Below the pieces are notes generated by a model. It saw only the letters and a list, made by a program, of their open reading frames with translations. It was not told the DNA's origin and did no database searches. A stretch of 64,000 nt of DNA from Mytilus galloprovincialis (taxonomy: Eukaryota). The position numbers were made by a program, and so were the translations under genes. Within the stretch, counting starts at the first letter, position 1. Each line of letters starts with the position of its first letter. Positions 1-64,000 of the stretch are shown one piece after another. The stretch lies in assembly GCF_965363235.1 (NCBI RefSeq), contig NC_134847.1, positions 63,980,144 to 64,044,143 on the forward strand. Reading direction: 5' to 3'.

Positions 1-1355
1 ATGTCATACATACATTGTAATTGTTTACTGTCATACATTCATTGTAATTGTTTACTGTCATGCATACATTGTTATTGTTTAATGTCATACATACATTGTA
101 ATTGTTTACTGTCATGTATACATTGTTATTGTTTAATGTCATGCATACATTGTAATTGTTTACTGTCATGTATACATTGTAATTGTTTAATGTCATGTAT
201 ACATTGTAATTGTTTACTGTCATACATGCATTGTAATTGTTTACTGTCATGTATACATTGTTATTGTTTAATGTCATACATACATTGTAATTGTTTACTG
301 TCATGTATACATTGTTATTGTTAAATGTCGTGCATACATTGTAATTGTTTACTGTCATGTATACATTATAATTGTTTACTGTCATGTATACATTGTAATT
401 GTTTACTGTCATACATGCATTGTAACTGTTTACTGTCATGTATACCTTGTTATTGTTTAATGTCATACATACATTGTAATTGTTTACTGTCATACATTCA
501 TTGTAATTGTTTACTGTCATGCATACATTGTTATTGTTTAATGTCATACATACATTGTAATTGTTTACTGTCATGTATACATTGTTATTGTTTAATGTCA
601 TGCATACATTGTAATTGTTTACTGTCATGTATACATTGTAATTGTTTAATGTCATGTATACATTGTAATTGTTTACTGTCATACATGCATTGTAATTGTT
701 TACTGTCATGTATACATTGTTATTGTTTAATGTCATACATACATTGTAGTTGTTTACTGTCATACATTCATTGTAATTGTTTACTGTCATGCATACATTG
801 TTATTGTTTAATGTCATACATACATTGTAATTGTTTACTGTCATGTATACATTGTTATTGTTTAATGTCATGCATACATTGTAATTGTTTACTGTCATGT
901 ATACATTGTAATTGTTTGTAATTGTTTACTGTCATGTATACATTGTTATTGTTTAATGTCATGCATACATTGTAATTGTTTACTGTCATGTATACATTGT
1001 AATTGTTTACTGTCATACATGCATTGTAATTGTTTACTGTCATGTATACATTGTTATTGTTTAATGTCATACATACATTGTAATTGTTTATTGTCATACA
1101 TTCATTGTAATTGTTTACTGTCATGCATACATTGTTATTGCTTAATGTCATGCATACCTTGTAATCGTATAATGTCATACATACATTGTAATTGCTTATT
1201 GCCATACATACATTGCAATTGTTAACTGCTTTACATACATTGTAATTGTATAATGTCATACATACATTGTAATTGCTTATTGCCATACATACATTGCAAT
1301 TGTTAACTGCTTTACATACATTGTAATTGTTTAATGCCATGCAAACATTGTAATT
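1..1355. repeat. 27-bp satellite, ~50 tandem copies (consensus tgtcatRcatacattgtWattgtttaM). The unit is a multiple of 3 and stop-free in one frame, which creates the spurious long ORFs at 1-1340
   Basis: Direct period-27 repetition seen in sequence, with higher-order alternation of ...tttac / ...tttaa variants. Confidence 0.95.
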
Positions 1356-1379
1356 GTTGTCGTTTAATGTTATTAGCTC

Positions 1380-1585
1380 ACATTAATCTTTTATAGGCTC
1401 TTATGATTATTGTTACACCCTTATGTTATCTTGGGCTCAGTCTCTTTATAACTCCCATAACGGTTTGCTCTTTGTTGAAGTCCGTACAGTGATCTGTAGT
1501 TGTTAAGATCCTTGTCCTTTGGGTTTTGGTGGATAGGTTTTCTCTCATTTGACAATCCTACCACATCTTCATTATTTCAAATAGA
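1380..1585 (+). mobile_element. SINE/MITE-like interspersed repeat, family ending ...gtctcattggcaatcataccacatcttc (copy 1 of 6)
   Basis: Shares the blocks ttgttgaagaccgtac...tgacctata...gtctcattggcaMtcataccacatcttc with copies at 15700, 41500, 41930, 43860 and 55790. Confidence 0.6.
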
Positions 1586-1673
1586 GTTGCAACGTGGCAT
1601 TTGTGATTTACTCTTTTTTCATATTAATAAATATGCAAACTTAACAACATATTATATTACAAATAAAACATAC

Positions 1674-2003
1674 CTGTTTTGAAAAATCATCATAGGTAAT
1701 AATTGGTCCAGTGAAAAACAAAGGATAGTAAAAGCAATAACTAAATGCATCCAACAAAGAAAAGTGAATCTCCTCTTTTTGTTTCATTTCTTCGTCAGGT
1801 TTTCTTGTAGGACAGGCACTTTCGCTTAGTTTTGTTGTAGCGCTTTGCTGTAGAGGAGCTTTGCAAAATACATATTGTTTAATTGAGGCAGCATACTCCA
1901 CTCGCTCAAGACAAAAACTTGTATAACGTAGATGTGTAAGCGATAATGTAGCCATTAAGGCGTAGTATGAGTTCCTTCTTGAGTCCTCAGGGGTCAATGA
2001 ATT
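1674..2003 (-). CDS. HHAT-like exon 5: NSLTPEDSRRNSYYALMATLSLTHLRYTSFCLERVE...HFSLLDAFSYCFYYPLFFTGPIITYDDFSKQ
   Basis: Acceptor ttttatag, donor gtatgt at 1673; RYTSFCLE and YYPLFFxGPIxxxxDF are MBOAT HHAT/Gup1 signature blocks. Confidence 0.55.
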
Positions 2004-2518
2004 CTATAAAATATGGCAATCATTTATTGACTGGCGTTTTTTTCAAAGTCAACAGGTCAAATTTTGCATGCTCACTATGGAAGAAATAAAGTATTATTTG
2101 TTTAAAGAATGTTACTTGCAACAACTTTTGCAATGTGCAATATAAATTTACATCTACTACTAAATCTTATAAATTGGTTTGTTACATGAAATTATTACAT
2201 AAGTATTTCTGTATTGGCCTTGTTATTGGTCCGCGGCCTGTTGTATTGGCCTGAGGTGAAGCTAATAGTTAAGTGTAGTTAATTAATAATTGAATTTATA
2301 ACCAGCAGCATTCTTAAAACATCTAACAAAACAAGTCTTTTTATTCTTATAAATATGATGTTGATGTCATAAATATGTTTTTTTTTAATTCAATGGTTAT
2401 CTTACTAAACATTTAACACTCTAATACCTGTTACAACTTTCATTAGTCTCTTTAAAATTGTTTAAAACTAGTATATAATAAAGAAATTTCCATCGTTTTT
2501 AGTCTCCCCCTAACTTAC

Positions 2519-2708
2519 CATCAATGTAACACACGCTGGTATATTTAAAGTTGAGATGAGAGCGATGGACATCATCCACACCAAACATTTAGACTGGAGT
2601 AAACAGACTAGATACATTACAGTACAATGTAGAACTTGTAATAACATTGTCTTCCATCCCAGGAGGTATATCAGTAGTATCACAGAATACGAAAGACACA
2701 CCATTCTT
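2519..2708 (-). CDS. HHAT-like exon 4 (hydrophobic multi-pass segment ...MVCLSYSVILLIYLLGWKTMLLQVLHCTVMYLVCLLQSKCLVWMMSIALISTLNIPACVTLM). The 5' acceptor is uncertain: tttacag at 2708 or gacag at ~2714
   Basis: Donor gtaagt at 2518; open hydrophobic frame; the phase join to exon 3 is not cleanly resolved. Confidence 0.35.
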
Positions 2709-2785
2709 CTGTAAATCTGTCAATGTTTAATATAGTAGGAGTATAAGTAGGAGGAGGAGGATTAGTGGTTAGTAGTAGCTATATA

Positions 2786-2810
2786 GTAGTAGTAGTAGTA
2801 GTAGTAGTAA
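2786..2810. repeat. (AGT)n / (TAG)n microsatellite
   Basis: agtagtagtagtagtagtagtag run. Confidence 0.9.
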
Positions 2811-4000
2811 TGGAGAATATATAGTATGTAATTTATTTAGTTACATACATTGCCTATAGGTTACAAAAATACATGAGAGAAGGAAAACAGAGGCGAAAGA
2901 TACCAAAGGGAAATAATTCAAACTCATAAGACAAAACAACTGATAACACCATTGCTAAAAAAACGACAAACAGACAAACTGACAAACAGCAGTACACAAA
3001 ACACAACATGAAAACTAAAAGCTGAGCAACACGAACCCTCCTAAAACTGGTGATGATGTCTGGTGCACCGTATTAAGGGTACGCATATCCTGCTCAACAG
3101 CAGCAAATAAATTTCACAAGTAGCATCCGATTCCGTAGACTATCTTGCTATTTTGTTTGAGTTTAACTGTAAATATAGATAAGAAGATGTAGTGTGAGTG
3201 CCAATGAGACAACTCTCCACCTTAGTCACAATGTATAAAAAGTTACCAATTAAACAACTCAAACACGAAAACAAACATTCTGATCTATATTAAACAAAGA
3301 GATAAACACATATGAACCACACCAAGAGACACCACTAAACAACAGTTTCCTGACTTGGGACAGGTGCATCAAACAGATGTGCTCATAAAACGCATATAAT
3401 TGTGAATGTCAAAGAACATTTTGATTAACTGATAATAAAAAAAAACTACCGTTCAAATTAGTTTTGCTTTATTTTACGAAAGCCCCATGTCTTATATATT
3501 GTATTCTGATTATGAAACTACTGCTCTGAATGTAAAATGAACATTTCCAACTGTTTATATTCATAGCGGGCGATTATTTCAATATTAAAGTTGTTATCCT
3601 TATGCCAGCAAATTAAAAGTTTGGTTGATTTGCCTGCTTTTTTTGTATAGATATTTGCTCAAGAATTGTTATTAAGATTGACATCTGCGGTCAATACATA
3701 GGGGCTTCAGCTTGTATACATTATACTTATAAATGTTTTTGGAAGTTAAGCAATGTATACAAGTTGAATCCCCGCCTATCTAGTGGTTGCAAATGTCAAT
3801 CTTAATTACATTTATACAGCCAACCAAACCTTAAACTTGTTAGCATTATGATAATAGCTTTAAGCACAGGAATAATATATTCTAATTAGTTATCAAAGGT
3901 ACGAGGCTTATAATTTAACACGCCAGACGCGCGTTTAGTCTTCATTAGTGACGCTCAGCTCAAAATAGTTATAAAACCAAATAAGTATATACGTACTTAC

Positions 4001-4111
4001 AAACGACATATGACGTGATGCTACCCAGTCCAGGGCTATGTAAGCAAAGAATGATGGATAGATACTCCAAAATAGGTTGTAGAAAAAATGCCACTCAAAA
4101 TCAGAATTATC
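4001..4111 (-). CDS. HHAT-like exon 3: DNSDFEWHFFYNLFWSIYPSFFAYIALDWVASRHMSF
   Basis: Acceptor tatttcag, donor gtaagtacg; DFEW(S/H)F(W/F) motif of HHAT. Confidence 0.5.
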
Positions 4112-5216
4112 CTGAAATATAGGTATTCATATGAAACTATTTGATATATGTACAGTCATAAATACAGCATAGACCATTCTCGTACCAACCAATTTTCATG
4201 CATCTGATAAGGTCGTTCATTTTTTATCGATTGTTCCGTAATGTTAAGCTATAATTGTTAAGTTAAAATGTTTTTATTTAGAAATCTTAACATTTGCCTT
4301 CATTCTGCACCTGAATTTTGGTTTTAAGCCTTAAAGTGTTTGGTAAACAGATCTGACTTACAGCCGATTGATTTGAGTGTGTAGGTTAAGATAATATAAA
4401 TAGACATGATAGAAGTGGTAATTGGTTTATGTCATATATTGTCTAATGTAAAACATATAGTTTCTTTAAAGTCTTATTTCTTGTGAGAATATATATTGGT
4501 AAATGACTTACGAAATTGGAAGTAATTTCGTCGAAAATAATTACGCTCGCCGGCAATCATGCCTTTGTTGACTTTTACTGAGTAACTGTATCACAAACGG
4601 CTATGCATCGATTGTCGATGTCAAAATGTTTGCTCTTTTCAGTGGTAATTTCTTGTTACTTGGTACAACTTAGTATTTACTTTTTACATATCATGCTAGC
4701 AACACGACAGTCGCCATTGGAACAGGAACTGCTTTATCTTGGTATCCAAGCTTCTAGTTATCCGGTTTGGATGATTGTTTTGCTCAATTTTTAGTTTTTC
4801 GTGTAATATTTTTAAGACTTTTGTGTGTTCTTTTTCTGTAGTCATGGTATTGTTGGTTCTTCTTTGACGGATGTTGTTTGATTGTCTGATTTATAGCTTC
4901 TTATTTTCACAGGTATTTTAAAAAAAATATACAAACACTGACTTCATGGTACTTGATTGATTGAGTGCCTGATTGTTCTGGCTTTTCTTGCTAAATGTCC
5001 TGTGGCATATTTCCCATGCACATTCAAGAAGGAAACAAATAAGCAATAAATCTTATATATAGACCTACAACGATCGGAATCAAGGGCGGAAACATAATGC
5101 CAGAAGAAAAGTTACAAGAGAGTAAAAGATAAAATTTATCAATGTTCTGTGTCCATCGAAATACATTTGTAGATATAAAAAAATGAAGCAAAAATGATAA
5201 TAAAGAGCAAACATAC

Positions 5217-5281
5217 CTTGCCTCTCTTAATGAAAGCCCATCCAGATTGAAAGTCAATCCCACCGAAAAAGGCACCATAAT
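5217..5281 (-). CDS. HHAT-like exon 2: (N)YGAFFGGIDFQSGWAFIKRGK
   Basis: Acceptor ttttaag and donor gtatgt; phase continuous with exon 1; FGG motif as in HHAT TLFGGLKKDATDFEW. Confidence 0.45.
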
Positions 5282-6027
5282 CTTAAAATGGGATAAAATG
5301 TAAGTCAAACATTTGTTTTCAAATAACATTCATAATCAAGTAAGTGAACGAATCGTTTGAGTTGATGGCTGATATTTGGTTGTTTTTATTCAACTATTTA
5401 TACACATGTACGTTGTTTATACTCGGTATGGACGCCTGTCTATCGTCAAACTTTCGGATTCTGCCTCCTTTTGATTTTTTATCGTTTAATAGACGTATCG
5501 TTGCTATTCAACCCCCATAATTCAATTGTTTTGTATGACCACCCTTTTGGAGCATCTTATATCACACCCGGATTTACATTTATGTTATAACGTGTAGCCT
5601 AAAGCTTTCATTGATATGGGTTGGTTTTTTTTTTTGCAGACGTTTTTTTCTTGTTTGTTCCTAAAGCTTTCTCCTTACTTTTGATTTGTTTCCTTAGTAA
5701 CCTGTCGTTTGGAATTTTAAGGATTTAAATACATGCAATTTGCAACAATATTGACTTGAAGAATGAAAATCTTAAAAATTTAAATGCAAGTAACACATTT
5801 TTTTTAGTTAGATACAATATTTACATGAACATGATTGTATCGAATTACATATACAGCTTAAACGATTTATTAAAATAATGAACAAATAGTACAAGCAAAC
5901 TAAAATTAAATCTAGGGAATCAATCACATTAAGGGGCAACTGTTAACATTTGTTAATTTCATATACAGTTATTAGTTTTTTGAAGGGCCTCCTTGTCCGA
6001 GTTGTCTAAGAAGTCTAACTATAGTAT

Positions 6028-6188
6028 TCAGGGGCGGATCCAGCCATTTTAAAAAGGGGGGGTTCCTAACCCAGGACAAAGGGGGGTTCCAATTACATGT
6101 CCCCATTCAAATGCATTGATCGTCCAAAAAAAGGGGGGATTCCAACCCCCGTAACCCCTCCCCCCCCCCCCCCCTTGGATCTGCGCCT
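6028..6188. mobile_element. MITE, G/C-homopolymer-core family (termini ggcggatccag...ctggatctgcgcc), copy 1 of 4
   Basis: Imperfect terminal inverted repeat, internal poly-G/poly-C tracts and aaaaagggggg blocks; related to 14455, 39248 and 45400. Confidence 0.6.
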
Positions 6189-6375
6189 GGTATTGTACCA
6201 CTATCCTGTCAACACTGAGGTTGCGAGTTCAAATCCAGCACGTGGCAGGTGCGCTAGACGCAAATCTTAACTGACTGAAATTGTCAGTTTTGCCGAAGGT
6301 TGGTGGTTCTTTCCGACTTCCTCCACCATTAAAAATCAACCTCCACGAAATAGCCAATAGTGTTAGAATATAATA
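6189..6375 (+). mobile_element. tRNA-derived SINE (B-box-like gagttcaaatcc)
   Basis: caacactgaggttgcgagttcaaatcc...ttaactgactgaaattgtcag... shared with 62145-62410 and a fragment at 23640. Confidence 0.6.
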
Positions 6376-6702
6376 CTGATATATAGTCTTTGATCTTATT
6401 ACATTGAAACTTCACAATTACTAAAAAAAAACCCACATAGACTCGGAGGACATCCATACTGCATAAACAGAAGATGAGAAAGTAACCCGACTAATCCACT
6501 CGTTATATTCCGACTCACTATATATAATACATCGCTACATTCCCTCGAGAGTACACTGGCCGATAGAGGGCGCTGAATCATTCGCGTTAACAATCAAAGC
6601 TGAAAGAGAGACCAACACAACAATTGAAACAGACCAGAAAACGACAAAAGGACAAAAAACAACATACAAAACGCGCAATATTTCGAACTAATCTTTACTT
6701 AC

Positions 6703-6835
6703 TGTTTGATGCCATATACACACAGTATGTAATGTATGCCACAACAGATATATGTACACTTATGTAGAAGTAGGTCTCCCAAGCTGGTAATATCATCCAA
6801 GGCTTTTTAGTATTAGTCTTTTTCTTGGACTCCAT
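6703..6835 (-). CDS. HHAT-like exon 1 (start codon): MESKKKTNTKKPWMILPAWETYFYISVHISVVAYITYCVYMASN
   Basis: ATG at 6833-6835 (minus); donor gtaagt at 6702; resembles human HHAT MLPRWELALYLL... Confidence 0.45.
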
Positions 6836-9399
6836 TTTAATTAAATTTCTAAAAACAAATGTTCTAGTATATCAATAACATGTGTTTTCTACCTAATTAC
6901 AATGTACAAATAATCATTAGCATGTTATTTCGTTTTTAAGAAGAAAAAAAAACATGTTCTTTTAAAGCTTTAAAGTACATATTCATGTAGTAAATATATA
7001 TTTATTAAAGTTTAATGAACTTTTTTTTATATCGCTATATATGTGCATATATGCAGGTATTTGCAGAATTCTAGAAGTTTTTCGACAAATTACAAAAAGG
7101 CCGAAAAAAAGAAAAAACATTATTTACCTTTATAGACTTTTTGTACATTTTCCGCAATTATATACTGAAAATTTAACTATAAATACGGTATGAGAGTTTG
7201 TACACAAAATATTTAAGAAAAAGAACTGTTATCTTTAGGGACACGTACATTGGTAAAATTCCTTGTATCATTATCTTCAACAATATTAAATAATGATGTT
7301 TTGTTGGTCTTCAAACTGTATTCTTTCGAGTGCCAATGATGACTACTTATATAAATATAAACGAAACACGCGTCTGATGTACCAAATGATAAACCAGGTC
7401 TTTTTGACGTGTTTTTACACTCAAAGATTATATGCCATTATTGGTGGTCGTTTCGTCCCCGGGAATATTTTCAACCCAGCAGTAAGCTTTATTGTGTTTT
7501 CTATATCCTAATTAATCACTTCAATTTTAGGTTTTGCTGTATGTAAACATCCTGTGTTATTGGTCTGTCTATTTGTTGTATAACTTTGATTTGAAATTAG
7601 ACCCAAAAAAAAGACTTGCAGTGAGATTGGTGTTTATATTTATTTTTATTTATTTTATTTATTTTTTTTGACTTTGAGATAAATCAGCAATTAAAGCGCT
7701 GTTCCTTTGCTTTTGTGTTGTTGGTTTTTTCTTCTATGAATGGACTTTAATTGTGTCGTGGACGGATGGATATCCCATATACTTTTTTTTTATCAAATGA
7801 TAAAAGGGTAGAACGTTAGTCAAAGTTTAAATTTTCTGTACAAATGTTTTTCATTGAGAAAAATATAAGTTACGTATAGAGTACCTCGTGTCACTTATAT
7901 TATAATCGTTATCTATAAGTAGAACGGAAGTTCTTTACATTACAGGAAAAGATCCATTCACTTATATGCAGCATCTTCTTCCTAGTAGCTTACTATCGTT
8001 TTAAAGGGAATTTGATTCAACATTTTCATGAATGACAAGTTGAAAATACCCTAAAGACTTTGGTACGTGAGGAAACGAAAATCAACACCAGGAGGACAAT
8101 TTATATACAGCACAGCAAAGAGACAAGACATATACATTGACAAACATGATAAAGTATTGGAATCAAACAAACGAATCATTTTTGGGAACAGAAAAGAGAA
8201 TATACTACTACACCCACATCGTTTTACAAACTTTTTTTGAAAATGGTGTTTGGTAAACGTAACTAAGTTTTCAGTAGATCATATGAAAGTTTACCTTTTG
8301 TGGCACTCTTTTTTATAACCGTAAATCGCAATTTAAAGTAATTTTAGTAAATCAATATTAAAAGCTAGAATAACACTGCTACACAAGCAAATGTGTTAGT
8401 CTGGTTATATTCAGAATGTAGAGTTTTCAAGTAAGGATAGATTTATAGTTTCAGATTTATAACCTATCTCAGAAAGTTAATGACAATTACTTACCATCGG
8501 TGATGCGTGTTGATATACCTTCCTGGGGTGATTACGTGTCACTGTAACCGTGATCAACACTTAAAGATATTCGAATTATCCATCATTAAAATGATGATGA
8601 TGAGGTGGAAGAGGAAGAAGGAATATGAGGTGGGGAAGGGGGATGAGGAAGAGAAGAAGTGGTATCATTGTCAAGACAGCTATTCCTATCGACCAGAGTT
8701 CAAATGACAAAACAAATATAGTTCCCAGTACGGCTTTCAGCGATGAAAAAACTATTAATACCGACATATATCTAATCTTTAAAAGGCCCAGACACGAAAT
8801 ATGAAGAGCTACTTTTCAAATCGATTTAACATAGTAGTCTTGTCGTGAAAATGATGGCAATGGTGACTTTTAACTACCATAGTCTAATTTGCCAATCTTC
8901 TCTGGTTATATTGTTTGTCCTTTTTGGTTTTAACAGCTCTTCAAATAAAGTTTTGGATTTTCAAATATTTTGGCAACGAGCATCACTGAAAATACATTTA
9001 TTGTCGAAATGCGTATCTGGTGCAGTAAAATTGTTACTGTTCATGTTAACACATGTAAATGTATATTCAGGAAGATCGATATGAAAATAAATCAAAGTTG
9101 TACGAAACAAACATACAGAGCCGGATTTGTAATGTGTGAGGAAACAGTCCGCAAAACGACATATCGCACTACTCGGACACATTAGTTTGGCTCCAAGTCA
9201 ACCATGCAGTCTTAATCTTGTATAACTTATGTTTAGTGGAGAAGCAGCAACATATGTATCGCTGATTTAAACCGACTGGTATAATGATATCTATAATGTA
9301 TGCCTCTAGAAGAAAGCTTTCCAAAACATAATCGAAAAATACATAAGTGATTCATAATTTAGATATACATATAATGAAATCATTTTTTTTATATAAATT

Positions 9400-9830
9400 C
9401 GACTCCGTCGCTTCAGGATAGTAATACAAAAAGATCAATAATTCAGAAATTGAATGGAACTTATGTTTACTAGATCAGCAAACCGACCTTTAGATGTAAA
9501 GATAATGAAGGCATTTCATATGACGTCTATAAACAACTATTTGATTCACTTGTGAGTCCTATTGATGAATATGGTGACACGATTTGGGAGTGCAAGAATT
9601 TTTCATTTATAAATGCCATTCAGATGAGAGCTTGTAGATTCCTCCTTGGTGTTGGTAAATACACACCAAACCTAGCTGTCATGGGATACATGGGTTGGGT
9701 TCCAATTTACAATACACAATGGAAAGAAATTGCAAGACACTCGCATAGAATAGTAAATACGGAGCCGATCATATTAGCACAAAATATTTATATGGACAGA
9801 TTAGGTCAATCAGAAACATAAAATTGTTCA
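9400..9830 (+). mobile_element. Degraded non-LTR (LINE) retrotransposon fragment, ORF2 C-terminal region
   Basis: ORF 9552-9821 contains IQMRACRFLLGVGKYTPNLAVMGYMGWVPI, matching the post-RT motif QNRALRxITGAxRTTPxxALxxExGxxPL of jockey/CR1-like elements. Confidence 0.45.
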
Positions 9831-11536
9831 AAAAAAAATTGGAATATCATGGTTAAAAAACAGTTCACGGAACTTGAACTGGTTGACTTTGTAATACAAA
9901 CACTAATATTAATAAAAAAAATATGTTTGTTGAAACATTCTTGTAAAGAATGTTTGATAAATATATTGATAAATGGAAAAGCATCGTTTATTCATCCTTT
10001 TCAAGACGGGCAAATGGGCGTAACAAGTTGAGAACATATAATATTTTAAGCAAGATTACGTACGTTGTTGAAAACTACTGCAAACTGTTGATGCCTTTTA
10101 GTGAAACTCCACCTTTGTGAAATTAAGATCTAAAAGGCTGGATTCTGGAAGGAATGGAAATTGGCGTAGACTGTGACATCGCTATTTTGAAGTGGAAAGA
10201 TCTCATTGCGGTAGGAAAAGTTGAAATACTTGATTACGGTATGAAACTTCAAATCGTTTGTCGACAATTTATGATTGTGAATTTCCCTAGGAATGGGAAA
10301 AACCTTAAAAAATCTGTCTAATTTGTATATAAATACATACTAATATTTGATAACATATGCAGAAGGATTTTATTAACTAATAGAGAGAAAGTGGCGCCGA
10401 AATATTTGCAGGTTTGTTTCTAAATTGTATGACAGCTTTTTATTTGTTTTCGTTCAGTTGTTTTTCTTTCTATATAGATAAAATCAAAATTAAAACATTC
10501 ATATTTATTTTTATTTAATAACATGAGTTGATGATTTTATAGTTTACTAAGATATCATTACTTGGATAACTTTCAGTTTAAAAATAAAAAGTGGTTTATT
10601 TCCGATGCTAAGTTTGGTAACAAAAATAAATCGGAAACCGACATGATAAAGATGCTTGATTTCTTAATTGACAAAATTTGTTATGCTTGGATGACGTGTT
10701 TTTCAACAAACAATCTACATTCTCTTGGGAACCAACTTTGTGCTTATTCTTTACAACATGTTCCTTTTGATGTAACGTATAGTTCAATTAACATACAGAA
10801 CATACAATTATTGTAACCCCCCCCCCCCATACACAGACATTTATTTCCTGTATCAAGACAAACAATCCTGACGCTGTTTTCCTTTGATCTACCTGTTTTC
10901 TGAGGAGTTGGGTGTTTATGGTTGTTATGCAGTATCTCTGTATTTACTCTTAACCTGGTAAGGTATTTTGTTCAATTAACTTTACTCAATCATAAAGAAA
11001 TGTATTTTGATTTAACTAGCAATGATAATTTTTGTATCAGAAATTTTCAAGATTTTTTAAAAATAAACAGACCGACTGAATTTTGTTGGTGATATTGATT
11101 ACTGGTACAGTATAAAGACCAGGATTATCATTACTCTAAAATTTTGTATACAAAAAAAAAAAGAATGTGTAACTGAAAACACGAATTCCCCTGCACAAGC
11201 TTTGCAATGAATGTAAGTTGTACGTACGGACGGTCAAGAGTAACACTAAATGACCCCTACGGCGGGGCATACACGTAAATGTTCATTATGCTATCTTAAT
11301 GCTGTTGATTTAAATTTGATAACATTGTTTTACCCTTCTTGTCTTGTTGCATTTACTTATTTAGCAAGTAAGAAGCACACTTTTTTTGTGGAAATAAGCA
11401 AAAAAAAAGAGCACTGTTTCATTATTTATGAGTTTGACTTTTTAAGGATGTTATTACTGTTTCTCTGTGTGTATGTTTTGATTGCTTCTTAGTTCATTCT
11501 TCATACAAAATGCACCATTCTTTACTTTTTTACAGA

Positions 11537-11756
11537 ATGACTTCTGTCTTAATGGTTACATTCATTATGATGTGTATGGTATGTGAGACTGTTTTTTCGT
11601 TACCGTGTCTAACAAACAAATCCAAAGAAGATTTCATCAAAGCCAGAAAAGCATTAACCAACCTTGAAGATTTCCTAAAAAGCCAAGCAAGTGCTATCAA
11701 CTCTAAAGTACAGGCTTTAGACACAGATTTGACATCGATGGAAGCGAATTTCAAAA
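11537..11756 (+). CDS. Lectin exon 1: MTSVLMVTFIMMCMVCETVFS (signal peptide) then LPCLTNKSKEDFIKARKALTNLEDFLKSQASAINSKVQALDTDLTSMEANFK
   Basis: ATG at 11537 just after ttttttacag (alternative upstream ATG at 11510); donor gtgagg at 11757. Confidence 0.6.
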
Positions 11757-12064
11757 GTGAGGATTTTTGTTTTGTTCTGCTTCGTAACTCTCTTCAAAGG
11801 AGAAAAAATAATTCATACTAATGTATTTTTTTAAATAGAGAATAAAACAACGAAATGAACGAATAATAAAAATTTGGTTAATGTGAGTCAGTTTCTCTGT
11901 TTCCACTACATTTGTACATGGCAGTACAAAAAAAAAACCGTTTGTGATATTTAACCAAAAAAATCATCCGAGTATTTGACATTGAAATGCTTGTCAGTTT
12001 TCTGTACTGCTTTATGCTTTTTTATTTAAATTGCTATTTAATATGAATTTGAAATATCATTCAG

Positions 12065-12138
12065 GGAGACAATGGAGAAAGTACAACAGCCACTGTTATT
12101 ATATTGGGGATGACACGGTTATATGGACGGATGCAGAG
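12065..12138 (+). CDS. Lectin exon 2: RRQWRKYNSHCYYIGDDTVIWTDAE
   Basis: Acceptor cattcag, donor gtaaac; CTLD N-terminal block. Confidence 0.6.
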
Positions 12139-12339
12139 GTAAACTTATGTCTATATTGTCACTGCAGTGTTTTATTTGCGGATAGAAAAACTTGAAAAAA
12201 TATTTTCTATCCGCAATTTTTTTCAATTACGGATTAATGTTGTGTTTTTATTTGTTTGACTGTAAATGTTGCGTGAAATGTTTTTGTACAAATAGCAGAA
12301 ATTATAGTTCCCATTTGAAAAACCATCTTAACTTTTTAG

Positions 12340-12433
12340 AGAACATGCCGGGAGATTGGAGGGTATTTAGCGAAGATAGATGATTCGTCAGAAAACAGTT
12401 GGATACAACAGCAACTAAAAAATGCCAGCATAA
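12340..12433 (+). CDS. Lectin exon 3: RTCREIGGYLAKIDDSSENSWIQQQLKNASI
   Basis: Acceptor ctttttag, donor gtaagt; C..GG.LA.I..EN.WI block. Confidence 0.65.
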
Positions 12434-13704
12434 GTAAGTCGAGCATATCTAGTCATTTTTACAAATTGCCTGTTTACAAAACTTTAAATTGTTCGAAAAA
12501 CTAAGGACTTTTTTTTTTTATCCCAGGCATAGATTCCCTTAGCCGTGTTTGGCACAACTTTTTGGAATTTTGGATCCTCAATGCTCTTCAACTTTTTACT
12601 TATTTGGCTTAATAAATATTTTGATATGAGCGTCATTGATGAGTCTTATTTAGACGAAATACGCGTCTGGCGTACTAAATTATAATATAGGAGGGTCTAT
12701 GTTTATGTTGAGGGCATTTCTTATAACTTGAACCAATAGAGTAATAATAAAAGCATTTAGAACAGAAATCAATTGGTAGAGTCGTTTTAAAACAGAGCAG
12801 ACATCAATCGACAACTGTATATTGTTGGAGATTGATTCATTATCTCTATATACACATTGTTGTTTTGCCTTTGTTGTTTTGCCTAGTTTTGCTGCTGTCT
12901 CATCGGCGGCTACGATCCCTTAAATTCTTTTATGTTTACCCTAAACTTTAAAAAAAAAAAATCCGTCTGAAGGATTGAACAGTTTTAGAACTGTATTGCA
13001 TTGGCTAAGGACATATTTAAAGGTTAACTGCATATTTAAACAACTTAATATTGTCTGTTTTAGTCCGAATAAAGGGAGCAACCATTTAATTCAAGGGGGT
13101 AATGGTTTTTTTCTGAGTCAGAATTTTTTTTTCCTGTAAAGCGCGAACATTTTTTTTAGTTTTTCAATCAATCAAATTATTTCTTTTCAAATTTTAATAT
13201 ATCAGTACGGGAAAAATATGTGTATTCAGAATATTTTTATTGACCAGATGATTACCCACCAGAATTTTTCTTTACAAAAGATTTTGGATCAGAATATTTT
13301 GTAGTAATTAAACCCCCAGCCCTTTTCGAAGTTTTTTTTCGTTCGTTCCCTACGTACAAGCTTTAAACTTGTGATGTAATAGCTGAAAGTTTTATTGTTC
13401 AAAGTTGGTTATTGAAGAGAGATAAATAAAGGCAGCAGTCGTATACCGCTGTTCTAAACTCAGACATCGATAGAAAAAAATAAATCCGTGATAAGCCAGA
13501 GTTTGGGACTCAATGATACAGGAACGAGTATTCCAATCTATTTTTTTAAGAGACCCATGATGACATTTATATTGAGCAAGCTACTTTTGTTTGGAAAAAG
13601 TTTCTTCCTGTACGCTCAATACCAAAACATTTTTAGCCAAAATACATTAAAGTCTATGAATATTGTTGATAAGGATAATTATGTTTCCTTTCATCCTATT
13701 TAAG

Positions 13705-13952
13705 AAAATTATCACTGGCTGGGGTCAACAGATGTTGTCAATGGTGACTGGAGATGGATATATGATCAAACTCAGTTAAGTTACAAGAACTTTAATTCAG
13801 GAAGACCTTATCCAACCAGTAATGCATACTCCCACTCAAATAACTGTATTATGATGCACTACAGCAATGGTAACTGGTTAGACAATCCATGTTCGAGTTC
13901 CTTACCATATGTCTGTGAAAGTAATTTCTGTAAGTTTTATATAGATGGTTAA
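13705..13952 (+). CDS. Lectin exon 4: KNYHWLGSTDVVNGDWRWIYDQTQLSYKNFNSGRPYPTSNAYSHSNNCIMMHYSNGNWLDNPCSSSLPYVCESNFCKFYIDG*
   Basis: Acceptor ctatttaag; stop TAA at 13950-13952 (an alternative donor gtaagt at 13931 would shorten the tail). Confidence 0.6.
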
Positions 13953-14454
13953 AGCTAACAGATAATAATATTGTTATAGTTTGTATTTTTTTGCTAGACA
14001 CATATTCAGTGTTCCTTCTTTTTACATCAAATCTCGTTGGTAAATACATCCAAAATAGAATTAAAAAATATATGACAAAAAGTACTTCAAAATGACCATT
14101 TATTACTTTATTTCTTTTTTTCTCGAGCATTGATGAAAGTCGCGCAAGAAGCAAGACATGTGCTATTCTACTACCGTCATCGTTGTTGAGATCCATAGTT
14201 GTTGTAAACTGAAATGGTATTGTCGTATGGACAATTATCAATGCATGTTAATTATCATCGTTATCATTAATATATGTTTGACATAAGAATAACTATTGTT
14301 GTCAGGAATTTTAACTTCGTGATTAAATGTCCACCCTATTTTCATTTCAGGCTTCCAATAGAAATGTAGATGTTTCCTCAAAAAAACAGATGACAGATTA
14401 AAAAAAATATATTAAAGTATCACTACGGTGCATAATTCTGTTGTTGTGTTTATG

Positions 14455-14590
14455 AGGGGGGGGGGGGGCAATGACTGACCTAAAAGGGGGCGCTCCAGTC
14501 ATGCTTCAGTGCTTCACTACATAATCAACCAAATTGTTCCCACGTAAGGGGGGCCCAGGCCCTCCAGCCCCCTCCCTGTATCCGTATACG
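14455..14590. mobile_element. MITE, G/C-core family, copy 2
   Basis: gggggggggggggcaatgactgacctaaaagggggcgctccagtcatgcttcagtgcttcactacataatcaaccaaatt... matches the 39248 and 45400 copies. Confidence 0.55.
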
Positions 14591-14929
14591 GGCATGTTTT
14601 TTTATTGGTAATAAATGTAAAAATATTTTATTAAATTATGTGACATATTTTTCTATTAAATTTGAAAGAACTTCAAACAGGTGCAAATCTGCATTAAGGC
14701 TAACCTTTGGTTTTTGAACTACATATCCATGAATGGTCCCTAACATACCAAATAATAATAAAATGCCCCATTCAACAGACTAAACATTCTCGAAGTACAC
14801 CTTTAACATTGGGGGCACACATTTCCATAACCCTGGTTAGTCCGCTTAGTCATGGGCACACTAACATTGCTGTCAACTGAATACAAATGATTTCATTTCA
14901 AGATAACGTAATCTCATTTTTGTCTATAT

Positions 14930-15060
14930 ATAAAAATTGAAAATTGAAATAAGGAATGTGTCAAAGAGACAACAACCCGACACCAATGGGTCTTCAATAC
15001 AGCGAGAAAATCCCGCACTCAGAGGTGTGCTACAGTTGGCCCCTAAACAAAAATGTGTAC
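14930..15060. repeat. Dispersed repeat (ggaatgtgtcaaagagacaacaacccgac... family); second copy at 16930-17070
   Basis: About 85% identity between the two copies. Confidence 0.5.
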
Positions 15061-15699
15061 CTGTTCAGTAATAATTCACGTCATACTAAACTCCGAAAGA
15101 TATAAATGAACTTAAATTAAAAATCATACAAGATTAACAAAGGCAAGAGTCTCCTGACATGGGACAGGCGCAACTTAAATGCGGCGGGGTAAACCAAGTT
15201 TTCGGAAATCTCAACCCTCCCCTATACCTAGCCAGTATAGAAAAAAACAAACACACCACAATACGCATACTTTCTATAACTATGTCATGTACTAAATTTT
15301 TTTACTTTTAGAACACTTTTGATTTGATATGGTTGCTTAGTAGTGCTCGTTGTTTGATCTTTTGTTGAGTTTCCGTTATGAGATCAATAAGGCAGTGGAG
15401 CATACGAAACAATTAAACTATCTCTGCTCATAACTACCGGTATTTCTATGTTTCTCTAGAGTTAAACATTCGAAGAAGACTTCATTTTTATCATTAAGCT
15501 GAATAGTTACTTGGCAAAAAGCACCTACTCCTTCTTACGATGTTGACCAATTATTTATGCAAATTTGTCCTTTCTGTTTAGTTTTTTACTGCCACATGTT
15601 CTACATGTTTGGCATATATACATTATGTATCAACGGGTACTGATGAACCCCTCATAAAGATTAAGAAGTTTAAACCCGCTGTATTTCTTTGCACCTGTC

Positions 15700-15995
15700 A
15701 AAAGTTAGGAACCGGGTGTTCAGTGGTTGTCGTTTGTTGATGTAGTTCATAAGTGGTTCTCGTTCTTTGGATAGATTAGACTTTTGCATAGTTTCTCTGT
15801 TCAAATGGTTTTACACTAGACAATTTTGGGGCCCTTTATGGCTTGCTGTTCGGTGTGAGCAAAGGCTCTGTGTTGAAGGCTGTACTTTGACCTATGAAAG
15901 TTTACTTTTGCTAATTGTGACTTGGATGGATATTTGTCTTATTGGCACTCCTGCCACATTTTCTTACATCTATTTACAGTCATAGAATGTATTAA
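15700..15995 (+). mobile_element. SINE/MITE-like repeat (…cattggcac…ccacatt… family), copy 2
   Basis: Shares ggggccctttatggcttgctgttcggtgtgag...gttgaaggctgtactttgacctatgaaagtttacttttg with 43860-44133. Confidence 0.55.
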
Positions 15996-17469
15996 ATGCC
16001 CCAAGGTCTACAGACTCTTTTTTTAGCAGCATTTCATCAGATCCAGCTAGCTATCTAGTATATAGTAAGTATGCATTTCTTCAATGATTTGCTTATGCAT
16101 GTTCACAACAGAATGATTTAGAGCATTACATAATATATGGAAACCCGTCTTTTGTCTCTGTTTGTTTTGCTCACACATTTTGTCAATAGAATAGAATTTT
16201 ACGCCACCTGTCATACAAGTGAGTTGTTTAGCTAACTATAAAACTAGGTTTCAATCTACCACTTTCTATAAAAGGAAATTCCTGTACCAAATCAGGAGTA
16301 AGAAAGTTGTTTTCCATTCTTTTGATGTGCTCAAGTTTTTGATCCTGCCATTTGTTTAGGGATTTTCTGGTTTGAATTTTCATTTTAATTCAGAATTATT
16401 TGTTTTTCTCACTTTTTTGTTTATGACCTGAATGCTGCTCTCTTTTAAGCTTCAGTTCTTTTTGTCTTTGGCACATTAGCCTATACTTCACATCTTCTTT
16501 TAATCATCTCATTAAGACTATTACACTGACAGTGGTTTACTTAATACTTTTAAACTTCTCTATCCAAGTTGTTAGGAGAATTACTAGAAATCACTAAATG
16601 AGTTTTACAACACCCAAAAATTGCTAGTTGATCGATAGTTAGTTTTTCCGGTTCCTCTTGCTATTTGATGGGTATTTTAACTTTGTAATATTTTCAACAT
16701 TATTATCCAACATTGTTGGCAGTTTGGTAATGTTCTTTTATTTGGTCCCTTATTCCTAATATGACTTTGGAATCCTATACAGTTAAGTGATGCATGCATA
16801 AGTCACCCTGTCTTTCAATTGTAATACATTCTAGTTTATCTCATTTCAATTTAGCCTAAACAAAATCATGTCAATTTCTAGTCTAGTTTTGAACATTATG
16901 AGGTCATTTGATAATTTTTAAATCATATTTAAAATTGATAATGGCAGTAGGGAATGTGTTAAAGAGACAACAACCCGACCAAAGAGCAGTAAACAGTCCA
17001 AGCCACCAATGGGTCTAATATAGCGAGAAAATCCTGCATCCAGAGATGAGCTTAAATGTGTACTTGTTCAGTTGTTTATCTCACAAAATAAACTAGAGGA
17101 GGATTGTAATGTCAACCTATGTTCTCCATGTGACAGCCTCATTTGAATATGCATGATAGTTGTCTCTGGAAATTCAGCAAACAACCATTAAGCTTTCAAT
17201 ACATGTTGCAAGCTACATCAATGGATGAAGCCTATAAGTCAGACATATTAATTGATTAATCAAAAACTTGTGCTCCAAAAACCAAAAAAAAAATATTTGT
17301 ATTTAAAGAAAACTAACTTTTTGAAACTACAAATATATTACTTTAATAAAAACATTTTTACAGTTTAAATTACAAATTGAACAGAATAAATATAAAATAG
17401 TATCACATTGTCTGTAGTACAGAAAAAATTGAAGATATTTTCTACAGTGATCATTGACCATTTTAACTG

Positions 17470-17840
17470 ATACAGGCTTCATAATAGACCACTTTCGAGT
17501 TTGTCCTTCACCAGAAAAAACTCGTTAATTATGTGAGCCTTTATGACATCATTTACCAGATAGAGGGGATCGCCTGTATCCATGTACAATTTACATTCAT
17601 CAAGTGTCTTATTGAACGTCATTGTGCATGATAAACTAGAAATAATATTTGTTTGGTAGGTACTTAATCACAATTCCCTAATGACATCAGATTTGATTGT
17701 CAATTATTAGAATTCTATTGGCCAAATAATTCATGCAATATAGCATCATAGTTTTCCAACCAATTGCTCAACATGGGAACGGAAGTGACGATGCCCCTAA
17801 ACGCAAGAATGATGTTCACTAAAACCAAAGTTTTTGACGG
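17470..17840. repeat. Dispersed ~370-bp repeat; second copy at 34090-34460
   Basis: Long collinear similarity (accactttcgagtttgtcc...ttcactaaaaccaaagtttttgacggaaa). Confidence 0.6.
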
Positions 17841-19806
17841 AAATGCATCGAACTAGAAAGTTGTCTATTGACTATATGTAGACATGAAAAAGGCAATTTG
17901 GTCCTACCATTACAAGTGTATCTGGTGTCAAAATAATATACATTAACAAATTGTTTTATGAAGCTTCATAAATAATACAAAAAACATTATTGAAAAGTAT
18001 GAACAAAAGAAAATAAGATAATCTAAAAAGATTCATTCACAAGAGTAAAATTACAAGTATAAAAACATAATATAAACAAACTATCACCAATACTTACAGC
18101 AGATAGCATTGAGTGTGTAGGAAATAGTAAAATCTTTGCTTAGCTTGTTTGTTAGCTGAACTTTGAAGTCATTACTAGGTTAAGTATACAACCATCATTT
18201 CGGAGTACTCTTGTCCTACAGACAGAAAGATTGGTTATCTCTTAGACTAGTCTACTCTTAAAGAAGGGTAGTTTACCTAACCTAATAATGACTTCATGGT
18301 TCAGCTAGCAAGCAAGCTGACCAAAGATATTACCTTTACTTACACACTCAATGCATTCTGCTGTATAACAAATAAACATACATATTCTGCTAAAAAATCA
18401 ATGCAAAAGATCTCAAGATTATTTTTAGATATACAGTATTTTGACATGTATTATACACACTTTTTTTTTTACTTTTTATTAATAGTTACAGTAGAATCTG
18501 ACTAAATCAAACAAAACATACATTTGTCAATAAAAAAATTTGTGTCAGGACAAATACCTTGAACATTCTGTGATATTTACACAAAATCCCAAGTCCCCAT
18601 TATGTTTGTTTAGACTTCACTTCATATGAAAACTACCAGTCATCTGTTAATGCTAAATGTTAAAAAGCCTATTTAGCTATATATAGCAATTGACTCTTAA
18701 CCTGATATTGGCTGGTTAGTTTTGGATGATGAAAACATGAAAAAATCAACAGATAACTGACGCTAAGTGATGGTAGCAGCCTATATAAACACAGAGGCTC
18801 TTGATCAAGTTAGCTTAAAATTGCACAATTAGACTTGCTGTTGCCTTTAATTATCTACTTCTCGGTCATGGCTATACAATGTACTTTTTTAAATGTTATC
18901 TGAGGAAAGGTAAAATATAAAATAATGGAACAAAATGTACATATATTCTACAAAAATATATTAATTGGTACTTGTTAATATATATTATTGTTAAAATAAG
19001 ACAATCAATAAAATTAACTGTGACCAAAACACTAATTCTATTTTTTATTCCATACAAAGAGTAGGTCTAGGACTTAGTGGACTATAGGAAATGGTAAAAA
19101 CCCTGTTATGACTAGATTTTACTTAAGTATTGTTTTGAGTTTTTAATCATTACATTGTTACTCAATCTCATGTAGGTATACTTAATACCTGGTCAGGATT
19201 TGAATTTGATCATGTACTTGTTAAAATGTTATTCAGATATTGAAGTACACATTGCTCAGATAAAACAACTTGCTTCCTTAACTTTTACCTTAGATTTAAC
19301 TGCCTTCAACATGAACAATTTGGTTTAAATATCAGATATCATTTTCAGTAGCTTTTCTTAATATCAAAATAGTATTGTCCACACATATTAAAACTAGTTA
19401 ATTATTACATTATTTGCATAAAAACAATCAGTTCATTTCAAATTTTACATAAAATGTCTGTTGTTTTCTAGTCCTATATTACTTTTGAAACTTAAATTAA
19501 TGCCAATACTACAATATTTTTCTGAACTGTGTATAAAAAACTCACAAAAACTAACAAAAATTTCCCCTATACAAACAAAGTTGTAATTTGAAAATATATG
19601 AGGAAACAAAAGTTTGGTGAAAAATAAACAAACGTGTAAAGTATATGTGCTTGTATTGCAAAAATAAAATGCATTTGTGTTGTACTTCAACTAATATTAT
19701 AAAAATAGTCATTCTTTTCTTAGGCTTTTTTGTTTTTAACTATATCTTTTCCAATATAACCACAGTAATTTCATCACAGTTATTTTAGCCATCACAGACT
19801 TGTTCG

Positions 19807-19920
19807 CTATTGTCCCTGTTTAGAACCAATAAGACCATGGGCAGTATCAAACAGGTTGATGGGTGTAGTTCCATCAGTCACTAACACACTCTGTATGCCA
19901 AGACCTTGCAATAGATTGGC
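19807..19920 (-). CDS. MVP: MVP exon 26 (terminal): [37 protein letters not shown]
   Basis: Acceptor ttttcag; stop TAG at 19807-19809; ~ human [32 protein letters not shown]. Confidence 0.9.
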
Positions 19921-20339
19921 CTGAAAAGGAAATAGATCAAATTTAATATCAAATAGCATTTGTGATATGTAAAAATTTATCTCTGTACTTTTAGGTATTT
20001 TAGTCGATTTCCTTATAGGAATATGAATAAAACTTAATTCATTATGCAAAATTAAACTTTCAGTATGTTAAAATTTGTGAGTTATCATTTGTTTATCGAT
20101 ATTGATAATTTTTACAAGAACCAATGGATTATTGTGGAACTATAAGTTGTATTCAGTTGTCCATAGCATTGAGTTAAGAAAGCTAGCCACTATTCAGTTG
20201 CCCCAGACTAGTAGAATGTTTTTCCGACCAATTAGTATTTACAAAACTTTGTTAAGACACTTAAGAAAAATGTCAAAATATTGGTCTTCAGACTATTGGT
20301 TGGATATGTTTTTGTACAGACTTCTGTAACATACAAAAC

Positions 20340-20660
20340 TAAATAGGGAATGTGTTATAACTCAAGAACTGTAAAAGTGAAGCTACCAAAATTTGTACTT
20401 GATCTAAGTTTTGTGGTAGCAAGCATTGTGGATAGGTTTCATAATGTTTGGTTGAGGCAAACTTAAGTTAGAGAATGGAAACAAAAAATTCAGCAATTTT
20501 TTCACTTGATAAGGGGCATTACTGTAGACAATAAAAAATGACACCACAGAAATTATGACTTGACATGTGTTTTGTGGTAATAAACAATGTTAATAAGTTT
20601 CATAAAATTTTGTTGTGGCAAACTAGAGTTGGAGAACAGAAACCAATTTCAGGATGTACA
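20340..20660. repeat. Dispersed repeat with internal duplication (…gtttcataa[t/c]atttggttgaggcaaa…ttagagaa…); second copy at 36940-37290
   Basis: Collinear similarity between the two intronic copies. Confidence 0.55.
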
Positions 20661-20877
20661 AGGGTAAAACTTAATGCCTCCTCCACTACAGTTTGCTTAA
20701 AAAACATATTGTCTAGATCTAAGAAAACTAAAAACTTATTAAAATCCAATTACAACTTATAAATAGATCATGTTCTTCCAGATAAAAGTATCAATAAGGA
20801 CACATCCAACTGATTTAGAGAAGAGGTGATTGTCATTGTATAATAATGTCTACCCTAACTATAAATGAGTTACTCAC

Positions 20878-20958
20878 TTGAGCCTTGGGTCCTGCTATTG
20901 ACATAGTTTCTATTGTTTTTATTCCTAATGTCTCAACCATAGACTTGAATTTCTTCAC
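20878..20958 (-). CDS. MVP: MVP exon 25: VKKFKSMVETLGIKTIETMSIAGPKAQ
   Basis: Acceptor atttttag, donor gtgagt; ~ human [27 protein letters not shown]. Confidence 0.9.
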
Positions 20959-21336
20959 CTAAAAATTTGTAGAAATATTTCCAATTATTAAAGGATTTAG
21001 GAATGCGTACAATATATTTTTTTGACACAAAACTTTCAAAAAAAAAAAAAGAAAGGCAAATCAGTTTCTTAACACTATTATTTGGTATTTATTTTATCTT
21101 TCTGAAAACAAACTTTCATATAAATTCTTTCACAAAAATACAAATTTGATTATATAAACGTGTAATGAATGTTTAATACTGTGTTTTTAGAGAAATTATT
21201 GAATAAAAAAAAATCTTTTATCTTTTTTACAATGAGCCATATATTATTGGTTTATAATGATCTAATAGGTAATATCTCAAGTCCTCATTAAACTAGGTTG
21301 TTTTATATGATCAGTATAATATTAAACTATCTTTAC

Positions 21337-21417
21337 CTCAATGTCTGCTCTTCCTTTTTCTAAATCCAATTCCATTCTGTTAAGTTCTTTTTGATATGAA
21401 AGCTCCTGTGCTCTCAA
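21337..21417 (-). CDS. MVP: MVP exon 24: LRAQELSYQKELNRMELDLEKGRADIE
   Basis: Acceptor aatttacag, donor gtaaag; ~ human [28 protein letters not shown]. Confidence 0.85.
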
Positions 21418-21479
21418 CTGTAAATTTTAATGAAGAATTAATAACAATCAATTACAGAATGCTAAAAACAAATGAGTAC

Positions 21480-23110
21480 TACAAATAGAGTGAAGATAGA
21501 TTAATTTTAATTGAAATTTCAAAGACTTTAATTCCATTTGAAAAGGATTTCTATTAATTTCAAAGACTTTAATTCCATTTGAAAAAGATTTCTATTCACT
21601 TATACAAAGTTATTGTACGAAAACCAAGAAGAATGCTTATTTGGGCCCTTTTAGGGCCCCTAATTCCTTAACTGTTCAGACCAAAAATCCAAGAATCATT
21701 CCTAACCTTCCTATTGTGGTCATTAACCTTGGGTTTAAATTTGATAGATTTCTATTTACTTATACTTAAGTTATTGTGCGAAAACCAAGAAAAATGCTTA
21801 TTTGGGCCCTTTTTTGGCCCCTTATTCCTATTAGGACCACAACTCCCAAAATCGATCCCAACCTTTCTTAAGTGGTATTGAACCTTGTTTTAACAAATTA
21901 TAAACCTTGTTTTAACAAATTATAGAGATCCATTCACTAAAACTAAAGTTATTGTCCGGAAACTAAATGCGTCTTTGGACGACTACCACAACATCATACC
22001 ATTATACGACACAAAAATAACAAGAATGTGTCCATAGTACACCGATGCCCCACTCGCATTATCATTTTCTATGTTCAGTAGACCGTGAAATTGGGGTCAA
22101 AACTCTAATTTGGCAATTAAATTAGAAAGATCATATCATAGGGAACATGTGTACTAAGTTTGAAGTTGATTGGACTTCAACTTCATCAAAAACTACCTTG
22201 ACCAAAAATTTAACCTGAAACTTGCACTATTATTTTCTATGTTCAGTGGACCGTGAAATTGGGGTCAAAAGTCTAATTTGGCAATTAAATTAGAAAGATC
22301 ATATCATAGGGAACATGTTTATTTAGTTTGAAGTTGATTGGACTTTAACTTTATCAAAAACTACCTTGACCAAAAAATTTAACCTGAAACTTGCACTATT
22401 ATATTCTATGTTCAGTGGACTGTGAAATTGGGGTCAAAAGTCTAATTTGGCAATTAAATTAGAAAGATCATATCATAGGGAACATGTGTACTAAGTTTAA
22501 AGTTGATTGGACTTCAACTTCATCAAAAACTACCTTGACCAAAAACTTTAACCAGAACGAACGGGACGACAGACAGATGAACGGATGGACGGACGGACAG
22601 ACCAGAAAACATAATGCCCCTCTACTATCGTAGGTGGGGCATAAAAATAAATTGTATATTTAACTTCTTATTATAGATAAGCATGGACACATCTTCAGGT
22701 CCCAATAAATTCAAGACATTTTGATAAATTGCTGCACTACCAGTGTATGATATATAAAAAAGAAGATGTGGTATGATTGCCAATGATATGCATGTCATGA
22801 GCAATCAATATTAAAGTATGTTTAAAAGAATTATGAACAAGAATGTGACCATAGTACACAGATGCTACCACTCGCACTATCATTTACTATGTTCAATGGA
22901 CTGTGAAATTGGGGTCAAAACTGTAATTTGGCATTAAAATTAGAAAAATCATATCACAGGGACCATGTATAAAAAAATTCAAGTAGATTTGTCTTCAACT
23001 TCAGCAAAAACTACCTCGACCATAAACTTTCTTGGAGCAGGACAGATGACTGGACGGAAGAACGGACTGATGCACAGACCAGAAAACATAATGCCCATAA
23101 ATGTTTGTAA
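21480..23110. repeat. Composite intronic tandem-repeat block: ~110-bp units (21480-21990), then 3 copies of a ~175-bp unit (22040-22560) ending in a gacggacgga-rich linker, plus a diverged 4th copy (22820-23110) with the same linker
   Basis: Direct repeats of cactattattttctatgttcagtggaccgtgaaattggggtcaaaagtctaatttggcaattaaattagaaagatcatatcatagggaacatgt... Confidence 0.85.
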
Positions 23111-23231
23111 TAATATCATAAATATTAAAAGTTTACGGGTTCTTAGGATTATGAACAAAGTGAAAAAATACTTAACATTTAATAAATTCTTAATAGTTTG
23201 ATCTTTTTTCAAAAATAATCTATAAACTTAC

Positions 23232-23296
23232 CAAGCCCTGAGTTTCAAGTTTGGCCATGTGTTCAATTTCCTCTGCTTCAGCCTTTAACTTGGCAG
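23232..23296 (-). CDS. MVP: MVP exon 23: SAKLKAEAEEIEHMAKLETQGL
   Basis: Acceptor gtattacag, donor gtaagt; ~ human VLQAKLKAQALAIETEAELQRVQ. Confidence 0.85.
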
Positions 23297-23639
23297 CTGT
23301 AATACAGATTTTAAGCATAAGCATTGTATGGAATAACGTTAAAATCTTGAGTTCATTTCAGACAATTTTAATGATATGTATATTGTATTTTGATAAAAAC
23401 AAGCAAATGTCTTTTTATCGTCACCAACTAAACTATGGGTCGCCATATTCTGGTTGGACAAAGTTATATTTTTAGGCAAAGAACAATCAACTGTATCTAT
23501 CATAAGATTGTGTTCTGTTTAACATGACTGCTGTAGGGTTTGTAGGGTTGGTTTACAGAACTGCTGATAGTTTGGAAGGATCAATTCAAATATATTTTTG
23601 GCCTCAGGGGTCAAGAAATTTTAATTGTTTATTTACATT

Positions 23640-23730
23640 ACTAGCTTGTCACCACTGAGGTTATGAATTTAAACTCTGTATGTAGCAGTTTGTCTGACTA
23701 CAATCTAAATTGACTAGGATTGCCTGTTAT
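23640..23730 (+). mobile_element. tRNA-derived SINE fragment
   Basis: ccactgaggttatgaattt...ctaaattgactaggattgcctgtt matches the SINE copies at 6189 and 62145. Confidence 0.4.
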
Positions 23731-23984
23731 TGTGTCAAAGGTTGTGGTTATCTACAGATTCCTCCCCAAATAAAAAATGGCTGCCAAAATATAGCTAAGA
23801 GAGCTGAAGGTCATGTTAAATACCAACAATCAATTGATCATATAATATTCATTTTATTTTTTTATTCAAATGTGTTCAACTTTGCCTTTTTATTACATTG
23901 AAGTTATGAAACTCCAAATAACATTAAACAGATAAAAGAATTATCCAATCCAATTAAGTTTAAGGGCTTTTTTTCTTGGCTTTT

Positions 23985-24725
23985 TTATTAAGCTTGTGTT
24001 TGACTTACATTCTATTTCACTTTCACACTCTATCAGCATTCTCTCAGCCTGTACTTGTGTTTGACTTACATTCTATTTCACTTTCACACTCTATCAGCTT
24101 TCTCTCAGCCTGTGCTTGTAACTTGCCTTCTGTTTGACTTACATTCTATTTCACTTCCACTATATAAGCATTTTCTCAGCCTGTGCTTGTGACTCGCCTT
24201 GTGTTTGACTTACATTCTATTTCACTTTCACTATATTAGCTTTCTCTCAGCCTGTGCTTGTGACTCGCCTTGTGTTTTACTTACATTCTATTTCACTTTC
24301 ACTATATTAGCTTTCTCTCAGCCTGTGCTTGTGACTCGCCTTGTGTTTTACTTACATTCTATTTCACTTTCATATTCTATCAGCATTCTCTCAGCCTGTG
24401 CTTGTGACTCGGCTTGTGTTTGACTTACATTCTATTTCACTTTCACACAGCATTCTCTCAGCCTCTGCTTATGTTTGACTTACATTCTATTTCACTTTCA
24501 CACTCTATTAGCATTCTCTCAGCCTGTACTTGTGTTTGACTTACATTCTATTTCACTTTAACACTCTATTAGCATTCTCTCAGCCTGTACTTGTGTTTGA
24601 CTTACATTCTATTTCACTTTCATATTCTATCAGCATTCTCTCAGCCTCTGCTTGTGTTTGACTTACATTCTATTTCACTTTCACACTCTATTAGCATTCT
24701 CTCAGCCTGTGCTTGTGACTCAGCT
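23985..24725 (-). repeat. Satellite of ~11 units (62 or 74 bp). Each unit is a copy of the 3' end of MVP exon 22 (…AQAERMLIECESEIE) plus its gtaagtcaaacacaag splice-donor/intron start
   Basis: Read on the minus strand, each unit is caggctgagagaatgctgatagagtgtgaaagtgaaatagaatGTAAGTcaaacacaag. The array directly abuts the exon. Confidence 0.9.
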
Positions 24726-24893
24726 TTAGCTTGACCAGTAGATTCCACGGCCGCAGTGATAGCTTGTAATTCTAATAACTTTGTCTTTTCTTTCTCAGAA
24801 TCCATTTCATTAAGCAATTTCTGTCGTTCAAGTTGACCTCTGGCTATTTGTTCATTTCTGCTAGCTTCGTGGGATGCTGAGGCTTCTATTGAT
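24667..24893 (-). CDS. MVP: MVP exon 22 (coiled-coil): KSIEASASHEASRNEQIARGQLERQKLLNEMDSEKEKTKLLELQAITAAVESTGQAKAESQAQAERMLIECESEIE
   Basis: Acceptor ttttcatag, donor gtaagt at 24666; ~ human [74 protein letters not shown]. The 3' end is continuous with the tandem array at 23985-24725. Confidence 0.85.
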
Positions 24894-25201
24894 CTATGAA
24901 AAACATATACACATATAAACCAATATGGTTTAACGTTTGTGAAAAGATCAGTTATAAAATGTCAAAATTCAAACATTAGCATACATAGCAGCATAACCAC
25001 ACACCTTTATAAAATTGAATTCAGGATTTATGTATAAAACTATTATATCTAATAATAAAGAAGATGTGGTATCATTGAATTAGTTCACATGTTAAACTTA
25101 TTTTTTTTAAAGAAGAGTAAGAACTCTAAAGTTGTTTTCAATGCCTTTGTCTAATGAATGTTTCCCCACATATTTATGAAGATGTATATAACAGGACTTA
25201 C

Positions 25202-25302
25202 TTTGTAGATATTTCTATAGCTAACTGTACAGATTTACTTAAACTGTCTCTCATCTTAGCATCAACTGGTTCAATAGACTGGATATCTACACTGCTGATT
25301 AC
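25202..25302 (-). CDS. MVP: MVP exon 21: [33 protein letters not shown]
   Basis: Acceptor tatttacag, donor gtaagt; ~ human [34 protein letters not shown]. Confidence 0.9.
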
Positions 25303-26576
25303 CTGTAAATACAATAATAGTAGAGTTATATCTATTTTTCAACTATGATACTAATGTGGATTCATTTATTTTCATGGGTACCAATTATTGTGGATTAAGG
25401 AAAACTTCCTTTTTCTTGGATATTTGATTTTGTGGTATTGTCAATTTCTTCATACAATCCTATTTCAAATTTGTTATTCTTTGAAACATTTAAATTCGTA
25501 GCTCAACAGTACCCACAAAATCCACTAAATTTAGTATCTGACGAATAATAATGAATCCACATGCACAGAAGAACAATTAGAGGAAAGTGATGGGAGCCAT
25601 CACAGAGGGCCCTGCAAGAGTTAACAATTTAATTGTGGTGGAAATAAGAAGTTATCAGTGTTATTCTATTTAAAAGTATAGCTTATACATACTGAAGGAA
25701 GAAATTTTCTGATGCAACACTTACTCATCCCAAAGGGATTAGACAAAGTTTTTGACCATGACTTTCAATGTATGTTTTTTTTTCTAGAACATAACATGTT
25801 CAAATAATGGTGAATAATGCCAACTAAACTTACAAAACTCCAAGGGGATTGAAAGTTTGGGAGAGACAAACACACAGACAGACACAAAGATCTTCTGCTG
25901 GGCCCTATTTGTCCCAATCAAAATTAATAGTGAATTTAACAAAGGGTTATAATTCTTATATGATTTGCATATCTATAAATACTTGAAGTAGATTGGTCAA
26001 TTAGGATTTTTCTCTTAGTTTACACTTCGATAAACCATGTTTCCGAAACTACTTTCGTAATCTATTCATGCGCGATACACATTTTGCAGGGATACTGGGA
26101 TTTTCGGCAAATTGAGATTTTAAAAAATAAATGCATAACAGTTGTTTCTAATCTAATGCATATATAACAAAACATAACTAAAATAAATGCACTAAAGCTT
26201 CGAAAATGTATAAAAATAAAATCAAAATAAAATTCCGCGAAACTTCATGAAGGATTTGGCGAATTTACGTCACGGCAAAAAACGACGTCATATATGAATG
26301 AAATCTTTCAAGGGAATGCTTATTTCGTTACGTGTACGCTTCAAATTCGGATAATATCTCATTAAAATGAAGTTTTGGAGGTAGGTGCTATTTTATTTTA
26401 GATTTTGTTGCATTTATCAAACATTTATGGATTTTAGAAAGTCAATATGGCGGTCAACTCCTTAGATACGACCTGTCAGTTGTGAGTGTGATGGTGATTA
26501 CAGTAGCCTTTTACACAAAAAATGTTAATAAATATCGAGAATATTTGTCTTCAGAATTATAAGGATTAAACACATT

Positions 26577-26700
26577 TTTTCTAGAGGTTATTGATGTGTA
26601 AACCGGGGCTCTTACTCACAAACTTTACATAAAAGTCCTTTGGACTTTCATTCAGTTTGTGAGTTAATCGCCCCGGTTTACACATCAATAACCTCTAGAA
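26577..26700. mobile_element. Perfect long hairpin (foldback / MITE): ctagaggttattgatgtgtaaaccggggc ... gccccggtttacacatcaataacctctag
   Basis: ~29-bp perfect inverted arms within a ~120-bp palindrome; a related end fragment (catcaataacctctagag) lies at 33790-33835. Confidence 0.8.
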
Positions 26701-26746
26701 AAAATGTGTTTAATCCTATATTACAGACTAATGCATATGAATCTTA

Positions 26747-26889
26747 CCAAATTATTGGCCTCAAATGTCAGAGGAATATTAAGATTGCCTTCTTGATCCA
26801 CACCAAACACAGCTGTTTGTATAATCATTGCTGAGTGTTTGTGGAATTCATCAAATGGCACATGTGCTACTTGTCCTCTGATACGACCA
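26747..26889 (-). CDS. MVP: MVP exon 20: GRIRGQVAHVPFDEFHKHSAMIIQTAVFGVDQEGNLNIPLTFEANNL
   Basis: Acceptor ttgtttttag, donor gtaaga; ~ human [32 protein letters not shown]. Confidence 0.9.
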
Positions 26890-27437
26890 CCTAAAAACAA
26901 TAATTAAGTATACTTATCTACTGAATAAATCTAAGATAAAAAAATAAACAATATAAAACAATTTCTAAGAAACTATTGTATGGTAGTCCAATAAATTATG
27001 ACATCTTGAAAGGCTAAATATTATTTTTCTTTGAAGCCTTACATCGACAGAAAGGTGTCAAAGCGATAATTTAAAATAGCCCTTTAAGTCATCATAATTA
27101 TTTGGACTACTGTATGGGATATTTTCTCATTTCTCTATAATCTAAACTGTCAAACAACAAAAGAAAGTCTGACTGTGCAGAAAGTCCTCAATATTAAAGC
27201 AGTGTATCTGATAATAATCCAAAATCCTGAGCTACATCACAGAAAAGATTTCAGTCATTTAGTTTTGGTGCAAAACTCATATTTCTCAAATAATTCACAC
27301 AAAAAAAACCATTTGGATATTTCTCATTTGATCAAAAAAAATTCTGATGGCATACAGAAAGGGTTGTTAATTGGTATGTTATTCATTTTATAAATAAAGA
27401 GTATAAGAAATCTGTCTGAGGTCCTAATAATACAAAC

Positions 27438-27516
27438 CAATTTTTCTACAGGCAAATCCAATAAAGTCCCCTACTGAGAATATTTTGGCTTCACTTTCAA
27501 CATCCCCTTTTTCATA
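27438..27516 (-). CDS. MVP: MVP exon 19: YEKGDVESEAKIFSVGDFIGFACRKI
   Basis: Acceptor ctgttacag, donor gtttgt; ~ human [27 protein letters not shown]. Confidence 0.85.
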
Positions 27517-27639
27517 CTGTAACAGAAAATATATCATTAGGTTTAGAATATTTGTTTGTAAATTTTACTTTGAATCCATGATATTTATTTCTTACTTTCA
27601 ATTTATTTTTTAGTGCCCAATTTAAATATAAATGTAAAT

Positions 27640-29355
27640 CTAAATGGAAAACAAGAGGCTCTCAAGAGCCTGAATCGCTCACCTGGTAAACAATGCCTTA
27701 TTGAACATATTGAACCATGCCAGGCAAACATGTACAGCTAACAATTCTTCAATATTACAAATATATATGACTTACTGTTTATAAATAAAGAAAATGAGAC
27801 CAAAACACAAACACTTAAAACTTAGCAATGGACTGTGCAAATGAGGTCAAGTTCAAATAAAACCTGCGTAACCGACATATAGATCATAAAATATTTTCAT
27901 ACACCAAATATAGTTGACCTAATGCATAAAGTATTAAAAAAATAGACCAAAACTAAAAAAGTTAACTTTGACCACTGAATTATGAAAATGAGGTCAAGGT
28001 TAGATGACACCTGTCAGCTAGACATTCAGGGCTGATAGATCTTGACCTAATGAACATTTTTACCCCATGTCAGATTTGCTCTAAATGCTTTCGTTTTTGA
28101 GATATAAGCCAAAAACTGCATTTGACCCCTATGTTCTATTTAAAGTAAGGGCGGCCATGTTTTTTGACGGATCAAAAATCGAAGCACACACTTTGTGCAG
28201 GATAATATAAGGAACTATCATGCTAAGTTTCATCCAAATCCATTCAGTAGTTTCAGAGGAGAAGATTTTTTAAAGTTAGCAAATATGATGAACAAATTGT
28301 AGAAAATTGTCATTAAAGGACATTTACCCCTTAAGGGGTCAATTGATAATTTTGGTCATATTAACCTATTTGTAGATCTTACTTTGCTGATCATTTTTGC
28401 TGTTTACAGTTTATCTTTATCTATAATGATATTCAAGATAATGACCAAAAACTGCAAAATTTCCTTAAAATTACCAATTAAGTGGCAGCAACCCAACAAT
28501 GGTTTGTTTGATTCGTCTGAAAATTTCAGGGCTGATAGATCTTGACCTAATGAACATTTTTACCCATGTCAGATTTGCTCTAAATGCTTTCGTTTTTGAG
28601 ATATAAGCCAAAAACTGCATTTGACCCCTATGTTCTATTTAAAGTAAGGGCGGCCATGTTTTTTGACGTATCAAAAATCGAAGCACACACTTTGTGCAGG
28701 ATAATCTAAGGAACTATCATGCTAAGTTTCATCCAAATCTATTCAGTAGTTTCAGAGGAGAAGATTTTTTAAAGTTAGCAAATATGATGAACAAATTGTG
28801 AAAAATTGTCATTTAAGGACATTTACCCGTTAAGGGGTCAATTGACAATTTTGGTCATATTAACCTATTTGTAGATCTTACTTTGCTGATCATTTTTGCT
28901 GTTTACAGTTTATCTTCATCTATAATAATATTCAAGATAATGACCAAAAACTGCAAAATTTCCTTAAAATTACCAATTAAGTGGCAGCAACCCAACAATG
29001 GTTTGTTTGATTCATCTGAAAATTTCTGGGCTGATAGATCTTGACCTAATGAACATTTTTACCCCATGTCAGATTTGCTCTAAATGCTTCCGTTTTTGAG
29101 ATATAAGCCAAAAACTGCATTTGACCCCTATATTCTATTTTAAGTAACGGCGGCCATGTTTTTTGACGGATCAAAAATCGAAGCACACACTTTGTGCAGG
29201 ATAATCTAAGGAACAATCATTTTAAGTTTCATTCAAATCCATTCAGTAGTTTCAGAGGAGAAGATGTTTGAAAAATTGTTAACGACGACGACGACGACAA
29301 CGGCGGACGCCAAGTGATGAGAAAAGCTCACATGGCCTTTTAGGCCAGGTGAGCT
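27640..29355. mobile_element. TIR-bounded non-autonomous element with ~2.7 internal tandem copies of a ~480-bp unit; ends gagcctgaatcgctcacctgg ... ccaggtgagct, followed by a (gacgac)n tail
   Basis: Left end at 27676 tcgctcacctgg, right end at 29341 ccaggtgagc (inverted); internal tandem units at 27990-29290. Confidence 0.6.
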
Positions 29356-29454
29356 AAAAAAATTCTTTAAAATATATATTTAGTTTTATTGTAATATGAC
29401 TATACATGTATCAAGCATACAAACTTCTTAATTTGCTAAAAATATGTACCGTAC

Positions 29455-29514
29455 CTCAAAATGGTTGTTGAAAGCTAACTGCAGTCTTAGTCTCGCATGA
29501 TCTGATGTTTCTAC
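29455..29514 (-). CDS. MVP: MVP exon 18: VETSDHARLRLQLAFNNHFE
   Basis: Acceptor gattatag, donor gtacgg; ~ human [20 protein letters not shown]. Confidence 0.9.
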
Positions 29515-29789
29515 CTATAATCAAATATATCATAAAATTATACCACTAGAAAATCTTTCAGTCGGGTATTTTAAATTCTACATAAATGCATTCTGCATCA
29601 TTATGCAGGTAGAAAATACAAGTATACTACAATGCATCATTACTAAGAAACTACATCATTTTATCTTTGTATCAATTATCTTATTGATAATATTGGTTAA
29701 TTTGAAAATCAGTCAAAGTATTTTTATTTTGCTCTACACAAGAACAAAAACAAGGAAGATGTACTAAAGATCATTAAAAGATGTTGTAA

Positions 29790-30600
29790 AGGGTATAAAC
29801 TTTTATAGTGTAAAAGAGAAAAGGTGTGAACCTTTATGGTGTGAAAGAAAAATAATGTGACCCTTCAATGTGTAAAAGAGAAAGGATGTGAACTATAACG
29901 GTGTAAAAAAGAAAGAATGTGAACCTTTATGGTGTAAAAAAGACAAGATGTGAACCTTTATGGTGTAAAACAGAAACTGTGTGAACCTTCAAAGGTGTAA
30001 AACAGAAACTGTGTGAACCTTTATGGTGTAAAACAGAATCTGTGTGAACCTTCAAGGTGTAAAACAGAAACTGTGTGAACCCTTATGGTGTAAAATAGAA
30101 ACTGTGTGAATCTTTATTGTGCAAAAGGGAAAGTGTGTGAACCTTTATGGTGTAAAAGAGAAACTGTGTGAATCTTTATGGTGTAAAACAGAAACTGTGT
30201 GAACCTTTATGGTGTAAAACAGAATCTGTGTGAACCTTCAAGGTGTAAAACAGAAACTGTGTGAACCCTTATGGTGTAAAATAGAAACTGTGTAAATCTT
30301 TATGGTGCAAAATAGAAACTGTGTAAATCTTTATGGTGCAAAAGAGAAACTGTGTGAATCTTTATGGTGCAAAAGGGAAACTGTGTGAATCTTTATGGTG
30401 TAAATGAGAAAGTGTTTTAACCTTCATGGTGTAAAAGAGAAAGAGTGTGAACCTTTATGGTGTGAGAGAGAAACGGTACAAATCTTTATGGTGCAAAAGA
30501 GAAGGAATGTGAACCTGTTTGGTGTAAAATAGAAACTGTGTGAACCTTTATGGTATAAATAGAAACTGTGTGAATCTTTATGGTATAGTTTTAAAGAAAA
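29790..30600. repeat. Minisatellite, ~41-bp unit (tgtgaacctttatggtgtaaaacagaaactg), ~20 copies
   Basis: Contiguous head-to-tail units with no spacers, so not CRISPR-like. Confidence 0.9.
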
Positions 30601-30608
30601 CTGTTTAC

Positions 30609-30688
30609 CTCAATGATATCAGTGATAAAGTCTGGTCCTAACATTAAACATAGTGATCTCATAGCATCACATTTCTTTGGTTTACCAG
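30609..30688 (-). CDS. MVP: MVP exon 17: AGKPKKCDAMRSLCLMLGPDFITDIIE
   Basis: Acceptor tatttttag, donor gtaaac; ~ human [29 protein letters not shown]. Confidence 0.9.
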
Positions 30689-31409
30689 CTAAAAATAAAG
30701 AAAACATGTTTCATAGAAAGCAATAAAACAATCAAAGTGCTTGTAAGCACAGAAGAGTAAAGATTGCATTCATTTAACAGAGGGAAGTAAAATCAAATAC
30801 TGCATAGTCAATAAACCAATGGTTGTAGTTGATTCCACTACAATTCTGGACAATGGGAGATAACTCTTATTTTTAAAATGACTTTAACAATGACATCATT
30901 TATATTTTAGAACAGATATTAGATTCCTGTACCTTGTTAAAGTAATGTAATTTTCTTGACAGGTGTAACAAGGTTTTGTAACTTAAATATCTGAGCATAT
31001 ATTACATTGATAAATTTCTTGAAATGTTCTTGGAGTAGAAATATAGAATGTTATGATCAATGCACTATTTTTTGTGTATCAAACGTTAGTGATAAGCCTT
31101 GGAAGATATCGAGTCAATCTTTACCCAAAAAACTATAAGAACCTGTTATTCCATTTAAATTTTTCCTGGATGTATATTTTTGGTTTCTTTTTGAGCATCA
31201 AAAAAATCCATGTATCAAAATAACATATGTTTATGAAATAGAAACATAAAATGTTCTTGGATTGTTAACATTTCCTTTTGTTTTTACTGAAACTCTTCTG
31301 CAACAAAAGTCTAACAATCATTTTCAAACTGATTTTTTTACTCTTGAGTTTTCCCATATGATGCTAGTCCAGTCATATTTGTAATCACAATATCAATAAT
31401 ATGACCTAC

Positions 31410-31506
31410 CACTTAAACTCAGAACATTAAAGTTTTCATGTGGTCCTAAGATGACAAGATCTGGTCCAAATACTACTCTGGCTGTTTTTTCTAAATAGTT
31501 GTAAAC
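31410..31506 (-). CDS. MVP: MVP exon 16: [32 protein letters not shown]
   Basis: Acceptor ttttttgcag, donor gtaggt; ~ human [32 protein letters not shown]. Confidence 0.9.
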
Positions 31507-32209
31507 CTGCAAAAAATAATGTTTAGCTTAAACAATTTTCATTTTTATTTTGTTATAATGTGTATTCCGAAGCATCATTACAACATGACAAACATTGTTC
31601 AACTAACTGTACATTTGCTTGCTTGTTTGCAGTCTTTTGCAAATCTCAATAAATGAATCTGTAAGCTTACGGCTAACTAATGATAACACTCCCCGCTAAA
31701 AGTATAAGGTAAACAGGAAGTACTGATGAATCTGAAATTGTATCGCAGGGTATAGCTGACTCATATAAACCCTGAAACCAAATTTCAGAAATCCTTGTAA
31801 AAACCAAAGAAAGATGCGACAAAAAATATTCATGTGATGGACAGTGGGACTGAGGGATTGATGGATGGACTGACAGAGGTACACCAGTATTCTCCCACTT
31901 TTTTGTATAAAAAAATGCTTGTAATTTAGGCTGTTTAACGTATTCAATTATCAAAATATAAATTATTAACAAGATAACGGACAGGCAGACTAGTTTATAA
32001 TAGATGGTGGTTACATTTACCCATACTTCTTTAACATGGATAAAAAAAAGAGTAAAACTTTCCTTCTTCCTGTCAACTTTATTGGACTTAATAAATCCAA
32101 CAATAAGTTTCCATAAAATGTGCATTCACAACTCTATATAGTGAATCTTTAAATTATAACTGAAAGAGGGAAAAAATGTTTTTTTGTGCCACACTATACT
32201 AGTATTTAC

Positions 32210-32266
32210 CTGTACTGCTGTATTTCCTGGACATCTGTAGGTTATAACTCTGGTTTTATCTCGACC
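32210..32266 (-). CDS. MVP: MVP exon 15: GRDKTRVITYRCPGNTAVQ
   Basis: Acceptor tattttag, donor gtaaat; ~ human PRNKTRVVSYRVPHNAAVQ. Confidence 0.85.
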
Positions 32267-32794
32267 CTAAAATATAAAAGTATAAATTATACTTCACTAT
32301 ATCTCAAAATTATACTAACATAGATAAATGTAAATTTTCTTCTTTTAATGTTTTATTAATGGTAAACAATTTGCACATTCTGATTGTGCAACAAGTCATT
32401 TCCCCCCAAAAGATACGATAATATTTCATGACCATTTAAATATTCTTAATCAAGTAATAGAAGTTCCTGTGTATGTTTCTTGCACAAATGTTGGAATGTC
32501 AACCTATGTATATTTTCCTTTCTTGCTTCATCAAGTTAGTAAACTCTATAGAAGCTACGGTGCTTGGATCTCCACATTGAAGAGAGTTCAAGTGCTACCA
32601 TTGGTCAAAAATAATGTATTCGGAATGGATGTAATTTTTATCAACCAATAGATGGCACAACATTGTCATCACACATGTTGGCTTAATCTATCAAGGGTGG
32701 AGAGGAGGGGAGGGGATTGTAACCCCTGGCTAGCACAGATGACTTTTTCAAAGATTTAAATTACAAATTATGATTTACAACATTTTCTAATTAC

Positions 32795-32873
32795 CTTCAG
32801 CATCTGAGGATCAATACTCTGTTCAAAGTATGCAATCTTTCTGATGTCTCCTGACCCATCACCACCACCTTGT
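32795..32873 (-). CDS. MVP: MVP exon 14: KQGGGDGSGDIRKIAYFEQSIDPQMLK
   Basis: Acceptor tttgtccag, donor gtaatt. Confidence 0.75.
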
Positions 32874-33199
32874 CTGGACAAAGGGAAATGAAAAGTGATT
32901 GATAAAATAGGTTACACTAACTTCCTAAATACATATACTTTATATAATTTTTACCCAAAAAAAATAGAGAGCAATATGACTATATTTCGCATAAGCAAAC
33001 CCCGGAAAGGTTGTGGTGAAGTTATTTCATGCAAAGGTTTGCAATATCTATTTAACTTGTTTTTTGTTTGTTCTTGAAGCTAGTTATTCAACTTGTTATG
33101 TGCATGTAGGTAAACAAATTCAATTCTATCTGATGATTAAATTTTCATATTGCCATTATTTTAACAACCTGTTTTAGGACATTATGGGTTATATCTTAC

Positions 33200-33294
33200 T
33201 TCAGAAGTGTTTCTATGTTTGAATCTAATTTCTTTTCCCACAACTCTTCATGGGCTGTCAACATGTAGGACTTGGGTCCCATAATTGCTCTAAC
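33200..33294 (-). CDS. MVP: MVP exon 13: [31 protein letters not shown]
   Basis: Acceptor caattag (weak polypyrimidine tract), donor gtaaga; ~ human [30 protein letters not shown]. Confidence 0.8.
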
Positions 33295-33922
33295 CTAATT
33301 GAAAACATAAGTAGAAATGGATTAGAAATATTATCAACAAGTATATGAAATAGTACTGCGTCCTAATCAAAACTAGGAAATTAAATATCCACAATCATTA
33401 TTTACGAGACTGTGAGGACATAAATTAGTGAATCAACAAATTTTCAAAATGATTGAGTATCATATAAGATGCATCCAATTTTCTTAACAAGAAGTTTTAA
33501 GTAATGCTATTTAGTTGTGGGCTTGAAAATCTTCCTTGTATATTTAATGAAAGACATGGTTTATGTTCCTACTTATCATATACATTTCCAAGTCAGTGGT
33601 GCAAGCTGTTAAATATAGAGCAAAATAAAACAAAGAAAAAAGAGGACAGAGGACAACATAAAATTGTTAAGAACTGGAATTATACAGATTAAATACATGT
33701 AACTGGTTCCGAAGTAGGTAAATTTTGTTTAAAGAATATATAAATCAAAATATAAATACCGGTATTTGTTTTTAATTCAGTTTATGAGTGCTTGAGTCCA
33801 GTCCTAACATCAATAACCTCTAGAGTATATTGTTAAATCTTATAATAATAAAACATTGAATTCAATTGGTAAACATCAATGAAATAGCAATCCAACAATA
33901 ACACCTAAAAACATCCACATAC

Positions 33923-33983
33923 CTTTCCTGTCTTTTTGTTTTGTATATAAATTCCTTCATTTTTACTTAATGGTATCTGATCC
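33923..33983 (-). CDS. MVP: MVP exon 12: RDQIPLSKNEGIYIQNKKTGK
   Basis: Acceptor cttttcag, donor gtatgt; ~ human [21 protein letters not shown]. Confidence 0.9.
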
Positions 33984-34783
33984 CTGAAAAGGGCAAAACA
34001 TAATAAAATCAGAGAGATTTCGACTTGTGCCATTAACATCCCTTTAGTTACAGTTACATTAATAAGTTCAGTTGAAACACCATCTTAAAACTCTTGGTAC
34101 AAAAGACCACTTTCTAGTTTGTCCTCACAGGAAAAAACTCGTCAATTATGCGCCCCTTTATGATGTCATTTACCAGATACAGGGGATCACCTGTATTCCT
34201 GCACTATAAACGTTCATCAAGCATCTAAGTGATCACCATTGTGCAGAATAAACTAGAAATAATGTTTGTTCTGTGGATACTTAATCACAATTCCATAATG
34301 ACAGCAGCGCTAATTGTCAATTATGAGAATTCAATTTTCTAAATAGTTTGTATAATATAGCATTATAGTTTTCCAACAACTCGCTCAACATTGGAATGGA
34401 AGTGACGAGGTCCCTAGACGCACGAATGATGTTCACTAAAACCAAAGTTTTTGACGGAAAAACATATCAAGTTGTCTATTGTACAAATTGTCTAAATTTG
34501 TAGAAAACATTTACCTCATAAAAAGTCATTTTATTTGTTACTGTAGCAATTTTAAGCTGTTTCTCTTTAGAAATTAGATGTGATCAAAAGACTCTGAAAG
34601 TTTCTTGAATCAAGATATTTTTTTTAAAGTTCATCTGCTCTCACACTTCAATATGTCCGGTAATCTCATTATAATTGATTGTTTACAACAGTATAATATG
34701 AAGTCTTTGCATGAGTTTTCAATCAACCGTAAATATGATGTCTATACATGAACATTGTTTAAATCAAACTACATAGCCCCTAC

Positions 34784-34871
34784 CTCTGTTTTACAACTTG
34801 TACTTCTACTGGAGGGATATAATCTATAGGCCCTCTGATCATCCATGTGTCACCTGGTAATCGATTCTGTC
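34784..34871 (-). CDS. MVP: MVP exon 11: [29 protein letters not shown]
   Basis: Acceptor tactacag, donor gtaggg; ~ human [25 protein letters not shown]. Confidence 0.85.
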
Positions 34872-35419
34872 CTGTAGTAAATATTAAAGATAATAATCTG
34901 CAACTATTAAGCTTACAATATTTTTTTGCAGCTAATCAAAGTCTTTTTACCAATTAAAATTATTTTGTCATTCTGATTGATTGTTGGTGTATAAAGCCAA
35001 TTTTAACACTATTGTGCTATTTCATGGCGGTCATTTTAGCATTGATGGAGGAAGCTTGGGTACCCTGAGAGAACCACATACATTTGGCAGGAAACTGACA
35101 ATCTTATTCAGTTCAGTGTTACTGCACTTATCCAGTAACTTTTGTGGTATCACCATAGTAATGGCTAAAACAGTTTATCATCTTGACATGAGCAAGGTTC
35201 AAACTCATAGTCGACAAGCTAATGATCAGTGTAGATAAACTACTTATACCATTCTAACACTGAGACTGCATGTCATTCAGGAATTCAATTGTATAGAAAT
35301 GCAGTATTTTGACAGATGAGTTAGCCATAAATTCATTATAAAGTTCAAGAAGGTATCCTTTTTATTCAAGGTTTTCTGTATATTTTGTATATCAGCTGAT
35401 CACCACACTAGGGACTAAC

Positions 35420-35524
35420 CTTTGAACATTGTGTCTTTGAACTGGTTGACAGCTTGAAGCACAATTGCTTGTTGGTCAGATAAGACATAGGATGACTTAA
35501 CATTTCCTCCCTGTAATGCTTCTC
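35420..35524 (-). CDS. MVP: MVP exon 10: GEALQGGNVKSSYVLSDQQAIVLQAVNQFKDTMFK
   Basis: Acceptor ttacag, donor gttagt. Confidence 0.8.
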
Positions 35525-35978
35525 CTGTAAAGCAAGAAACAAGAAAATTACCCCAAATTATCAGGCTAATTTTGTAATACTGCGTGCATTCATACGTCAT
35601 GTTAAGCCACTACTTTTCATCAGTTTCTGTTTTTGCTTAGACATAGGCAATAGTTTAAATATAAGCAAAACACATTATGTTGTACTGGTTAAAACATTTT
35701 AATGCCTTGGTTTTTCATAACTGAAAATTATTTTATGAAATAAATATCTCTACAATTTATTTAACCAAAAGACTAATTTTTAATTTGCTATGTAATAAAA
35801 TTAAATATTTTTCACATATTTGGTTTAATACATTCATTTCTGTAGCTCTAATTTCCCATGTGACTTCCTTTGATGTGCAAAAATGCTGAACACTCTTTTT
35901 TACATACCAAGGGGTTTCATTGATTTAAAAAGCTGGAGCAACCATTTCATACATATAGTCAACCTAGTTAAACCTTAC

Positions 35979-36120
35979 CTGGATGTAAGAAGAAGCTGGA
36001 ACAACCAATTCTGAGTTCAAGTTTTCCTAGCTGTGGTCTCCCTGACTTATCTAATGGATTCTCTACCACACAATATTGTCCTTTAGTTAAAACCAATTTC
36101 TTTGCTTTAGATGCAACTTC
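35979..36120 (-). CDS. MVP: MVP exon 9: EVASKAKKLVLTKGQYCVVENPLDKSGRPQLGKLELRIGCSSFFLHP
   Basis: Acceptor taaatag, donor gtaagg; ~ human ...[33 protein letters not shown]. Confidence 0.85.
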
Positions 36121-36705
36121 CTATTTAAATGATAGCAAAGATTTATTTTATAAAAGATAATCACAAATTAGGAAATATCATATATGATAGTACAAATTGC
36201 TATTTTTATTTTACTGATTTAAAAATCATATTGTAGGCTACTTAATTATTATTACCAAAATGTATATAGCTATTTATTCTTTTGCTTTATAAAAGCCGTT
36301 TTTCCAAACTAAATTGAAATCAAGCAAATATAACTATATTTCTGTGATTTTATAAGGTATTCCAAATATTTTTGCTTTTGCAGATAAGGGGCGAAAACAC
36401 AAAATGATAAGCAATTTCAATGGACAAGGGCCAAATCTTGCTCAGATATTTCTCATGCAGGACAAACTCAAACTCACGGTAACTTATTATGATATGTCGT
36501 ACTCACTATTTACTAAAATTCCAACCAACTGATTGAGACAGTACAGAAAGTGCCAAAAATATGTAATTTCCAGCAAAAGCATTATCTATGTAAATACTGT
36601 AGCTTGTTTGAAATCTTATTATGGATATATCCAATTTTAAGTCAGATTAGTGTAGCAGCATAGATCATTTAGTTAATATTATGAGAAATCGACTTATTAT
36701 CTTAC

Positions 36706-36772
36706 CACTCCTATTTCAGGGTAATATTCATCAGTTGTTTCACTTGTCAACAACCATTCTTCACCAGCAAGT
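36706..36772 (-). CDS. MVP: MVP exon 8: RLAGEEWLLTSETTDEYYPEIGV
   Basis: Acceptor ttttccag, donor gtaaga. Confidence 0.85.
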
Positions 36773-38086
36773 CTGGAAAATAGATATTTTTACAAAACAG
36801 AAATAACATATTCAAATCTTTAGGTGTTTTTTTTAATTGAAAATGTTCATATTTTCACTTTCTTTTACTTTAATTGTCATGTTGTCTTAAAATCATTATG
36901 TGATTGAAATCTTTATAACAAAGTAAAAATAAATGGGGAATGTGTCCATGGGACGAATATGAAGCTACCATTTGTAAGGGGCATAACTCTAAAACCGTAA
37001 AAGTTAAGCAACCCAATTTCAAACTTTATGTGTTTGTGGTTATTAACATTGTGTTTAGGTTTCATAACATTTGGTTGAGGCAAAATAAAGTTAGAGAACA
37101 GTAACTAAAAGTTCAGCAAGATTTACATTTGGAATTGGGTATAACTGTAGAACTGTACAAGTCACAGTACCCTAATTAAAATGTAATCTGTATTTTCAAA
37201 TAATCAACATTGTGTATAAGTTTCATAACATTTGGTTGGGATTGGGGCATACAAATTTCCACTCATCTGCCATTATTAAGTACCAGCAGTACCTTGATAC
37301 GACCGTAGAGGTTCAAACCTGAACAGTTGGGGCAAAAATGGACACAATATTGGCACTTGATACAGGTCGGAATTTTAATTGTAATTAAATATCTGACACA
37401 GACTAACTGACACAGACGAACTTAGAATTGGTTAATGTATTTATCAAAGTTGTACAAAAGTCGAACATGTAAGAATGTTGTTGTTGTTTATAGTTAACAT
37501 GTGTTTAGTTATTTATAGTAAGGTCGGTTTGAATGGGGTTTTAAATTTCATGCATGAGTGAATTCAGGTAGTTTAAAGTCATTCTAGCCATTGCAGTTAA
37601 AGTGACCAGTAGCACTTTTCCAAATAAATAATATAATAATTTTATATCATTTATTTTCATATTTGTTGACCTTTAGTATGCAGTAACCAGTACCAGCTGA
37701 GAATGTTCGGTGTATTTACACAAAAACATTGATTTCATTATACATATACGAATAATAAAATGTGCACTTGTCTCTGCAAGTGGCGTCTCCCATGTGAGAG
37801 TTTGTGGTTATTTGATAATATTTTAATATAAATATTTTACGTTCGTTTGAGTTTACGAATTAGAATTTAATATGATTTTATATTCAACTTTTTGCTTTTG
37901 AGCAATACACTATGTTGTTGCGAATTGACCTCCCCTTTTATTTGCTTTTGTACATGCACTATGGGGTTGCTCCACCTAAAAATATTTGAGGAAATTTTCT
38001 TTTTAATTTCTGAAGTTTGCTAAAAAGTGTCATTTACATTTTTAAAGATTTTATTTAAATTTTACAGTTATCTTATATATTAATAC

Positions 38087-38181
38087 CTTGTAACACCATA
38101 TCTGTCTTTGACAGTTTGCGTTGCTCTCAAATTCAAACCAATTTCTGGAGTTAAAGTTATCTTTTTCAACAATTCCACAAC
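38087..38181 (-). CDS. MVP: MVP exon 7: VVELLKKITLTPEIGLNLRATQTVKDRYGVT
   Basis: Acceptor tattttag, donor gtatta; ~ human [31 protein letters not shown]. Confidence 0.8.
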
Positions 38182-38444
38182 CTAAAATATTTGATATTAG
38201 AATCTGATATAAGGGTAAACCCTGAAAAATGACAAACTATTGTGCATAAACATAATAATATACGTTCCATAATTCATGATTTTTAACTGTTTCACAAAAG
38301 TTAATGACTAAATACAGAAATAACTACGAACTTTTTACCAGTACTTTACATAAAAGTCTATATATAAGATTTTTCCTTCGTATGAAATTCTAATAAACAA
38401 TTCATATATTTCTATGTTTACATAATCACATTCATCTTACAAAC

Positions 38445-38514
38445 CTCTTCATAAACATCTGGTAAATATGATCCTTGTTCACAGATAAACCATTGTTCGT
38501 CTGTCACCCGTTCA
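38445..38514 (-). CDS. MVP: MVP exon 6: NERVTDEQWFICEQGSYLPDVYEE
   Basis: Acceptor ttgtttcag, donor gtttgt; ~ human [23 protein letters not shown]. Confidence 0.85.
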
Positions 38515-39068
38515 CTGAAACAAAATTACCGTAACAAAAACATCAAGATTTCAATTCCGTATACACAATTTATCAGAACCTTCAAACCCTCATTAATGTT
38601 AGGGATACTCTCAAACGTGTATCCCCAAAGTACATATCATCTTTGTTAGAGGCCATATCTTCGCAAAAACAAAATATAGCCATTTATCTTCCTTATGAAA
38701 AAATTGTTGTTTACTTTTTACATTATTCTATCAATATTTGATATGTTTTTGCCCAAAAAAGTTGATAGCACTATTTCTCTCTGTATATCTTTCAATCTAT
38801 CGCAGAACCTGACATTAACCTGAAACACATGAACAGTGGAAAGGACACAATCATTTATTTAGTCTATCTTTTTCAGCTTGTATATCCTCACTGCATTGTG
38901 TATCTGATTTTTCAAAATATATATAATTCTTTCATATTTCTTTGTTCATATATAAGTTTTAGGAAAAAAAAACATTTACTGAAATTTAAAATATTCTCTC
39001 TTTGTATATAAAAACTCAGAACTTGTTAAGTAATATGCTCCAATAGAGAACATGACTTGTTAACTTAC

Positions 39069-39160
39069 TTGTCATATCTATCCATAAATCCTTGTTTAGC
39101 TCTCAGTCTTAAAGCTTCACCTTCTTTAAGAACTATTGGATTTACAATTCCTTGGACTTC
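39069..39160 (-). CDS. MVP: MVP exon 5: EVQGIVNPIVLKEGEALRLRAKQGFMDRYD
   Basis: Acceptor tatttcag, donor gtaagt. Confidence 0.85.
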
Positions 39161-39247
39161 CTGAAATATAAATTAATAGCATAATACCTAATCAAAGCGC
39201 TGTAAGCGCTGAAGGCAGTTAACCAAAAACCAGACAAACGTAATTAT

Positions 39248-39400
39248 GTGCAGTGGCGGATCCAGAAATTTTCATAAGTGGGAGCCCACTGCCTGCCTAA
39301 CAGGGGACCTGCTCCAGTCATGCTACAGTGATTCCCTATATAATCAACCAAATTTTTTCTCACTGAAAAAACCTCTAAATCCGCCTCTGATGTGGCATTA
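39248..39400. mobile_element. MITE, G/C-core family, copy 3 (cagtggcggatccag...ctaaatccgcctctg)
   Basis: Inverted termini; internal cagtcatgctacagtgattccctatataatcaaccaaatt block is shared with copies 2 and 4. Confidence 0.6.
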
Positions 39401-39714
39401 AACATTCATATATTGTACATTTATGTTTATCTAATGAATTAATTATTAAGGCAAATAATTGATATGTTATCAAGGTTTCAATAGCAATGAATATATAAAT
39501 GTATATTTTTATGGTGAGTCTGCAGTGGTACAAATTCGCAATGATTGTAGTTGTTCTAGTTGGTAGTTAACGTTGGTTTTAGTTGACTGTTAGTAGTACG
39601 TGTTGACTTAGTACGAACATGTAATAGTATGAATGGACTGGTTTCCCTGTAAAGAAAACTGAGTATGTGTTCTATAGTACAATAGTTATGCGACACAAAT
39701 CAGACATAGTAAAT

Positions 39715-40200
39715 GTAAAAGATTTGTTATATTGTCCCATACATGAATATATATGGTTTAGGGTGGGGATCTTGAGGGTTTTCAAGTTCTCAAACAGGAA
39801 GGGGTAAGGTGACCCCAGGGACTTCCCCTATATTTGTTTTGTTATATTGTACCATACATGAATATATATGGTTAAGGGGTGGGGATCTCATCGGTTTCCA
39901 AGTTCTCAAACAGGAGGGGGTAGGGGGGCTCCCCCTATATTTCATTTAATTAGTTATATTGACCCATACATGAATATATATTGTTTAGGGGTGGGGATCT
40001 CGACCGTTTCGTAAGTTCCCAAACAGGAGGGGGTGGGTCACCCCATGGACTCCCCTTATATTTCATTTGATTAGTTATATATATAGTCCCATACATTGAA
40101 TGTATATGGTTGAGAGGTGGGGATCTCATCCGTTTCAAAGTTATCAAACAGGAGGGGTTCGAGTGGCCCAAAGGACGCCACCTATATATGATATGATTTG
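39715..40200. repeat. Tandem repeat, ~120-125-bp unit x4 (…catacatgaatatatatggtttaggggtggggatct…caaacaggagggggt…ccccctatatttc…)
   Basis: Four collinear units. Confidence 0.85.
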
Positions 40201-40549
40201 CCTACATTCAGGTAGTTATTTGTGAAAATAAAGTAAAAATCTTCCAGCTACTTTAACTGACCCTTCAAAATTGAGGAAAAAAATACCCCTTCAAAGTTGC
40301 AGTGATATGTTTACACTTTAAAAGCATCTTACATGCATTATCAACATTTATCACTGAAAAGAAAATTTATACTGTGACCAGGAACATATATATTGTTAGA
40401 TATACTGTTTCCAGCTGTCCGGCACATTGTATTGGATTTTGACATTAAAATTGTCAAAAGTAATTTTGAGTTTCTGTTTGAAATATTTTCTGCTTTTTCT
40501 TTCTTTTACATATGTCTTTTGGTTTTCAATTCTAATGTTTATATTCATT

Positions 40550-41300
40550 TACCATGCATAGATGTATTTTGTCACCTGCCTGGATTCGCCAAAAACCCGG
40601 AATTACACTTATCCGCTTCCGGAATCGGATCCGAAATTGTAATTGTCTTTTCACGGCAGCCATTGTTATTGTGTTCCAATGTTGTTTTTGTCAGTCAGAT
40701 ACGATTTTACTCGTATTAACACATTTTTTGTCGGCGATTTTCTGTATATAGCTAGCGATTGAACAAAATTGACATCGCTGTCATGAATAATAATGATTAA
40801 AATAAGTTTTGAGATCGTTTATTTGGAGACTTTGGCGAAAAGGTTTGCAAAGCTATTTTTTCAGAGTGGAAGGCCCGTCGGGCGTGGCTAGTAACCAAGT
40901 CGAAAGTGGAAGGTCGCGGACCTAGGACCACCGCTAATTTGAACCCCTGCCTCCAAATTGAAAAGATACGAATTTCGTCTTCTAATTTGAAATTGCCGCC
41001 AACAGCATGAACAGTTGAACTTATTATATAATAGACTACTGACGTAGTTGTACTACGTATTGACGACAAACAATATTCCTACGACTTTTGCCATTTGGGA
41101 AATCTAAACTACTTGTCTTAAAAGATTTTCGGCGATTAAATATTTCGTACAATTGTTTTTTGACATCTTAGCCAAAAGCACAGGCGATAATAAACTGCAT
41201 AAGAATTCCTAATGAGCACTACTTCCTATGTGCAACTTCAAAAGTTTTGGGTGATTCGACGATCATTTAAGGTTTTTCTAGTCATTTTTTTTGTAATCCA
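40550..41300. other. CpG-rich, non-repetitive island inside MVP intron 4; no recognisable ORF homology
   Basis: Many CG dinucleotides (ccgcttccggaatcggatccg, ggcccgtcgggcgtgg, gtcgcggacctagg, tgacgtag...tacgta), unlike the CpG-poor surroundings. Confidence 0.5.
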
Positions 41301-41499
41301 GAATTAAAAGTATTAAAAAGGTGTTCAATTAGTTATATATAACATAGTAGCCAGCTAGATAATAACAATGGCAAGTATTTCAGCATTTATTGGGTAGACC
41401 ACAAATCTAGGGTGCTCGCATAATGCAGATTAACTGCATAAAAACTATTGATACATGAGAAAATATCTCAAAGGATGAACTTTTTTAATAGTTTGTTCT

Positions 41500-42040
41500 T
41501 ATGTTTGGCTGTAACACCACTGTCCTAGGTTAGGGGAGGGATGAGCACTCACAAACATGTATAACCATGCCACATTCTTCATGTGCCTGTCCTTAGTCAA
41601 GAACCTGTAGTTGAGTGGTTGTCATTGGTTCATTTCCGTCATATCTTTTTTCCGTAAATTGTTTTGTTGTAAATTAAGCCATTACTTTTGTCAATTGAAT
41701 TGTTTTATATTTTGCATATCAGGGCCTTTTATAGCAGACTATACAGTATATATTTTTTCATTTTTGAAGGCAGTTAATTTTAAGGGTAAGGTTGTTTATA
41801 ATTGCTAAAATCCATTTCATTTGAACATAGGTGGATAGTTGTCTCATTGGCAATCATACCACATCTCATTATTTTTATAATTGTCAATTGCAATTGATTT
41901 TTAAGTTAGCTCTTACGTTGTGTTTTTAAAATTATGCCACTGACCTAGGTTAGGGAGGGCTGAACACTCACAAATATGTAAAACCCCACCTCATTCTTTA
42001 AGTGACTCAAGTTTTTAAGTCAAGAGCCTGTAGAACAGTA
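41500..42040. mobile_element. Two adjacent copies or fragments of the ...cattggcaatcataccacatct... SINE/MITE family (41500-41640, 41815-42040)
   Basis: cactg[tc]cctaggttagggagg...cacaaa[ct]atgta...cattctt... repeated at 41520 and 41940; tail ttgtctcattggcaatcataccacatctc at 41830. Confidence 0.5.
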
Positions 42041-42168
42041 GTTGTTATTTCTAAATTAATTATCTTATAATTATCAAGATTACCACATAACAATATTTAA
42101 ATTGTTCTTTCTTCTAATTATAAAGTTTGCCACATAAATGATACAAAATTACTATTCCTTTCACATAC

Positions 42169-42396
42169 CACTTCAGGTCTAGGTATATATGTACGTGGAC
42201 CATTTAACTGCCATTCTTCTCCTGCCTGATGCTTGCCATTCTCATCTTCACAATCCAACAGGGCCTTTAATTTGATACCATGATTATCAGGTACAACTGG
42301 TAACTTCTTAATGGCTCTCTTATAATCTGGCAAACCACCAGTTAGGAAGTCAGAGGCGCCCTCTAGAACTTCACCAGGATATAATGGAAAAGGGTC
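42169..42396 (-). CDS. MVP: MVP exon 4: [76 protein letters not shown]
   Basis: Acceptor tttatag, donor gtatgt; ~ human [14 protein letters not shown]...[36 protein letters not shown]. Confidence 0.9.
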
Positions 42397-43042
42397 CTAT
42401 AAAATGAAAGTGAGGTTTTAATAATGGTTCTAACATTTGTTTCTAGTATATATGCACAGAATTGTAAATGTTGATAAATGGAGCTTGTATGTGAAGTTAA
42501 GATTTATGGGCAGATGAACCTTGATAGATGGAGAAAAACCTCGAAAATAAAAATTGTAAATGAGTAATATACCAAATGTATTGGACCTATTACTTTTTAC
42601 ATAACAGAAACTGTTCTATTACCAATCCTTAACCAGCCTTGAAGGATAGTTGAATCTTGAGCAGGTAAAGGAGAAGGAATCTATTTGATGGACATTTAAA
42701 CTTTCTATGAACCAAATATAGTTTTGAAACCATAAACAATCTGTATCCAATCATATATGCAGTATGTGGACAGTTATTCTTTCTTCTGAATTATTAGGTT
42801 TTTAGCAAATGATTGATGCCAGCACCACTGGTTTTGGAATCCTATCATCTGGCATTTTGCAACAAATATTGACAGCGAAAGAAAAAACCTCAACGTTTTG
42901 TTTATCAATATGATTATTAAATGAAACTCAGAATACAAACCCTCTATTCTGACATTAATATTTTGTTTAGTTTTTGTTTTACTACAAATAATATATATCT
43001 AGGAATAGTTAAAGTATTTCCATGTGCTGGAAGACATCTTAC

Positions 43043-43106
43043 CTCATGGAAATGGATATCTTTCTCTCCAAATCTAATTTCACATGCCTGACCAGGAACA
43101 TAATTG
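43043..43106 (-). CDS. MVP: MVP exon 3: SNYVPGQACEIRFGEKDIHFHE
   Basis: Acceptor tatttcag, donor gtaaga; about 7 aa shorter than the human segment. Confidence 0.7.
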
Positions 43107-43859
43107 CTGAAATAAACATCAAAATTGGTAATTAAAGTAGACATCCAACACAAACTATATACAATAAGTTAAACCAGGTTAAGGAAGATTGATTGAACTG
43201 TTTCCATGATGATAAACTTTCAGTTTTGTTTTCATCATGTCTAAGCAATGGCAAATGATGTGGAAAATAAATATATAGAAAAAATATTTCAGTAATTAGT
43301 CTTTATAAACTGAAAGGTTGAATACCTAACATAATAAATAATTACCTATAAGACAAAGAGTAAAGGCATGAGCCCATGACACCCCTGTCGCCTTTTCAGC
43401 TTGTTTCTATACTTTAAATGAATTTTCTGATCATGCGGTATGAGCTTTACTTATTGTTGAAGGCTGTACAGTGATGGAAAATTACCCATTTTTTATGAAT
43501 AAAATTCATAACTTAGAAACATAAACTCTATAAATTTATAAAAATCAAAAGACACTTATGTCAATAGATATAAACAATTCACCAAAGTTTTATGAAAAAT
43601 AGTGAGAGATTTACAGAACTTATTATCCAAAGTGTTCTTCGAGGAGCAGAGGACAACAATTATACCATTTAATGTCATTATTAAAGAAAGATGTATATAT
43701 AACTAGTGAAATAAGTCCTGTAAGTATTCTCGTCAATAGATTAGCCACATAATATTCATGTTCTAAGCACAATCTGGAACAAGAAGGTTGATGTGATACT
43801 AATGTTTCAGAAAAGGGAGAAGGTTTGGTACCATTAAAACGTTAAATCCTGCTGCAATT

Positions 43860-44133
43860 GTATGCACCTGTCCTAAGTCATGAATCTGATGTTTAATTGT
43901 TGTTGTCTGTTTAGGTGGTTCATCAATGTTTTTCTCGTTTTTATATAGATTAGACCGTTCATTTTCCCACTTGAATGGTTTTGCACTGGTAGTTTTGGGG
44001 GCCCTTTATAGCTTCTGTTCAGTGTGATCCAAGTCTCTTTGTTGAAGACCGTACATTGACCTATAATGGTTTACTTTTATAATTGTTATTTGGATGGAGA
44101 GTGGTCTCATTGGCACTCATACCACATCTTCTT
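43860..44133 (+). mobile_element. SINE/MITE-like repeat (same family), ending 30 bp from the MVP exon 2 donor
   Basis: ...gggggccctttatagcttctgttcagtgtgatcc...gttgaagaccgtacattgacctataatggtttacttttat...agtggtctcattggcactcataccacatcttc. Confidence 0.6.
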
Positions 44134-44162
44134 ATATATAACTAAGACTAAACAATACCTAC

Positions 44163-44296
44163 CTGACAGGATTATGGACTACACAATAACATCCTGGTGC
44201 CACAACTATCATAGGCAATGGACCAGCCACAAAGTTTTCATTTGTCTTCAATACAATGGTCTGTGGACCTATTTCTATCCTTGTAATATTAGTTGT
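44163..44296 (-). CDS. MVP: MVP exon 2: TTNITRIEIGPQTIVLKTNENFVAGPLPMIVVAPGCYCVVHNPV
   Basis: Acceptor tattttcag, donor gtaggt; ~ human [44 protein letters not shown]. Confidence 0.85.
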
Positions 44297-45399
44297 CTGA
44301 AAATATCATAAATACAATTTTAATATTATGTGTGACTTGGGCTTCTTAAACAAATGTATTTGGATTGTGACCAAATTTTGACATACCTGTTATATAGGTT
44401 TCTGACACAAAGTAAATGTGGTCAAAGATCCTAAAAATTTGAACTGGAACATTTAATTCACCTAGAATGGTCTGATATCCAAAATCTCAGAACATGGTTA
44501 GATTCAGCGAATAAAAAAACACCAAAAATTTAATTTAAGTTAAAATCAAACAAAGTTTAATTTAAGACCCTTCAAACATTAATATGGACTTATTTGAAAG
44601 CAGGGCCCCCAAAAAATATTAATGCACTATAAGATTCAGCATATGAAAGAGCTGCAATAATTCTGTTTCTGATGTAATTACCCCCAAACTCAAATAAATA
44701 AAGATATAAATAGGAAGCCACCTCATGCAATTGAAATAGGTCTGTTTGATTTCATGTTAAAAGATGAAAAATAAGATAATTTAAACCGTAAAACATGTAT
44801 AAGAATGTGTTTTGTGGATTAATCAGTCAACAAAATGGTTCATCTTTGTTTAACTTTTAATGTTGCCATTTTTTCCTTTTAAGAGGGTGGAAAAGGGTTT
44901 TTTTCATGCAATGTGTCTTGTCTTTTTCATTTCACATGCAGCCGTGAAAAAGGTTTGTTATTCAACGTGTTTCGTGAAATCGGTAAAAAGATCAATGTAC
45001 AAGACCTTGTTCATTCATTGTGAAATGGCAATTTTATTTCGTGTTCCCGCGTACAAATACCCCCTTTACGCCCCTCTTTAAATGGCTGAACACGACTTAT
45101 GCATGTGTAACCAATCTCTAGCTAATGGATTAAATTGAAGGTCACATGAATAAGGATTCAATGAGGTTGAATTATTTACTTACAAGTGAATAATTCATCA
45201 GCGATATTTCTTTGTCTATTTTGACAAAATTGAACCAAATTGGCTACTAAAAACAAGTTATTATTTCATTATTTCACTTTTACTAATGATTGTGAACCAA
45301 ATGAAATCTTAATATTCTTATTGCATCTTTTTTTTTAAAACCTATTATTGTTTACTTTTGATTAGGGAAAGTGTCACCAAATGGTTAACTTAGTACCAA

Positions 45400-45745
45400 A
45401 CAGCAGTGGCGGATCTAAAAATTTTCATAAGTGGCTGTCTAAGAGGGGGCCAGCTCAGGTCAAGCTTCAATGACTTCCTATATAATCAACCAAATTTTTC
45501 ACAGAAAAAAGGGGGGGGGGGTGGGGCTGGCAAACTGCTCCCCCCCCCCCCCCTTTTCTGAGAAAAAATTGGTTGTTTATATAGGAAATCACTGTCCAAG
45601 AGGGTGTCAGCTCCGGTCAAGTTTCAGTGATTTCCTCTATAATCAACCATTTTTTTCCCAGAAAAGGGGGGGGGGGGAGGAGGAAAAGTCCACCCCTTGG
45701 GCTCCAATTAAATCCACCTCTGAACTGGAGCCCATACAGGAAACA
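45400..45745. mobile_element. MITE, G/C-core family, copy 4. It is arranged as 1.5 palindromes: arm / inverted arm / arm, around poly-G and poly-C cores
   Basis: tgacttcctatataatcaaccaaatttttcacagaaaaaagggggggggggg...ccccccccccccccttttctgagaaaaaattggttgtttatataggaaatcactg, then a third arm at 45620-45680. Confidence 0.75.
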
Positions 45746-46538
45746 TGATTTGTCCTTTTAATTACAGATCCCTCTAAAATACCTGCTATTAAATGTATTA
45801 CAAATACATCTGGTCTAAGCAAAAACATAACTTTTATATTGGTTCTTGGTTAATCTATACACAAATATACACAAACATTATGTAGGTATTGTAAGTCAAT
45901 GTTTGTTTATCAAACCATGACAGGTTATGATCTGTTCAAACAAATAAATCACCCTGAAATTTAAAGGAAAATCTCAGGGGTTACATTTTGACATTTTTTT
46001 AGGCATGAACTGGTAACTGAAACTGGAAAATTTAGGACTATATATAACTCTATAATCTGTAAAGAGTTATGACCTCCTAATTAGCTTCCCTGGATCTGCA
46101 CGTCAAGATAATTTAGAAAGGGTTCAATTTTCTTCACTCAAAAAGAATTAAGATGTAAATGAAAGGACATAGAAGTCCTTAAAATGAGACAAACATTTTA
46201 TCTCATCTTGATTAATTATAAATCTACATGTATGTCTCTTTCCCCATGTTCAAAACATTGCATGGTATTGTGCAATATACCTTCATTTCTTCTTCCGTCT
46301 GTTTTAATAAAATTATTACTCAACTAATTTTTCATATTTCATCTTCGGGTAAATTAAAAAATAAAGCAACGATTTTAGTCAGCATTATTAATCTACATAT
46401 CAAAACTTGATCGTCCCAGGCAGATGAAAGAAATCAACATGTCATATGAAAGTGAAACAGAAATGTCAAATGGCTGTAAATTTTAATTTAAAATAAAAAA
46501 TACCTTTTGACAACAGTTTATAAAACAATTTTACTTAC

Positions 46539-46598
46539 CACATCAAGTACATGAACAAACTGGTAAAGCTTCAAACCAACAACATTGTTTTTAGACAT
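46539..46598 (-). CDS. MVP: MVP exon 1: MSKNNVVGLKLYQFVHVLDV
   Basis: ATG at 46596-46598 (minus); donor gtaagt. Confidence 0.75.
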
Positions 46599-47000
46599 CT
46601 TAACTAGTAACACTAATGCTGAGTAAACAATATTCCGGTCGTTTGGGAATTTCCTGTTTATTTGTTTACAAAAGTAGAGTTGTCTAACTTTGCCCATGAA
46701 AAAAATCATCCAAGGTGAAGTGTTAATCTATGTTATTTTGAGTAACAAAAATTTTGTGTTGATTCATGTCAAGTATTTATATTGTCTCTGTTTTGCCTTA
46801 ATAACCATAAAAAAAATATAAATGACACCTGATGCCATTTTCAAATCCGCAACAAGTTCTAATTTATGAAGTTATACTGGAATATCATGGTAAATAGAAA
46901 ATAAAACAGTGGCAATTTAATCATTTCAAAAATGATTGACCCTGAATACATCATGTTTTCCGAGACATTTATCAGAAAACCATTAAGACTTTTTCATAAA
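46599..47000 (-). promoter_or_regulatory. MVP: Putative MVP 5' UTR and proximal promoter (2.4-kb intergenic interval between the CDC5L stop and the MVP ATG)
   Basis: Position only, immediately upstream of the MVP start codon; contains a kappaB-like decamer GGGAATTTCC at 46645-46654. Confidence 0.3.
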
Positions 47001-49008
47001 ACACTATTAAAATTACCTTGATCTGGGACTATTATACTAGTTAGTATTAATATAATAGTCCCAGCCTTGATCACAAAACACTTTTGTCTAAAACATCTTA
47101 TATTATATCTGAGAGCTAGGACCCCTTTTTGAAATAAAAAAAAAAAGAGAACTCCTTACAAGACATTTTAATGGTAAGGCTAATATTAATTTGATGTGCA
47201 TGGCATCAATGGTTTCAATATTCATAATTTTCTGTTTTTTATTCTGTTTATGACAAAATGGTGACCACTCCATAATGTTAGAGCTGGTGCTATCTTGTAG
47301 CATCACAGATTTATACCTGATGGTGTACAGCATACTTTTACCAAATTACTGACTTTCTCCCTAAATAGCAAATAACATCTGCTACTTGGATGCTTTTAAG
47401 GGGTACAAATCTCCAGATATGAAGTTTGATGTAAACTTAAATAAATAGCAGCAGATTGTGTTTTTTTTTTATAAGTAGACAAGTTTTGACATGATTTATA
47501 ATCTTTTCAAATTTATCAATCTATTTGCATGAATAGATAATCCTGCAACTTACAGACCTTATGTATTCATTTATATGAAATATGGTGTCAAAATAATCAT
47601 TCAACAAACATTTTGGGAATAACATTGGATGAATTATGACTGACCAAAAGGTAATACTCTACAGGTATCCATGTCCATCAAGTCACAATTGTATGTACAA
47701 ATATTTGTTTAAACTCTAAGATGCAGTATGCTAACAGAGAAGCAGCAAATACCAATTCTTAAATCTCTACTGTGACAAAGCCAAGGATAAAACCATCTAG
47801 AACAAACACTTGTGAAGAGTAAGCTACTAATAGACCATCGAAATACTTTTGAAAAATGCAAGTAGGACACATTTACATAGTTTTGATACAAGAAACACAA
47901 ACTGATAGTATGATGCAAAGTATACAAGGCAAGTTGATTCTATCCATTATGATATCTGAAGTCAAGGTCAGACATACACTTAAAATGTAGCAATGGAATC
48001 TGAAATAAATACAAGACTTTGAAGAAAACAATAAGGCTGTAATTTACTGAAACTACATGATACATTTCATTTTAATAAACTGATATGAGATAAATCTCCT
48101 TTGAATATACTCTAAATAGGTGCTTTTGGGAGAAGGAAGTGGATGAAAACAAATACTGGTCAGATGTTTTATTGATGGAATGACAATATGACATACATAC
48201 ATAACAACTACTTTCTCCACTCAGAACTTCTCACTCCATTCTTTTCTAACATAGGAATATGCATCATGAGTTTTTACATTAATGATTATCTATTTGTTTT
48301 TTCATTTCAAAATTATTTTGTTTTACTAGGACTACAAAGTCACCATGAAGTCATTGATGAAGTGCCATGGAATTATATATTTTTACAGAGTTCTCAAAAA
48401 GAATTTTGTCTTGTGGGACATTTGAACAGACAGTTTGTAATTTTTCTGACAGACAAAAAAACATTTTCATCAATTTAATCCTATCATTCTATTGCAATAC
48501 TAACTACCTTTGAGTCATTTGGACAGAAATTGTAACAAACATTTAAAATTTTGATCAGTAAAAAAATTCATACTGACACTGTTCAAGAACTCAGATTTTT
48601 AGTACACTTCATATTTCTCCCTGAAATTTTTCGTATTTCATTTAAATGATACCAGAAATTCACATTCATAACAAGAAAGTTAGAAAATACAGTATAATAA
48701 ATACATGTAGAAGTATAATGCATGATTTTTCTATGTAAAATACTTGTCTGAAGGCAATAGTCCTAACAGTAATGTTTTTGTAACAAAATTACATAAACTT
48801 GTTAAAAAAATATGAGAACTAAGCCAGTAAAGCTATGTAATAAAAAAATCTTAGCATTTTTCTTTAAATTTTAGATTTAATCTTTTGTTATGGCTCTGTT
48901 TATATCTTTAATGAGTTAAAATTCTGATAACATTTGATATTAAACTGTACAAAATTCTGACAAATATAAGTTCAATCTGTGCTATAATTTTGTAAACACA
49001 AGTCCATG

Positions 49009-49113
49009 TTATTTGTTGTACTGGATAATATCTTGTTTATATTGGAGTTCACTATATTTTCTCTGTAATTCTTTCTCTCTCTCCTGTTGTCTATTTACAT
49101 CTTCTGTCAGGGA
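49009..49113 (-). CDS. CDC5L: CDC5L terminal exon: [34 protein letters not shown]
   Basis: Acceptor tactttcag; stop TAA at 49009-49011; ~ human [34 protein letters not shown]. Confidence 0.85.
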   Translation of the reverse strand, partial: [34 protein letters not shown]

Positions 49114-49996
49114 CTGAAAGTAATAAATAAGCAAATAAAATAATTTGACAGATTAAAATACAGAACAGCTAATATTTTGATACCCCTTACAGCAATTGTT
49201 TTTTGGTCTTATTGATACATTTGCAGTTTCTAGACAATCAATTAAATCAACATAATGCAATACTTGGGAACATTAAAACAATGTTATGAAAGTTTAAATT
49301 GATTTTTTGGCCTTTGAAAGTCTGAGATGTGCCACTTGATATTCTGCAAATTGTGAATTATTAGCCTATAATAAATTTATACTAAGTGGAATCATTTAAA
49401 TTTATGGTTTTCCTAAACCTGTTGGTATCCAAATTAACAATGAATCCACAGACACATGTTTTCGTACAATATTCAAAGTGTATGCCCTTACTGATAAAAT
49501 ATTTCAAGTGTTTCATCTGCTGATATATAAACCATGCCATCTAATAACATTATATCAGTACCTACTGTGCGAGGGCTGAATAACCAGTCAAGGTCATTAA
49601 AAACTCCCATCATTATCAACATTATTTCAGTATATTTCATACGGTTATATGATGTACAGTGCTGTGCAATGTAACTCTATGACATATACATCATGCCATC
49701 TTCTCTATGACATATACATCATGTCGTCTTATAACATTATAGCAGTACATTCCTAAGTCTATGTCATGAACAGTGTAGCACATTGTTTCTCTCTGATATA
49801 TAAATCATGCCTTCTTATAAAATTATATCAGTATATTTCATACAGCTTTATCATGAACAGTGTAGTTCAGTGTTTTTCTCAGATATATAAACCATGCCTT
49901 TTTATAACATTATAGCAGTATATTTCTACGGCTATGTCATGAACAGTGTAGCGCATTGTTACTCTATGACATACAGGTAATGTAATCATCACTCAC

Positions 49997-50125
49997 CTCC
50001 TTTCTCTTAGGAATGGCTCCAATCTCATGCTGCCTAAGATCTACAAAGGTCCGTAACTCTACATGTGTTTGTTCTATTTGTTCATACAAATCATGGATCT
50101 GCTTGATTAAACTTTGGGACCGTGA
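49997..50125 (-). CDS. CDC5L: CDC5L exon m: SRSQSLIKQIHDLYEQIEQTHVELRTFVDLRQHEIGAIPKRKE
   Basis: Acceptor caatttcag, donor gtgagt; ~ human [43 protein letters not shown]. Confidence 0.9.
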
Positions 50126-50416
50126 CTGAAATTGTACAATAAAGGATTTACTTCTCATAATTTTTTCAAATATTCATCTGTTACAAGTTCTTTATCAATT
50201 ATCTATATAAATAACTTCATAGTTTTAGAGCAAGATACAGTAACAGATTTTGGTACTCCAAAATTTAAATTCTAAGATACCTAAGACTTAAAATCAAATA
50301 CTTTAGAATGAAAAGTGTCTTTAAAAATGATTTTTATATTCAAATTATATAATTATTTTAATAGTTCAGATTGCATTTGTCTGACAAATTAATTAATTTA
50401 ATTTATATCTAACTTA

Positions 50417-50626
<210 letters not shown>

Positions 50627-51219
50627 TCATCATGGGTCCCTTTAAACAAATATAATTGAAGGGAAATATGAAATATTATTTACATATATGTCCTTTAAGG
50701 CAAACAGTCGATTTGCTTATTCTGTAATTCAACATGTAATGAGATATAATTTGATGGTTGTTTCTTTTAACTTATAATGCTTTGTATGTGCAGAAGCTTA
50801 TTTTGTCCAGAATACATTCTGTAATTTATCTGTTTATTTATTTTTCAACAGGTATTTACTTTAGTTGTGCAGTTAATATATTTCTAGACTTTCAGCTCTT
50901 AGATAATCTTTTCTTTCTTAGCATTTATGATGAAATGTTTTTGTTTACTTTTGGTATCAATGTATAAAGTTTCACCTTGAAAAAAAACCTGAAGGACGTT
51001 TGTATTCAGATGAAAAATTTATTGAAAAACATTATGTTTTGATTAGTTTGCTCAAATGATTTCTTCACAAATTAACAGGCTGTTTAAACTAAATTGAAAC
51101 AAAGAAGACACCTCAATCTATCAAATGAAATATGTAACTCAACCTACAGCAGATTTTCAGTGGCCCAAACTAATGACAACTTAAATAATTTCCACTTGTT
51201 TCTTGGAGTGTAAAAGTTA

Positions 51220-51666
<447 letters not shown>

Positions 51667-52127
51667 TTAAGCAGAGAGAATGTTAATTCTTTCTTGGATT
51701 TATATTTGTGTGTTTACAGCAATTATTAATGACCTTTGACCTATTATGTTGCTCATTCATTGCAATGAAACCTTTATATAGGCTGTTATTAGTTATGAAT
51801 GATTGTGATATGTACATTATCTATAATAACTCTCTATTAAGTAGAGGTAAATGGCTAACAGGATGTTTATAGGTGGATATCAAGCTTCAAGTAACCCTTT
51901 GCAATACCAATACTGTTGAGACTCAAATGCAATAATTTGCTGTTTCAGAATCTAACGCATCCGGGGTAATATTTTCATAAGTGTACACCAAAACGTCATA
52001 AACAATGGAAATTCAACCAATGACGTGACGTTATTTTCCTATTAGTGTACGAACAATGAGATTGATTACCCATAGTCCTTAAGTTTCAGAAAAGGCGTAT
52101 TGATGTGCAACACTATGTTAACCATAC

Positions 52128-52322
52128 CTCTTCTAAATCAGCTTCATTGACCTTTTCATATGGATGTTCCTCTAAAAATGATGCATGCTGGGCCTGATTT
52201 AGAACCCCTTTTTGTGTTTGTTTTTTACTTCCTGGTGCGACACCCAGTTGATTAGAACCTGGTGTATATAATGCATCATGATGAAGCATAGTTAACATTT
52301 CTTTTTTGATTAATTCCTCAGC
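52128..52322 (-). CDS. CDC5L: CDC5L exon j: [65 protein letters not shown]
   Basis: Acceptor tatttgtag, donor gtatgg; ~ human [31 protein letters not shown]...YLEHNPYEKFSKEELKK. Confidence 0.85.
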
Positions 52323-52716
52323 CTACAAATAGAGAACAAAGAAATAATTAAATTCTATTTACTTTATTTATTTATACATTGTGTATCACTTTTCATTAAT
52401 TGTAAGGATGTTCATCAGATCACAGATTTCTATTAGACTTGTCTGCAGACTTGAACCAAACAATGAAATCATGTACATGTATCCAGGAAAATTAATGAAT
52501 CCACAGTATTATATTTATGCTATACTAAATAGATAATGCTTTTCCGGTCTAGCAAACAGAGTTTAAACATGAAAACCTGTTGAATTACACCTAAGTGTAG
52601 TACAAAAGAACAAATACTAAATTAGACATAGACGACAGAGGGTTGAGCCATGCTGTACAATTGGTAACTTTTTGGTTGGTAGAATTGTTAAGTATTAAAA
52701 TGTCTATTGATTTTAC

Positions 52717-52841
52717 CTTCTGTAGATCTGTAAGAGCAGGATCACCAGGACCAGCCACTCTCAGTATATTACTGTTGACATCTGTTGGACGGGGCATGTC
52801 TCTCTGTACTGACTGAGATCTCATTCTTAATTCTTTTTGTC
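52717..52841 (-). CDS. CDC5L: CDC5L exon i: RQKELRMRSQSVQRDMPRPTDVNSNILRVAGPGDPALTDLQK
   Basis: Acceptor attttatag, donor gtaaaa; ~ human [40 protein letters not shown]. Confidence 0.85.
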
Positions 52842-53213
52842 CTATAAAATAACCACTGGTTATTTCACCTTTCTATTAAATTATATAAAATAAAATGCTT
52901 TGCTGAGTGCAGCCTGAAACCACCATACTCTTCCTAATTTGATGTAAATCAATGAATGTTTTGAAAACTTTACTGCAAGTTTAGAAATTTGTGTTTGTAT
53001 TTGTTCAGTTTGTTAAACAATGGACAGAAATTCCAAATTAGTAATTGTCATTTCAGTATATATAGTATACTAATAACTCTACAAAGATTTAAAAAAAGTG
53101 TCACCAATAGGTTGCAATTGTTTGCTATAATAAAAAGATCATAAAAAATTTCTGAATTAACAATAAGTTTATCAAAGTCTTGAATGATGGCATTTAGCTG
53201 TATGTATATCTTA

Positions 53214-53394
53214 CTGATAGCTCTCCTCTCCTCCTCTGATGCAGCATCAATGTCTGCCTGATCCTCAATGTAATCGTCTGTCTGCATTGGTTCATGTATA
53301 TCCTGCTCCATGTCTTCGGGAACCACTATTTCATAATCATTTTTAGGACGAGGTAGACTGGCCAAACCATGTTTTAACTGGTCTTTGAGGTCTC
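53214..53394 (-). CDS. CDC5L: CDC5L exon h: RDLKDQLKHGLASLPRPKNDYEIVVPEDMEQDIHEPMQTDDYIEDQADIDAASEEERRAI
   Basis: Acceptor ttttag, donor gtaaga; ~ human [53 protein letters not shown]. Confidence 0.8.
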
Positions 53395-53605
53395 TCTAAA
53401 AACAATAAATATCATATTTATGATTTATGTCAAATTTTCACTTGGTTTACAAATTTTTCATGTTTTTAACATATAAAATTATTTTCTATTTTAGTCATTT
53501 TTTTTACTAGTGGACATCTATTTCATATTCATAATGCTCCAAACTTAAAAACATCTGCATCAAATTTTTATGTAGTATTCTTAAGTAACTGCTTATTTAT
53601 ACATA

Positions 53606-53739
53606 CCTGGTAAAATTTGTCATTAACATTCATGTCATAATCCTCATCAGGGTTAATATTTAGTTTGTCTCTCACAGGTGTCCTCAATGGTGTCTGTCCT
53701 GCCACGCCCATTCTAGGGGTCATACCATGTGGTGTTAAT
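53606..53739 (-). CDS. CDC5L: CDC5L exon g: [45 protein letters not shown]
   Basis: Acceptor aattacag, donor gtatgt; ~ human [45 protein letters not shown]. Confidence 0.85.
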
Positions 53740-54503
53740 GCTGTAATTATTCAAACAAATAATCCCTATTAGAGGGTCCTGATTCAAATTGTTTAGAATA
53801 AAATTGACATAAGCATCATATAATATGGTATCACTAACAACCTATATTTTTTTCTTGGAGATTTTAATGAATTATATTATGAAAGGTAACATAATTTTGT
53901 ATTCTTAACTGAAACAATAAACAAGATACTAGATAACAGGACAATTCTATGTGATCTTCAAACAATGTTGAAAAATATCCAATTTCTGCTTTTCCACTGG
54001 AAATTACTATTATCAGAATGACATGAAAAGTGCAGTGCAGTACTATCTTAGGATAGAGAAGCTTTAACTGGGAGATATGGTATCAAACATGCAAACATTC
54101 AATATTGCCTAACTCACTTTCTTTCTATAGAATTAAGATTGTGTGACCTACTAGGGATTCATTATTATTCATAATTACCAATTTTAGCATATTAAGCAGA
54201 TACAGATGAACCACACATTTAAATGTTAAACTAAGTACAATTTTTCTATTGGCTTATTTGCAGACCATTGTAAAACCACAAAATATCAATGGAAATCTCT
54301 TTTCCTTTATCTATACAAATTTGTACCCACAAAATAAATGAATCACAGTATAAGAACTTCAGTTGTTCAATATATTAAGTAAGGTTCTTTCCAAATTATG
54401 AGCAGCCCAAATGTTTCCTAATTAATTTAATTCTAGTTGGAGGTCTTCAAAAAATCAGCTTTGGTAGCAAAGCTAGGAAAGTGACATTAATCATTGGAGT
54501 CTA

Positions 54504-54701
<198 letters not shown>

Positions 54702-55789
54702 TTAGTTCTATGTATATATAAATAGTAAAAAACAAGGGATAATTTTAGTTCCAGTAAAAAACATAGCTTTCAAAACAACTATTTAAATTTAGAAGTGGAA
54801 AAATAAAATGATATAATTAAAATCTGTCTCTAGCTGAATTTCTTCACATTGGTTCATTTACTTTGTGTTTACCCTTCCGTTAATCAGAATGAGGTCCAAA
54901 TAAAATGATTTTAATGAAATAGAGACCGTATCGTTTATTTTCATACATTGAAAGCAATGTTTATTCAAGAATAAAAAAAAAATCAAAATGATAAAAGATT
55001 TTTAACCCTTACCATGCTGACTTGTTTTCTACAGATGTAGTCTGTATGCTGAATTGTTTTGTTTAAATTTAAAAAAAAATGCCATCATTATTAATTTGTC
55101 CTAAACTAAATGATAAACGCCCCGATTGGTCCAAAACTTGATATCCATATAGTTGAAGAACTATACTTTAATTTGTCTAAATGGTTGCTATGGTAACAAA
55201 CATTTTTGCCTTTTTATTAGTATTTTTTGCATTAAAATGTATTTTACTGGCTAGTCTAGCCATATAATCATTTCTTATCCATCTAAATAAAATTTTAAAA
55301 TGTAGTAAACTGAAAATTACTGAAAATAAAAATACTTATATCACAAAAATGTGAAATTTTAATGTAAATAATATATGACTCACCTGTTTTAAGATGCTCT
55401 TATTGTTACAAGAAATTTATAAGATAACAAATTTTTGCTTTACTACAAACAGTCTCAACACTATAATAAACATGTAATAGATCATAAGAACTAATTCAGT
55501 TTAAGTATTCAAACAAATAAAAAGTGGTTGCTATGGTAACATCTTCGTTTCCTTAGTTTCAATTGCAGGGGAATATGCATTATTAGGACAAAAGTGCAAC
55601 ATAAATTTGACATTTGTAACCTAGAAAGCAGGATATTTTATTTTTGACACATTTGACAACTTAGTTTGTAATTCTTATTACCTCTGTTTCTGTCCAGGTT
55701 TGAATAATTTCAATTTATAACTAGTTTTGTGTTAGGCTATATGATTATATGATGTTTTGATAAGTTTAAGCAATTTTAAATTTTAATGT

Positions 55790-55985
55790 ATTGTTTTCTC
55801 GTTTCAATTGTTTTACATTGTCATTTCGTGGCCTTTTATAGCTGACTATGTGGTATGGGCTTTGCTCATTGTTGAAGACCGTATGGTTACCTATAGTTGT
55901 TAATTTCTGTGTCATTTTGGTCTCTTGTGGAGAGTTGTCTCATTGGCAATCATACCACATCTTCTTTTTTATACACAAGTTTTAT
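55790..55985 (+). mobile_element. SINE/MITE-like repeat (…gtctcattggcaatcataccacatcttc family) nested inside the 3' non-coding part of the piggyBac element
   Basis: …ggccttttatagctgactatgtggtatgggctttgctcattgttgaagaccgtatggttacctatag…gagagttgtctcattggcaatcataccacatcttc. Confidence 0.65.
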
Positions 55986-56390
55986 CTGTAGATGTACAAA
56001 CTTAAACGTCTTAAACATATTTTTTCTGATAAAGGAATGGGATTTTTTGTTATGTTCCAATCAAATTCAGGTAATAAAAATACTCTTCCTTTATACAAAC
56101 AACTATACTGACAACAAATTGTATATACCATGCCGCTGAATTTTAAGCAGACAAAACCCTACCAAATCATTGACTTTTGTAAGATCATTTGAATGTACAC
56201 AACTGAAAAGATTGGTTGCCTCGTAATTAACATTTACTCCACATCTCCTTGTTTGTCTACTGACTAGTACTGTTCTTAATTAAAAATTATGAAAAGGTCA
56301 TTTGATACTGTAATTGAAAACAATAATCCATAACTACAATTTTATAATAACTAAATTGATATTGATAACATATAAACATGCACAAAGAAA

Positions 56391-58232
56391 CTATTCCTCA
56401 TCAACTGGTTGGACAGAAGAATTCTTCCATCTCTTGTAAGCAACAACATATTCCTTTTGTGTATGCCATATCTTAAAGCATGGTTCAATGCACAAAGAAA
56501 CATTACATTCTCTACATTCGTAACAAGTCTCATGACCTGGCCGTTTGCGTTTTTGTAGGTTGTTCATATTTACATTGTTCTTTTCAGCCTCATTGCAGAC
56601 TTTGCATAAACGTGCAATGTTTTTTTTTTTGCCCACCCCTACAATTCTAGAAATGAAATGTCTTTCACTTAGGCGTTCTAATTTCGCATTTGAAGGCCTT
56701 CCTACTTTATCACTTTCTATTGGGTTATTAGATACAAGTTCAGTTATTAATTGTCTTCTGAACGCTTTATGTGTTATATTAGGGTGGTCAGCTTTATACA
56801 AAGTGTATGCATCTAGAACAGCAATAGCAAGAACATGGAAAATTACCTTTTTCCACCACTTAAATGATTTAACAACACTATTAATGTAAGTAATCATTTG
56901 ATCAGACCGATCAACACCACCCATATATTTATTATAGTAGTTCACAACACTAGGTTTTCTTATATAATCATTTGTCTCACGGTCACGACGGCGTGTGTTG
57001 ACCAAATTGGTTTTATGTATAGTCGAAAGCATAAAAACAGCCTTTCCATCAAGAAATTTGACACAATTTAAAGGACCATTACTCATTACAGAAAGATCTC
57101 CTTTATTTGTAAGTTTTTTGTCTTTCAAAAATTGTGGAATACCACGACGGTTAGACCTTACAGTGCCTGTCGCTCCTACACCTAGACCATAGAGATCCCA
57201 AAATAGTTGGGGTGATGTGTAGTAATTGTCACAATACAGATTATAACCTTTTTCATACATGCCTCGTAACATATCCATGACTAAGTCATACGTCGCGCCA
57301 TTTGAGCTTGGACCGATACCCGACTTTCCTGTATACAATTTAAATTTTGAAACATAACCGTTACTGGAGTCACTGATCATGTAGGCTTTGATTCCATATT
57401 TAACTGGCTTGTCAGGACTGTAAACTCGAAATGATAGATTACCCCTCCAAGGAATCATTCCTTCATCTAATGAAATTGATTGACCAGGTGTGTAAACTGA
57501 GTGAAATCTGTTTACAATACGACCATAGAAAGTTCCAAGTTTAAAAAGTGGGTTGTAGTTTGGTTGACCTCTAGCAACATACTCATCATTGTTGGCAAGA
57601 TGGAAGAAAGATGACATTAGGAGAAATCTGTCTCTTGGCATAGTTGACGGAAAGAATGGTGTTGAAGTGACAGGGTTTTTACTCCAGTAATCAGTCACGT
57701 CTGACTGTGACAGAATACCCATTGCAAAAACTACAGCAATGAAACGCTTCATTTCTGTGGCAGTAGTGTTTGTCCACTTTCTAAACCTTGAAAATCTGCT
57801 CAAGTTATTGTTTTTATCAAGATATTGCTTTGCGTATCTGTTTGTTTCCTCAGAAATGTTCTCAAAATCATTTTCATTGACATATAAATAGAAATAATCA
57901 GAAACGGACGCATTGTCTGGGAGGTCACACTTAATTCCTGGGGTTTGCGTAAAAGGTAGAAGTTCTGGATTTTTTTCACCCATAACCCAGTTATCAATAT
58001 CAAACAAATCATCTCTTTCAGAAACATTGTCAATATTTAGGTCATCCTCAGCAAAGTCATTTTCAGTAAATCCTTCAAATTCTTCATTTTCACTATCAGT
58101 GTCAGCAAATAGTTCACATATATTTTCAGCAATAGATGTGCTGGCTTCTGCCATTATCAGAAAGTAAACACAGAAACGCCCCCTTTTTATTTTATTTTGC
58201 GAAAAAGAAAAGATAGAAAAAAATAGCTGCAT
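56391..58232 (-). CDS. piggyBac-family (DDE_Tnp_1_7) transposase, 613 aa in the longest ORF; the likely true start is the internal Met at 58154 (MAEASTSIAEN...), giving 587 aa
   Basis: Catalytic DDD context is present (…ISLDEGMIPWRG…, …YCDNYYTSPQLFWDLYGLGVGATGTVRSNRRGIP…, …YMGGVDRSDQMI…). The C-terminal Cys-rich domain is CKVCNEAEKN…CYECRECNVSLCIEPCFKIWHT. There are no frameshifts or stops. Confidence 0.95.
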   Translation of the reverse strand: MQLFFSIFSFSQNKIKRGRFCVYFLIMAEASTSIAENICELFADTDSENEEFEGFTENDFAEDDLNIDNVSERDDLFDIDNWVMGEKNPELLPFTQTPGIKCDLPDNASVSDYFYLYVNENDFENISEETNRYAKQYLDKNNNLSRFSRFRKWTNTTATEMKRFIAVVFAMGILSQSDVTDYWSKNPVTSTPFFPSTMPRDRFLLMSSFFHLANNDEYVARGQPNYNPLFKLGTFYGRIVNRFHSVYTPGQSISLDEGMIPWRGNLSFRVYSPDKPVKYGIKAYMISDSSNGYVSKFKLYTGKSGIGPSSNGATYDLVMDMLRGMYEKGYNLYCDNYYTSPQLFWDLYGLGVGATGTVRSNRRGIPQFLKDKKLTNKGDLSVMSNGPLNCVKFLDGKAVFMLSTIHKTNLVNTRRRDRETNDYIRKPSVVNYYNKYMGGVDRSDQMITYINSVVKSFKWWKKVIFHVLAIAVLDAYTLYKADHPNITHKAFRRQLITELVSNNPIESDKVGRPSNAKLERLSERHFISRIVGVGKKKNIARLCKVCNEAEKNNVNMNNLQKRKRPGHETCYECRECNVSLCIEPCFKIWHTQKEYVVAYKRWKNSSVQPVDEE

Positions 58233-59304
58233 ATTTTGGATAACTCATTGGAAAAACAACAAAACTCATTCATATTTATCAATTTATTTTTCTTGAATAT
58301 ACCTGAAAAGCCCATAAATATGGGAAAATATCAGACGATAAATAGATTTGACAACGGATTCACATTTTGTTTCTTTGATTCACGTTTCTTTTATTTCGGA
58401 AAAGAATTCCAAGTTTTCAAAGATTTTCGAGGAATATAGGTATTAACAGCACCTAGAAAGATGGATTTGTGTTCAGGCATTATTAATTTTATGGGAAATG
58501 TGTATCCTCAAGCATGGACACTGATAGAGTTACTGAAAAAAACTATAAATTGTTGGTAACAAACTGTGCGGCAACTTTCATTTTCTCTTTCGGAACGTCT
58601 CTCAAGCGAGTAAACTTCCGGTTGATATTTCCATACAATTTATGTATTTTTACCACCAAACTTCTAAATTTGCAAAATATCAATCAAATAACAACGATAA
58701 ATTAATATTCACCTTTAAGACAATATTTTATTCTTACGGTTTTAGACGAAATCTATTTATATAATACAGGAAAGGGCGGGGCATGTGCGCGGGAATTTCA
58801 TATTTCACGTAAACTGTTTTATTTCATATTTTTACTTAAATAATTCCATTTTTTTCACAAAAGAACTTTTACACGTGTCAAAATATTCTTCTATTTACCC
58901 AGACATATAGTTTTGATAATCAAATGAACAAGAATTGAGCGAGGACGAAAAGGATTTCCCTAGATGTATTTTTAGATTTTTTACGTCATGCCAAAAACAA
59001 ATTATTTTCCTGAAAGTAAAATTAAAGTGTATATTTGTTTATTATAAAGACTTAAAATGGTTCAAATTGAATAATGGATATAGATCTGATGGCTCATTCA
59101 AATTTAAACTCGGAGTTTTGTGATTATGCGAGGATTTGAAGGTTTTTTGAAAGGTCAGAAAATTGCCAGTGTAACCCGTCAAAAGACGGGTTCCGCACTG
59201 AGAACGACGACGTCAAACCCGTCAAAAGACGGGATCCGCATGGTAAGGGTTAATGCAAAGTTGCAAAAGAAAAATTCATATGACAGTGTGAGAGAAAAAT
59301 ACTA

Positions 59305-59478
<174 letters not shown>

Positions 59479-60193
59479 CTAAAACAGAATTATGCAATAA
59501 CATATACAGTACAGATTTAGTATTTACAAAATGTATAAATTAACTCTTTTGGAATTTTAAGAAGTTGGTATCTTTCACTTCAGAAAGAGGCTCATACTTT
59601 ACAACTCATCACTGTCATGATGCTGACCAAACATGGAGTCATTCTGTTTAAGAGTAGTAGAAAAGTGTGATGATAATATTTGTTAAACGAATAAATTTAC
59701 AAATATAAATTGCTTTAATTTGGCTGCATCTAATATTTGAAATACAGAAAATTACTTTCACAAACTTAACAGATCTACATTTTGATGATATATTGGTGCA
59801 AAAGTATGACAAATAAAATAAAGAACTTATTTCTTGTCATGAAATTACTTTTAACAATTCAACAAGATACAAAGCAATATGTCAACATTATAATAAAATT
59901 TAAAATAGATGAAGAATGTGTCCCCCCCATTTTTCATATAACTTTATAAAGAGACATTATTTCAGAAAGGTAAAAATCCAAATTCAAACTTGTTTTTTCA
60001 GCATTGTATATCATTGAGGAAAGCTGAAATAAGAGAACAGAAACTATAAACTCAAGTTCAAATCAGCCTAATCACTTTAAAGGAGGTTGAAAAATGTAAA
60101 AGATAACAAATGCAAATTGTAAAGATATGTCAGATGTGTTTGTACTAGTTCACATGGACAAATCTGCCCAAGAGAGCTAGACATACAACTGAC

Positions 60194-60269
60194 CTCTTCT
60201 AATTCTAAATCAGAGATCTGTGGAGCTGGCAATACAAGTTTACTTCTCTTTTTCACTGGTTCTTGGAAA
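60194..60269 (-). CDS. CDC5L: CDC5L exon d: [26 protein letters not shown]
   Basis: Acceptor tatttttcag, donor gtcagt; ~ human [24 protein letters not shown]. Confidence 0.8.
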
Positions 60270-61469
60270 CTGAAAAATAAATTAATATGATATAAAGTGA
60301 ATTTTTACATATGCTGTGTCTATTCAAATCAGGGCTTCCAAAAAATATTTGAGCCAGCCGGACATTTCATATCTGATCCAGATTTTAATCCCTTAAGACT
60401 TAGTCACAAAAGGCAATTATGGTAATCAGATGGCCATTCCAATGATTGACATTACATTAAAAAAAAAAACGATTTTAAACTTTACTTTGATATGATATGA
60501 ATTTGATGTACGGATGTAACTGTTAAATTGGCAGTGCATCATTCAAAGTGTGCACATCAGCGTGCTCATATCTGCCTTAGACTTTTTATTTGTGCAAAAT
60601 GACATTGTCAAAAACTTTACTTTCGTTTCAAATTGTTCTAACCGGAGAGGTCAACCGGATGTTGACTTGACAATGGTAAAACATGGACCATAAACGGATA
60701 TGTAAAATCAGTGTACGTTAACAAAGCACGACTGAGTGAAGAAGCTCTTTCCACGTTATTTCTTCAACAAAATACTTGAAATGAACGTTAGATACATGTA
60801 TCAATGATAATTTTAGCATTTTTGAAGAAATGTAGGATGCATAATTAAATTTCCCACCTGTGCACATGCGCACACGTGTTCTAGTTCATACGACGTAGTT
60901 CTGAGGATTTTTCATTTAAATCCTTTTTAAATTTTTCATCAAATCATGTTGATAACTAATTTCTAATAATTTTAATCTTTTGGACTAAATCAATTAGAAA
61001 CAAACCGCTGAAAAGTAAGAACAAAAATTGTGAATAACCGATCAATTTATACAATGTCTGGTACTGAACATAGTTCACCTGTCACCTGAACAGGTAGATT
61101 TCAGCTGTCCAACTACTAATTTGCCTTGATTAAAATTATAAAGTATTGAAGTAGGTGTTGTTTTAATAGTAATTAATCATCATGTCACATTTATGACTGG
61201 AAATGTGATGATGTTAAAGGCAAAAGGTTGGGTCAAAAAGATCGTGAATTATGTAAAAATGACCGAAAAAGCCTTGAAAACTAAAAAGTATATGACCGTT
61301 TCATACTTTGACCAGCCGGACTTTTACCAGACATTATACAAATGACCGGAATATATGACCGTTTTGGAAGCCCTGATTCAAATCTGTTTTTCTTCTTATT
61401 TTTTATAACAACAGGGACTTTGGTGGCCAGATGGTATAAGAAGTCAAACTTCTGTATCGCTAGCCTGCA

Positions 61470-62150
61470 AACTAGAGGCTCTAAAGAGCCTGTGTCGCTG
61501 ACCTTGATCTATGTGCATATTAAACAAGGACATAAATGGATTCATGACAAAATTGTATTTTGGTGATGGTGATGTGTTTGAAGTTCTTACTTTACTGAAC
61601 GTTCTTGCTTCTTACAATTATATCTATAATGAACTTTGCCCATTAGTAACAGAGAAAATTACTTGGTAAAAATTTACATAAATTTACCAAATTAATGAAA
61701 ATTGTTAAAAATTGACTATAAAGGGCAATAACTCCTTAAGGGGTCAATTGACCATTTTGGTCATGTTAACTTATTTGTAGATCTTACTTTGCTGAACATT
61801 ATTGCTGTTTACAGTTTATCTCTATCTATATTAGTATTCAAGATAATAACCAAAAACGGCAAAATTTCTTTAAAAATTACCAATTGGGGGCAGCAACCCA
61901 ACAACCAGTTGTCCAATTCATCTAAAAATTTCAGGGCAGATAGATATTGACTTGATTAACAATTTAGCTCCTTGTCAGATTTGCTCTAAATGCTTTGGTT
62001 TCAGAGTTATAAGCCAAAATCTACATTTTACCCCTGTTCTATTTTTAGCCATGGCGGCCATCTTGGTTGGATGGCCAGGTCATCGGACACATTTTCAAAC
62101 TAGATACCCCAAAGATGACGTTGGCCAAGATTGGATTAATATTTAAATCT
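61470..62150. mobile_element. Diverged single-unit relative of the 27640-29355 element (same gaggctctaaagagcctg..tcgctgacc head, one ~480-bp unit)
   Basis: 61700-62140 aligns with the 480-bp unit (…ggggtcaattgaccattttggtcat[ag]ttaac[ct]tatttgtagatcttactttgctga…tttgctctaaatgcttt…). Confidence 0.55.
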
Positions 62151-62410
62151 GTTTTTCTCCTTCTTTCTGACCGGGATCTCAGTGCCCAAAAGGTCTAAGT
62201 TGTCAAACTTCTACATTGCTAGCCTATCAACACTGAGGTTGTGAGTTCGAATCCCCCATGGGGAAGGTGCACTTTACTCCAATCTTAATTGACTAGGATT
62301 GTCAGTTTTTATAATGGAGGTATTACCGTAGGTGATTTTCTTTGAGCACTCCAGCTGCCTCCACCAATGACCACCACAAAATAGAACATTAGTGCTGAAA
62401 GTGGTGTTTA
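62145..62410 (+). mobile_element. tRNA-derived SINE, full-length copy (A-box-like tctcagtgcc, B box gagttcgaatccc)
   Basis: gaccgggatctcagtgcccaaaagg…caacactgaggttgtgagttcgaatcccccatgg…ttaattgactaggattgtcag…; copies at 6189 and 23640, with a 5'-only fragment at 61380-61470. Confidence 0.65.
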
Positions 62411-62548
62411 TCACCAATTAATCCTATGCCAAAAACAGGCAAACACTAAACAAAACAGCCAAAAAAATGTTTGTAATAAATTTTGTACATTGCGACCAGT
62501 CAAACATTTGTTTAATTACTCTGAGCTTCAAAACAATTTTACACTTAC

Positions 62549-62628
62549 TTGCTTTGGCTGGCTATTGCTCCAGGTAAATCATTTTCTTTTCTTTTCTTTT
62601 GTTTTAGTTTATCTTTCTTTCTTTCTCT
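62549..62628 (-). CDS. CDC5L: CDC5L exon c: RERKKDKLKQKKRKENDLPGAIASQS. The acceptor is either ttttag or ttttagag (NAGNAG); the phase favours the second
   Basis: Donor gtaagt at 62548; ~ human [27 protein letters not shown]. Confidence 0.6.
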
Positions 62629-63117
62629 CTAAAATTGTACAAATAAATACATGTTTATACTTGAAGGGAGAAAATATTTGATAAAAAAGAAAGTATATGT
62701 CTATTTTTTACCTATTGCATTTGAAAATCACAGTCTCAAAAATCTATCCACAACTATTCTCTTTTGTTTCTCTTTGATTTTCTTAGAAATTGCTGGTTGT
62801 GGCAAAGTAAAGAGTATGAAATTGGTAAATTCAGTAATTTTTACATTTATTCATGGACATGAATCCTAAATGGTGATAGTGACACCACCCAATTTTAACT
62901 TGATCTGTGTTTGGTGGTGTATTAGTTTATAAATATCCCGCTGATGTGAAGTAAAGAGAGAATGCAGACAAAAGCAAACAAAAAAGTGATGCCATTCAAA
63001 TTTGAACTTGTTCTATGTTAGGAGGTAATACGCGAGGGCATTATTATCAACATCCAGGAAAATTGTTACCCATGAAAATAAGTGAATTAAAAGTATACTT
63101 GGTAAGAAATGACTTAC

Positions 63118-63221
63118 AGCCTCCGCATCATCTCTTCTTTCTCCATCCAGATTTTGTTGTCTTAATCTTTTAAAGTTAATATCTTTTGGCTTAAAAACTT
63201 CTTCAGATGTGTCATGGAAAC
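63118..63221 (-). CDS. CDC5L: CDC5L exon b: GFHDTSEEVFKPKDINFKRLRQQNLDGERRDDAEA
   Basis: Acceptor ttttgacag, donor gtaagt; ~ human [35 protein letters not shown]. Confidence 0.8.
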
Positions 63222-63878
63222 CTGTCAAAAATAAATGGAATTTTGATAATAAAAAGGAATATGGGAAAGATTTACATCAGACAGTACTCCTTTCCATATC
63301 TGGATAATACTTGAGCCAATTCTCCATTATGACATGTAATCAAATATCCTGGCCTGTATTGCGTCTAGTTGCTTGTTCCTCCTGAACATGCATGAAATAT
63401 TTGCCACTGGATGTTAGCAATCAACAATTTATTTATCAATTTTGTTGCTTGTTATTAACTGATAATAATTGGTCCTTTTCTACTTAAACGCCTCAAATAT
63501 TATTTTTTTTATTAATTTGTGAAATATCAATTTGTTGCTGTTTAAGCTGACTATATAGACTCCCATATCTACCAGTTACTGTTTGTAGAAGGGTGAAACT
63601 AGTGCAAGAAGGAATGTATCATTTTATTTAGTTTCTTTTCTGATTACAGTTGTACACAAAATGTATAATGCCCGTTAAATCAGACTGCTTTATAGCACCA
63701 GACCGCTTCATACACCTTAAATACATTTATCTATTTTTCATTCCTATAAAATTATAATAAATATAACTTTTTTCTGAATTCATGCTCGTTTTTTCAAAAT
63801 TACGACAAAAAATGTATGATAAATTTTGTTTCAAATGATTTCTATGAAGAATGATTATATAGTACAAGTATGACAAAC

Positions 63879-63955
63879 CTGGCGCTGGTTTCTTTTCAAA
63901 CGGAATTTCTGCATTGTAATCTACTCCTCTCTTTTTCTTCTTATGTTTTTTAATA
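63879..63955 (-). CDS. CDC5L: CDC5L exon a: IKKHKKKKRGVDYNAEIPFEKKPAP
   Basis: Acceptor tatttcag, donor gtttgt. Confidence 0.8.
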
Positions 63956-64000
63956 CTGAAATATAAACCAAATGAAACATATGAATCTCTTTAATCATGC

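Follow-up and report, generated by a model that had tools for sequence, protein, structure and literature searches.

MVP exon 22 and its splice donor

The window analyzed here, a stretch of 64,000 nucleotides of Mytilus galloprovincialis DNA, carries the MVP gene on its minus strand. Residues 1-854 of the RefSeq protein XP_076077673.1 (M. galloprovincialis, 854 aa) are covered by 26 coding-exon matches, which run from 46598 to 19810. This protein matches the window with 100% identity also in exons that set it apart from the MVP proteins of M. edulis, M. trossulus and M. coruscus. Membership in the MVP family is supported by close homologues, among them P0175 of M. coruscus, the representative of the cluster to which this protein belongs, which bear the vault repeat and shoulder domains (PF01505, PF17794-6 and PF11978). 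We focused in particular on the 22nd of the 26 coding-exon matches, termed exon 22, and on its immediate surroundings (in all motifs, a slash marks the exon-intron boundary or the end of an array).

25202..25302, minus strand: MVP coding exon 21, 101 nt, present as a single copy in the window
24667..24893, minus strand: MVP coding exon 22, 227 nt (1 nt + 75 codons + 1 nt), from translation
24661..24669, minus strand: authentic 5' splice site AAT/GTAAGT (exon end at 24667, G of GT at 24666), read from the sequence
23297..23992, minus strand: unique remainder of intron 22, with the acceptor ...ctgtattacag/ at its end
23232..23296, minus strand: MVP coding exon 23, 65 nt, encoding (S)AKLKAEAEEIEHMAKLETQGL and followed by the donor TTG/GTAAGT

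Translated from 24892 on the minus strand, exon 22 encodes SIEAS...AQAERMLIECESEIE and ends in ...ECESEIE (complete translation: SIEASASHEASRNEQIARGQLERQKLLNEMDSEKEKTKLLELQAITAAVESTGQAKAESQAQAERMLIECESEIE). An exhaustive protein search with this exon also found a 636-aa M. galloprovincialis MVP model with 100% identity across it. In the rat MVP of the solved vault structures, residues 669-740 were aligned to exon 22 with an E-value of 2.8e-14. We take this region to be the cap-helix (coiled-coil) part of MVP, with domain limits as known from the rat vault structure. On the minus strand, the terminal AAT of the exon is followed by GTAAGTCAAACACAAG. Exon 22, its donor and its placement in the coiled-coil region had already been proposed in the original prediction, and translation, the rat alignment and the sequence around the splice site bear out all three.

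The donor of exon 22 is repeated in a tandem array

Tandem Repeats Finder detected periods of 61 and 71-73 bp over positions 23993-24721. Dissection into units gave 11 copies, the first of which spans the exon-intron boundary (24723..24651).

24651..24723, minus strand: first monomer, 73 bp, made up of 57 nt of the exon 22 end and 16 nt of intron 22, from unit alignment
23993..24650, minus strand: ten intronic monomers, 658 bp in total, of 61, 61, 61, 55, 73, 71, 71, 71, 73 and 61 bp
24711..24717, minus strand: exonic copy of the direct repeat CACAAGC, read from the sequence and proposed as a seed of the 73-bp duplication
23992..23998, minus strand: last intronic copy of CACAAGC, at the junction CACAAG/CTTAAT between the array and the unique intron

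Every monomer contains an intact AAT/GTAAGT. Downstream of the authentic donor, the G of GT in these pseudo-donors lies at 24605, 24544, 24483, 24428, 24355, 24284, 24213, 24142, 24069 and 24008. The 9-mer AATGTAAGT is the same at 11/11 donor sites, and identity extends from -20 to +6 in all 11 copies. The 20-mer AAGTGAAATAGAATGTAAGT occurs 11 times in the window, always within the array, versus a chance expectation of 0.01. As a whole, the monomers differ by substitutions and indels, with pairwise identities of 68-99%; those of the 73/71-bp type are 86-93% identical to the exon copy.

The original prediction of a tandem array derived from the exon end and its 5' splice site thus holds, and some of its measures need adjustment. 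About eleven donors had been placed downstream of the exon; this number is right for the whole array, with one authentic donor and only 10 further ones. Units of 62 and 74 bp had been given, and the intronic monomers in fact measure mainly 61, 71 or 73 bp, with a single one of 55 bp. The proposed length of about 740 bp comes close to the 731 bp that include the exon-embedded monomer, and overstates the 658 bp that are intronic. Copying of the last 45 nt or so of the exon applies to the shorter monomers; the longer ones copy 57 nt. The term satellite is too strong for 11 copies at a single locus in the window.

The spacing between the exonic CACAAGC and the intronic copy downstream of it is exactly 73 nt in each 73-bp monomer, and this 7-nt repeat thus brackets the unit. 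The array ends in ...CAAACACAAG/CTTAAT in every species compared, where the exon holds GAGTCACAAGCACAGG, and the junction CACAAG/CTTAAT is also found in M. edulis and M. trossulus. Several AATAAA motifs lie close downstream of the array. A scan of metagenome contigs for the 20-mer returned six isolated single matches attributable to chance, none of which extended further. A protein search for other alleles, with an ORF translation derived from the array as the query, gave zero matches.

Only the first donor leaves the reading frame open

When exon 22 is spliced from donor 1 to exon 23, the T at 24667 and the CT at the start of exon 23 form a serine codon, so that the protein reads ...ECESEIE-S-AKLKAEAEEIEH..., or ...SEIE-S-AKLKAEAEE. 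Read-through beyond donor 1 instead adds the nine codons of ECKSNTSRG to the exon end and then runs into an in-frame TGA. This TGA would be included in the product of every downstream donor. The array is closed in all three frames, with 21-25 stops, and among the 11 donors only the first provides an open frame into exon 23, as originally predicted. The accompanying argument, that unit lengths other than multiples of 3 would shift the frame on read-through, does not hold throughout, since the cumulative inserts at donors 3, 7 and 9 (183, 453 and 597 nt) are all multiples of 3. The downstream donors are excluded because of the included stop codon, and not because of unit length alone. Transcripts spliced from donors 2-11 would be expected to encode a truncated MVP without the remaining cap-helix and the cap-ring, and such mRNA is probably a target of NMD.

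Protein and transcript data agree with the use of donor 1. The RefSeq MVP proteins of M. galloprovincialis, M. edulis and M. trossulus all have 854 aa and contain ...SEIE-SAKLK.... A Logan contig from run SRR13891792 contains a complete, uninterrupted MVP ORF of M. coruscus, and we consider it RNA-derived for this reason. It aligns without gaps and with 96% identity to exons 21, 22 and 23 of the window joined by first-donor splicing. In two further mytilids, transcript-derived proteins have the exon 22/23 junction that results from the first donor. Judged indirectly, from reading frames and from these proteins and transcripts, donor 1 is probably the one used in M. galloprovincialis MVP splicing. 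As a separate observation, each monomer carries 45-57 nt of purine-rich exon sequence, which might serve the pseudo-donors as a splicing enhancer.

The array is specific to a lineage and variable in copy number between species

The orthologous intron was compared in related species, as the original prediction had suggested. In Mytilus, the comparison covered one locus per species: L016 of M. trossulus (GCA_036588685.2), L021 of M. edulis (GCA_963676685.2) and the window. Copy numbers were 2, 9 and 11, respectively. M. trossulus has the exon copy and one 73-bp duplicate, and all 3 of the 3 differences in the exonic part are synonymous (caa/cag, caa/cag and ata/att). The nine donors of M. edulis belong to monomers of 73, 77, 61, 73, 59, 73, 61, 71 and 73 bp, in which the unit order differs from that of the window. 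Two subtypes are common to M. edulis and M. galloprovincialis, a 61-bp form with CAGAGG and GATAGAAT, and a form with TATATA and a 2-nt deletion (TATATA--GTG). The shared subtypes indicate that the array was already complex before these two species split and has been reshuffled since; together with copy numbers of 2, 9 and 11, they point to a young VNTR. The unique remainder of intron 22 is about 75-90% identical to the M. trossulus intron. Across the three species, GTAAGT is unchanged in 22/22 monomers, and variation is seen in their middle part; this pattern could hint at constraint or homogenization.

In the M. trossulus annotation, a block apparently ends exon 22 at the donor of the second copy (L016 22178). 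This exon end fits the 854-aa protein only with an annotated 73-nt gap or a GC-AG pseudo-intron; a candidate for such a 73-nt pseudo-intron lies after L016 22059 or 22065.

Beyond Mytilus, ORF fragments and loci of bivalves have the same exon end, ...LIEC(E/H/Q)SEIE, and an intron at the same position and in the same phase. The exon-end repeat is absent from this intron in 5/7 other bivalve loci compared. Bivalves without an array thus keep both this exon end and the position of the intron, and the region can be aligned to rat MVP. It follows that the exon is the ancestral element, from which the array was derived.

The remaining two loci, L003 and L004, represent a second mytilid lineage with an array of its own, in which a unit of 85 bp, composed of this lineage's exon 22 end and 42 nt of intron, occurs about four times. 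Comparison of the units suggests that this array is more likely independent in origin from the Mytilus array. Common ancestry of the two is unlikely for several reasons. The intronic part of the unit is 16 nt in Mytilus versus 42 nt, a Leu codon is lineage-specific (CTA/CTG versus TTG/GTG), exon identity at third codon positions is only about 52% between the lineages, and the L001/L002 lineage, a third one among the mytilids and about equally divergent from both, has no array.

Other arrays in Mytilus MVP also begin at a donor

A second array of this type is located in intron 17 of the window.

29798..30608, minus strand: intron 17 array, about 25 copies of 31 bp, beginning at the exon 17 donor

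Its unit, ACCATAAAG/GTTCAC..., is about 65-70% similar to the exon 17 junction ATCATTGAG/GTAAAC.... At this level of similarity we infer, not with certainty, that the unit derives from the exon 17 boundary. Many of its pseudo-donors have decayed from GT to AT, and the array is older. Orthologous intron 17 arrays have 8 copies in M. trossulus and 22 in M. edulis.

Two further arrays were found in single species. In M. trossulus, the last 38 nt of exon 21 together with GTAAGTCTA are present in 27 copies with a 47-bp period (L016 20225-21492), and 5/26 donors after the first are mutated; the window and M. edulis have one copy of this exon end. In M. edulis, the last 24 nt of exon 2 with GTATGT(A) occur about 29 times with a 31-bp period (L021 9326-10252). 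Exon 2 of the window has one copy; at intron position +7, the imperfect match ATTGTTTAGTC echoes it. In addition, the M. coruscus model P0174 (875 aa) contains an in-frame repeat of 21 aa. Judged from the protein, this repeat probably represents a 63-bp duplication of the exon 9 end and its donor between CTAGG repeats. Short direct repeats flank the units at exon 22 (CACAAGC), exon 9 (CTAGG) and exon 2 (ATTGT(G/T)TAGTC).

Several other candidates were rejected. The 86-bp array of CDC5L in the window starts about 30 nt past a donor and does not contain it, and the 27-bp array with 50 copies (2-1358) lies about 300 nt from the nearest recognizable exon. Proteins that matched exon 22 in two stretches were not duplications of the exon end; they contain either unrelated repeats or, in other lineages, translation across a small intron, and the 894-aa transcript P0306 is a read-through of the 5'-UTR.

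Among about 13 distinct MVP arrays in the three Mytilus species, 4 begin at a donor. Based on random placement, one would expect about 8.5%, which gives a binomial P of ~0.02 with thresholds set post hoc. When only minisatellites with at least 5 copies are considered, 4/4 begin at a donor (P ~5e-5, again with post hoc thresholds). A tandem-repeat scan of five other bivalve loci found all arrays in the intron interior and 0 at a donor. These numbers suggest a donor-linked bias of the MVP arrays. A stronger statement, that 5' splice sites of MVP are preferred seeds or expansion points for minisatellites in Mytilus, is speculative, and we would sooner bet against it than for it. The probable exon 9 duplication of M. 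coruscus and the separate 85-bp array of the second mytilid are in line with it. If true, it would imply a mutational process coupled to splice sites, such as slippage linked to transcription or U1, or else selection for additional U1 sites, as opposed to chance plus tolerance. Tolerance might differ between the two kinds of splice site. With the most upstream site in use, duplicated donors would stay intronic, whereas duplicated acceptors would lengthen the mRNA. This asymmetry leaves the excess over intron-interior arrays unaccounted for.

Proposed origin of the array

Minisatellites in general arise by microhomology-mediated tandem duplication, followed by unequal exchange. The MVP arrays resemble this process in the short direct repeats that flank the unit and in subtypes formed by deletion between adjacent short repeats. 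It is a general process and not a family of arrays, and by itself it leaves the donor siting of the multi-copy MVP arrays unexplained. For exon 22, a 73-bp tandem duplication probably occurred between two CACAAGC copies, one in the exon and the second covering intron positions +10 to +16 and one further base, by replication slippage or a microhomology-mediated mechanism. Unequal exchange or slippage would later have expanded and diversified the array. The 61-bp subtype could have arisen by loss of 12 nt between neighboring CACAAG repeats, and the 71-bp subtype by a 2-nt deletion.

A splice-site sequence reiterated by tandem duplication is also central to the Rogers model, in which tandem duplication of a wholly exonic AGGT segment creates a new intron. 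The MVP case differs in that its intron is old and conserved, and the duplication only lengthens the 5' end. Intron gain according to this model was rejected, because the intron is found at the same position and in the same phase in L001-L008, five of which are without an array.

Similarity to boundary-spanning minisatellites of human genes

The closest parallel is intron 7 (IVS7) of human F7, which contains a 37-bp VNTR whose first element spans the exon 7/IVS7 boundary (Borensztajn et al., 2006, PMC1557585). In F7, 4-8 identical pseudo-sites come after the authentic donor, only the donor furthest upstream of these 5-9 is used, and fifty constructs supported a scanning mechanism oriented from 5' to 3' (PMC1557585). 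Similar arrays are present in four more human genes. IFI6 (6-16) has 25 pseudo-sites in intron 2 and CBS has 15-20 repeats in intron 13, and in both the first two pseudo-sites are also used constitutively; the authentic site alone is used in LMNB2 (10-15 copies of 100 bp) and in PDGF intron 4 (16-18 copies of 81 bp) (PMC1557585).

The Mytilus MVP array consists of head-to-tail intronic monomers in the range of ~10-100 bp, the first of which spans the boundary, and it reiterates the donor identically. By these structural criteria, it belongs to the class of boundary-spanning minisatellites of human genes. The original prediction had called an array seeded from an exon/donor boundary unusual, which is partly fair, given that F7, IFI6, CBS, LMNB2 and PDGF were known (PMC1557585).

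With F7 the MVP array shares the boundary-spanning first monomer and identical pseudo-donors after the authentic donor. Copy number varies, between species in the case of MVP, and the normal MVP product is likewise predicted to come from the most upstream donor only. There are also differences. An F7 monomer includes 4 exon nt, whereas a Mytilus monomer includes 45-57 purine-rich exon nt, so that the MVP pseudo-donors share the exonic context of the real donor. Donor use was tested with 50 constructs in F7, and is predicted in Mytilus MVP. Some F7 pseudo-sites would keep the frame, and no MVP pseudo-site does. Copy-number variation is seen between species for MVP and between alleles for F7. 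The arrays of IFI6, CBS, LMNB2 and PDGF likewise have a boundary-spanning first monomer, with 10-25 donors reiterated in the human set, and the LMNB2 (100 bp) and PDGF (81 bp) monomers are near the MVP monomer in size; none of the four is MVP and none is from an invertebrate. When an exclusive use of the first donor is set against IFI6 and CBS, some leakage to pseudo-sites appears plausible for MVP.

Assessment of the alternatives

We favor, with a probability of roughly 0.8, an intronic minisatellite (VNTR) that is lineage-specific, fast-evolving and near-neutral, and whose first donor is used. The spliceosome would pick the most upstream of the identical donors, as in human F7 IVS7, and the extra copies would remain intronic. 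The array is probably harmless because the first donor is used; if a downstream donor were chosen, the result would be a stop after nine additional codons. The clustering of arrays at MVP donors exceeds a simple neutral expectation (P about 0.02, post hoc).

An array with a function is improbable, and yet it survives better than the other alternatives. Its clustered donors could act as U1 snRNP-binding sites or as decoys and in this way tune MVP expression. The array could divert some transcripts into unproductive, stop-containing splicing, or recruit U1 and thereby shield the AT-rich intron from premature polyadenylation or boost splicing. The identity of all 11 donors from -20 to +6 and the invariant GTAAGT of 22 monomers in three species would fit such a role, as would the AATAAA motifs directly past the array, the recurrence of donor-anchored arrays within MVP and the use of some pseudo-sites in human IFI6 and CBS. 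On the other hand, copy numbers of 2, 9 and 11 are far apart for sister species, and the array is absent in other mytilids and bivalves. Pseudo-donors have decayed in the intron 17 array and in the exon 21 array of M. trossulus, which argues against selection on pseudo-donors.

Far less credible is the use of the downstream donors as true alternative 5' splice sites for MVP isoforms with a longer coiled coil. Coiled-coil-like coding sequence does precede each pseudo-donor, donors 3, 7 and 9 add multiples of 3 nt, and the M. coruscus model P0174 (875 aa) reads in frame through the 63-bp duplication at another exon end. The TGA nine codons past donor 1 and the closed frames of the array, closed likewise in M. 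edulis, M. trossulus and the second mytilid, refute this at the sequence level; RNA editing or stop read-through would have to come to the rescue.

An equally slight chance attaches to an assembly artefact, i.e. the spurious expansion of a short duplication. Assemblies are error-prone at tandem repeats, but the monomers are not uniform (68-99% pairwise identity, with substitutions and indels), the independent M. edulis assembly has an orthologous array with common subtypes, and M. trossulus has a two-copy version.

The reverse direction, with an intronic satellite present first and the 3' end of the exon recruited from it, is suggested by the sequence identity itself only and is refuted by the comparative data: bivalves without an array conserve ...AQAER(M/L)LIECESEIE as well as the site of the intron, and rat MVP can be aligned to the region.

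Implications

The locus provides a natural case of 5' splice-site choice outside mammals, with 11 identical donors in the same exon context and sister species that have 2, 9 and 11 of them. It bears on whether the F7 rule, by which the most upstream donor wins, extends to a mollusc. Annotation is also easily misled by such arrays. In the M. trossulus model the exon apparently stops only after copy two, in M. coruscus a model continues across a comparable duplication at a different exon, and older M. galloprovincialis MVP models are fragmentary. The difference in array length might lend itself to use as a nuclear marker for the M. edulis species complex.

The most interesting lead is the recurrence of donor-anchored arrays in MVP. 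Should the clustering at donors hold more widely, it would indicate a source of repeat instability that is tied to splice sites.

Donor-Anchored Arrays at Other MVP Exons

Tandem repeats that begin at a 5' splice site, with a unit that includes or resembles the exon end and its donor, were also found at MVP exons other than exon 22.

M. trossulus MVP locus L016 (GCA_036588685.2) 20225-21492: exon 21 donor array, unit of the last 38 nt of exon 21 plus donor
M. edulis MVP locus L021 (GCA_963676685.2) 9326-10252: exon 2 donor array, unit made up of the final 24 nt of that exon and GTATGT(A)
Window 29798-30608, minus strand; L016 16665-16907; L021 22524-23216: 31-bp minisatellite at the exon 17 donor

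At M. trossulus exon 21, the last 38 nt and donor (GTAAGTCTA) occur in 27 copies with a 47-bp period. Of the 26 donors that follow the first, 5 carry mutations. Reading on past the exon end would meet a TAA stop right at the donor. The same exon end and donor are single-copy in the window (exon end at 25202) and in M. edulis. The M. edulis exon 2 array comprises about 29 copies of its unit with a 31-bp period, and in the window the end of exon 2 (44163) and its donor are present in one copy only, with an imperfect 11-nt echo (ATTGTTTAGTC) at intron position +7.

The exon 17 donor forms the start of the 31-bp minisatellite in all three Mytilus species (8-25 copies). The unit resembles the exon 17/intron 17 junction, and in many units GT has decayed to AT.

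A further case may exist at exon 9. The M. coruscus MVP gene model P0174 (875 aa) contains, in this one model, a 21-aa in-frame repeat (LGKLELRIGCSSFFLHPGKLK). Judging from the protein alone, the repeat has the look of a 63-bp segment, spanning the end of exon 9 and its donor, that was tandemly duplicated and is read through in the model. In the window, exon 9 ends at about 35978, and CTAGG is found at intron positions +12 to +16.

Other Repeats and Gene Models in the Window

Window 49012-63954, minus strand: CDC5L (pre-mRNA splicing factor CDC5/CEF1) gene, adjoining MVP
Window 49701-49965: 86-bp x 3 tandem repeat near a CDC5L donor
Window 2-1358: 27-bp x 50 minisatellite, truncated at the edge of the window
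Window 22052-22557; L021 28038-28539: 169-bp x 3 array within intron 23 of MVP
Window 29455-29514, minus strand: MVP exon 18

The 86-bp repeat begins about 30 nt past the CDC5L donor (exon end near 49996), leaving the donor itself outside. On the minus strand, two motifs that resemble donors, AATGTATGT and CAGTAAAC, occur within the 27-bp unit. About 300 nt upstream of this array is an exon-like ORF (1641-1997, minus strand) with a putative MBOAT/HHAT-like motif. The intron 23 repeat is kept in both M. galloprovincialis and M. edulis. A MITE-like sequence (gccccacctacgatagtagaggggcattatg) lies close by, at about 22600-22640 of the window, and is also present in L016.

CDC5L is the immediate upstream neighbour of MVP and shares its strand. 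It clusters with MVP in the protein database because of a fused M. edulis model (CAG2197308.1, 1565 aa). Exon 18 is present in the 854-aa RefSeq model. Two earlier MVP models of M. galloprovincialis, VDI74247.1 and VDI74248.1, lack it and have aberrant C-termini.

Exon 22 in Other Species

In M. trossulus, the stored XP_063403794 annotation block stops at the donor of the second copy of the exon 22 end (L016 22178) and not at that of the first. A GC-AG pseudo-intron of 73 nt after 22059 or 22065 would give back the same protein, and the annotated boundary may reflect alignment ambiguity due to this duplication.

L003 1193-1463 and L004: 85-bp exon 22 donor array in MVP loci of a second mytilid (Logan runs SRR26215656 / SRR26215655)

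This mytilid carries about 4 tandem 85-bp copies, each comprising the end of its own exon 22 and 42 nt of intron, and the array is near-identical across the two samples (1 SNP apart). Since the unit boundaries are unlike those in Mytilus, the array probably arose independently of the Mytilus array.

Follow-up and report, generated by a model that had tools for sequence, protein, structure and literature searches.

A probable complete non-autonomous Helentron with 0.5-kb central repeats in a Mytilus-type mussel genome

The minus strand of a 64-kb window of a Mytilus-type mussel genome, this window being the whole stretch of 64,000 nucleotides analysed here, very probably harbours a complete non-autonomous Helentron (HINE) at positions 27649-29360. 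The sequence has the cis anatomy of such elements, with sharp boundaries and T-rich ends; it is dispersed in multiple copies, is not flanked by a target site duplication (TSD) and has no coding capacity. It is an ordinary, non-coding element of a class that is very common in bivalve genomes and well described, and its sole departure from the HINE norm is the length of the central unit, which is ~0.5 kb as against the usual 140-180 bp; it is possibly a new subfamily of this known kind. Assignment to the Helentron mechanism is made on structural criteria, and no autonomous Helentron with these termini was found.

HINEs are defined by subterminal inverted repeats (subTIRs) lying a few nucleotides from the 5' terminus and a palindrome 8-35 nt from the 3' terminus, the strings of two to five T at their boundaries being part of the element, with TT as the target and no TSD (PMC4067079). 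Similarly, the plan of the oyster family Cg_HINE runs from a 5' subTIR and, at a distance of 1-12 nt, a complementary inverted repeat (IR), through a microsatellite and central repeats, to a 3' subTIR and a 3' palindrome (PMC7492417), with insertion at T-rich or TT sites and no TSD (PMC7492417, 2020). On the minus strand of the window, the order of modules is TTTTT, subTIR, 3-nt spacer, IR, (GTC)n, tandem array, spacer, subTIR, palindrome and CTTGTTT, located as follows.

27649-29360, minus strand: complete element, 1712 bp, with head and tail in the same orientation and limits taken from where similarity starts and stops
29356-29360, minus strand: 5' terminal T-run; seven T are present at 29356-29362, of which 4-5 belong to the element
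29355-29342, minus strand: 5' subTIR AGCTCACCTGGCCT, a 14-nt hairpin arm
29338-29325, minus strand: IR AGGCCATGTGAGCT, an inverted copy of the 5' subTIR, with a 3-nt spacer between the two
29282-29309, minus strand: microsatellite (GTC)n, imperfect toward the head; (GAC)n core at 29282-29298 on the plus strand
28025-29273, minus strand: central tandem array, 499-bp unit x 2.5, 96% matches (TRF)
27687-28024, minus strand: spacer of 338 bp between the array and the 3' flank
27677-27686, minus strand: 3' subTIR CCAGGTGAGC, complementary to the 5' subTIR over 10 nt without mismatch
27656-27671, minus strand: 3' palindrome AGGCTC-TTGA-GAGCCT, 7 nt from the terminus
27649-27655, minus strand: 3' terminal CTTGTTT, near-invariant in 11 aligned tails

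The minus strand therefore starts (29360-29301) as TTTTT AGCTCACCTGGCCT AAA AGGCCATGTGAGCT TTTCTCATCACTTGGCGTCCGCCGTT (GTC)6, and its 3' flank reads CCAGGTGAGCG ATTC AGGCTCTTGAGAGCCT CTTGTTT; the terminal signatures of the element are TTTTTAGCTCACCTG at the start and CAGGTGAGCG...CTTGTTT at the end.

At the 5' end, T occupies positions -1 to -5 in 80-98% of 124 distinct heads among the matches listed, and from position -6 outwards the same heads have background composition, so that the boundary is fixed and the flanks are unrelated. Just inside this boundary, the hairpin arms, which on the plus strand are AGCTCACATGGCCT (29325-29338) and AGGCCAGGTGAGCT (29342-29355), are complementary at 13 of 14 positions; as single-stranded DNA the structure has a folding energy of -13.1 kcal/mol (z = -5.9). 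The hairpin is kept in 127 heads among the matches listed, with AGCTCACCTG and TGAGCTTTTCT invariant across those that were aligned. The two ends of the element are linked by a subterminal inverted repeat, GCTCACCTGG (27677-27686) pairing with CCAGGTGAGC (29345-29354) perfectly over 10/10 nt, or 10/11 when extended, the 5' copy beginning 5 nt past the putative terminus and the 3' copy 38 nt before the 3' terminus. The 10 nt of perfect pairing is slightly under the 11-15 nt quoted for HINEs.

At the 3' end, similarity between the 11 aligned tails stops directly past CTTGTTT. The palindrome has a 6-bp stem and a folding energy of -4.7 kcal/mol (z = -0.96), which taken by itself is not significant. 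With a generic tail pattern, at least 17 tails were detected elsewhere that have the arrangement CAGGTGAGCGAT(GT)-palindrome-(T)CTTGTTT; the palindrome differs among families, being GGCCCATGGGCC, AGGCCTGTGGGCCT or, in the window element, AGGCTCTTGAGAGCCT, and its position and neighbours are kept. The exact palindrome AGGCTCT..AGAGCCT is found only in the two window copies and, in degraded form, in the metagenome contig L002, and a strict search allowing up to three substitutions downstream of 127 heads matched nothing but the window copy. Within the 64-kb window, GAGGCTCTCAAGAGCCTG is present at 27655-27672 and, with one mismatch, at 61475-61492, with no third site; its chance expectation there is 0 (0 matches in 100 shuffles). 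Alignments suggest the exact limits, to within two T (+/- 2 T), and point to TT as the probable target.

Several of these features had been noticed in a preliminary description of the same DNA. The inverted termini that it reported correspond to the 10-nt pair at 27677-27686 and 29345-29354, although the right-end coordinates had been set ~4 nt too low. Both the (gacgac)n tract near the right end, which is the (GAC)n run at 29282-29298 that continues imperfectly to ~29309, and the short hairpin beside it, with its 14-nt arms complementary at 13 of 14 positions, were correctly recognised. The tandem array is likewise present, with the estimate of ~2.7 copies of ~480 bp corrected to 2.5 copies of 499 bp (TRF). 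The sequence designated the left terminus, or head, is in fact the 3' tail, as the element lies on the minus strand when placed in HINE orientation.

Similar heads are found in many other contigs. The pattern AGCTCACCTG-N15-TGAGCTTTTCT is present in at least 120 metagenome contigs, and the same pattern had 0 matches in the viral contigs scanned. Animal genes, including ankyrin- and TRIM-like ORFs, lie on the contigs bearing this head, which hence represent bivalve host DNA. In nine cases, a head is accompanied on its contig by a tail of matching orientation, so that the element is complete; the lengths of these nine are 0.39-1.7 kb, with the window copy the longest. The check for TSDs proposed in the preliminary description found none flanking these nine, and none is expected for a HINE; the lack of other copies with both termini, which it had named as grounds for abandoning its reading, does not apply, given that at least 120 contigs have the same end and nine elements have both. 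Among the matches listed, 64 of 90 heads elsewhere lead into a (GTCN)n-like run, and central arrays of 143-166 bp follow 11 of the 41 heads having at least 600 nt of downstream sequence. In one contig, L105, a tail directly abuts the next head.

In the window element, the array begins, on the minus strand, directly after the microsatellite, and unit-to-unit identity is 96.5% and 95.2% (blastn). The opening ~75 nt of the unit (…ATCTTCTCCTCTGAAACTACTGAATGG…GAAACTTAGCATGATAGTTCCTTA…) show homology to the beginning of the canonical ~158-bp central repeats of HINEs at other loci, and the array thus consists of tandem copies of the element's own body, rather than of a foreign insert. When the 499-bp unit was considered as a higher-order repeat of 3 x ~166 bp, local alignments of each segment against the rest were no better than those of shuffles, and the only trace of a ~166-bp period is a ~25-nt motif (TGCAGTTTTTGG.ATTATCT) repeated ~170 nt apart. 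The first ~110 nt of the unit are a different version of the module from that in copy 2 of the window, L001 and L002, and are nearer to the L024 type, whereas the remaining ~390 nt are common to the copy 2/L001/L002 type (83%); this combination indicates module exchange between HINE lineages. Within the 338-bp spacer, 27758-27866 and 27905-28013 are two diverged repeats of ~110 nt, set ~147 nt apart and 72% identical (blastn); the spacer had no match in any fetched locus.

L001 and L002, two contigs of an ENA metagenome assembly, both contain related elements. In L001, the same head and (GTC)n precede three units spaced 465-507 bp, within flanks that differ from those of the window element; this array is diverged, and was recovered by a repeat search, not being called by TRF. 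L002 has a complete ~0.6-kb element with a single unit and a tail containing a GACACAGGCTCTTGA-type motif, as well as the start of a second element. The independent occurrence in L001 of the same head followed by three ~465-507-bp units makes the long unit likelier to be a trait of a lineage than a one-off. The chances are about even that these elements constitute a mussel HINE lineage of their own, where the entire ~0.5-kb body forms the tandem central unit, approximately three times the canonical 140-180 bp, and is a chimera of modules from two HINE lineages.

The longest ORF in the element is 56 aa. Exact-sequence look-ups of the ORFs within it and in its left flank gave no match, and a protein search with the concatenated pseudo-ORFs of the unit found no annotated homologue; its only two matches were unannotated metagenome ORFs, those of L001 and L002, which are themselves copies of the repeat. 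A coding role for the 70-80-codon open frame of the unit was considered and rejected, as there is no third-position bias, substitutions being distributed 15/5/11 by codon position. The dN/dS ratio of this frame is ~0.5, a value calculated from very few differences, and a stop is present in copy 2. Inspection by eye of the ten longest ORFs of the 122 fetched loci revealed none resembling a Rep/helicase.

Classification as a cut-and-paste MITE of the classical type, derived by deletion from a TIR element with a DDE transposase, carrying a tandem array, mobilised by way of its TIRs and generating a short AA or TT TSD, would fit the 10-nt inverted repeat near both ends, the presence of an intact piggyBac transposon within the same window and the A/T dinucleotides at both boundaries, which in pearl and DTC84 were interpreted by older papers as an 'AA' TSD (PMC3879986). 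However, the inverted repeats are short and subterminal, and the ends are strongly asymmetric, with a hairpin and microsatellite at one and a palindrome and CTTGTTT at the other, an arrangement conserved in more than 100 copies. Furthermore, the T-run, at 4-5 nt, behaves like element sequence and not like a 2-nt TSD; the nine complete copies lack flanking duplications; piggyBac has TTAA targets and unrelated ends; and elements with the same architecture have been shown to derive from Helentrons (PMC4067079). A cut-and-paste origin is consequently highly improbable. There is still less reason to credit a purely local, satellite-like tandem duplication, immobile and with a coincidental inverted repeat and hairpins: the window is full of tandem arrays, but the chance expectation of the head motif within it is 0, an identical head is found in at least 120 unrelated contigs, and at least 17 loci have a common tail consensus with sharp edges of similarity, such that this explanation can be given almost no weight.

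The array might alternatively be a locally acquired passenger, if a short HINE had been invaded by, or had recombined with, an unrelated 0.5-kb tandem repeat. A unit three times the usual length with no significant ~166-bp sub-periodicity could be so explained, as could a spacer with no match elsewhere, and the joining of an L024-like ~110 nt to ~390 nt of the L001/L002/copy-2 type itself points to recombination between lineages. Against this, the array starts exactly at the microsatellite junction, as do the central repeats of other HINEs; homology with canonical central repeats is seen where the unit begins; L001, in different flanks, has units of similar length behind the same head; and L002 has a one-unit form between the same head and tail. 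Together these four observations imply that the long unit is the body of the lineage and travels with it, and a composite of this type is very doubtful. The element is best regarded as a HINE in which the central repeat is unusually long.

Comparison with known families supports the HINE reading at the level of architecture. Cg_HINE has an identical order of modules, a GTC-based microsatellite, with GTCY, GTCC and GTCK motifs in its left flanks (PMC7492417), and a short central array (2-5 monomers), and truncated derivatives are common; in some Cg_HINE copies one array is succeeded by a second, different one, an arrangement resembling that of the window element, where two repeats spaced ~147 nt apart come after the 499-bp array. 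The Cg_HINE monomers are 138-181 bp in length and the host is an oyster, as opposed to 499 bp in a mussel, and the likeness is one of architecture. Similarly, the DINE-1/HINE elements of Drosophila, mites and mosquitoes (Thomas et al. 2014, PMC4067079) have subTIRs, a 5' IR, a microsatellite, central repeats and a 3' stem-loop, and are non-coding, with 2-5 boundary T and a TT target (PMC4067079). The subTIR of DINE-1 is 13 nt long, compared with 10-11 nt here, and no sequence similarity would be expected; several of those families have a known autonomous partner, whereas none has been identified for the window element.

The preliminary description had likened the element to pearl/CvE-type elements, and this family assignment is right, as the plus strand of 27649-29360 fits the plan of pearl (CvA/CvE/CvG of Crassostrea virginica; Gaffney et al. 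2003) and of DTC84 from Donax trunculus. That plan consists of a left flank with a subterminal IR, core repeats, a microsatellite, and a right flank with a terminal IR and AA ends (PMC3879986); the window element has an inverted motif of the same 11-nt class, an 'AA' boundary and A-runs at its ends. The pearl microsatellite is of a tetranucleotide type, while that of the window element is a trinucleotide, (ACG)n, with ACGG-like variants, and the pearl/DTC84 core repeats, which are related in sequence to BIV160/Cg170-type satellites, are ~160 bp long and number up to 5-6, as against 499 bp x 2.5 here. The ~160-bp core repeat of pearl is not reproduced, only the first ~75 nt of the 499-bp unit aligning with ~158-bp repeats.

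Pearl and DTC84 were first called MITEs with an AA TSD (PMC3879986), and pearl-type elements, CvE, DTC84 and MgE among them, have since been re-classified as non-autonomous Helentrons moving by a rolling-circle process and not by cut-and-paste (PMC7492417, citing Thomas and Pritham 2015; PMC4067079). This re-categorisation supersedes the term 'TIR-bounded MITE' used in the preliminary description, the inverted repeat being 10 nt long and subterminal. MgE, from Mytilus galloprovincialis (Kourtidis et al. 2006), shares the host genus, a pearl-like architecture and central repeats, as described in PMC7492417 and PMC3879986. MgE is reported without a microsatellite segment (PMC3879986), whereas the window element has one, so that, on the basis of this description, the latter is not simply MgE.

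By analogy with the family (PMC4067079, PMC7492417), the element would be mobilised in trans via a single-stranded, rolling-circle-type intermediate, using start and stop signals and integrating at TT. As it encodes nothing, it would contribute only cis signals, to be recognised by a Helentron Rep/helicase, possibly with an endonuclease, encoded elsewhere in the genome. The 5' T-run and subTIR hairpin are the candidate start signal, and the 3' subTIR-palindrome-CTTGTTT the candidate stop signal: one strand would be nicked at the 5' end, unwound as far as the 3' palindrome or terminus, and pasted into a T-rich (TT) site without duplication of the target. The internal body would have been duplicated in tandem, to 2.5 x 499 bp, probably through unequal exchange or replication slippage. 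By holding a tandem body between mobile ends, the element could act as a vehicle scattering satellite-like repeats across the genome.

Should the proposed long-unit lineage be real, an array riding on a mobile element could seed a long-monomer satellite in Mytilus. The 0.5-kb unit widens the known range of central-repeat lengths in bivalve HINEs and bears on the seeding of satellite DNA by transposons, leaving unchanged the picture of this process established in oysters. The element is mainly of value for annotation, offering a clean case, from a Mytilus-type genome, of a non-autonomous element derived from a Helentron and delimited in full. Its head signature, TTTTT-AGCTCACCTG...TGAGCTTTTCT, and tail signature, CAGGTGAGCGAT-palindrome-CTTGTTT, can be used for masking or mining the family in mussel assemblies and in host-contaminated metagenomes, where it is very abundant.

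A relative of the element is found near the other end of the window, consisting of the following features.

61469-62140, minus strand: 5'-truncated relative with tail, spacer and ~1 unit, without head, hairpin or microsatellite
61469-61504, minus strand: tail, CAAGGTCAGCGACAC AGGCTCTTTAGAGCCT CTAGTTT
61679-62140, minus strand: about one unit

Its tail (61469-61504) matches 36 nt of the tail of the window element at 86%, and 61679-62064 matches the unit at 83% (blastn). This locus is a 5'-truncated, immobile remnant of a sister subfamily. The preliminary description had listed it, at 61470-62150, as a second family member adjoined by a tRNA-derived SINE; the shared end motif and the diverged unit are indeed there, in a truncated fragment that does not have both termini. 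The truncated end abuts a SINE-like dispersed repeat (62141-~62400), a partial copy of which, at 61376-61466, adjoins the tail, and further copies lie at 6201-6291 and 23634-23731. The absence of a head and the SINE-like sequence on both sides suggest a remnant, truncated at its 5' end, that lies among rearranged or nested repeats. As for the SINE itself, a dispersed repeat bearing a B-box-like GAGTTCGAATCC is present, and no tRNA or other RNA family was detected at it by ARAGORN, by Rfam at the gathering threshold across the whole window or by Rfam at E <= 1 across 61300-62700; a tRNA origin is plausible for this repeat, as a candidate only.

The window also contains a second HINE family of unrelated sequence, at 22019-22647, with 3 x 169-bp repeats, and the presence of two families in the same window suggests that such elements are ordinary in the mussel genome. 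This second family may be nearer to the Mytilus ApaI/MgE-type repeats. Eight ORFs of at least 110 aa are present in the window, one of which is the transposase of the intact piggyBac transposon at ~55008-59253. This transposon is 99.9% identical to copies in the Mytilus edulis assembly GCA_963676685.2 (species as given in PMC11304980), the match being confined to the 4.2-kb transposon, with differing flanks, so that it points to a genus or species complex and not to the locus itself. Copies in the ENA assembly of L001 and L002 and in several Logan runs are just as similar to it.

A patchily conserved framework (…CTTCTCC.GAAC.ACTG…AAACTTGG…) is common to the canonical, ~158 bp central repeats of HINEs, or non-autonomous Helentrons, and to the start of the 499 bp unit of the window's main element, as found by comparing this unit with the central repeats of five metagenome-contig loci bearing related HINE ends (L039, L048, L066, L094 and L118). 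When translated, the pattern of conservation looks protein-like (e.g. …NHWANFNQTWHK…), and coding constraint was not detected in the one frame tested. A second common block, …AAGATGGCCGCC…, is found only in the window unit, in the 5'-truncated HINE of the sister subfamily and at loci L001, L002 and L024. At locus L105, on the reverse strand around position 46-125, a HINE 3' end (…GGGCCTCTTGTTTG) is directly followed by the TTTTTAGCTCACCTG of another element, such that the two HINEs are head-to-tail neighbours. L007 and L022 represent one locus assembled in two metagenomes, which hosts a 424 bp HINE lacking central repeats.

The window also harbours another HINE family, unrelated in sequence to the main element, at 22019-22647 on the reverse strand, with the following features, all on that strand:

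5' end: T-run TTTTT
22614-22642: hairpin ATGCCCCACCTAC-GATA-GTAGAGGGGCAT (fold -10.1 kcal/mol, z = -4.3)
Microsatellite (GTCC/GTCT)n
22052-22557: three 169 bp central repeats
3' subterminal inverted repeat: GTGGGGCAT
3' end: small palindrome and terminal CTTGTT

Beyond it by 200 bp, at ~22825-23100, lies a relative with a single monomer. Satellites of the Mytilus ApaI/MgE type may be related to these 169 bp repeats. Several other tandem arrays are present in the window, and none of these was found to be related to the main HINE unit by blastn:

2-1358: 27 bp x 50, beginning at the window start
23993-24721: 61, 71 and 142 bp arrays
29798-30584: 31 bp x 25, just ~440 bp from the main HINE 5' end
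39721-40198: 112-126 bp
49701-49965: 86 bp x 3

Partial copies of a SINE-like dispersed repeat flank the truncated HINE (61469-62140) on both sides. This repeat contains a B-box-like motif, GAGTTCGAATCC, and no tRNA was found in it by ARAGORN and Rfam. Its copies are located at:

6201-6291
23634-23731
61376-61466
62141-~62400

The window also holds a piggyBac-type transposon:

~55008-59253: apparently intact element
56391-58232, reverse strand: 613 aa DDE_Tnp_1_7 ORF

Copies 99.9% identical to this element, with differing flanks, are present in Mytilus edulis GCA_963676685.2 (OY782964.1), and likewise in ENA ERZ6864376 and three Logan runs. Such near-identity in different flanks suggests that the transposon has recently been active in the Mytilus edulis complex.

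Follow-up and report, generated by a model that had tools for sequence, protein, structure and literature searches.

Non-autonomous elements that bear tandem repeats have been described from bivalves, including pearl, CvA, CvE and CvG, DTC84, an element in an HSP70 intron of M. galloprovincialis and Cg_HINE, and these are now regarded as Helentron-associated elements, or HINEs (PMC7492417; PMC4067079; PMC3879986). The CpG-dense segment analyzed here, located at positions 40550-41300 of a 64-kb stretch of Mytilus galloprovincialis DNA (the window), probably forms the CpG-rich interior of a repeat copy that lies in an intron of the MVP gene, the repeat being interspersed, non-coding and non-autonomous. 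Like the bivalve HINEs, this repeat is non-coding, interspersed and often intronic, and it joins a satellite-like array to unique modules. Likewise, short inverted repeats lie at or near its ends, a palindrome stands beside one terminus, and A- or T-runs are seen at its boundaries, while a target-site duplication (TSD) was not found. It differs from the HINEs in that the unique module after the array measures ∼1.25 kb instead of ∼60 bp, the repeat unit is ∼115 bp and not ∼160 bp long, a microsatellite was not found, the stem comprises only 6 bp, and the paired subterminal inverted repeats are a candidate at P ∼0.03. Furthermore, no Helentron partner was found, and a CpG-rich core is not a described feature of those families. 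As judged from the sequence, the layout resembles that of the bivalve tandem-repeat elements, with several defining HINE features absent or ambiguous, and for this reason no superfamily was assigned.

Two other systems invite comparison. In non-autonomous DNA transposons with terminal inverted repeats (TIRs), of the MITE-like kind with hAT-like CAGGG... ends, the counterpart is found in two of the copies described below (L003 and L007), whose arms begin with CAGGGG and which carry subterminal GGAAGGTC repeats. However, there is no TSD of 8 bp or any other length, the element is longer than classical MITEs, and the window copy has no left arm and extends beyond the right one. The segment also resembles the unmethylated CpG islands and promoters of mosaically methylated invertebrate genomes, with an observed/expected CpG ratio (o/e) of ∼1.3 in a CpG-depleted, presumably methylated gene body and with ETS-like, TATA-like and TGACG motifs. 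In contrast to such islands, it is a copy of a repeat and not a unique conserved locus, and its G+C content is only 38%.

The CpG-dense segment and its host gene

A tblastn search with a human MVP sequence as the query located MVP exons on the minus strand between ∼44.3 and 19.8 kb, and Pfam confirmed the Vault domain. The CpG patch sits in an intron of ∼3 kb that has the exons 42396-42169 and 39160-39077 on either side. This intron had been numbered 4 in the original prediction; the position within an MVP intron holds, and the number is plausible. A 945-nt Logan contig over the adjacent MVP exon is 97.4% identical to the window, and its run belongs to the Mytilus galloprovincialis gill metagenomes (PMC11729891). 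The Logan contigs around this neighboring exon stop short of the repeat element.

The segment 40550-41300 contains 35 CpGs at an o/e of 1.31 and a G+C content of 37.7%, compared with a CpG o/e of 0.45 and a G+C content of 31.8% (AT-rich, eukaryotic) for the whole window and a CpG o/e of 0.34 for the MVP gene body. At the gene-body rate, 6.5 CpGs would be expected per 751 bp (Poisson P ∼4e-15). No other 751-bp stretch in the 64 kb reaches 35 CpGs, the runners-up having 27 near 58500 and 25 near 6000. The dense CpGs that had been predicted for this segment of ∼750 bp were thus confirmed by calculation. Its description as isolated holds in a relative sense, as the densest 751 bp of the window, but further CpG-normal patches lie at 25901-26600 (within MVP, o/e 1.31), 29001-29600, 58101-59400 and 3.6-14.5 kb. 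The classical vertebrate criteria for a CpG island (Gardiner-Garden and Frommer) are a length of at least 200 bp, a G+C content of at least 50% and a CpG o/e of at least 0.6. By these, the segment is not a CpG island, as its length and o/e are sufficient but its G+C content of 37.7% is too low.

The strings quoted in the prediction were located at 40613-40633, 40873-40897, 40914-40934 and 41038-41066. Both of its open reading frames (ORFs) exist, one of 108 aa at 40393-40719 (+) and one of 90 aa at 40797-41069 (-), and a Pfam search agreed that they belong to no recognizable family; none of the four local ORFs had a Pfam match. A pair of TGACGT sites in a near-palindrome had also been reported, of which the palindrome and one full TGACGT at 41040 were found, but the second site reads TGACGA. 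TGACGT is not enriched across the window (18 found vs 12 expected).

Several other features were noted in the window. The second CpG-dense patch within MVP, at 25901-26600, has 21 CpGs and two TGACGT sites at 26267-26290, and is possibly another repeat insertion. Downstream of MVP, a long CpG-normal stretch (3600-14500, o/e 0.8-1.0) contrasts with the CpG-depleted gene bodies of MVP and CDC5L, as expected for mosaic methylation. By eye, 9474-9818 (+) looks like the C-terminus of a non-LTR reverse transcriptase, and an exon at 13704-13949 (+) appears to encode a C-type lectin domain. An intact piggyBac-type transposase ORF, with 587 aa from MAEAST... and a Pfam DDE_Tnp_1_7 match at E 2.4e-82, was seen at 56394-58244 (-) in an intron of the CDC5L-like gene, and the CpG-normal zone 58101-59400 (34 CpGs, o/e 1.01) lies directly 5' of this ORF. 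Around it, no clear inverted repeats flanked by TTAA were present; going by its sequence, it may represent either an active element or a PGBD gene that has been domesticated. Finally, 1-1380 appears by eye to be a tandem array with a period of ∼27 bp (9-residue motifs such as SYIHCNCLL) that is open in several frames on both strands, and it is probably a minisatellite and not coding.

Copies of the repeat at other loci

Seven further copies were found, whose identity to the window copy is 79-90% across alignments of 600-1150 bases. They were drawn from three metagenome assemblies with mussel DNA:

ERZ6864376: copies L002, L003, L007 and L008
ERZ1283807: copies L006 and L009
ERZ964674 (project PRJEB22997): copy L005

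Project PRJEB22997 has been identified in papers as a Baltic Sea metagenome. The underlying matches are ORF calls: a protein search with the four concatenated local reading frames matched P0006 and P0007, and an exhaustive HMMER search with P0006 gave five more, P0008-P0012. Since the reading frame shifts along the alignments of P0006-P0012 with the window, the matches reflect DNA homology and not protein homology. The window copy comprises 40190-41444 and extends to the left as far as 39721 at least, with 39505 as a possible starting point.

The four copies from one assembly (L002, L003, L007 and L008) have four entirely different flanks. In L003, the end of a short-form copy is 35 bp away from a MADS-box exon of the MEF2 type (SRF-TF), an SRF-TF gene being called at 2721-2906. 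The MEF2-type region of this contig covers 2721-3296 (-), and its possible first exon, which lies upstream and starts with MGRKKI…, was read by eye. The placeable copies are both intronic, in two genes unrelated to each other, MVP and MEF2. The copy number amounts to at least six loci on the basis of a sparse sampling of ORF calls. As homologous copies occur at several loci with unrelated flanks, they form an interspersed repeat family. A self-BLAST of the patch gave no second copy inside the 64-kb window. The copies have termini in common, namely a CCCCTG end in L003, L007, L008 and the window, and the long-form end at 41444 in three copies. The possibility that L002 represents the orthologous MVP intron was considered and rejected, as the divergence of its right flank begins at exactly the base where that of L009 begins, and the three flanks are unrelated.

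A transposable element had been among the candidate explanations put forward for the segment. This was right in kind, since the segment is part of a multi-copy interspersed repeat, while the qualifications "young" and "5' region" are conjectural. A match to a known repeat consensus, which had been named as refuting the prediction, was found in spirit, through the consensus of the eight copies.

The CpG-normal, promoter-like core and the lack of both a TSD and a transposase would also fit copies that are dispersed segmental duplicates of regulatory DNA of the host, such as a promoter belonging to a multi-copy gene, instead of a mobile element. However, the homology ends are sharp and shared, with inverted repeats at both ends of L003 and L007, and the common long-form terminus stands next to three unrelated flanks. 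Moreover, in no copy is the sequence followed by a conserved exon, and the intronic location of both placeable copies in MVP and MEF2 likewise speaks against duplicates, which we consider very unlikely.

The original prediction had further listed a horizontally acquired fragment, and the G+C and CpG contents are indeed locally above those of the surroundings. Against a bacterial or viral source stand the G+C content of just 38%, the absence of coding capacity and three exact-pattern scans, two of JGI metagenomes and one of 185,579 prokaryotic genomes, none of which matched the conserved patterns. A viral scan gave 19 contigs, all with non-colinear chance matches of 13-21 nt, and the homologues with a traceable source come from the M. 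galloprovincialis gill metagenomes and the Baltic Sea metagenome. With all homologues in assemblies that contain mussel DNA and none in prokaryotic genomes, this candidate was rejected, and its probability is negligible. Seven related IMG/VR contigs (L015-L017, L019, L022, L026 and L027), found via a 15-base pattern, share an exact 17-mer with 41236-41252 of the window; the match is non-colinear and consists of a palindromic CAAAAGTTTTG-type word, and it was judged to be a slightly unexpected product of chance.

The patch is probably a transposon insertion of an ordinary kind, and neither a locus-specific promoter nor foreign DNA.

The MVP intron contains other repeats as well. An abundant SINE/MITE-like repeat with the pattern …CCACTG.CCTAGGTTAGGG.AGGG…TCACAAACATGT… was observed at the following positions:

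Window: 41517-41880, 41937-42100 and 14981-15229
L003: 5204-5452
L002: 1590-1781

A further repeat lies at 39250-39371 of the same intron. Taken together with the element studied here, these copies make most of the MVP intron repeat-derived. Both SINE-like copies of this intron have lost 2 CpGs that relatives elsewhere retain, which provides a small control for the CpG analysis given below.

Short and long forms of the element

The family occurs in two forms, which in the window are represented by the following features:

39505..39525, plus strand: tentative candidate for the left terminus of the long form, TTTTTATGGTGAGTCTGCA, which resembles the reverse complement of the right terminus TTTTTATGCAGTTAATCTGCA
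39721..40198, plus strand: left module, ∼4 units of a 112-126-bp tandem repeat (∼115 bp), from TRF and a repeat-family search
40190..40549, plus strand: AT-rich, CpG-free left arm common to all eight copies, from the alignment
40550..40949, plus strand: CpG-rich core, present in all copies and forming the main part of the island (22 CpGs and o/e 1.30 in the window copy)
40935..40949, minus strand: right terminal inverted repeat of the short form, CAGGGGTTCAAATTA, an exact match
40950..41444, plus strand: extension, present in long-form copies only (window, L002 and L009), CpG-rich to ∼41270
41423..41439, no strand: terminal hairpin ATGCAG-attaa-CTGCAT with a 6-bp stem, 5 nt before the shared right end, weak at -5.5 kcal/mol
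41440..41444, plus strand: right terminus of the long form (...TAAAAA), beyond which the window, L002 and L009 are unrelated

The short form is non-coding, ∼1.04-1.12 kb long and has inverted repeats of 15-16 nt at its ends in L003 and L007. The 16-nt arms of L003, at 1643-1658 and 2671-2686, are 94% complementary; both arms are present in L007 and the right arm in L008. The homology of the window to these three copies ends exactly at the 40935-40949 repeat. The left arm is missing from the window, L002, L006 and L009, and a search for it upstream in the window gave results at shuffle level. No matching duplication of 2, 3, 4 or 8 bp was present in the flanks of the short form in L003 and L007, nor was a TSD found for the long form. 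The short form would have moved by cut-and-paste, through a transposase that recognizes the inverted repeats and the subterminal repeats.

The inverted repeat GGGGTTCAAAT is similar to the T-arm of a tRNA or to a box B, and a T-run is present at 40856-40861, as might be expected if the sequence were a pol III or snRNA-like gene for a small non-coding RNA, driven by a promoter of its own. However, ARAGORN detected no tRNA, no Rfam 15 family reached the gathering threshold (best sub-threshold hit 18 bits, E 1.7), and RNAalifold on seven cores returned a positive, that is penalizing, covariation term with compensatory changes in 2 of 68 pairs, so that an RNA gene appears extremely improbable. The string search of the literature for the TIR matched tRNA sequences only. 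A SINE or tRNA-derived retroposon, which would have a head related to tRNA, 5S or 7SL with pol III boxes, was rejected as well, given the absence of a tRNA gene (ARAGORN) and of an Rfam match.

The long form runs 495 bp past the inverted repeat to 41444, and the alignment with L009 is unbroken over 40293-41444 of the window. The 72-nt right flanks past this point are identical at 36-41 of 72 positions in pairwise comparison, which was taken as the random level without a shuffle control. The same ∼115-bp array precedes the core in L002 and L006; the L009 contig ends before reaching it. An internal tandem array between unique modules, as in HINEs, is therefore present (39721-40198; L002 and L006), although its proportions are atypical. 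A stem-loop within the last ∼60 bp, a further trait of these elements, is likewise present, as the hairpin at 41423-41439 folds in all three long copies. In L009, both sides of the stem are changed and the pair is kept (AGGCAG...CTGCCT); being a single event, this is no more than suggestive. As to paired subterminal inverted repeats of 11-12 bp, the tentative candidate at 39505-39525 matches the reverse complement of the right end in 17 of 21 columns. This alignment starts from the terminal base, its P is ∼0.02-0.03 from shuffles and from other 350-nt windows, and the window copy is the only one that reaches so far to the left. HINEs also insert into TT or T-rich sites and carry a microsatellite beside the array; T5 and A5 runs stand at the long-form boundaries, and neither inspection of the sequence nor TRF revealed a microsatellite next to the array. 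The canonical Helitron termini (5' TC, 3' CTRR, insertion at A/T) are absent, as the right end reads ...CTGCATAAAAA followed by C, T or T, with no CTRR. The long form would be a composite, being either a tandem-repeat-bearing element of the bivalve type or a short-form copy inside a second element.

CpG retention and regulatory potential

A majority consensus was built from the eight copies, with the extension based on three copies only. It has the following CpG profile:

Left arm (40190-40549): 372 bp, 0 CpG, o/e 0, with TG o/e 1.43 and CA o/e 1.29
Core (40550-40949): 433 bp, 21 CpG, o/e 1.30, TG/CA not in excess
Extension (40950-41300): 285 bp, 9 CpG, o/e 1.09
Tail (41301-41444): 144 bp, 1 CpG, o/e 0.30

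In the window copy, 40950-41300 contains 13 CpGs at an o/e of 1.32, and across the copies the core CpG o/e ranges from 0.70 to 1.36. Since the consensus has the same CpG profile, the island is built into the repeat and arrived with the insertion; it did not evolve at MVP.

Compared with the consensus, the window copy is changed at 0 of 60 CpG positions and at 5.3% of the non-CpG positions. When it was left out of the consensus, 0 of 48 CpG positions and 7.6% of the others differed, which under equal rates has a P of ∼0.02 by our own arithmetic and would have a far lower one if the CpGs were methylated. The window copy keeps all of the 24-30 consensus CpGs, a zero loss that partly reflects subfamily structure, given a consensus from eight copies. 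In contrast, L002, L003 and L007 have lost CpG positions ∼3 times faster than others (18-26% vs 5.5-8.9%), and family-wide 39 of 49 CpG changes led to TG or CA. The sequence comparison therefore indicates that the window copy lacks methylation-driven decay, which would mean either that the insertion is recent or that the core escapes germline methylation, or both. The surrounding intron would be CpG-poor because germline methylation depleted its CpGs, with the window copy having been spared. In oyster, methylation is directed mainly at gene bodies and young repeats (PMC4378273), so that recent insertion and escape are both compatible with the retention observed here.

Three motif features of the window copy bear on a possible regulatory role:

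40611..40630, no strand: near-palindrome ATCCGCTTCCGGAATCGGAT, containing two CCGGAA sites from the group of three at 40597-40624
40743..40751, plus strand: TATA-like TGTATATAG (consensus TGTATAAAG), kept in eight of eight copies
41042..41058, no strand: palindrome ACGTAGT-tgt-ACTACGT, sharing bases with the one full TGACGT (-6.2 kcal/mol when folded as DNA, z -2.49)

The cluster at 40597-40624 holds three of the ten CCGGAA sites of the window. Its near-palindrome is conserved in L005, L006 and L009 and eroded in L003, L007 and L008. The TATA-like sequence is a putative promoter element. The palindrome at 41042-41058, which corresponds to the CRE-like near-palindrome of the original prediction, is conserved in L009 and partly in L002. 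From their sequences, the ETS-like palindrome, the TATA-like box and the TGACG palindrome would be compatible with a promoter carried by the transposable element or with protein-binding sites used in transposition. As both the high CpG density and the motifs of ETS- and CRE-like type are inherited from the repeat consensus, an origin of the segment as a locus-specific internal promoter or enhancer, another of the predicted explanations, is not supported. The window copy may nevertheless have secondary regulatory activity.

The copy might have been co-opted as an unmethylated promoter or enhancer within the intron, serving MVP itself or a transcript that arises there, through the palindrome with its ETS-like CCGGAA sites, the TATA-like sequence and the TGACG motifs. 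In line with this, it retains every consensus CpG (0 of 48 changed vs 7.6% elsewhere), in contrast to the decay in other family copies and in neighboring repeats, it has three clustered CCGGAA sites, and a TATA-like box occurs in all copies. In addition, the consensus core lacks the TG/CA excess present in the left arm, which suggests a long protection from methylation in the source lineage. However, motifs common to every copy are no evidence of function at MVP, TGACGT is not enriched, and a recent insertion explains the CpG retention equally well, so that we regard co-option as unlikely. Our preferred reading of the MVP-intron patch, a copy of an intrinsically CpG-rich repeat family, implies that it should be masked and not annotated as a promoter or as foreign DNA.

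It appears rather unlikely, yet worth stating, that Mytilus possesses a repeat family carrying a methylation-resistant, promoter-like CpG island with an ETS-type palindrome, a TATA-like box and TGACG sites. If true, each insertion would be an unmethylated island and a potential alternative promoter or enhancer in a methylated gene body, with the MVP copy as a live example.

The remaining interest of the locus lies in the complete preservation of CpGs in the MVP copy and in the dual architecture of the family. The existence of a TIR-bounded short form and a tandem-repeat long form with a different terminus is a further case in which bivalve transposons and satellite DNA are linked. CpG decay differs sharply between copies, with none in the MVP copy and ∼3 times the background in others; combined with methylome data, this would constitute a natural experiment on how the methylation of intragenic repeats depends on the insertion site.

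Follow-up and report, generated by a model that had tools for sequence, protein, structure and literature searches.

Two families of putative non-autonomous hAT elements, one copy internally rearranged, at an MVP locus of Mytilus

Results

The locus and its repeat copies

The window, by which we mean the whole 64,000-nucleotide stretch of Mytilus galloprovincialis DNA analysed here, is AT-rich eukaryotic sequence (68% A+T) and carries on its minus strand an MVP paralogue whose exons share 93-99% nucleotide identity with a Mytilus coruscus MVP transcript. A search of other Mytilus assemblies for orthologous MVP loci yielded a transcript contig only. Four repeat copies, designated c1 to c4, were located in it (Table 1). 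As the preliminary description of this DNA had indicated, repeats of this kind sit in MVP introns: c4 lies in intron 1, between the exons at 46603-46539 and 44297-44163, and the intron 4 copy, c3, is separated by some 90 bp from the exon starting at 39161. Copy c2 is found about 3.4 kb past the MVP 3' UTR. An ORF at 1641-1997, HHAT-like as judged by eye, lies some 4 kb away from c1. A SINE-like repeat next to c1 begins roughly 6 bp rightward of the insertion point, so that none of its other copies extends across the site; it had no match in the SINE library of PMC10294476. The window also harbours an intact piggyBac transposase, a protein identical to one in GCA_963676685.2, the M. edulis assembly of the Darwin Tree of Life (PMC11304980). 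A scan of the whole window with ARAGORN and against Rfam found nothing.

Table 1. Repeat copies, their parts, homopolymers and target-site duplications (TSDs) in the window, and TSDs of related elements elsewhere. Positions are those of the window.
Feature	Position	Strand	Description
c1, family A MITE	6029-6189	+	161 bp; 5' end CAGGGGCGGATCCAG, reverse complement of 3' end CAGGCGCAGATCCAAG
c1 TSD	6024-6028, 6190-6194		GTATT/GTATT, 5/5
c1 homopolymer	6160-6174		C15
c2, family B, 5'-truncated	14455-14590	+	begins at G13 run; degenerate 3' end
c2 homopolymer	14456-14468		G13
c3, family B MITE	39251-39389	+	139 bp; termini CAGTGGCGGATCCAGA / reverse complement CAGAGGCGGATTTAGA
c3 TSD	39246-39250, 39390-39394		ATGTG/ATGTG, 5/5
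c4, rearranged family B MITE	45404-45722	+	319 bp; termini CAGTGGCGGATCTAAA / reverse complement CAGAGGTGGATTTAAT
c4 TSD	45399-45403, 45723-45727		AACAG/AACTG, 4/5
c4 5' terminus	45404-45434
c4 arm A1	45435-45521	+	family core ending in G11 run
c4 homopolymer	45511-45521		G11, then TGGGG
c4 loop 1	45522-45539	+	TGGGGCTGGCAAACTGCT; canonical loop between G-run and C-run (compare L054)
c4 inverted arm A'	45540-45594	-	C14 and reverse complement of the core's 3' 41 nt; ends CACTG
c4 homopolymer	45540-45553		C14
c4 arm A2	45592-45677	+	second direct core copy, ending in G12
c4 homopolymer	45666-45677		G12
c4 loop 2 and canonical 3' terminus	45678-45722
L062, M. trossulus, family A			TSD TGGTA/TGGTA
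L064, M. trossulus, family A			TSD TATAC/TATAT
L023, nested family A-like copy			TSD TTCCA/TTCCC
L063, M. edulis, autonomous			TSD GCATG/GCATG
L065, Pinctada imbricata, autonomous			TSD GCAGG/GCAGG
L066, ENA contig, autonomous			TSD TACTT/TACTT
L067, Branchiostoma lanceolatum, autonomous			TSD GTCGG/GTCGG

Two MITE families

The repeats of the window are real and belong to two MITE families, A and B, not to one. In the 64 kb, the terminus CAGNGGCGGATCYA occurs six times with at most two mismatches (0.36 occurrences expected by chance) and the six matches face inward in three pairs, at 6029/6189, 39251/39389 and 45404/45722. The core TATATAATCAACCAAATT was found at five sites, with 0.6 expected; c2 and c3 have one each and c4 the remaining three, one of which is on the minus strand. 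BLAST and nhmmer showed that the family B members c2, c3 and c4 have the core CAGTGATTCCCTATATAATCAACCAAATTTTTC in common, with pairwise BLAST E-values from 1e-10 to 1e-21, while the match of c1 to c3 and c4 is confined to about 32 nt of the terminus and does not include the family B core. Common to families A and B are only the terminal inverted repeat (TIR) CAGNGGCGGATCYAG and the neighbouring G/C runs. The initial grouping of four related copies into a single family thus stands for the relatedness of c2, c3 and c4 but not for c1, which shares the termini only. Shared termini, which the grouping had also presupposed, were found as pairs in c1, c3 and c4, where 13-15 of the first 16 positions match. 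The 5' inverted repeat is missing from c2, whose degenerate 3' terminus matches at 9 of 15 positions; its nhmmer match to family B has an E-value of 2.5e-31 and covers model positions 22-150. An nhmmer search over the window revealed no copy beyond c1-c4.

The designation as MITEs was correct in kind. The window copies are 136-319 bp long, hence below about 600 bp, and non-coding, with TIRs (c2 lacking the 5' terminus) and flanking TSDs; the sole ORF, of 92 aa across c4, had no homologue among 5.8 billion proteins in a protein search. Look-ups of this ORF and of the ORF beside c2 returned no record. The genome is one in which DNA transposons and MITEs are known to abound (PMC10294476).

Our census is small: besides the four copies in 64 kb, it includes a handful from roughly 150 kb of Mytilus sequence elsewhere. 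The further copies come from the M. trossulus loci L062 and L064, the former with a family A homologue of c1 at L062:6940-7082, and from the ENA contigs L023 and L054, which carry Mytilus-type family B copies and emerged from a terminus scan of metagenomes that returned 50 loci. ORFs beside the terminus matches in the metagenomes encode host genes or LINE reverse transcriptases, no transposases. Contig L054 displays the canonical family B layout, ...CCCAGAAAAGGGGG-TCCCTTA-CCCCCTGGGCTC...AATCCGCCTATG, written in shorter form as AAAAGGGGG-TCCCTTA-CCCCCTGGGCTC.... Copy c3 is an internal-deletion derivative without the module of G-run, loop and C-run. Scans of viral contigs with the core and the terminus gave chance matches only (L007-L009, L061), and a literature text search for the terminus sequence retrieved cloning primers only.

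Five-base-pair target-site duplications and the hAT assignment

The preliminary description had proposed TA or TTA as the TSD. This is wrong, because the flanks of the three complete copies, c1, c3 and c4, repeat exactly 5 bp; of the lengths from 2 to 10 bp, no other fits at these copies. With the elements outside the window included, a 5-bp TSD was found in ten elements, seven of them with 5/5 and three with 4/5 identical positions. This length is common to every Mytilus copy and to four autonomous relatives, and differs from the 8 bp canonical for hAT elements. In a further autonomous copy in L064, which is 3'-truncated, no TSD was found.

The window termini start with CAGTG, CAGGG or CAGAG and fit the hAT terminal motif YARNG (PMC3014272), which together with short inverted repeats of 5-27 bp characterizes hAT elements (PMC3014272, PMC3517528). 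In the curated bivalve class II library of Martelossi et al. 2023 (PMC10294476), the element hAT_A.kagoshimensis_7, labelled hAT-Tip100, is 4,130 bp long, has the termini CAGGCGCGGATCCAGACGGGGG... and ...CCCCCCCTAACATAGAATCCTGGATCCGCCACTG and contains an ORF of 1,070 aa in which DUF4371 and an OTU-like domain were recognised. Its transposase portion, used as query in a protein search, identified Mytilus homologues. The M. edulis homologue, at L063:8211-13845 (GCA_905397895.1), spans 5,635 bp including the P0152 gene, has the termini CAGTGGTGGATCTAGG and, as reverse complement, CAGGGGTGGATCCAGG, and codes for a fusion of an OTU-like protease domain and a DUF4371/hAT transposase. P0152 matches DUF4371 with E = 2e-18 and Dimer_Tnp_hAT with 20.7 bits, just below the Pfam cut-off of 21.4, which its homologue P0122 passes with 26.4 bits. 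The library element and the M. edulis homologue have termini (CAGGCGCGGATCCAG / CAGTGGCGGATCCAG) nearly identical to those of the window copies, with G or C runs just inside. Like the window copies, the homologous elements of Mytilus, Pinctada and Branchiostoma have 5-bp TSDs; in Pinctada, Branchiostoma and L066 the termini are the same and the TSDs perfect. Moreover, c1 can be aligned over its first 33 nt, including the G-run, to the 3' end of the M. edulis element. Elements of this type differ from the window copies in being coding and 4.1-5.6 kb long, and the window copies share with them about 15-33 terminal nt only.

Judged by sequence, the window copies are non-autonomous hAT elements of the 5-bp ("hAT5-type") kind, typed by TSD length, because an autonomous hAT element has the same termini, a 5-bp TSD and a DUF4371/hAT-type transposase. 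The candidate autonomous partner is the L063-type element, which shares its termini with families A and B; the 14 of 15 matching terminal bases suggest that it may mobilise the window copies in trans. From known hAT behaviour, a transposase made elsewhere in the genome would bind the 14-16-bp TIRs CAGNGGCGGATCYAG and the adjacent subterminal G/C runs, cut out the MITE, which has no gene of its own, and paste it in. Staggered target cuts 5 bp apart in this lineage would leave the 5-bp TSDs.

Families of hAT elements whose TSDs measure 5 bp are named as a recognised group, hAT5, in PMC12730594, which cites Kapitonov and Jurka 2007 (Repbase Reports); the departure from 8 bp is what defines this group. 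The window elements resemble this group in the 5-bp TSD, the short TIRs starting with CAGNG and the autonomous partner with a hAT-type transposase; both occur in animal genomes, and the amphioxus element L067 has the same termini. Nevertheless, the library's sole hAT-hAT5 entry (A. kagoshimensis_18) has different termini, CAGGCTTTCAACC, whereas the entry with the window termini is the one labelled hAT-Tip100. A further likeness is to Mar, a hAT Buster MITE of Drosophila willistoni, which is also short, non-autonomous and present in many copies in or near genes, and whose 11-bp inverted repeat CAG(G/A)GGTAGGC resembles at its start the CAGRGG of the window; Mar differs by its length of 610 bp, its 8-bp TSD with the consensus nnnTAnnn and its lack of G/C homopolymers (PMC3517528).

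We regard it as practically out of the question that the superfamily is instead Transib, or Tc1/mariner or PIF-Harbinger. Transib elements generate 5-bp TSDs and end in CACNNTG, as in RSS heptamers. The length of the duplication equals that of the window copies, but the window termini read CAG(T/G/A)GG, or CAGNGGC, not CACNNTG, and the partner elements with these termini encode DUF4371/hAT-type transposases. Stowaway (Tc1/mariner) and Tourist (PIF/Harbinger) MITEs were rejected as well, as the three complete copies show no 2- or 3-bp TSD and neither a TA nor a TTA duplication fits c1, c3 or c4.

Subterminal G/C runs

At the base composition of the window, a G run of at least 12 nt is expected about 1e-5 times. 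Long homopolymers had been noted before in all four copies, with lengths of 11-16 nt; those present, in c1, c2 and c4, range from 11 to 15 nt, and the tract in c4 first given as G13 is G11. Copy c1 has, in addition to its C15 near the 3' end, a run of G7 near the 5' end. Subterminal G/C runs recur in about 15 elements, and the order of G inside the 5' end and C inside the 3' end was observed in family A, in all the autonomous elements and in the MITEs with 8-bp TSDs described below (up to G11/C11). At homologous positions of related copies the lengths differ: G5 in L063 and G13 in L064, C15 in c1 and few C in the L062 copy, G13 in c2 and G5 in L054. These differences support the suspected length instability of the homopolymers.

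Because the runs recur at the element ends and vary in length at homologous positions, we read them as an inherited part of the subterminal inverted repeat that expands and contracts by slippage, not as random low complexity. The long homopolymers are expanded versions of short G/C runs conserved in autonomous and non-autonomous members, for which a role in transposase recognition is possible. A G-quadruplex motif (four G-tracts of at least 3 nt with loops of 1-7 nt) was found at 45511-45526 of the plus strand; the C strand has it at 6146-6174 and 14554-14576. All three are motif matches only. The tracts, along with the c4 palindrome, are likely to cause difficulties when mussel genomes are sequenced and assembled and variants are called, and the exact tract lengths given here could be off by a base or two.

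Anatomy and folding of c4

Copy c4 contains a 54-nt internal segment in triplicate, the second of the three being in inverted orientation. After the first C-run, the element continues with the complement of the sequence preceding the G-run instead of the 3' end, and the CACTG that closes the inverted arm A' overlaps the CTG that starts arm A2. Arms A' and A2 are 92% complementary over 53 nt, A1 and A' 87% over 54 nt, which bears out the order of arm, inverted arm and arm first reported, with arms of about 50 bp pairing at about 90%. A1 and A2 form a direct repeat of 86 nt at 85% identity with a spacing of 157, and A' was recovered by nhmmer as a minus-strand match at 45595-45521 (E = 3.9e-12). 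The divergence of the arms amounts to 8-19%, including indels (A1 and A2 are 81-85% identical), and the two loops are 74% identical. A' is nearer to A2 (90-92%) than to A1 (84-87%). At a position where c3 and L054 read ATTCCC and c2 a divergent CTTCAC, the three arms have a derived T in common (ATTTCC or ACTTCC). Within c4 the terminus motif, with up to two mismatches, occurs only at the two ends (45404 and 45709-45722), and among the other family B copies seen none has an inverted arm.

The two alternative hairpins of c4, folded as single-stranded DNA, have energies of -46.7 and -49.4 kcal/mol (z = -11.4 and -11.5), no shuffled sequence being as stable, and the whole of c4 reaches -69 kcal/mol (z = -7.2). 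The RNA folds in the sense of the MVP pre-mRNA have stems of more than 50 bp and energies of -88.6 and -85.3 kcal/mol (z about -11.5). Folding is unremarkable in the remaining copies, with z-scores of the DNA fold of -2.9 for c3, -1.5 for c1 and -0.2 for c2. Thus the very stable hairpins that had been ascribed to the family are a property of c4, not of the family.

Discussion

Taken as a whole, our data are best explained by four copies that are, in all likelihood, non-autonomous hAT MITEs of Mytilus, of which c4 is an old internal fold-back rearrangement. The finding is real but ordinary: two non-autonomous hAT families and one rearranged copy. For annotation, its value is that two Mytilus MITE families are placed in a hAT lineage with a 5-bp TSD, that a candidate autonomous partner is named and that the G/C homopolymers can be treated as inherited, length-unstable parts of the element ends. 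Nothing here alters the existing knowledge of transposons. What goes beyond routine is the 5-bp TSD class with its partner, the unstable subterminal runs and the coexistence of 5-bp and 8-bp TSDs on near-identical termini in different hosts.

Both inverted triplication by fold-back or template switching (DUP-TRP/INV-DUP) and aberrant gap repair of hAT and P elements are known processes. The anatomy of c4 is best explained by a template switch through fold-back that took place long ago. A small hairpin composed of G-run, loop and C-run is already present in the family. At this hairpin the nascent strand would have folded back during DNA synthesis, either in replication or in gap repair after excision, and would have served as its own template over about 40 nt, as far as CACTG. 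It would then have re-annealed to the template at the upstream CTG microhomology, so that the core was copied again. Two template switches in one round of synthesis are suggested because the junctions coincide with the G/C mini-hairpin and with a microhomology of 3-5 nt, and the event appears to be old because the three arms differ by 10-19%. In the threefold segment with its middle copy inverted, and in junctions at a short inverted repeat and at a microhomology of 3-5 nt, c4 is like the DUP-TRP/INV-DUP triplications; it differs in scale, these spanning kilobases and c4 tens of bases within a single MITE, and in that its arms have since diverged. On this reading, c4 is a neat miniature case of inverted triplication by fold-back.

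A mosaic origin, in which repair of a double-strand gap switched among dispersed family B copies, one of them inverted, seems to us rather doubtful. It would accommodate arms that differ by 10-19% and loops that differ by about 26%, as well as the greater distance of A1 from A' and A2 than of these two from each other; the latter is not predicted by one event followed by equal decay, unless conversion between arms intervened or the difference is due to chance over 41 nt. Template switching between members does happen, as seen in the L023 chimera, which has a piece of the family B core inside family A termini. Nevertheless, a single source copy is favoured over a donor mosaic because the derived T is common to all three c4 arms and absent from c3, c2 and L054, and the position of junction 1 exactly at the element's own G-run/loop/C-run hairpin and of junction 2 at a CTG microhomology within the c4 unit fits an intramolecular event. 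The same chimeric contig contains a family A-like element inside a family B element with its own 5-bp TSD, so nesting is a precedent to be considered for c4; however, two or three MITEs inserted head-to-head, in the manner of a "double Ds", would have left a TIR terminus or a duplicated 5-mer at the arm junctions, where neither is seen, and of the core only the 3' 54 nt are represented in the inverted arm. We give such an insertion very little chance. An artefact of sequencing or assembly (such as a fold-back chimera or homopolymer miscalls) is slighter still in probability: long G/C homopolymers and palindromes are error-prone to sequence and the exact c4 ORF was found in no other public assembly, but fold-back artefacts give identical arms, while those of c4 differ by 8-19% with indels, and independent assemblies and species show G/C runs at corresponding places in the element. 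The absence of internal termini and the diverged arms therefore speak against both nested insertion and assembly artefact. Finally, that the c4 hairpin has been co-opted, as a small-RNA precursor or a regulatory RNA or DNA structure, is very unlikely in our view. It lies in the transcribed intron 1 of MVP and its hairpins in the pre-mRNA sense have the long stems given above, but it matches no Rfam family, and a rearrangement by-product accounts fully for the structure, whose arms are decaying and show no sign of compensatory change.

One point of possible interest to specialists is that the same terminus is found with 5-bp and with 8-bp TSDs. The near-identical 30-nt terminus (CAGTGGCGGATCYARAAATTTTCA followed by a G-run) is accompanied by 5-bp TSDs in Mytilus, Pinctada and amphioxus and by 8-bp TSDs in a GC-richer host. 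We suggest, tentatively and with more doubt than confidence, that the 5-bp and 8-bp sets have closely related transposases and that the subterminal G/C runs may act as a functional recognition or structural signal. If so, this lineage would offer a natural pair for studying what sets the spacing of hAT target cuts. The 8-bp TSD is the classical hAT signature, and in the GC-richer animal host it was observed in at least 10 MITEs. Many such MITEs, of the form CAGTGGCGGATCCAAAAATTTTCAA-Gn...Cn-TTTGAATCCGCCACTG, are present in the GC-richer metagenome contigs, among them Ga0056115, Ga0056116 and Ga0209568, where their 8-bp TSDs are clean, as for example ACTGTAAC, CTAGCAAG, TGCTTAGA, CAGCCATC and CCTCTCTC.

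A piggyBac element in the window

Besides the MITEs, the window contains an apparently intact piggyBac element with the inverted repeat CCCTTACCATGC and an ORF for its transposase. A protein identical to this transposase is encoded at L001, another M. edulis locus, where the DNA shows ~99.9% identity to the window element across 4.2 kb, and also by ENA and Logan contigs. The element has probably been active recently.

Positions of mobile elements and repeats in the window and at other loci
Feature	Position	Strand	Remarks
piggyBac element, apparently intact	55006-59249 (55002-59253 with flanking TTAA)		TTAA duplication on each side
piggyBac transposase ORF	56391-58232	-	613 aa; PF13843 match
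SINE-like dispersed repeat	6195-6300; 62219-62309; 35000-35116; 23640-23776		tRNA-like B-box
Tandem array	24011-24656		~61-bp units; within MVP intron
Minisatellite	1-1340		long repeat ORFs on both strands
C12 homopolymer	10817-10828		
Autonomous hAT element, same lineage	L063:8211-13845		M. edulis
Autonomous hAT element, same lineage	L065:3992-9384		Pinctada imbricata
Autonomous hAT element, same lineage	L066:4661-9797		ENA metagenome
Autonomous hAT element, same lineage	L067:3991-10316		Branchiostoma lanceolatum
Family A-like element inside family B element	L023 (ERZ887851 contig) ~2480-3470		5-bp duplication TTCCA/TTCCC

hAT elements and MITEs at loci outside the window

Autonomous hAT elements of the same lineage were found at four loci. 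The transposases of the M. edulis (Herpes_teg_N, PF04843) and A. kagoshimensis library (OTU, PF02338) elements each carry a fused OTU-like protease domain at the N-terminus; the domain matches of the L065, L066 and L067 products were DUF4371 and FAM200-ZBED5 RNase-like only. The homologues carry the NCBI label '52 kDa repressor of the inhibitor of the protein kinase-like'.

MITEs at 10 metagenome loci (L010, L016, L028, L030, L031, L036, L037, L041, L048 and L055) have a terminus with the same ~30 nt as Mytilus family B and are flanked by clean target duplications of 8 bp, not 5 bp; the contigs bearing them have 40-50% GC and come from animal host(s). At a further locus, L023, the family A-like element nested within a family B element itself has a family B core fragment internally and is therefore a chimera. 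The entire nested unit is tandemly duplicated with a period of 741 bp.

Other repeats in the window

The SINE-like repeat, with the tRNA-like B-box GGTTGCGAGTTCAAATCC, starts ~6 bp to the right of the family A copy c1, and neither ARAGORN nor Rfam called a tRNA at the repeat. The C12 homopolymer showed no association with any MITE-family terminus. Within the major-vault-protein paralogue, each unit of the tandem array is similar to the 3' end of the exon just before the array, corresponding to positions 2206-2258 of the L060 transcript. At the start of the window the ORFs of the minisatellite encode Cys/His-rich repeats with units such as CIHCNCLLS.

Follow-up and report, generated by a model that had tools for sequence, protein, structure and literature searches.

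The question raised by this locus is whether the 64-kb stretch of Mytilus galloprovincialis DNA analysed here (the window) carries a complete piggyBac transposon able to move, a recently silenced one, or a host gene derived from such an element. Very probably it is a full-length autonomous transposon of the piggyBac superfamily, a member of a young low-copy family of Mytilus (M. edulis complex) which has been mobile very recently and probably remains competent. Features of the element and of its insertion site are listed in Table 1.

Table 1. Coordinates of the element, its coding and terminal parts, and the host intron in the window
Feature	Position	Strand	Basis
Host intron, CDC5L/Cef1 homologue	54696..59313	-	Flanking exons and homologues
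TTAA target-site duplication, transposase-3' (left) end	55002..55005	.	Direct read
3' terminal inverted repeat CCCTTACCATGC (plus-strand reading, inward)	55006..55017	+	Direct read and repeat finder
Conserved 3' end, ~72-75 bp	55006..55077	+	Alignment with sister elements
Nested dispersed repeat, ~180 bp, SINE/MITE-like, ending ...CATTGGCAATCATACCACATCTTCTTTTTT	55795..55973	.	Copies elsewhere in window
Transposase coding sequence, single exon, 587 aa (probable start at second Met) + stop	56391..58154	-	ORF list and alignment
C-terminal Cys-rich domain, variant type	56463..56660	-	Alignment with 16 relatives and piggyBat
DDE_Tnp_1_7 (PF13843) catalytic core, residues 111-476 of 613-aa ORF	56805..57902	-	Pfam
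Conserved 5' end, ~100 bp	59152..59249	-	~80% identity to sister elements
5' terminal inverted repeat CCCTTACCATGC (minus-strand reading)	59238..59249	-	Direct read and repeat finder
TTAA target-site duplication, transposase-5' (right) end	59250..59253	.	Direct read

Boundaries and terminal regions

The element is 4,244 bp long, plus the duplicated TTAA. A sequence-only reading had placed TTAA at both flanks and perfect 12-bp terminal inverted repeats just inside, and direct reading of the letters finds all of them at those positions. GCATGGTAAGGG at the right end is the reverse complement of CCCTTACCATGC at the left end in 12 of 12 positions, and the inverted repeat extends to 14 matching positions out of 15, as CCCTTACCATGC[T/G]GA. 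The repeat finder recovered the pair as 19-nt arms including TTAA, with 95% complementarity. When one mismatch was allowed, the 12-mer had only these two sites in the window (chance expectation about 0.16 matches; two or more matches in 2 of 100 shuffles), so the chance occurrence nearby, named beforehand as a possible weakness of the pairing, was not found.

The repeats begin with CCC and end with GGG directly adjoining TTAA, an arrangement conserved in the sister elements, i.e. the P0121 family (L007-L014) and P0005 (L015), with 64-66% protein identity. The P0121 family is tentatively assigned to Bathymodiolus, another mytilid, by accession proximity. In relatives, the 5' terminal inverted repeat reads CCCT[TA][AG][CT]CATGC. 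The right-end TTAA adjoins the same terminus in L002, L003, and L004, which are further copies of the element with a different flank in each, and also in sister elements L007, L008, L009, and L015, each with a flank of its own. These four sister elements, representing four further flanks, have 5' ends TTAA/CCCT..CATGCGG.TCCCGT...ACGG and 3' ends ...GCATG.TAAGGG/TTAA; the 3' terminal inverted repeat is kept in L007 and L015, whose left end ...TAAGGG/TTAA matches the window copy in position. Different boundaries in other genomic copies had also been considered beforehand, and even the diverged sister elements share TTAA/CCC...GGG/TTAA.

The conserved 5' end contains two direct copies of (A/G)TGCGGA-[AT]CCCGTC-TTTT-GACGGG (direct repeat D3) at 59216-59240 and 59173-59197, 43 bp apart, each holding the palindrome CCCGTCnnnnGACGGG (59218-59233 and 59175-59190), and is a presumptive transposase-binding region. 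At the 3' end, two ATGCTGA motifs (55014-55020 and 55046-55052) have a spacing of 32 bp, versus 43 bp at the 5' end. The functional ends probably comprise some 75-100 bp with asymmetric subterminal repeats, more than the 12 bp alone. Alignment with the sister families is possible only in the coding sequence and in the terminal ~100 bp and ~75 bp; the non-coding interior cannot be aligned.

The nested dispersed repeat lies in the 3' non-coding part of the element, and six further copies of it, partial or complete, were found in the window and one in the flank of L001 (the M. edulis copy), with 70-100% identity. It is common to all Mytilus copies of the element, with the Logan contigs all breaking within it at 55949, and sister elements L007 and L015 are without it. 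Because every copy has it, the repeat predates the amplification and therefore did not block movement.

Transposase

The minus-strand ORF 56391..58232 encodes 613 aa and is the longest in the window, more than three times the length of the next. An open frame of 613 codons would arise by chance anywhere in the window with a probability of about 2e-16 at the present base composition. The previously claimed absence of stops and frameshifts was confirmed, and the start was refined. The upstream in-frame ATG at 58232 gives the 613-aa ORF, as in NCBI model XP_071129298.1; translation probably starts at the second ATG (58154), for a protein of 587 aa, since all 15 aligned relatives begin at that position. 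The dN/dS ratio versus sister elements is about 0.06-0.08 with saturated dS, and because of this saturation the sister elements are regarded as distinct, long-separated lineages.

The catalytic core matched PF13843 with an E-value of 2.3e-82 and 277.5 bits (cut-off 22.4) over profile positions 3-349 of 349. When numbered from the first Met of the 613-aa ORF, the catalytic aspartates are D256, D335, and D441 (codons 57465-57467, 57228-57230, and 56910-56912), in contexts SL-D256-EG, YC-D335-NY, and GGV-D441-RSD, the last followed by D444. In HMMER alignments to 6x67 and 9c0f they align residue-for-residue with D268/D346/D447 of Trichoplusia ni piggyBac and with the triad of piggyBat. The triad is invariant in 16 relatives with 42-66% identity; the three Asp contexts noticed from the sequence are present, and the substitution which would have spoken against autonomy does not occur in the alignment. 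The sequence matched piggyBat 9c0f with 3.3e-66 (residues 77-595) and T. ni 6x67 with 9e-32. An AF2 model (pLDDT 74.9) is predicted to have the RNase-H-like fold of piggyBac transposases, as Foldseek returned 9c0f (E 3e-32, TM 0.75), 6x67 (E 2e-24, TM 0.72), and then Tn5.

The C-terminal Cys-rich finger also claimed from the sequence is present, although of another type than that of T. ni. The latter has a PHD-like, DNA-binding CxxC-CxxC-CxxH-CxxC motif, while a variant type with an upstream His is known from piggyBat, PGBD2-4, and PiggyMac (PMC8086355). The layout here is H525...C543xxC546...(basic KRKR loop)...C573xxC576...C581...C585...H590 in the 613-aa numbering, i.e. H...CxxC...CxxC-x4-C-x3-C-x4-H, so membership in the T. 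ni-type subgroup was rejected in favour of the piggyBat/PiggyMac variant. All eight predicted zinc ligands (H525, C543, C546, C573, C576, C581, C585, and H590) are invariant in the 16 relatives, and the domain aligns with that of piggyBat, upstream His included. Pfam zf-Tnp_2 (PF13842) scored 18 bits, under the gathering cut-off of 24. This is due to the variant ligand layout and a 26-residue loop, a family trait in the 16-relative alignment, and represents a limit of the model and not a lesion. Alignment of the ORF to the active T. ni and piggyBat transposases, proposed as a check, thus showed conservation of both the DDD triad and the Cys-rich ligands.

Other copies, insertion site and competing explanations

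The exact transposase protein (P0001) was found on six other contigs, namely M. edulis chromosome OY782964.1 (L001), one ENA contig, and contigs from four gill shotgun libraries of M. galloprovincialis. SRR29152234-36 are M. galloprovincialis gill shotgun DNA (PMC11729891); L004 is from SRR29152239, outside this stated range, and its species and tissue are assigned by accession proximity only. All six contigs match the window within the element only, with 99.9-100% identity, and M. edulis and M. galloprovincialis copies are at least 99.97% identical. The 1.8-kb coding sequence is identical in seven of seven sequences, with at most three differences over 4.2 kb in the two species, and the window copy departs from the consensus of the other copies by a single private substitution, at 59001. 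The 5' junctions differ (gca/TTAA in the window, atg/TTAA in L002, and tc/TTAA in L003), and L003 and L004 stop exactly at TTAA. Near-identical copies in other flanks, which the sequence-only reading had expected, were therefore recovered: the window copy, L001, L002, and L003/L004 differ in flank and are at least 99.9% identical in the interior. That the family has transposed very recently is shown by its near-identical copies elsewhere, including those in a second Mytilus species.

The window copy lies in an intron of a CDC5L homologue (homologues carry PF11831 and are named CDC5L), which is an essential splicing-factor gene. The phase 0 intron is 4618 nt long and would measure 370 nt once the element and one TTAA are subtracted, with donor GT at 59313-59312, acceptor AG at 54697-54696, and flanking exons at 59314-59478 and 54519-54695. 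The element is in the orientation of the host gene (sense), and its 5' TTAA begins 60 nt past the splice donor. L001 sits in an intron of an AMP-binding gene.

By analogy with T. ni piggyBac and piggyBat, the 587-aa transposase would be made from the single exon and would bind asymmetric ends, each with the terminal CCC...ATGC[G/T]GA repeat and a further copy of the motif, which lies 43 bp inward at the 5' end but 32 bp inward at the 3' end; the subterminal motifs are candidate binding sites on the same analogy. Binding would proceed via dimerisation and DNA-binding regions, possibly the Cys-rich zinc domain. The D-D-D RNase-H-like site would nick the TTAA/CCC junctions, hairpins would form at the transposon ends and then open, and the element would be pasted into a new TTAA with duplication of the latter, as presumably happened in the 370-nt CDC5L intron. 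Excision would precisely restore a single TTAA.

From its intact letters we infer that the window copy may be mobile at present. It is unlikely that the element is structurally intact yet dead or silenced, the family having stopped recently through piRNA or chromatin silencing, a missense change, or a nested repeat abolishing activity, so that its copies are very young fossils. Such an end would agree with the search for an empty allele of the CDC5L intron and for an excision footprint, which retrieved none, and with no transcript having been observed, the Logan contigs being DNA and not RNA. Ends are damaged in two of the three full-length copies seen, as L001 is without both termini and the 3' end of L002 is aberrant; of the copies seen, the window copy alone has two intact ends. 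Furthermore, copy number appears low (one annotated copy, L001, in the M. edulis reference), and the nested repeat is in all copies. Against this, the near-zero divergence among copies leaves very little time for inactivation, the catalytic, zinc-ligand, and terminal motifs all match the family consensus, and the nested repeat, older than the amplification, was no bar to movement.

A recent horizontal transfer into Mytilus is quite unlikely. It would explain the lack of relatives of 67-99% identity in the protein collection by recent arrival and not by long residence: the 90% protein cluster has a single member, the next relative is 66% identical, and other Mytilus piggyBac proteins are at most 53% identical among the matches listed. 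The near-identity of the copies from the two species would agree with it as well, but these species are semi-isolated and exchange genes, with Da <2% (PMC5189939), so introgression explains the cross-species identity. The closest sister family, the tentatively Bathymodiolus P0121 with saturated dS, fits long vertical residence in Mytilidae, and no relative was found on the viral contigs searched. Moreover, transposable element proteins tend to be poorly annotated, and the protein index has gaps: no CDC5L of Mytilus, for instance, was returned from it.

A domesticated PGBD4-like host gene is effectively refuted: the product name 'piggyBac transposable element-derived protein 4-like', which NCBI gives to the identical protein, is homology-derived, and purifying selection on the ORF relative to sister lineages is expected of autonomous transposases too, whereas the inverted repeats and TTAA duplications are intact, the same sequence occupies several unrelated loci in introns of different host genes, and conservation with the sister elements extends to the non-coding termini.

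Within the preferred reading of a recently mobile autonomous transposon, a further step, given somewhat less than even credence, is that the family still moves in present-day wild Mytilus and spreads through hybridising M. edulis and M. galloprovincialis, the CDC5L copy being recent and polymorphic. If true, a bivalve would have an endogenous cut-and-paste transposon that is naturally active, usable as a native vector for transgenesis and insertional mutagenesis in molluscs. To our knowledge, naturally intact and very recently moved piggyBac elements are uncommon beyond insects, bats, and a few fishes and frogs, and native genetic tools are lacking in bivalves; the literature search turned up a single case of piggyBac transgenesis in molluscs, reportedly with the insect element. 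The ~100-bp and ~75-bp ends together with the intact 587-aa transposase make the mussel element a suitable candidate for functional tests. Insertion polymorphisms of a young family would be useful introgression markers among Mytilus species, and the sense insertion so close to the CDC5L splice donor offers a natural experiment on the tolerance for such insertions.

Comparison with known systems

Among solved structures, piggyBat of Myotis lucifugus (9c0f) is the best match, and it has the DDD triad and variant Cys-rich layout in common with the mussel protein. Both elements use TTAA targets and are naturally intact and multi-copy. They differ in protein identity (about 30%), in host phylum, and in the KRKR loop between the CxxC pairs, which is longer in the mussel protein, and their terminal sequences are unrelated save for the CCC...GGG ends. 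Activity has been demonstrated for piggyBat, while the mussel element is known from sequence.

The T. ni piggyBac (IFP2, 6x67/6x68) is alike in TTAA duplication, in short inverted repeats starting with CCC, in internal repeats spaced differently at the two ends, and in D268/D346/D447/D450, which align. It is about 2.5 kb long, and the mussel element, in comparison, has 4.2 kb with long non-coding arms. Protein identity is only about 22%, and the Cys-rich type is different (PMC8086355).

Domesticated PGBD4 and other PGBD genes have a homologous transposase core and the variant Cys-rich type; they are without mobile ends and at fixed orthologous loci, unlike the mussel element with its perfect inverted repeats and duplications at several loci. 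The sister mytilid elements have the same architecture, a size of 4.2-5.0 kb, TTAA boundaries, the same start codon position, and terminal blocks of 75-100 bp, about 80% identical, with GCGGA-CCCGT...ACGG motif pairs. They differ in their unalignable non-coding interiors and in the absence of the 180-bp nested repeat.

Martelossi et al. (2023) curated 27 full-length bivalve piggyBac consensus elements using inverted repeats, target-site duplications, and an ORF >300 aa as criteria (PMC10294476), and more than 13,000 piggyBac elements have been mined, of which fish and molluscs together make up a few per cent (PMC13461360). Set beside the mussel element by description only, these are of the same class. 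The class is well known, and because autonomous piggyBac consensus sequences are already known from bivalve surveys, the element extends the catalogue and leaves the concept unchanged; specific to the mussel case are the near-identical copies at multiple loci in two species and the insertion in CDC5L.

Ends, open frame, and further copies of the element

A TTAA stands at each flank of the element, with perfect 12-bp inverted repeats next to it, and the transposase frame has no stop; direct reading confirmed the sequence-only reading on these points (see the table). The chance recurrence of the 12-mer nearby, which would have spoken against the pairing of the ends, was not seen: at one mismatch or less there are two sites in 64 kb, both the element's own termini, with about 0.16 matches expected by chance. 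A repeat finder recognized the terminal pair with arms of 19 nt, TTAA included, and 95% complementarity. The transposase ORF exceeds every other ORF of the window more than threefold in length; at 32% GC, a frame this long would stay open by chance somewhere in the window with a probability of about 2e-16. No further piggyBac-related coding sequence was found in the rest of the window.

Features of the element, its repeats, and its host intron (window coordinates unless a contig is named; 5' and 3' follow the transposase)
Feature	Position	Strand	Remarks
TTAA target-site duplications	55002-55005 and 59250-59253		read directly in the window
Terminal inverted repeat CCCTTACCATGC	55006-55017; reverse complement 59238-59249		directly inside TTAA on each side
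Transposase ORF	56391..58232	minus	613 codons, uninterrupted
5' motif [A/G]TGCGGA-[A/T]CCCGT(C)-spacer-(G)ACGG	59216-59240, 59173-59197		two copies, 43 bp apart
3' motif ATGCTGA	55014-55020, 55046-55052		two copies, 32 bp apart
Nested dispersed repeat	55795-55973		~180 bp, SINE/MITE-like, ends ...CATTGGCAATCATACCACATCTTCTT(T/A)TTT, abundant
Further nested-repeat copies or fragments (n=6)	1464-1576, 3174-3220, 22753-22786, 25052-25077, 41686-41879, 43962-44140
Nested-repeat copy in L001 flank	L001:4007-4186
Host intron	between exon ending 59314 (.../gt) and exon starting 54695 (ag/EAQNIMALQ...)	minus	phase 0

The identical 613-aa protein is present in NCBI as XP_071129298.1, 'piggyBac transposable element-derived protein 4-like [Mytilus edulis]', and is encoded by six contigs: M. 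edulis chromosome OY782964.1 (L001), an ENA contig (L002), and four Logan contigs (L003-L006) from SRR29152234, -35, -36, and -39. Runs SRR29152234-36 are M. galloprovincialis gill shotgun DNA (PMC11729891); SRR29152239 (L004) is outside the range stated there and was placed in that study solely because its accession is close. The Logan contigs were rejected as transcripts or evidence of expression, since the runs are shotgun DNA.

All six contigs are 99.9-100% identical to the window across the element only, with unmatched flanks, and the 5' junctions differ (...gca/TTAA/CCC in the window, ...atg/TTAA/CCC in L002, and tc/TTAA/CCC in L003). Near-identical copies with different flanks, the main test proposed from the sequence alone, were thereby found. 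L004 starts exactly at TTAA; contig starts and junctions at this site are as expected of assembly graph branching where several flanks join one repeat. The L001 copy is intronic to a gene with an AMP-binding domain, the window copy to CDC5L. Private differences over about 4.2 kb number one in the window copy (a substitution at 59001), three in L001, and none in L002; all seven sequences agree completely in the transposase coding sequence. Several dispersed-repeat families of the window occur also in the L001 and L002 flanks, which places the window in the same genome or a very closely related one, from a Mytilus of the edulis complex. The whole fits a structurally intact, autonomous transposon of the piggyBac superfamily, from a young and low-copy family.

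Twenty-seven curated autonomous piggyBac consensus elements are already listed in a survey of bivalve transposable elements (PMC10294476), and more than 13,000 piggyBac elements have been mined, a few per cent of them from fish and molluscs (PMC13461360). No paper on the Mytilus family of the element was found in the literature search. Mytilus matches to 'piggyBac' in papers on transmissible cancer are irrelevant, as they refer to 'piggyback' chromatogram peaks. In practice, the element would be of interest as a native vector candidate for molluscs and for marking introgression.

Host gene and surrounding repeats

A CDC5L/Cef1 homologue was recognized by exon-like ORFs on the minus strand between 63975 and 49039, with PF11831 matches and CDC5L-named homologues. 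In a protein search with concatenated exons, Pinctada CDC5L was the best match, with about 72% identity. At least 13 exons of this pre-mRNA splicing-factor homologue are at 49039-63975, with the N-terminal Myb exons located past the end of the window. The element is in sense orientation to CDC5L and its 5' TTAA starts 60 nt past the splice donor. The host intron is 4,618 nt long; minus the element and one of the two TTAA, its length would be 370 nt, and the predicted empty allele reads GATAAAAGATTT-TTAA-TGCAAAGTTGC. Neither the terminal 22-mer nor the 24-mer predicted for the empty site had a match (0 each) in scans of JGI metagenomes, and flank ORFs 54501-54680 and 51217-51633, looked up exactly, matched no record. 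No Mytilus, Crassostrea, or Pecten CDC5L was returned from the incomplete index by protein search with the Mytilus CDC5L exon peptides, where match lengths are apparently at most about 1.7 times the query length. As these orthologues are missing, absence of any protein from that index is weak evidence.

A 27-bp minisatellite TGTCATGCATACATTGTAATTGTTTAC of about 50 copies occupies window positions 2-1358. ORFs 325-921 (198 aa) and 855-1340 (161 aa) were rejected as genes, being inside this minisatellite and having no Pfam match. The minus-strand ORF 1641-1997 matches MBOAT (PF03062) weakly, with 27.1 bits barely reaching the cut-off of 27, and probably belongs to a neighbouring acyltransferase gene as an exon. 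Tandem arrays are located at 22052-22557, 23993-24721, 28025-29273, 29798-30584, 39721-40198, and 49701-49965, with periods of 169, 61/71, 499, 31, ~112-238, and 86 bp, respectively; sequence related to the 169-bp and 499-bp units is also in the L001 flanks.

Nested repeat, damaged copies, and origin of the family

The nested repeat is inside every Mytilus copy of the element and absent from the full sister elements L007 and L015, and all four Logan contigs end within it, at 55949. It thus entered the element ahead of the recent amplification, which took place all the same. Its reading as a sign of age or decay was rejected, as a repeat carried by all copies predates amplification. An Rfam scan of the whole window gave no family, hence the repeat was not typed as a tRNA-SINE.

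The sole NCBI-annotated copy (L001:8980-13240; OY782964.1, ~26.58 Mb) has an interior 99.9% identical to the window copy, and both termini are gone. Unrelated sequence replaces the first 29 bp at the 5' end, including TTAA and the inverted repeat, and the last 5 bp and TTAA at the 3' end. The loss could stem from assembly error, from damage in abortive excision, or from repair-mediated copying. A 16-nt inverted repeat in the L001 flanks was rejected as capture by another element, since many equally good pairs occur in AT-rich DNA. In L002 (7800-7948), the 5' TTAA and inverted repeat are perfect, and the 3' end reads GCATGGTAAG/TTGGGTATTATT in place of GCATGGTAAGGG/TTAA, which may reflect an insertion of 2 bp, truncation of the end, or a chimera at the end of the contig.

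Damaged ends in two of the three full-length copies would suit a very young fossil, an element silenced or subtly inactive, and neither an empty site nor a footprint nor a transcript came to light; this reading is nevertheless considered unlikely. A recent horizontal arrival of the family is likewise possible but unlikely. No protein in the collection falls between 66% and 100% identity, but this gap is tempered by the demonstrable incompleteness of the protein index. Arrival from outside is not required, because the closest sister family is seemingly mytilid, no relative was found when viral contigs were scanned with the family alignment, and M. edulis and M. galloprovincialis, semi-isolated with Da below 2%, exchange genes (PMC5189939). 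The domesticated gene implied by the NCBI name was rejected, because inverted repeats and duplications are intact, several loci carry a copy, and conservation extends to the non-coding termini.

Termini and transposase among known systems

The nearest other lineages by protein, with 64-66% identity, are the P0121 family (L007-L014) and P0005 (L015). The boundaries first read in the window agree with the termini of these sisters: full elements L007 (4,958 bp) and L015 (4,226 bp) are bounded by TTAA, and L007, L008, and L009 have one 5' boundary with three different flanks. One sister-family run, ERR3959536, shares its accession series with a Bathymodiolus puteoserpentis data set (PMC9628169), and the sister family is therefore tentatively considered as probably present in deep-sea mytilids.

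Conservation with the sisters extends far past the 12-bp repeat, to about 100 bp at the 5' end and about 72 bp at the 3' end. Outside the termini and coding sequence the elements are essentially unalignable, bar a short X-box-like motif in L007; such confinement is a signature of cis-acting transposon ends. The terminal motifs are putative transposase-binding sites by analogy. The ends of T. ni piggyBac are asymmetric, and the unequal motif spacing here (43 versus 32 bp) resembles them. The 3' non-coding arm also carries a palindrome GTTACCATAGCAAC at 55184-55197 and 55527-55540, 343 bp apart; its plus-strand reading, GTTGCTATGGTAAC, resembles the RFX X-box. The matching motif at L007:4287-4315 is the sole further non-coding block in common. 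The palindrome may be a regulatory or host-factor site.

The transposase covers the full Pfam profile DDE_Tnp_1_7 (PF13843; E 2.3e-82). Among solved structures, the piggyBat transposase 9c0f is the best match (3.3e-66, residues 77-595), and T. ni piggyBac 6x67 is also matched (9e-32). An AlphaFold2 model on the relatives' alignment (pLDDT 74.9) matches 9c0f (TM 0.75), 6x67 (TM 0.72), and then Tn5 transposase. The catalytic-Asp contexts noticed earlier were upheld: D256, D335, D441, and D444 (613-aa numbering, as for the zinc ligands) pair with T. ni D268, D346, D447, and D450 and are invariant when the ORF is aligned with 15 relatives (42-66% identity). The dN/dS against two sister elements is 0.06-0.08, with dS saturated. 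All relatives aligned start at the position of the second Met, so the product is likely 587 aa long, from 58154. If it behaves like T. ni piggyBac and piggyBat, such a transposon would move by DDD-catalysed cut-and-paste with hairpin intermediates, integrating at TTAA and excising precisely.

The C-terminal Cys-rich finger was likewise recovered, as eight putative zinc ligands (H525, C543, C546, C573, C576, C581, C585, and H590) invariant in the same 15 relatives. Its zf-Tnp_2 score is below the Pfam cut-off (18 bits versus 24), probably because of a basic loop (KRKR) of 26 residues that separates the CxxC pairs; common to all relatives aligned, the loop is by this comparison a family trait and not a lesion. 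The layout, an upstream His followed by CxxC...CxxC...C...C...H, differs from the CxxC-CxxC-CxxH-CxxC of T. ni piggyBac and is the 'variant' type described for PiggyMac, piggyBat, and human PGBD2-4 (PMC8086355).
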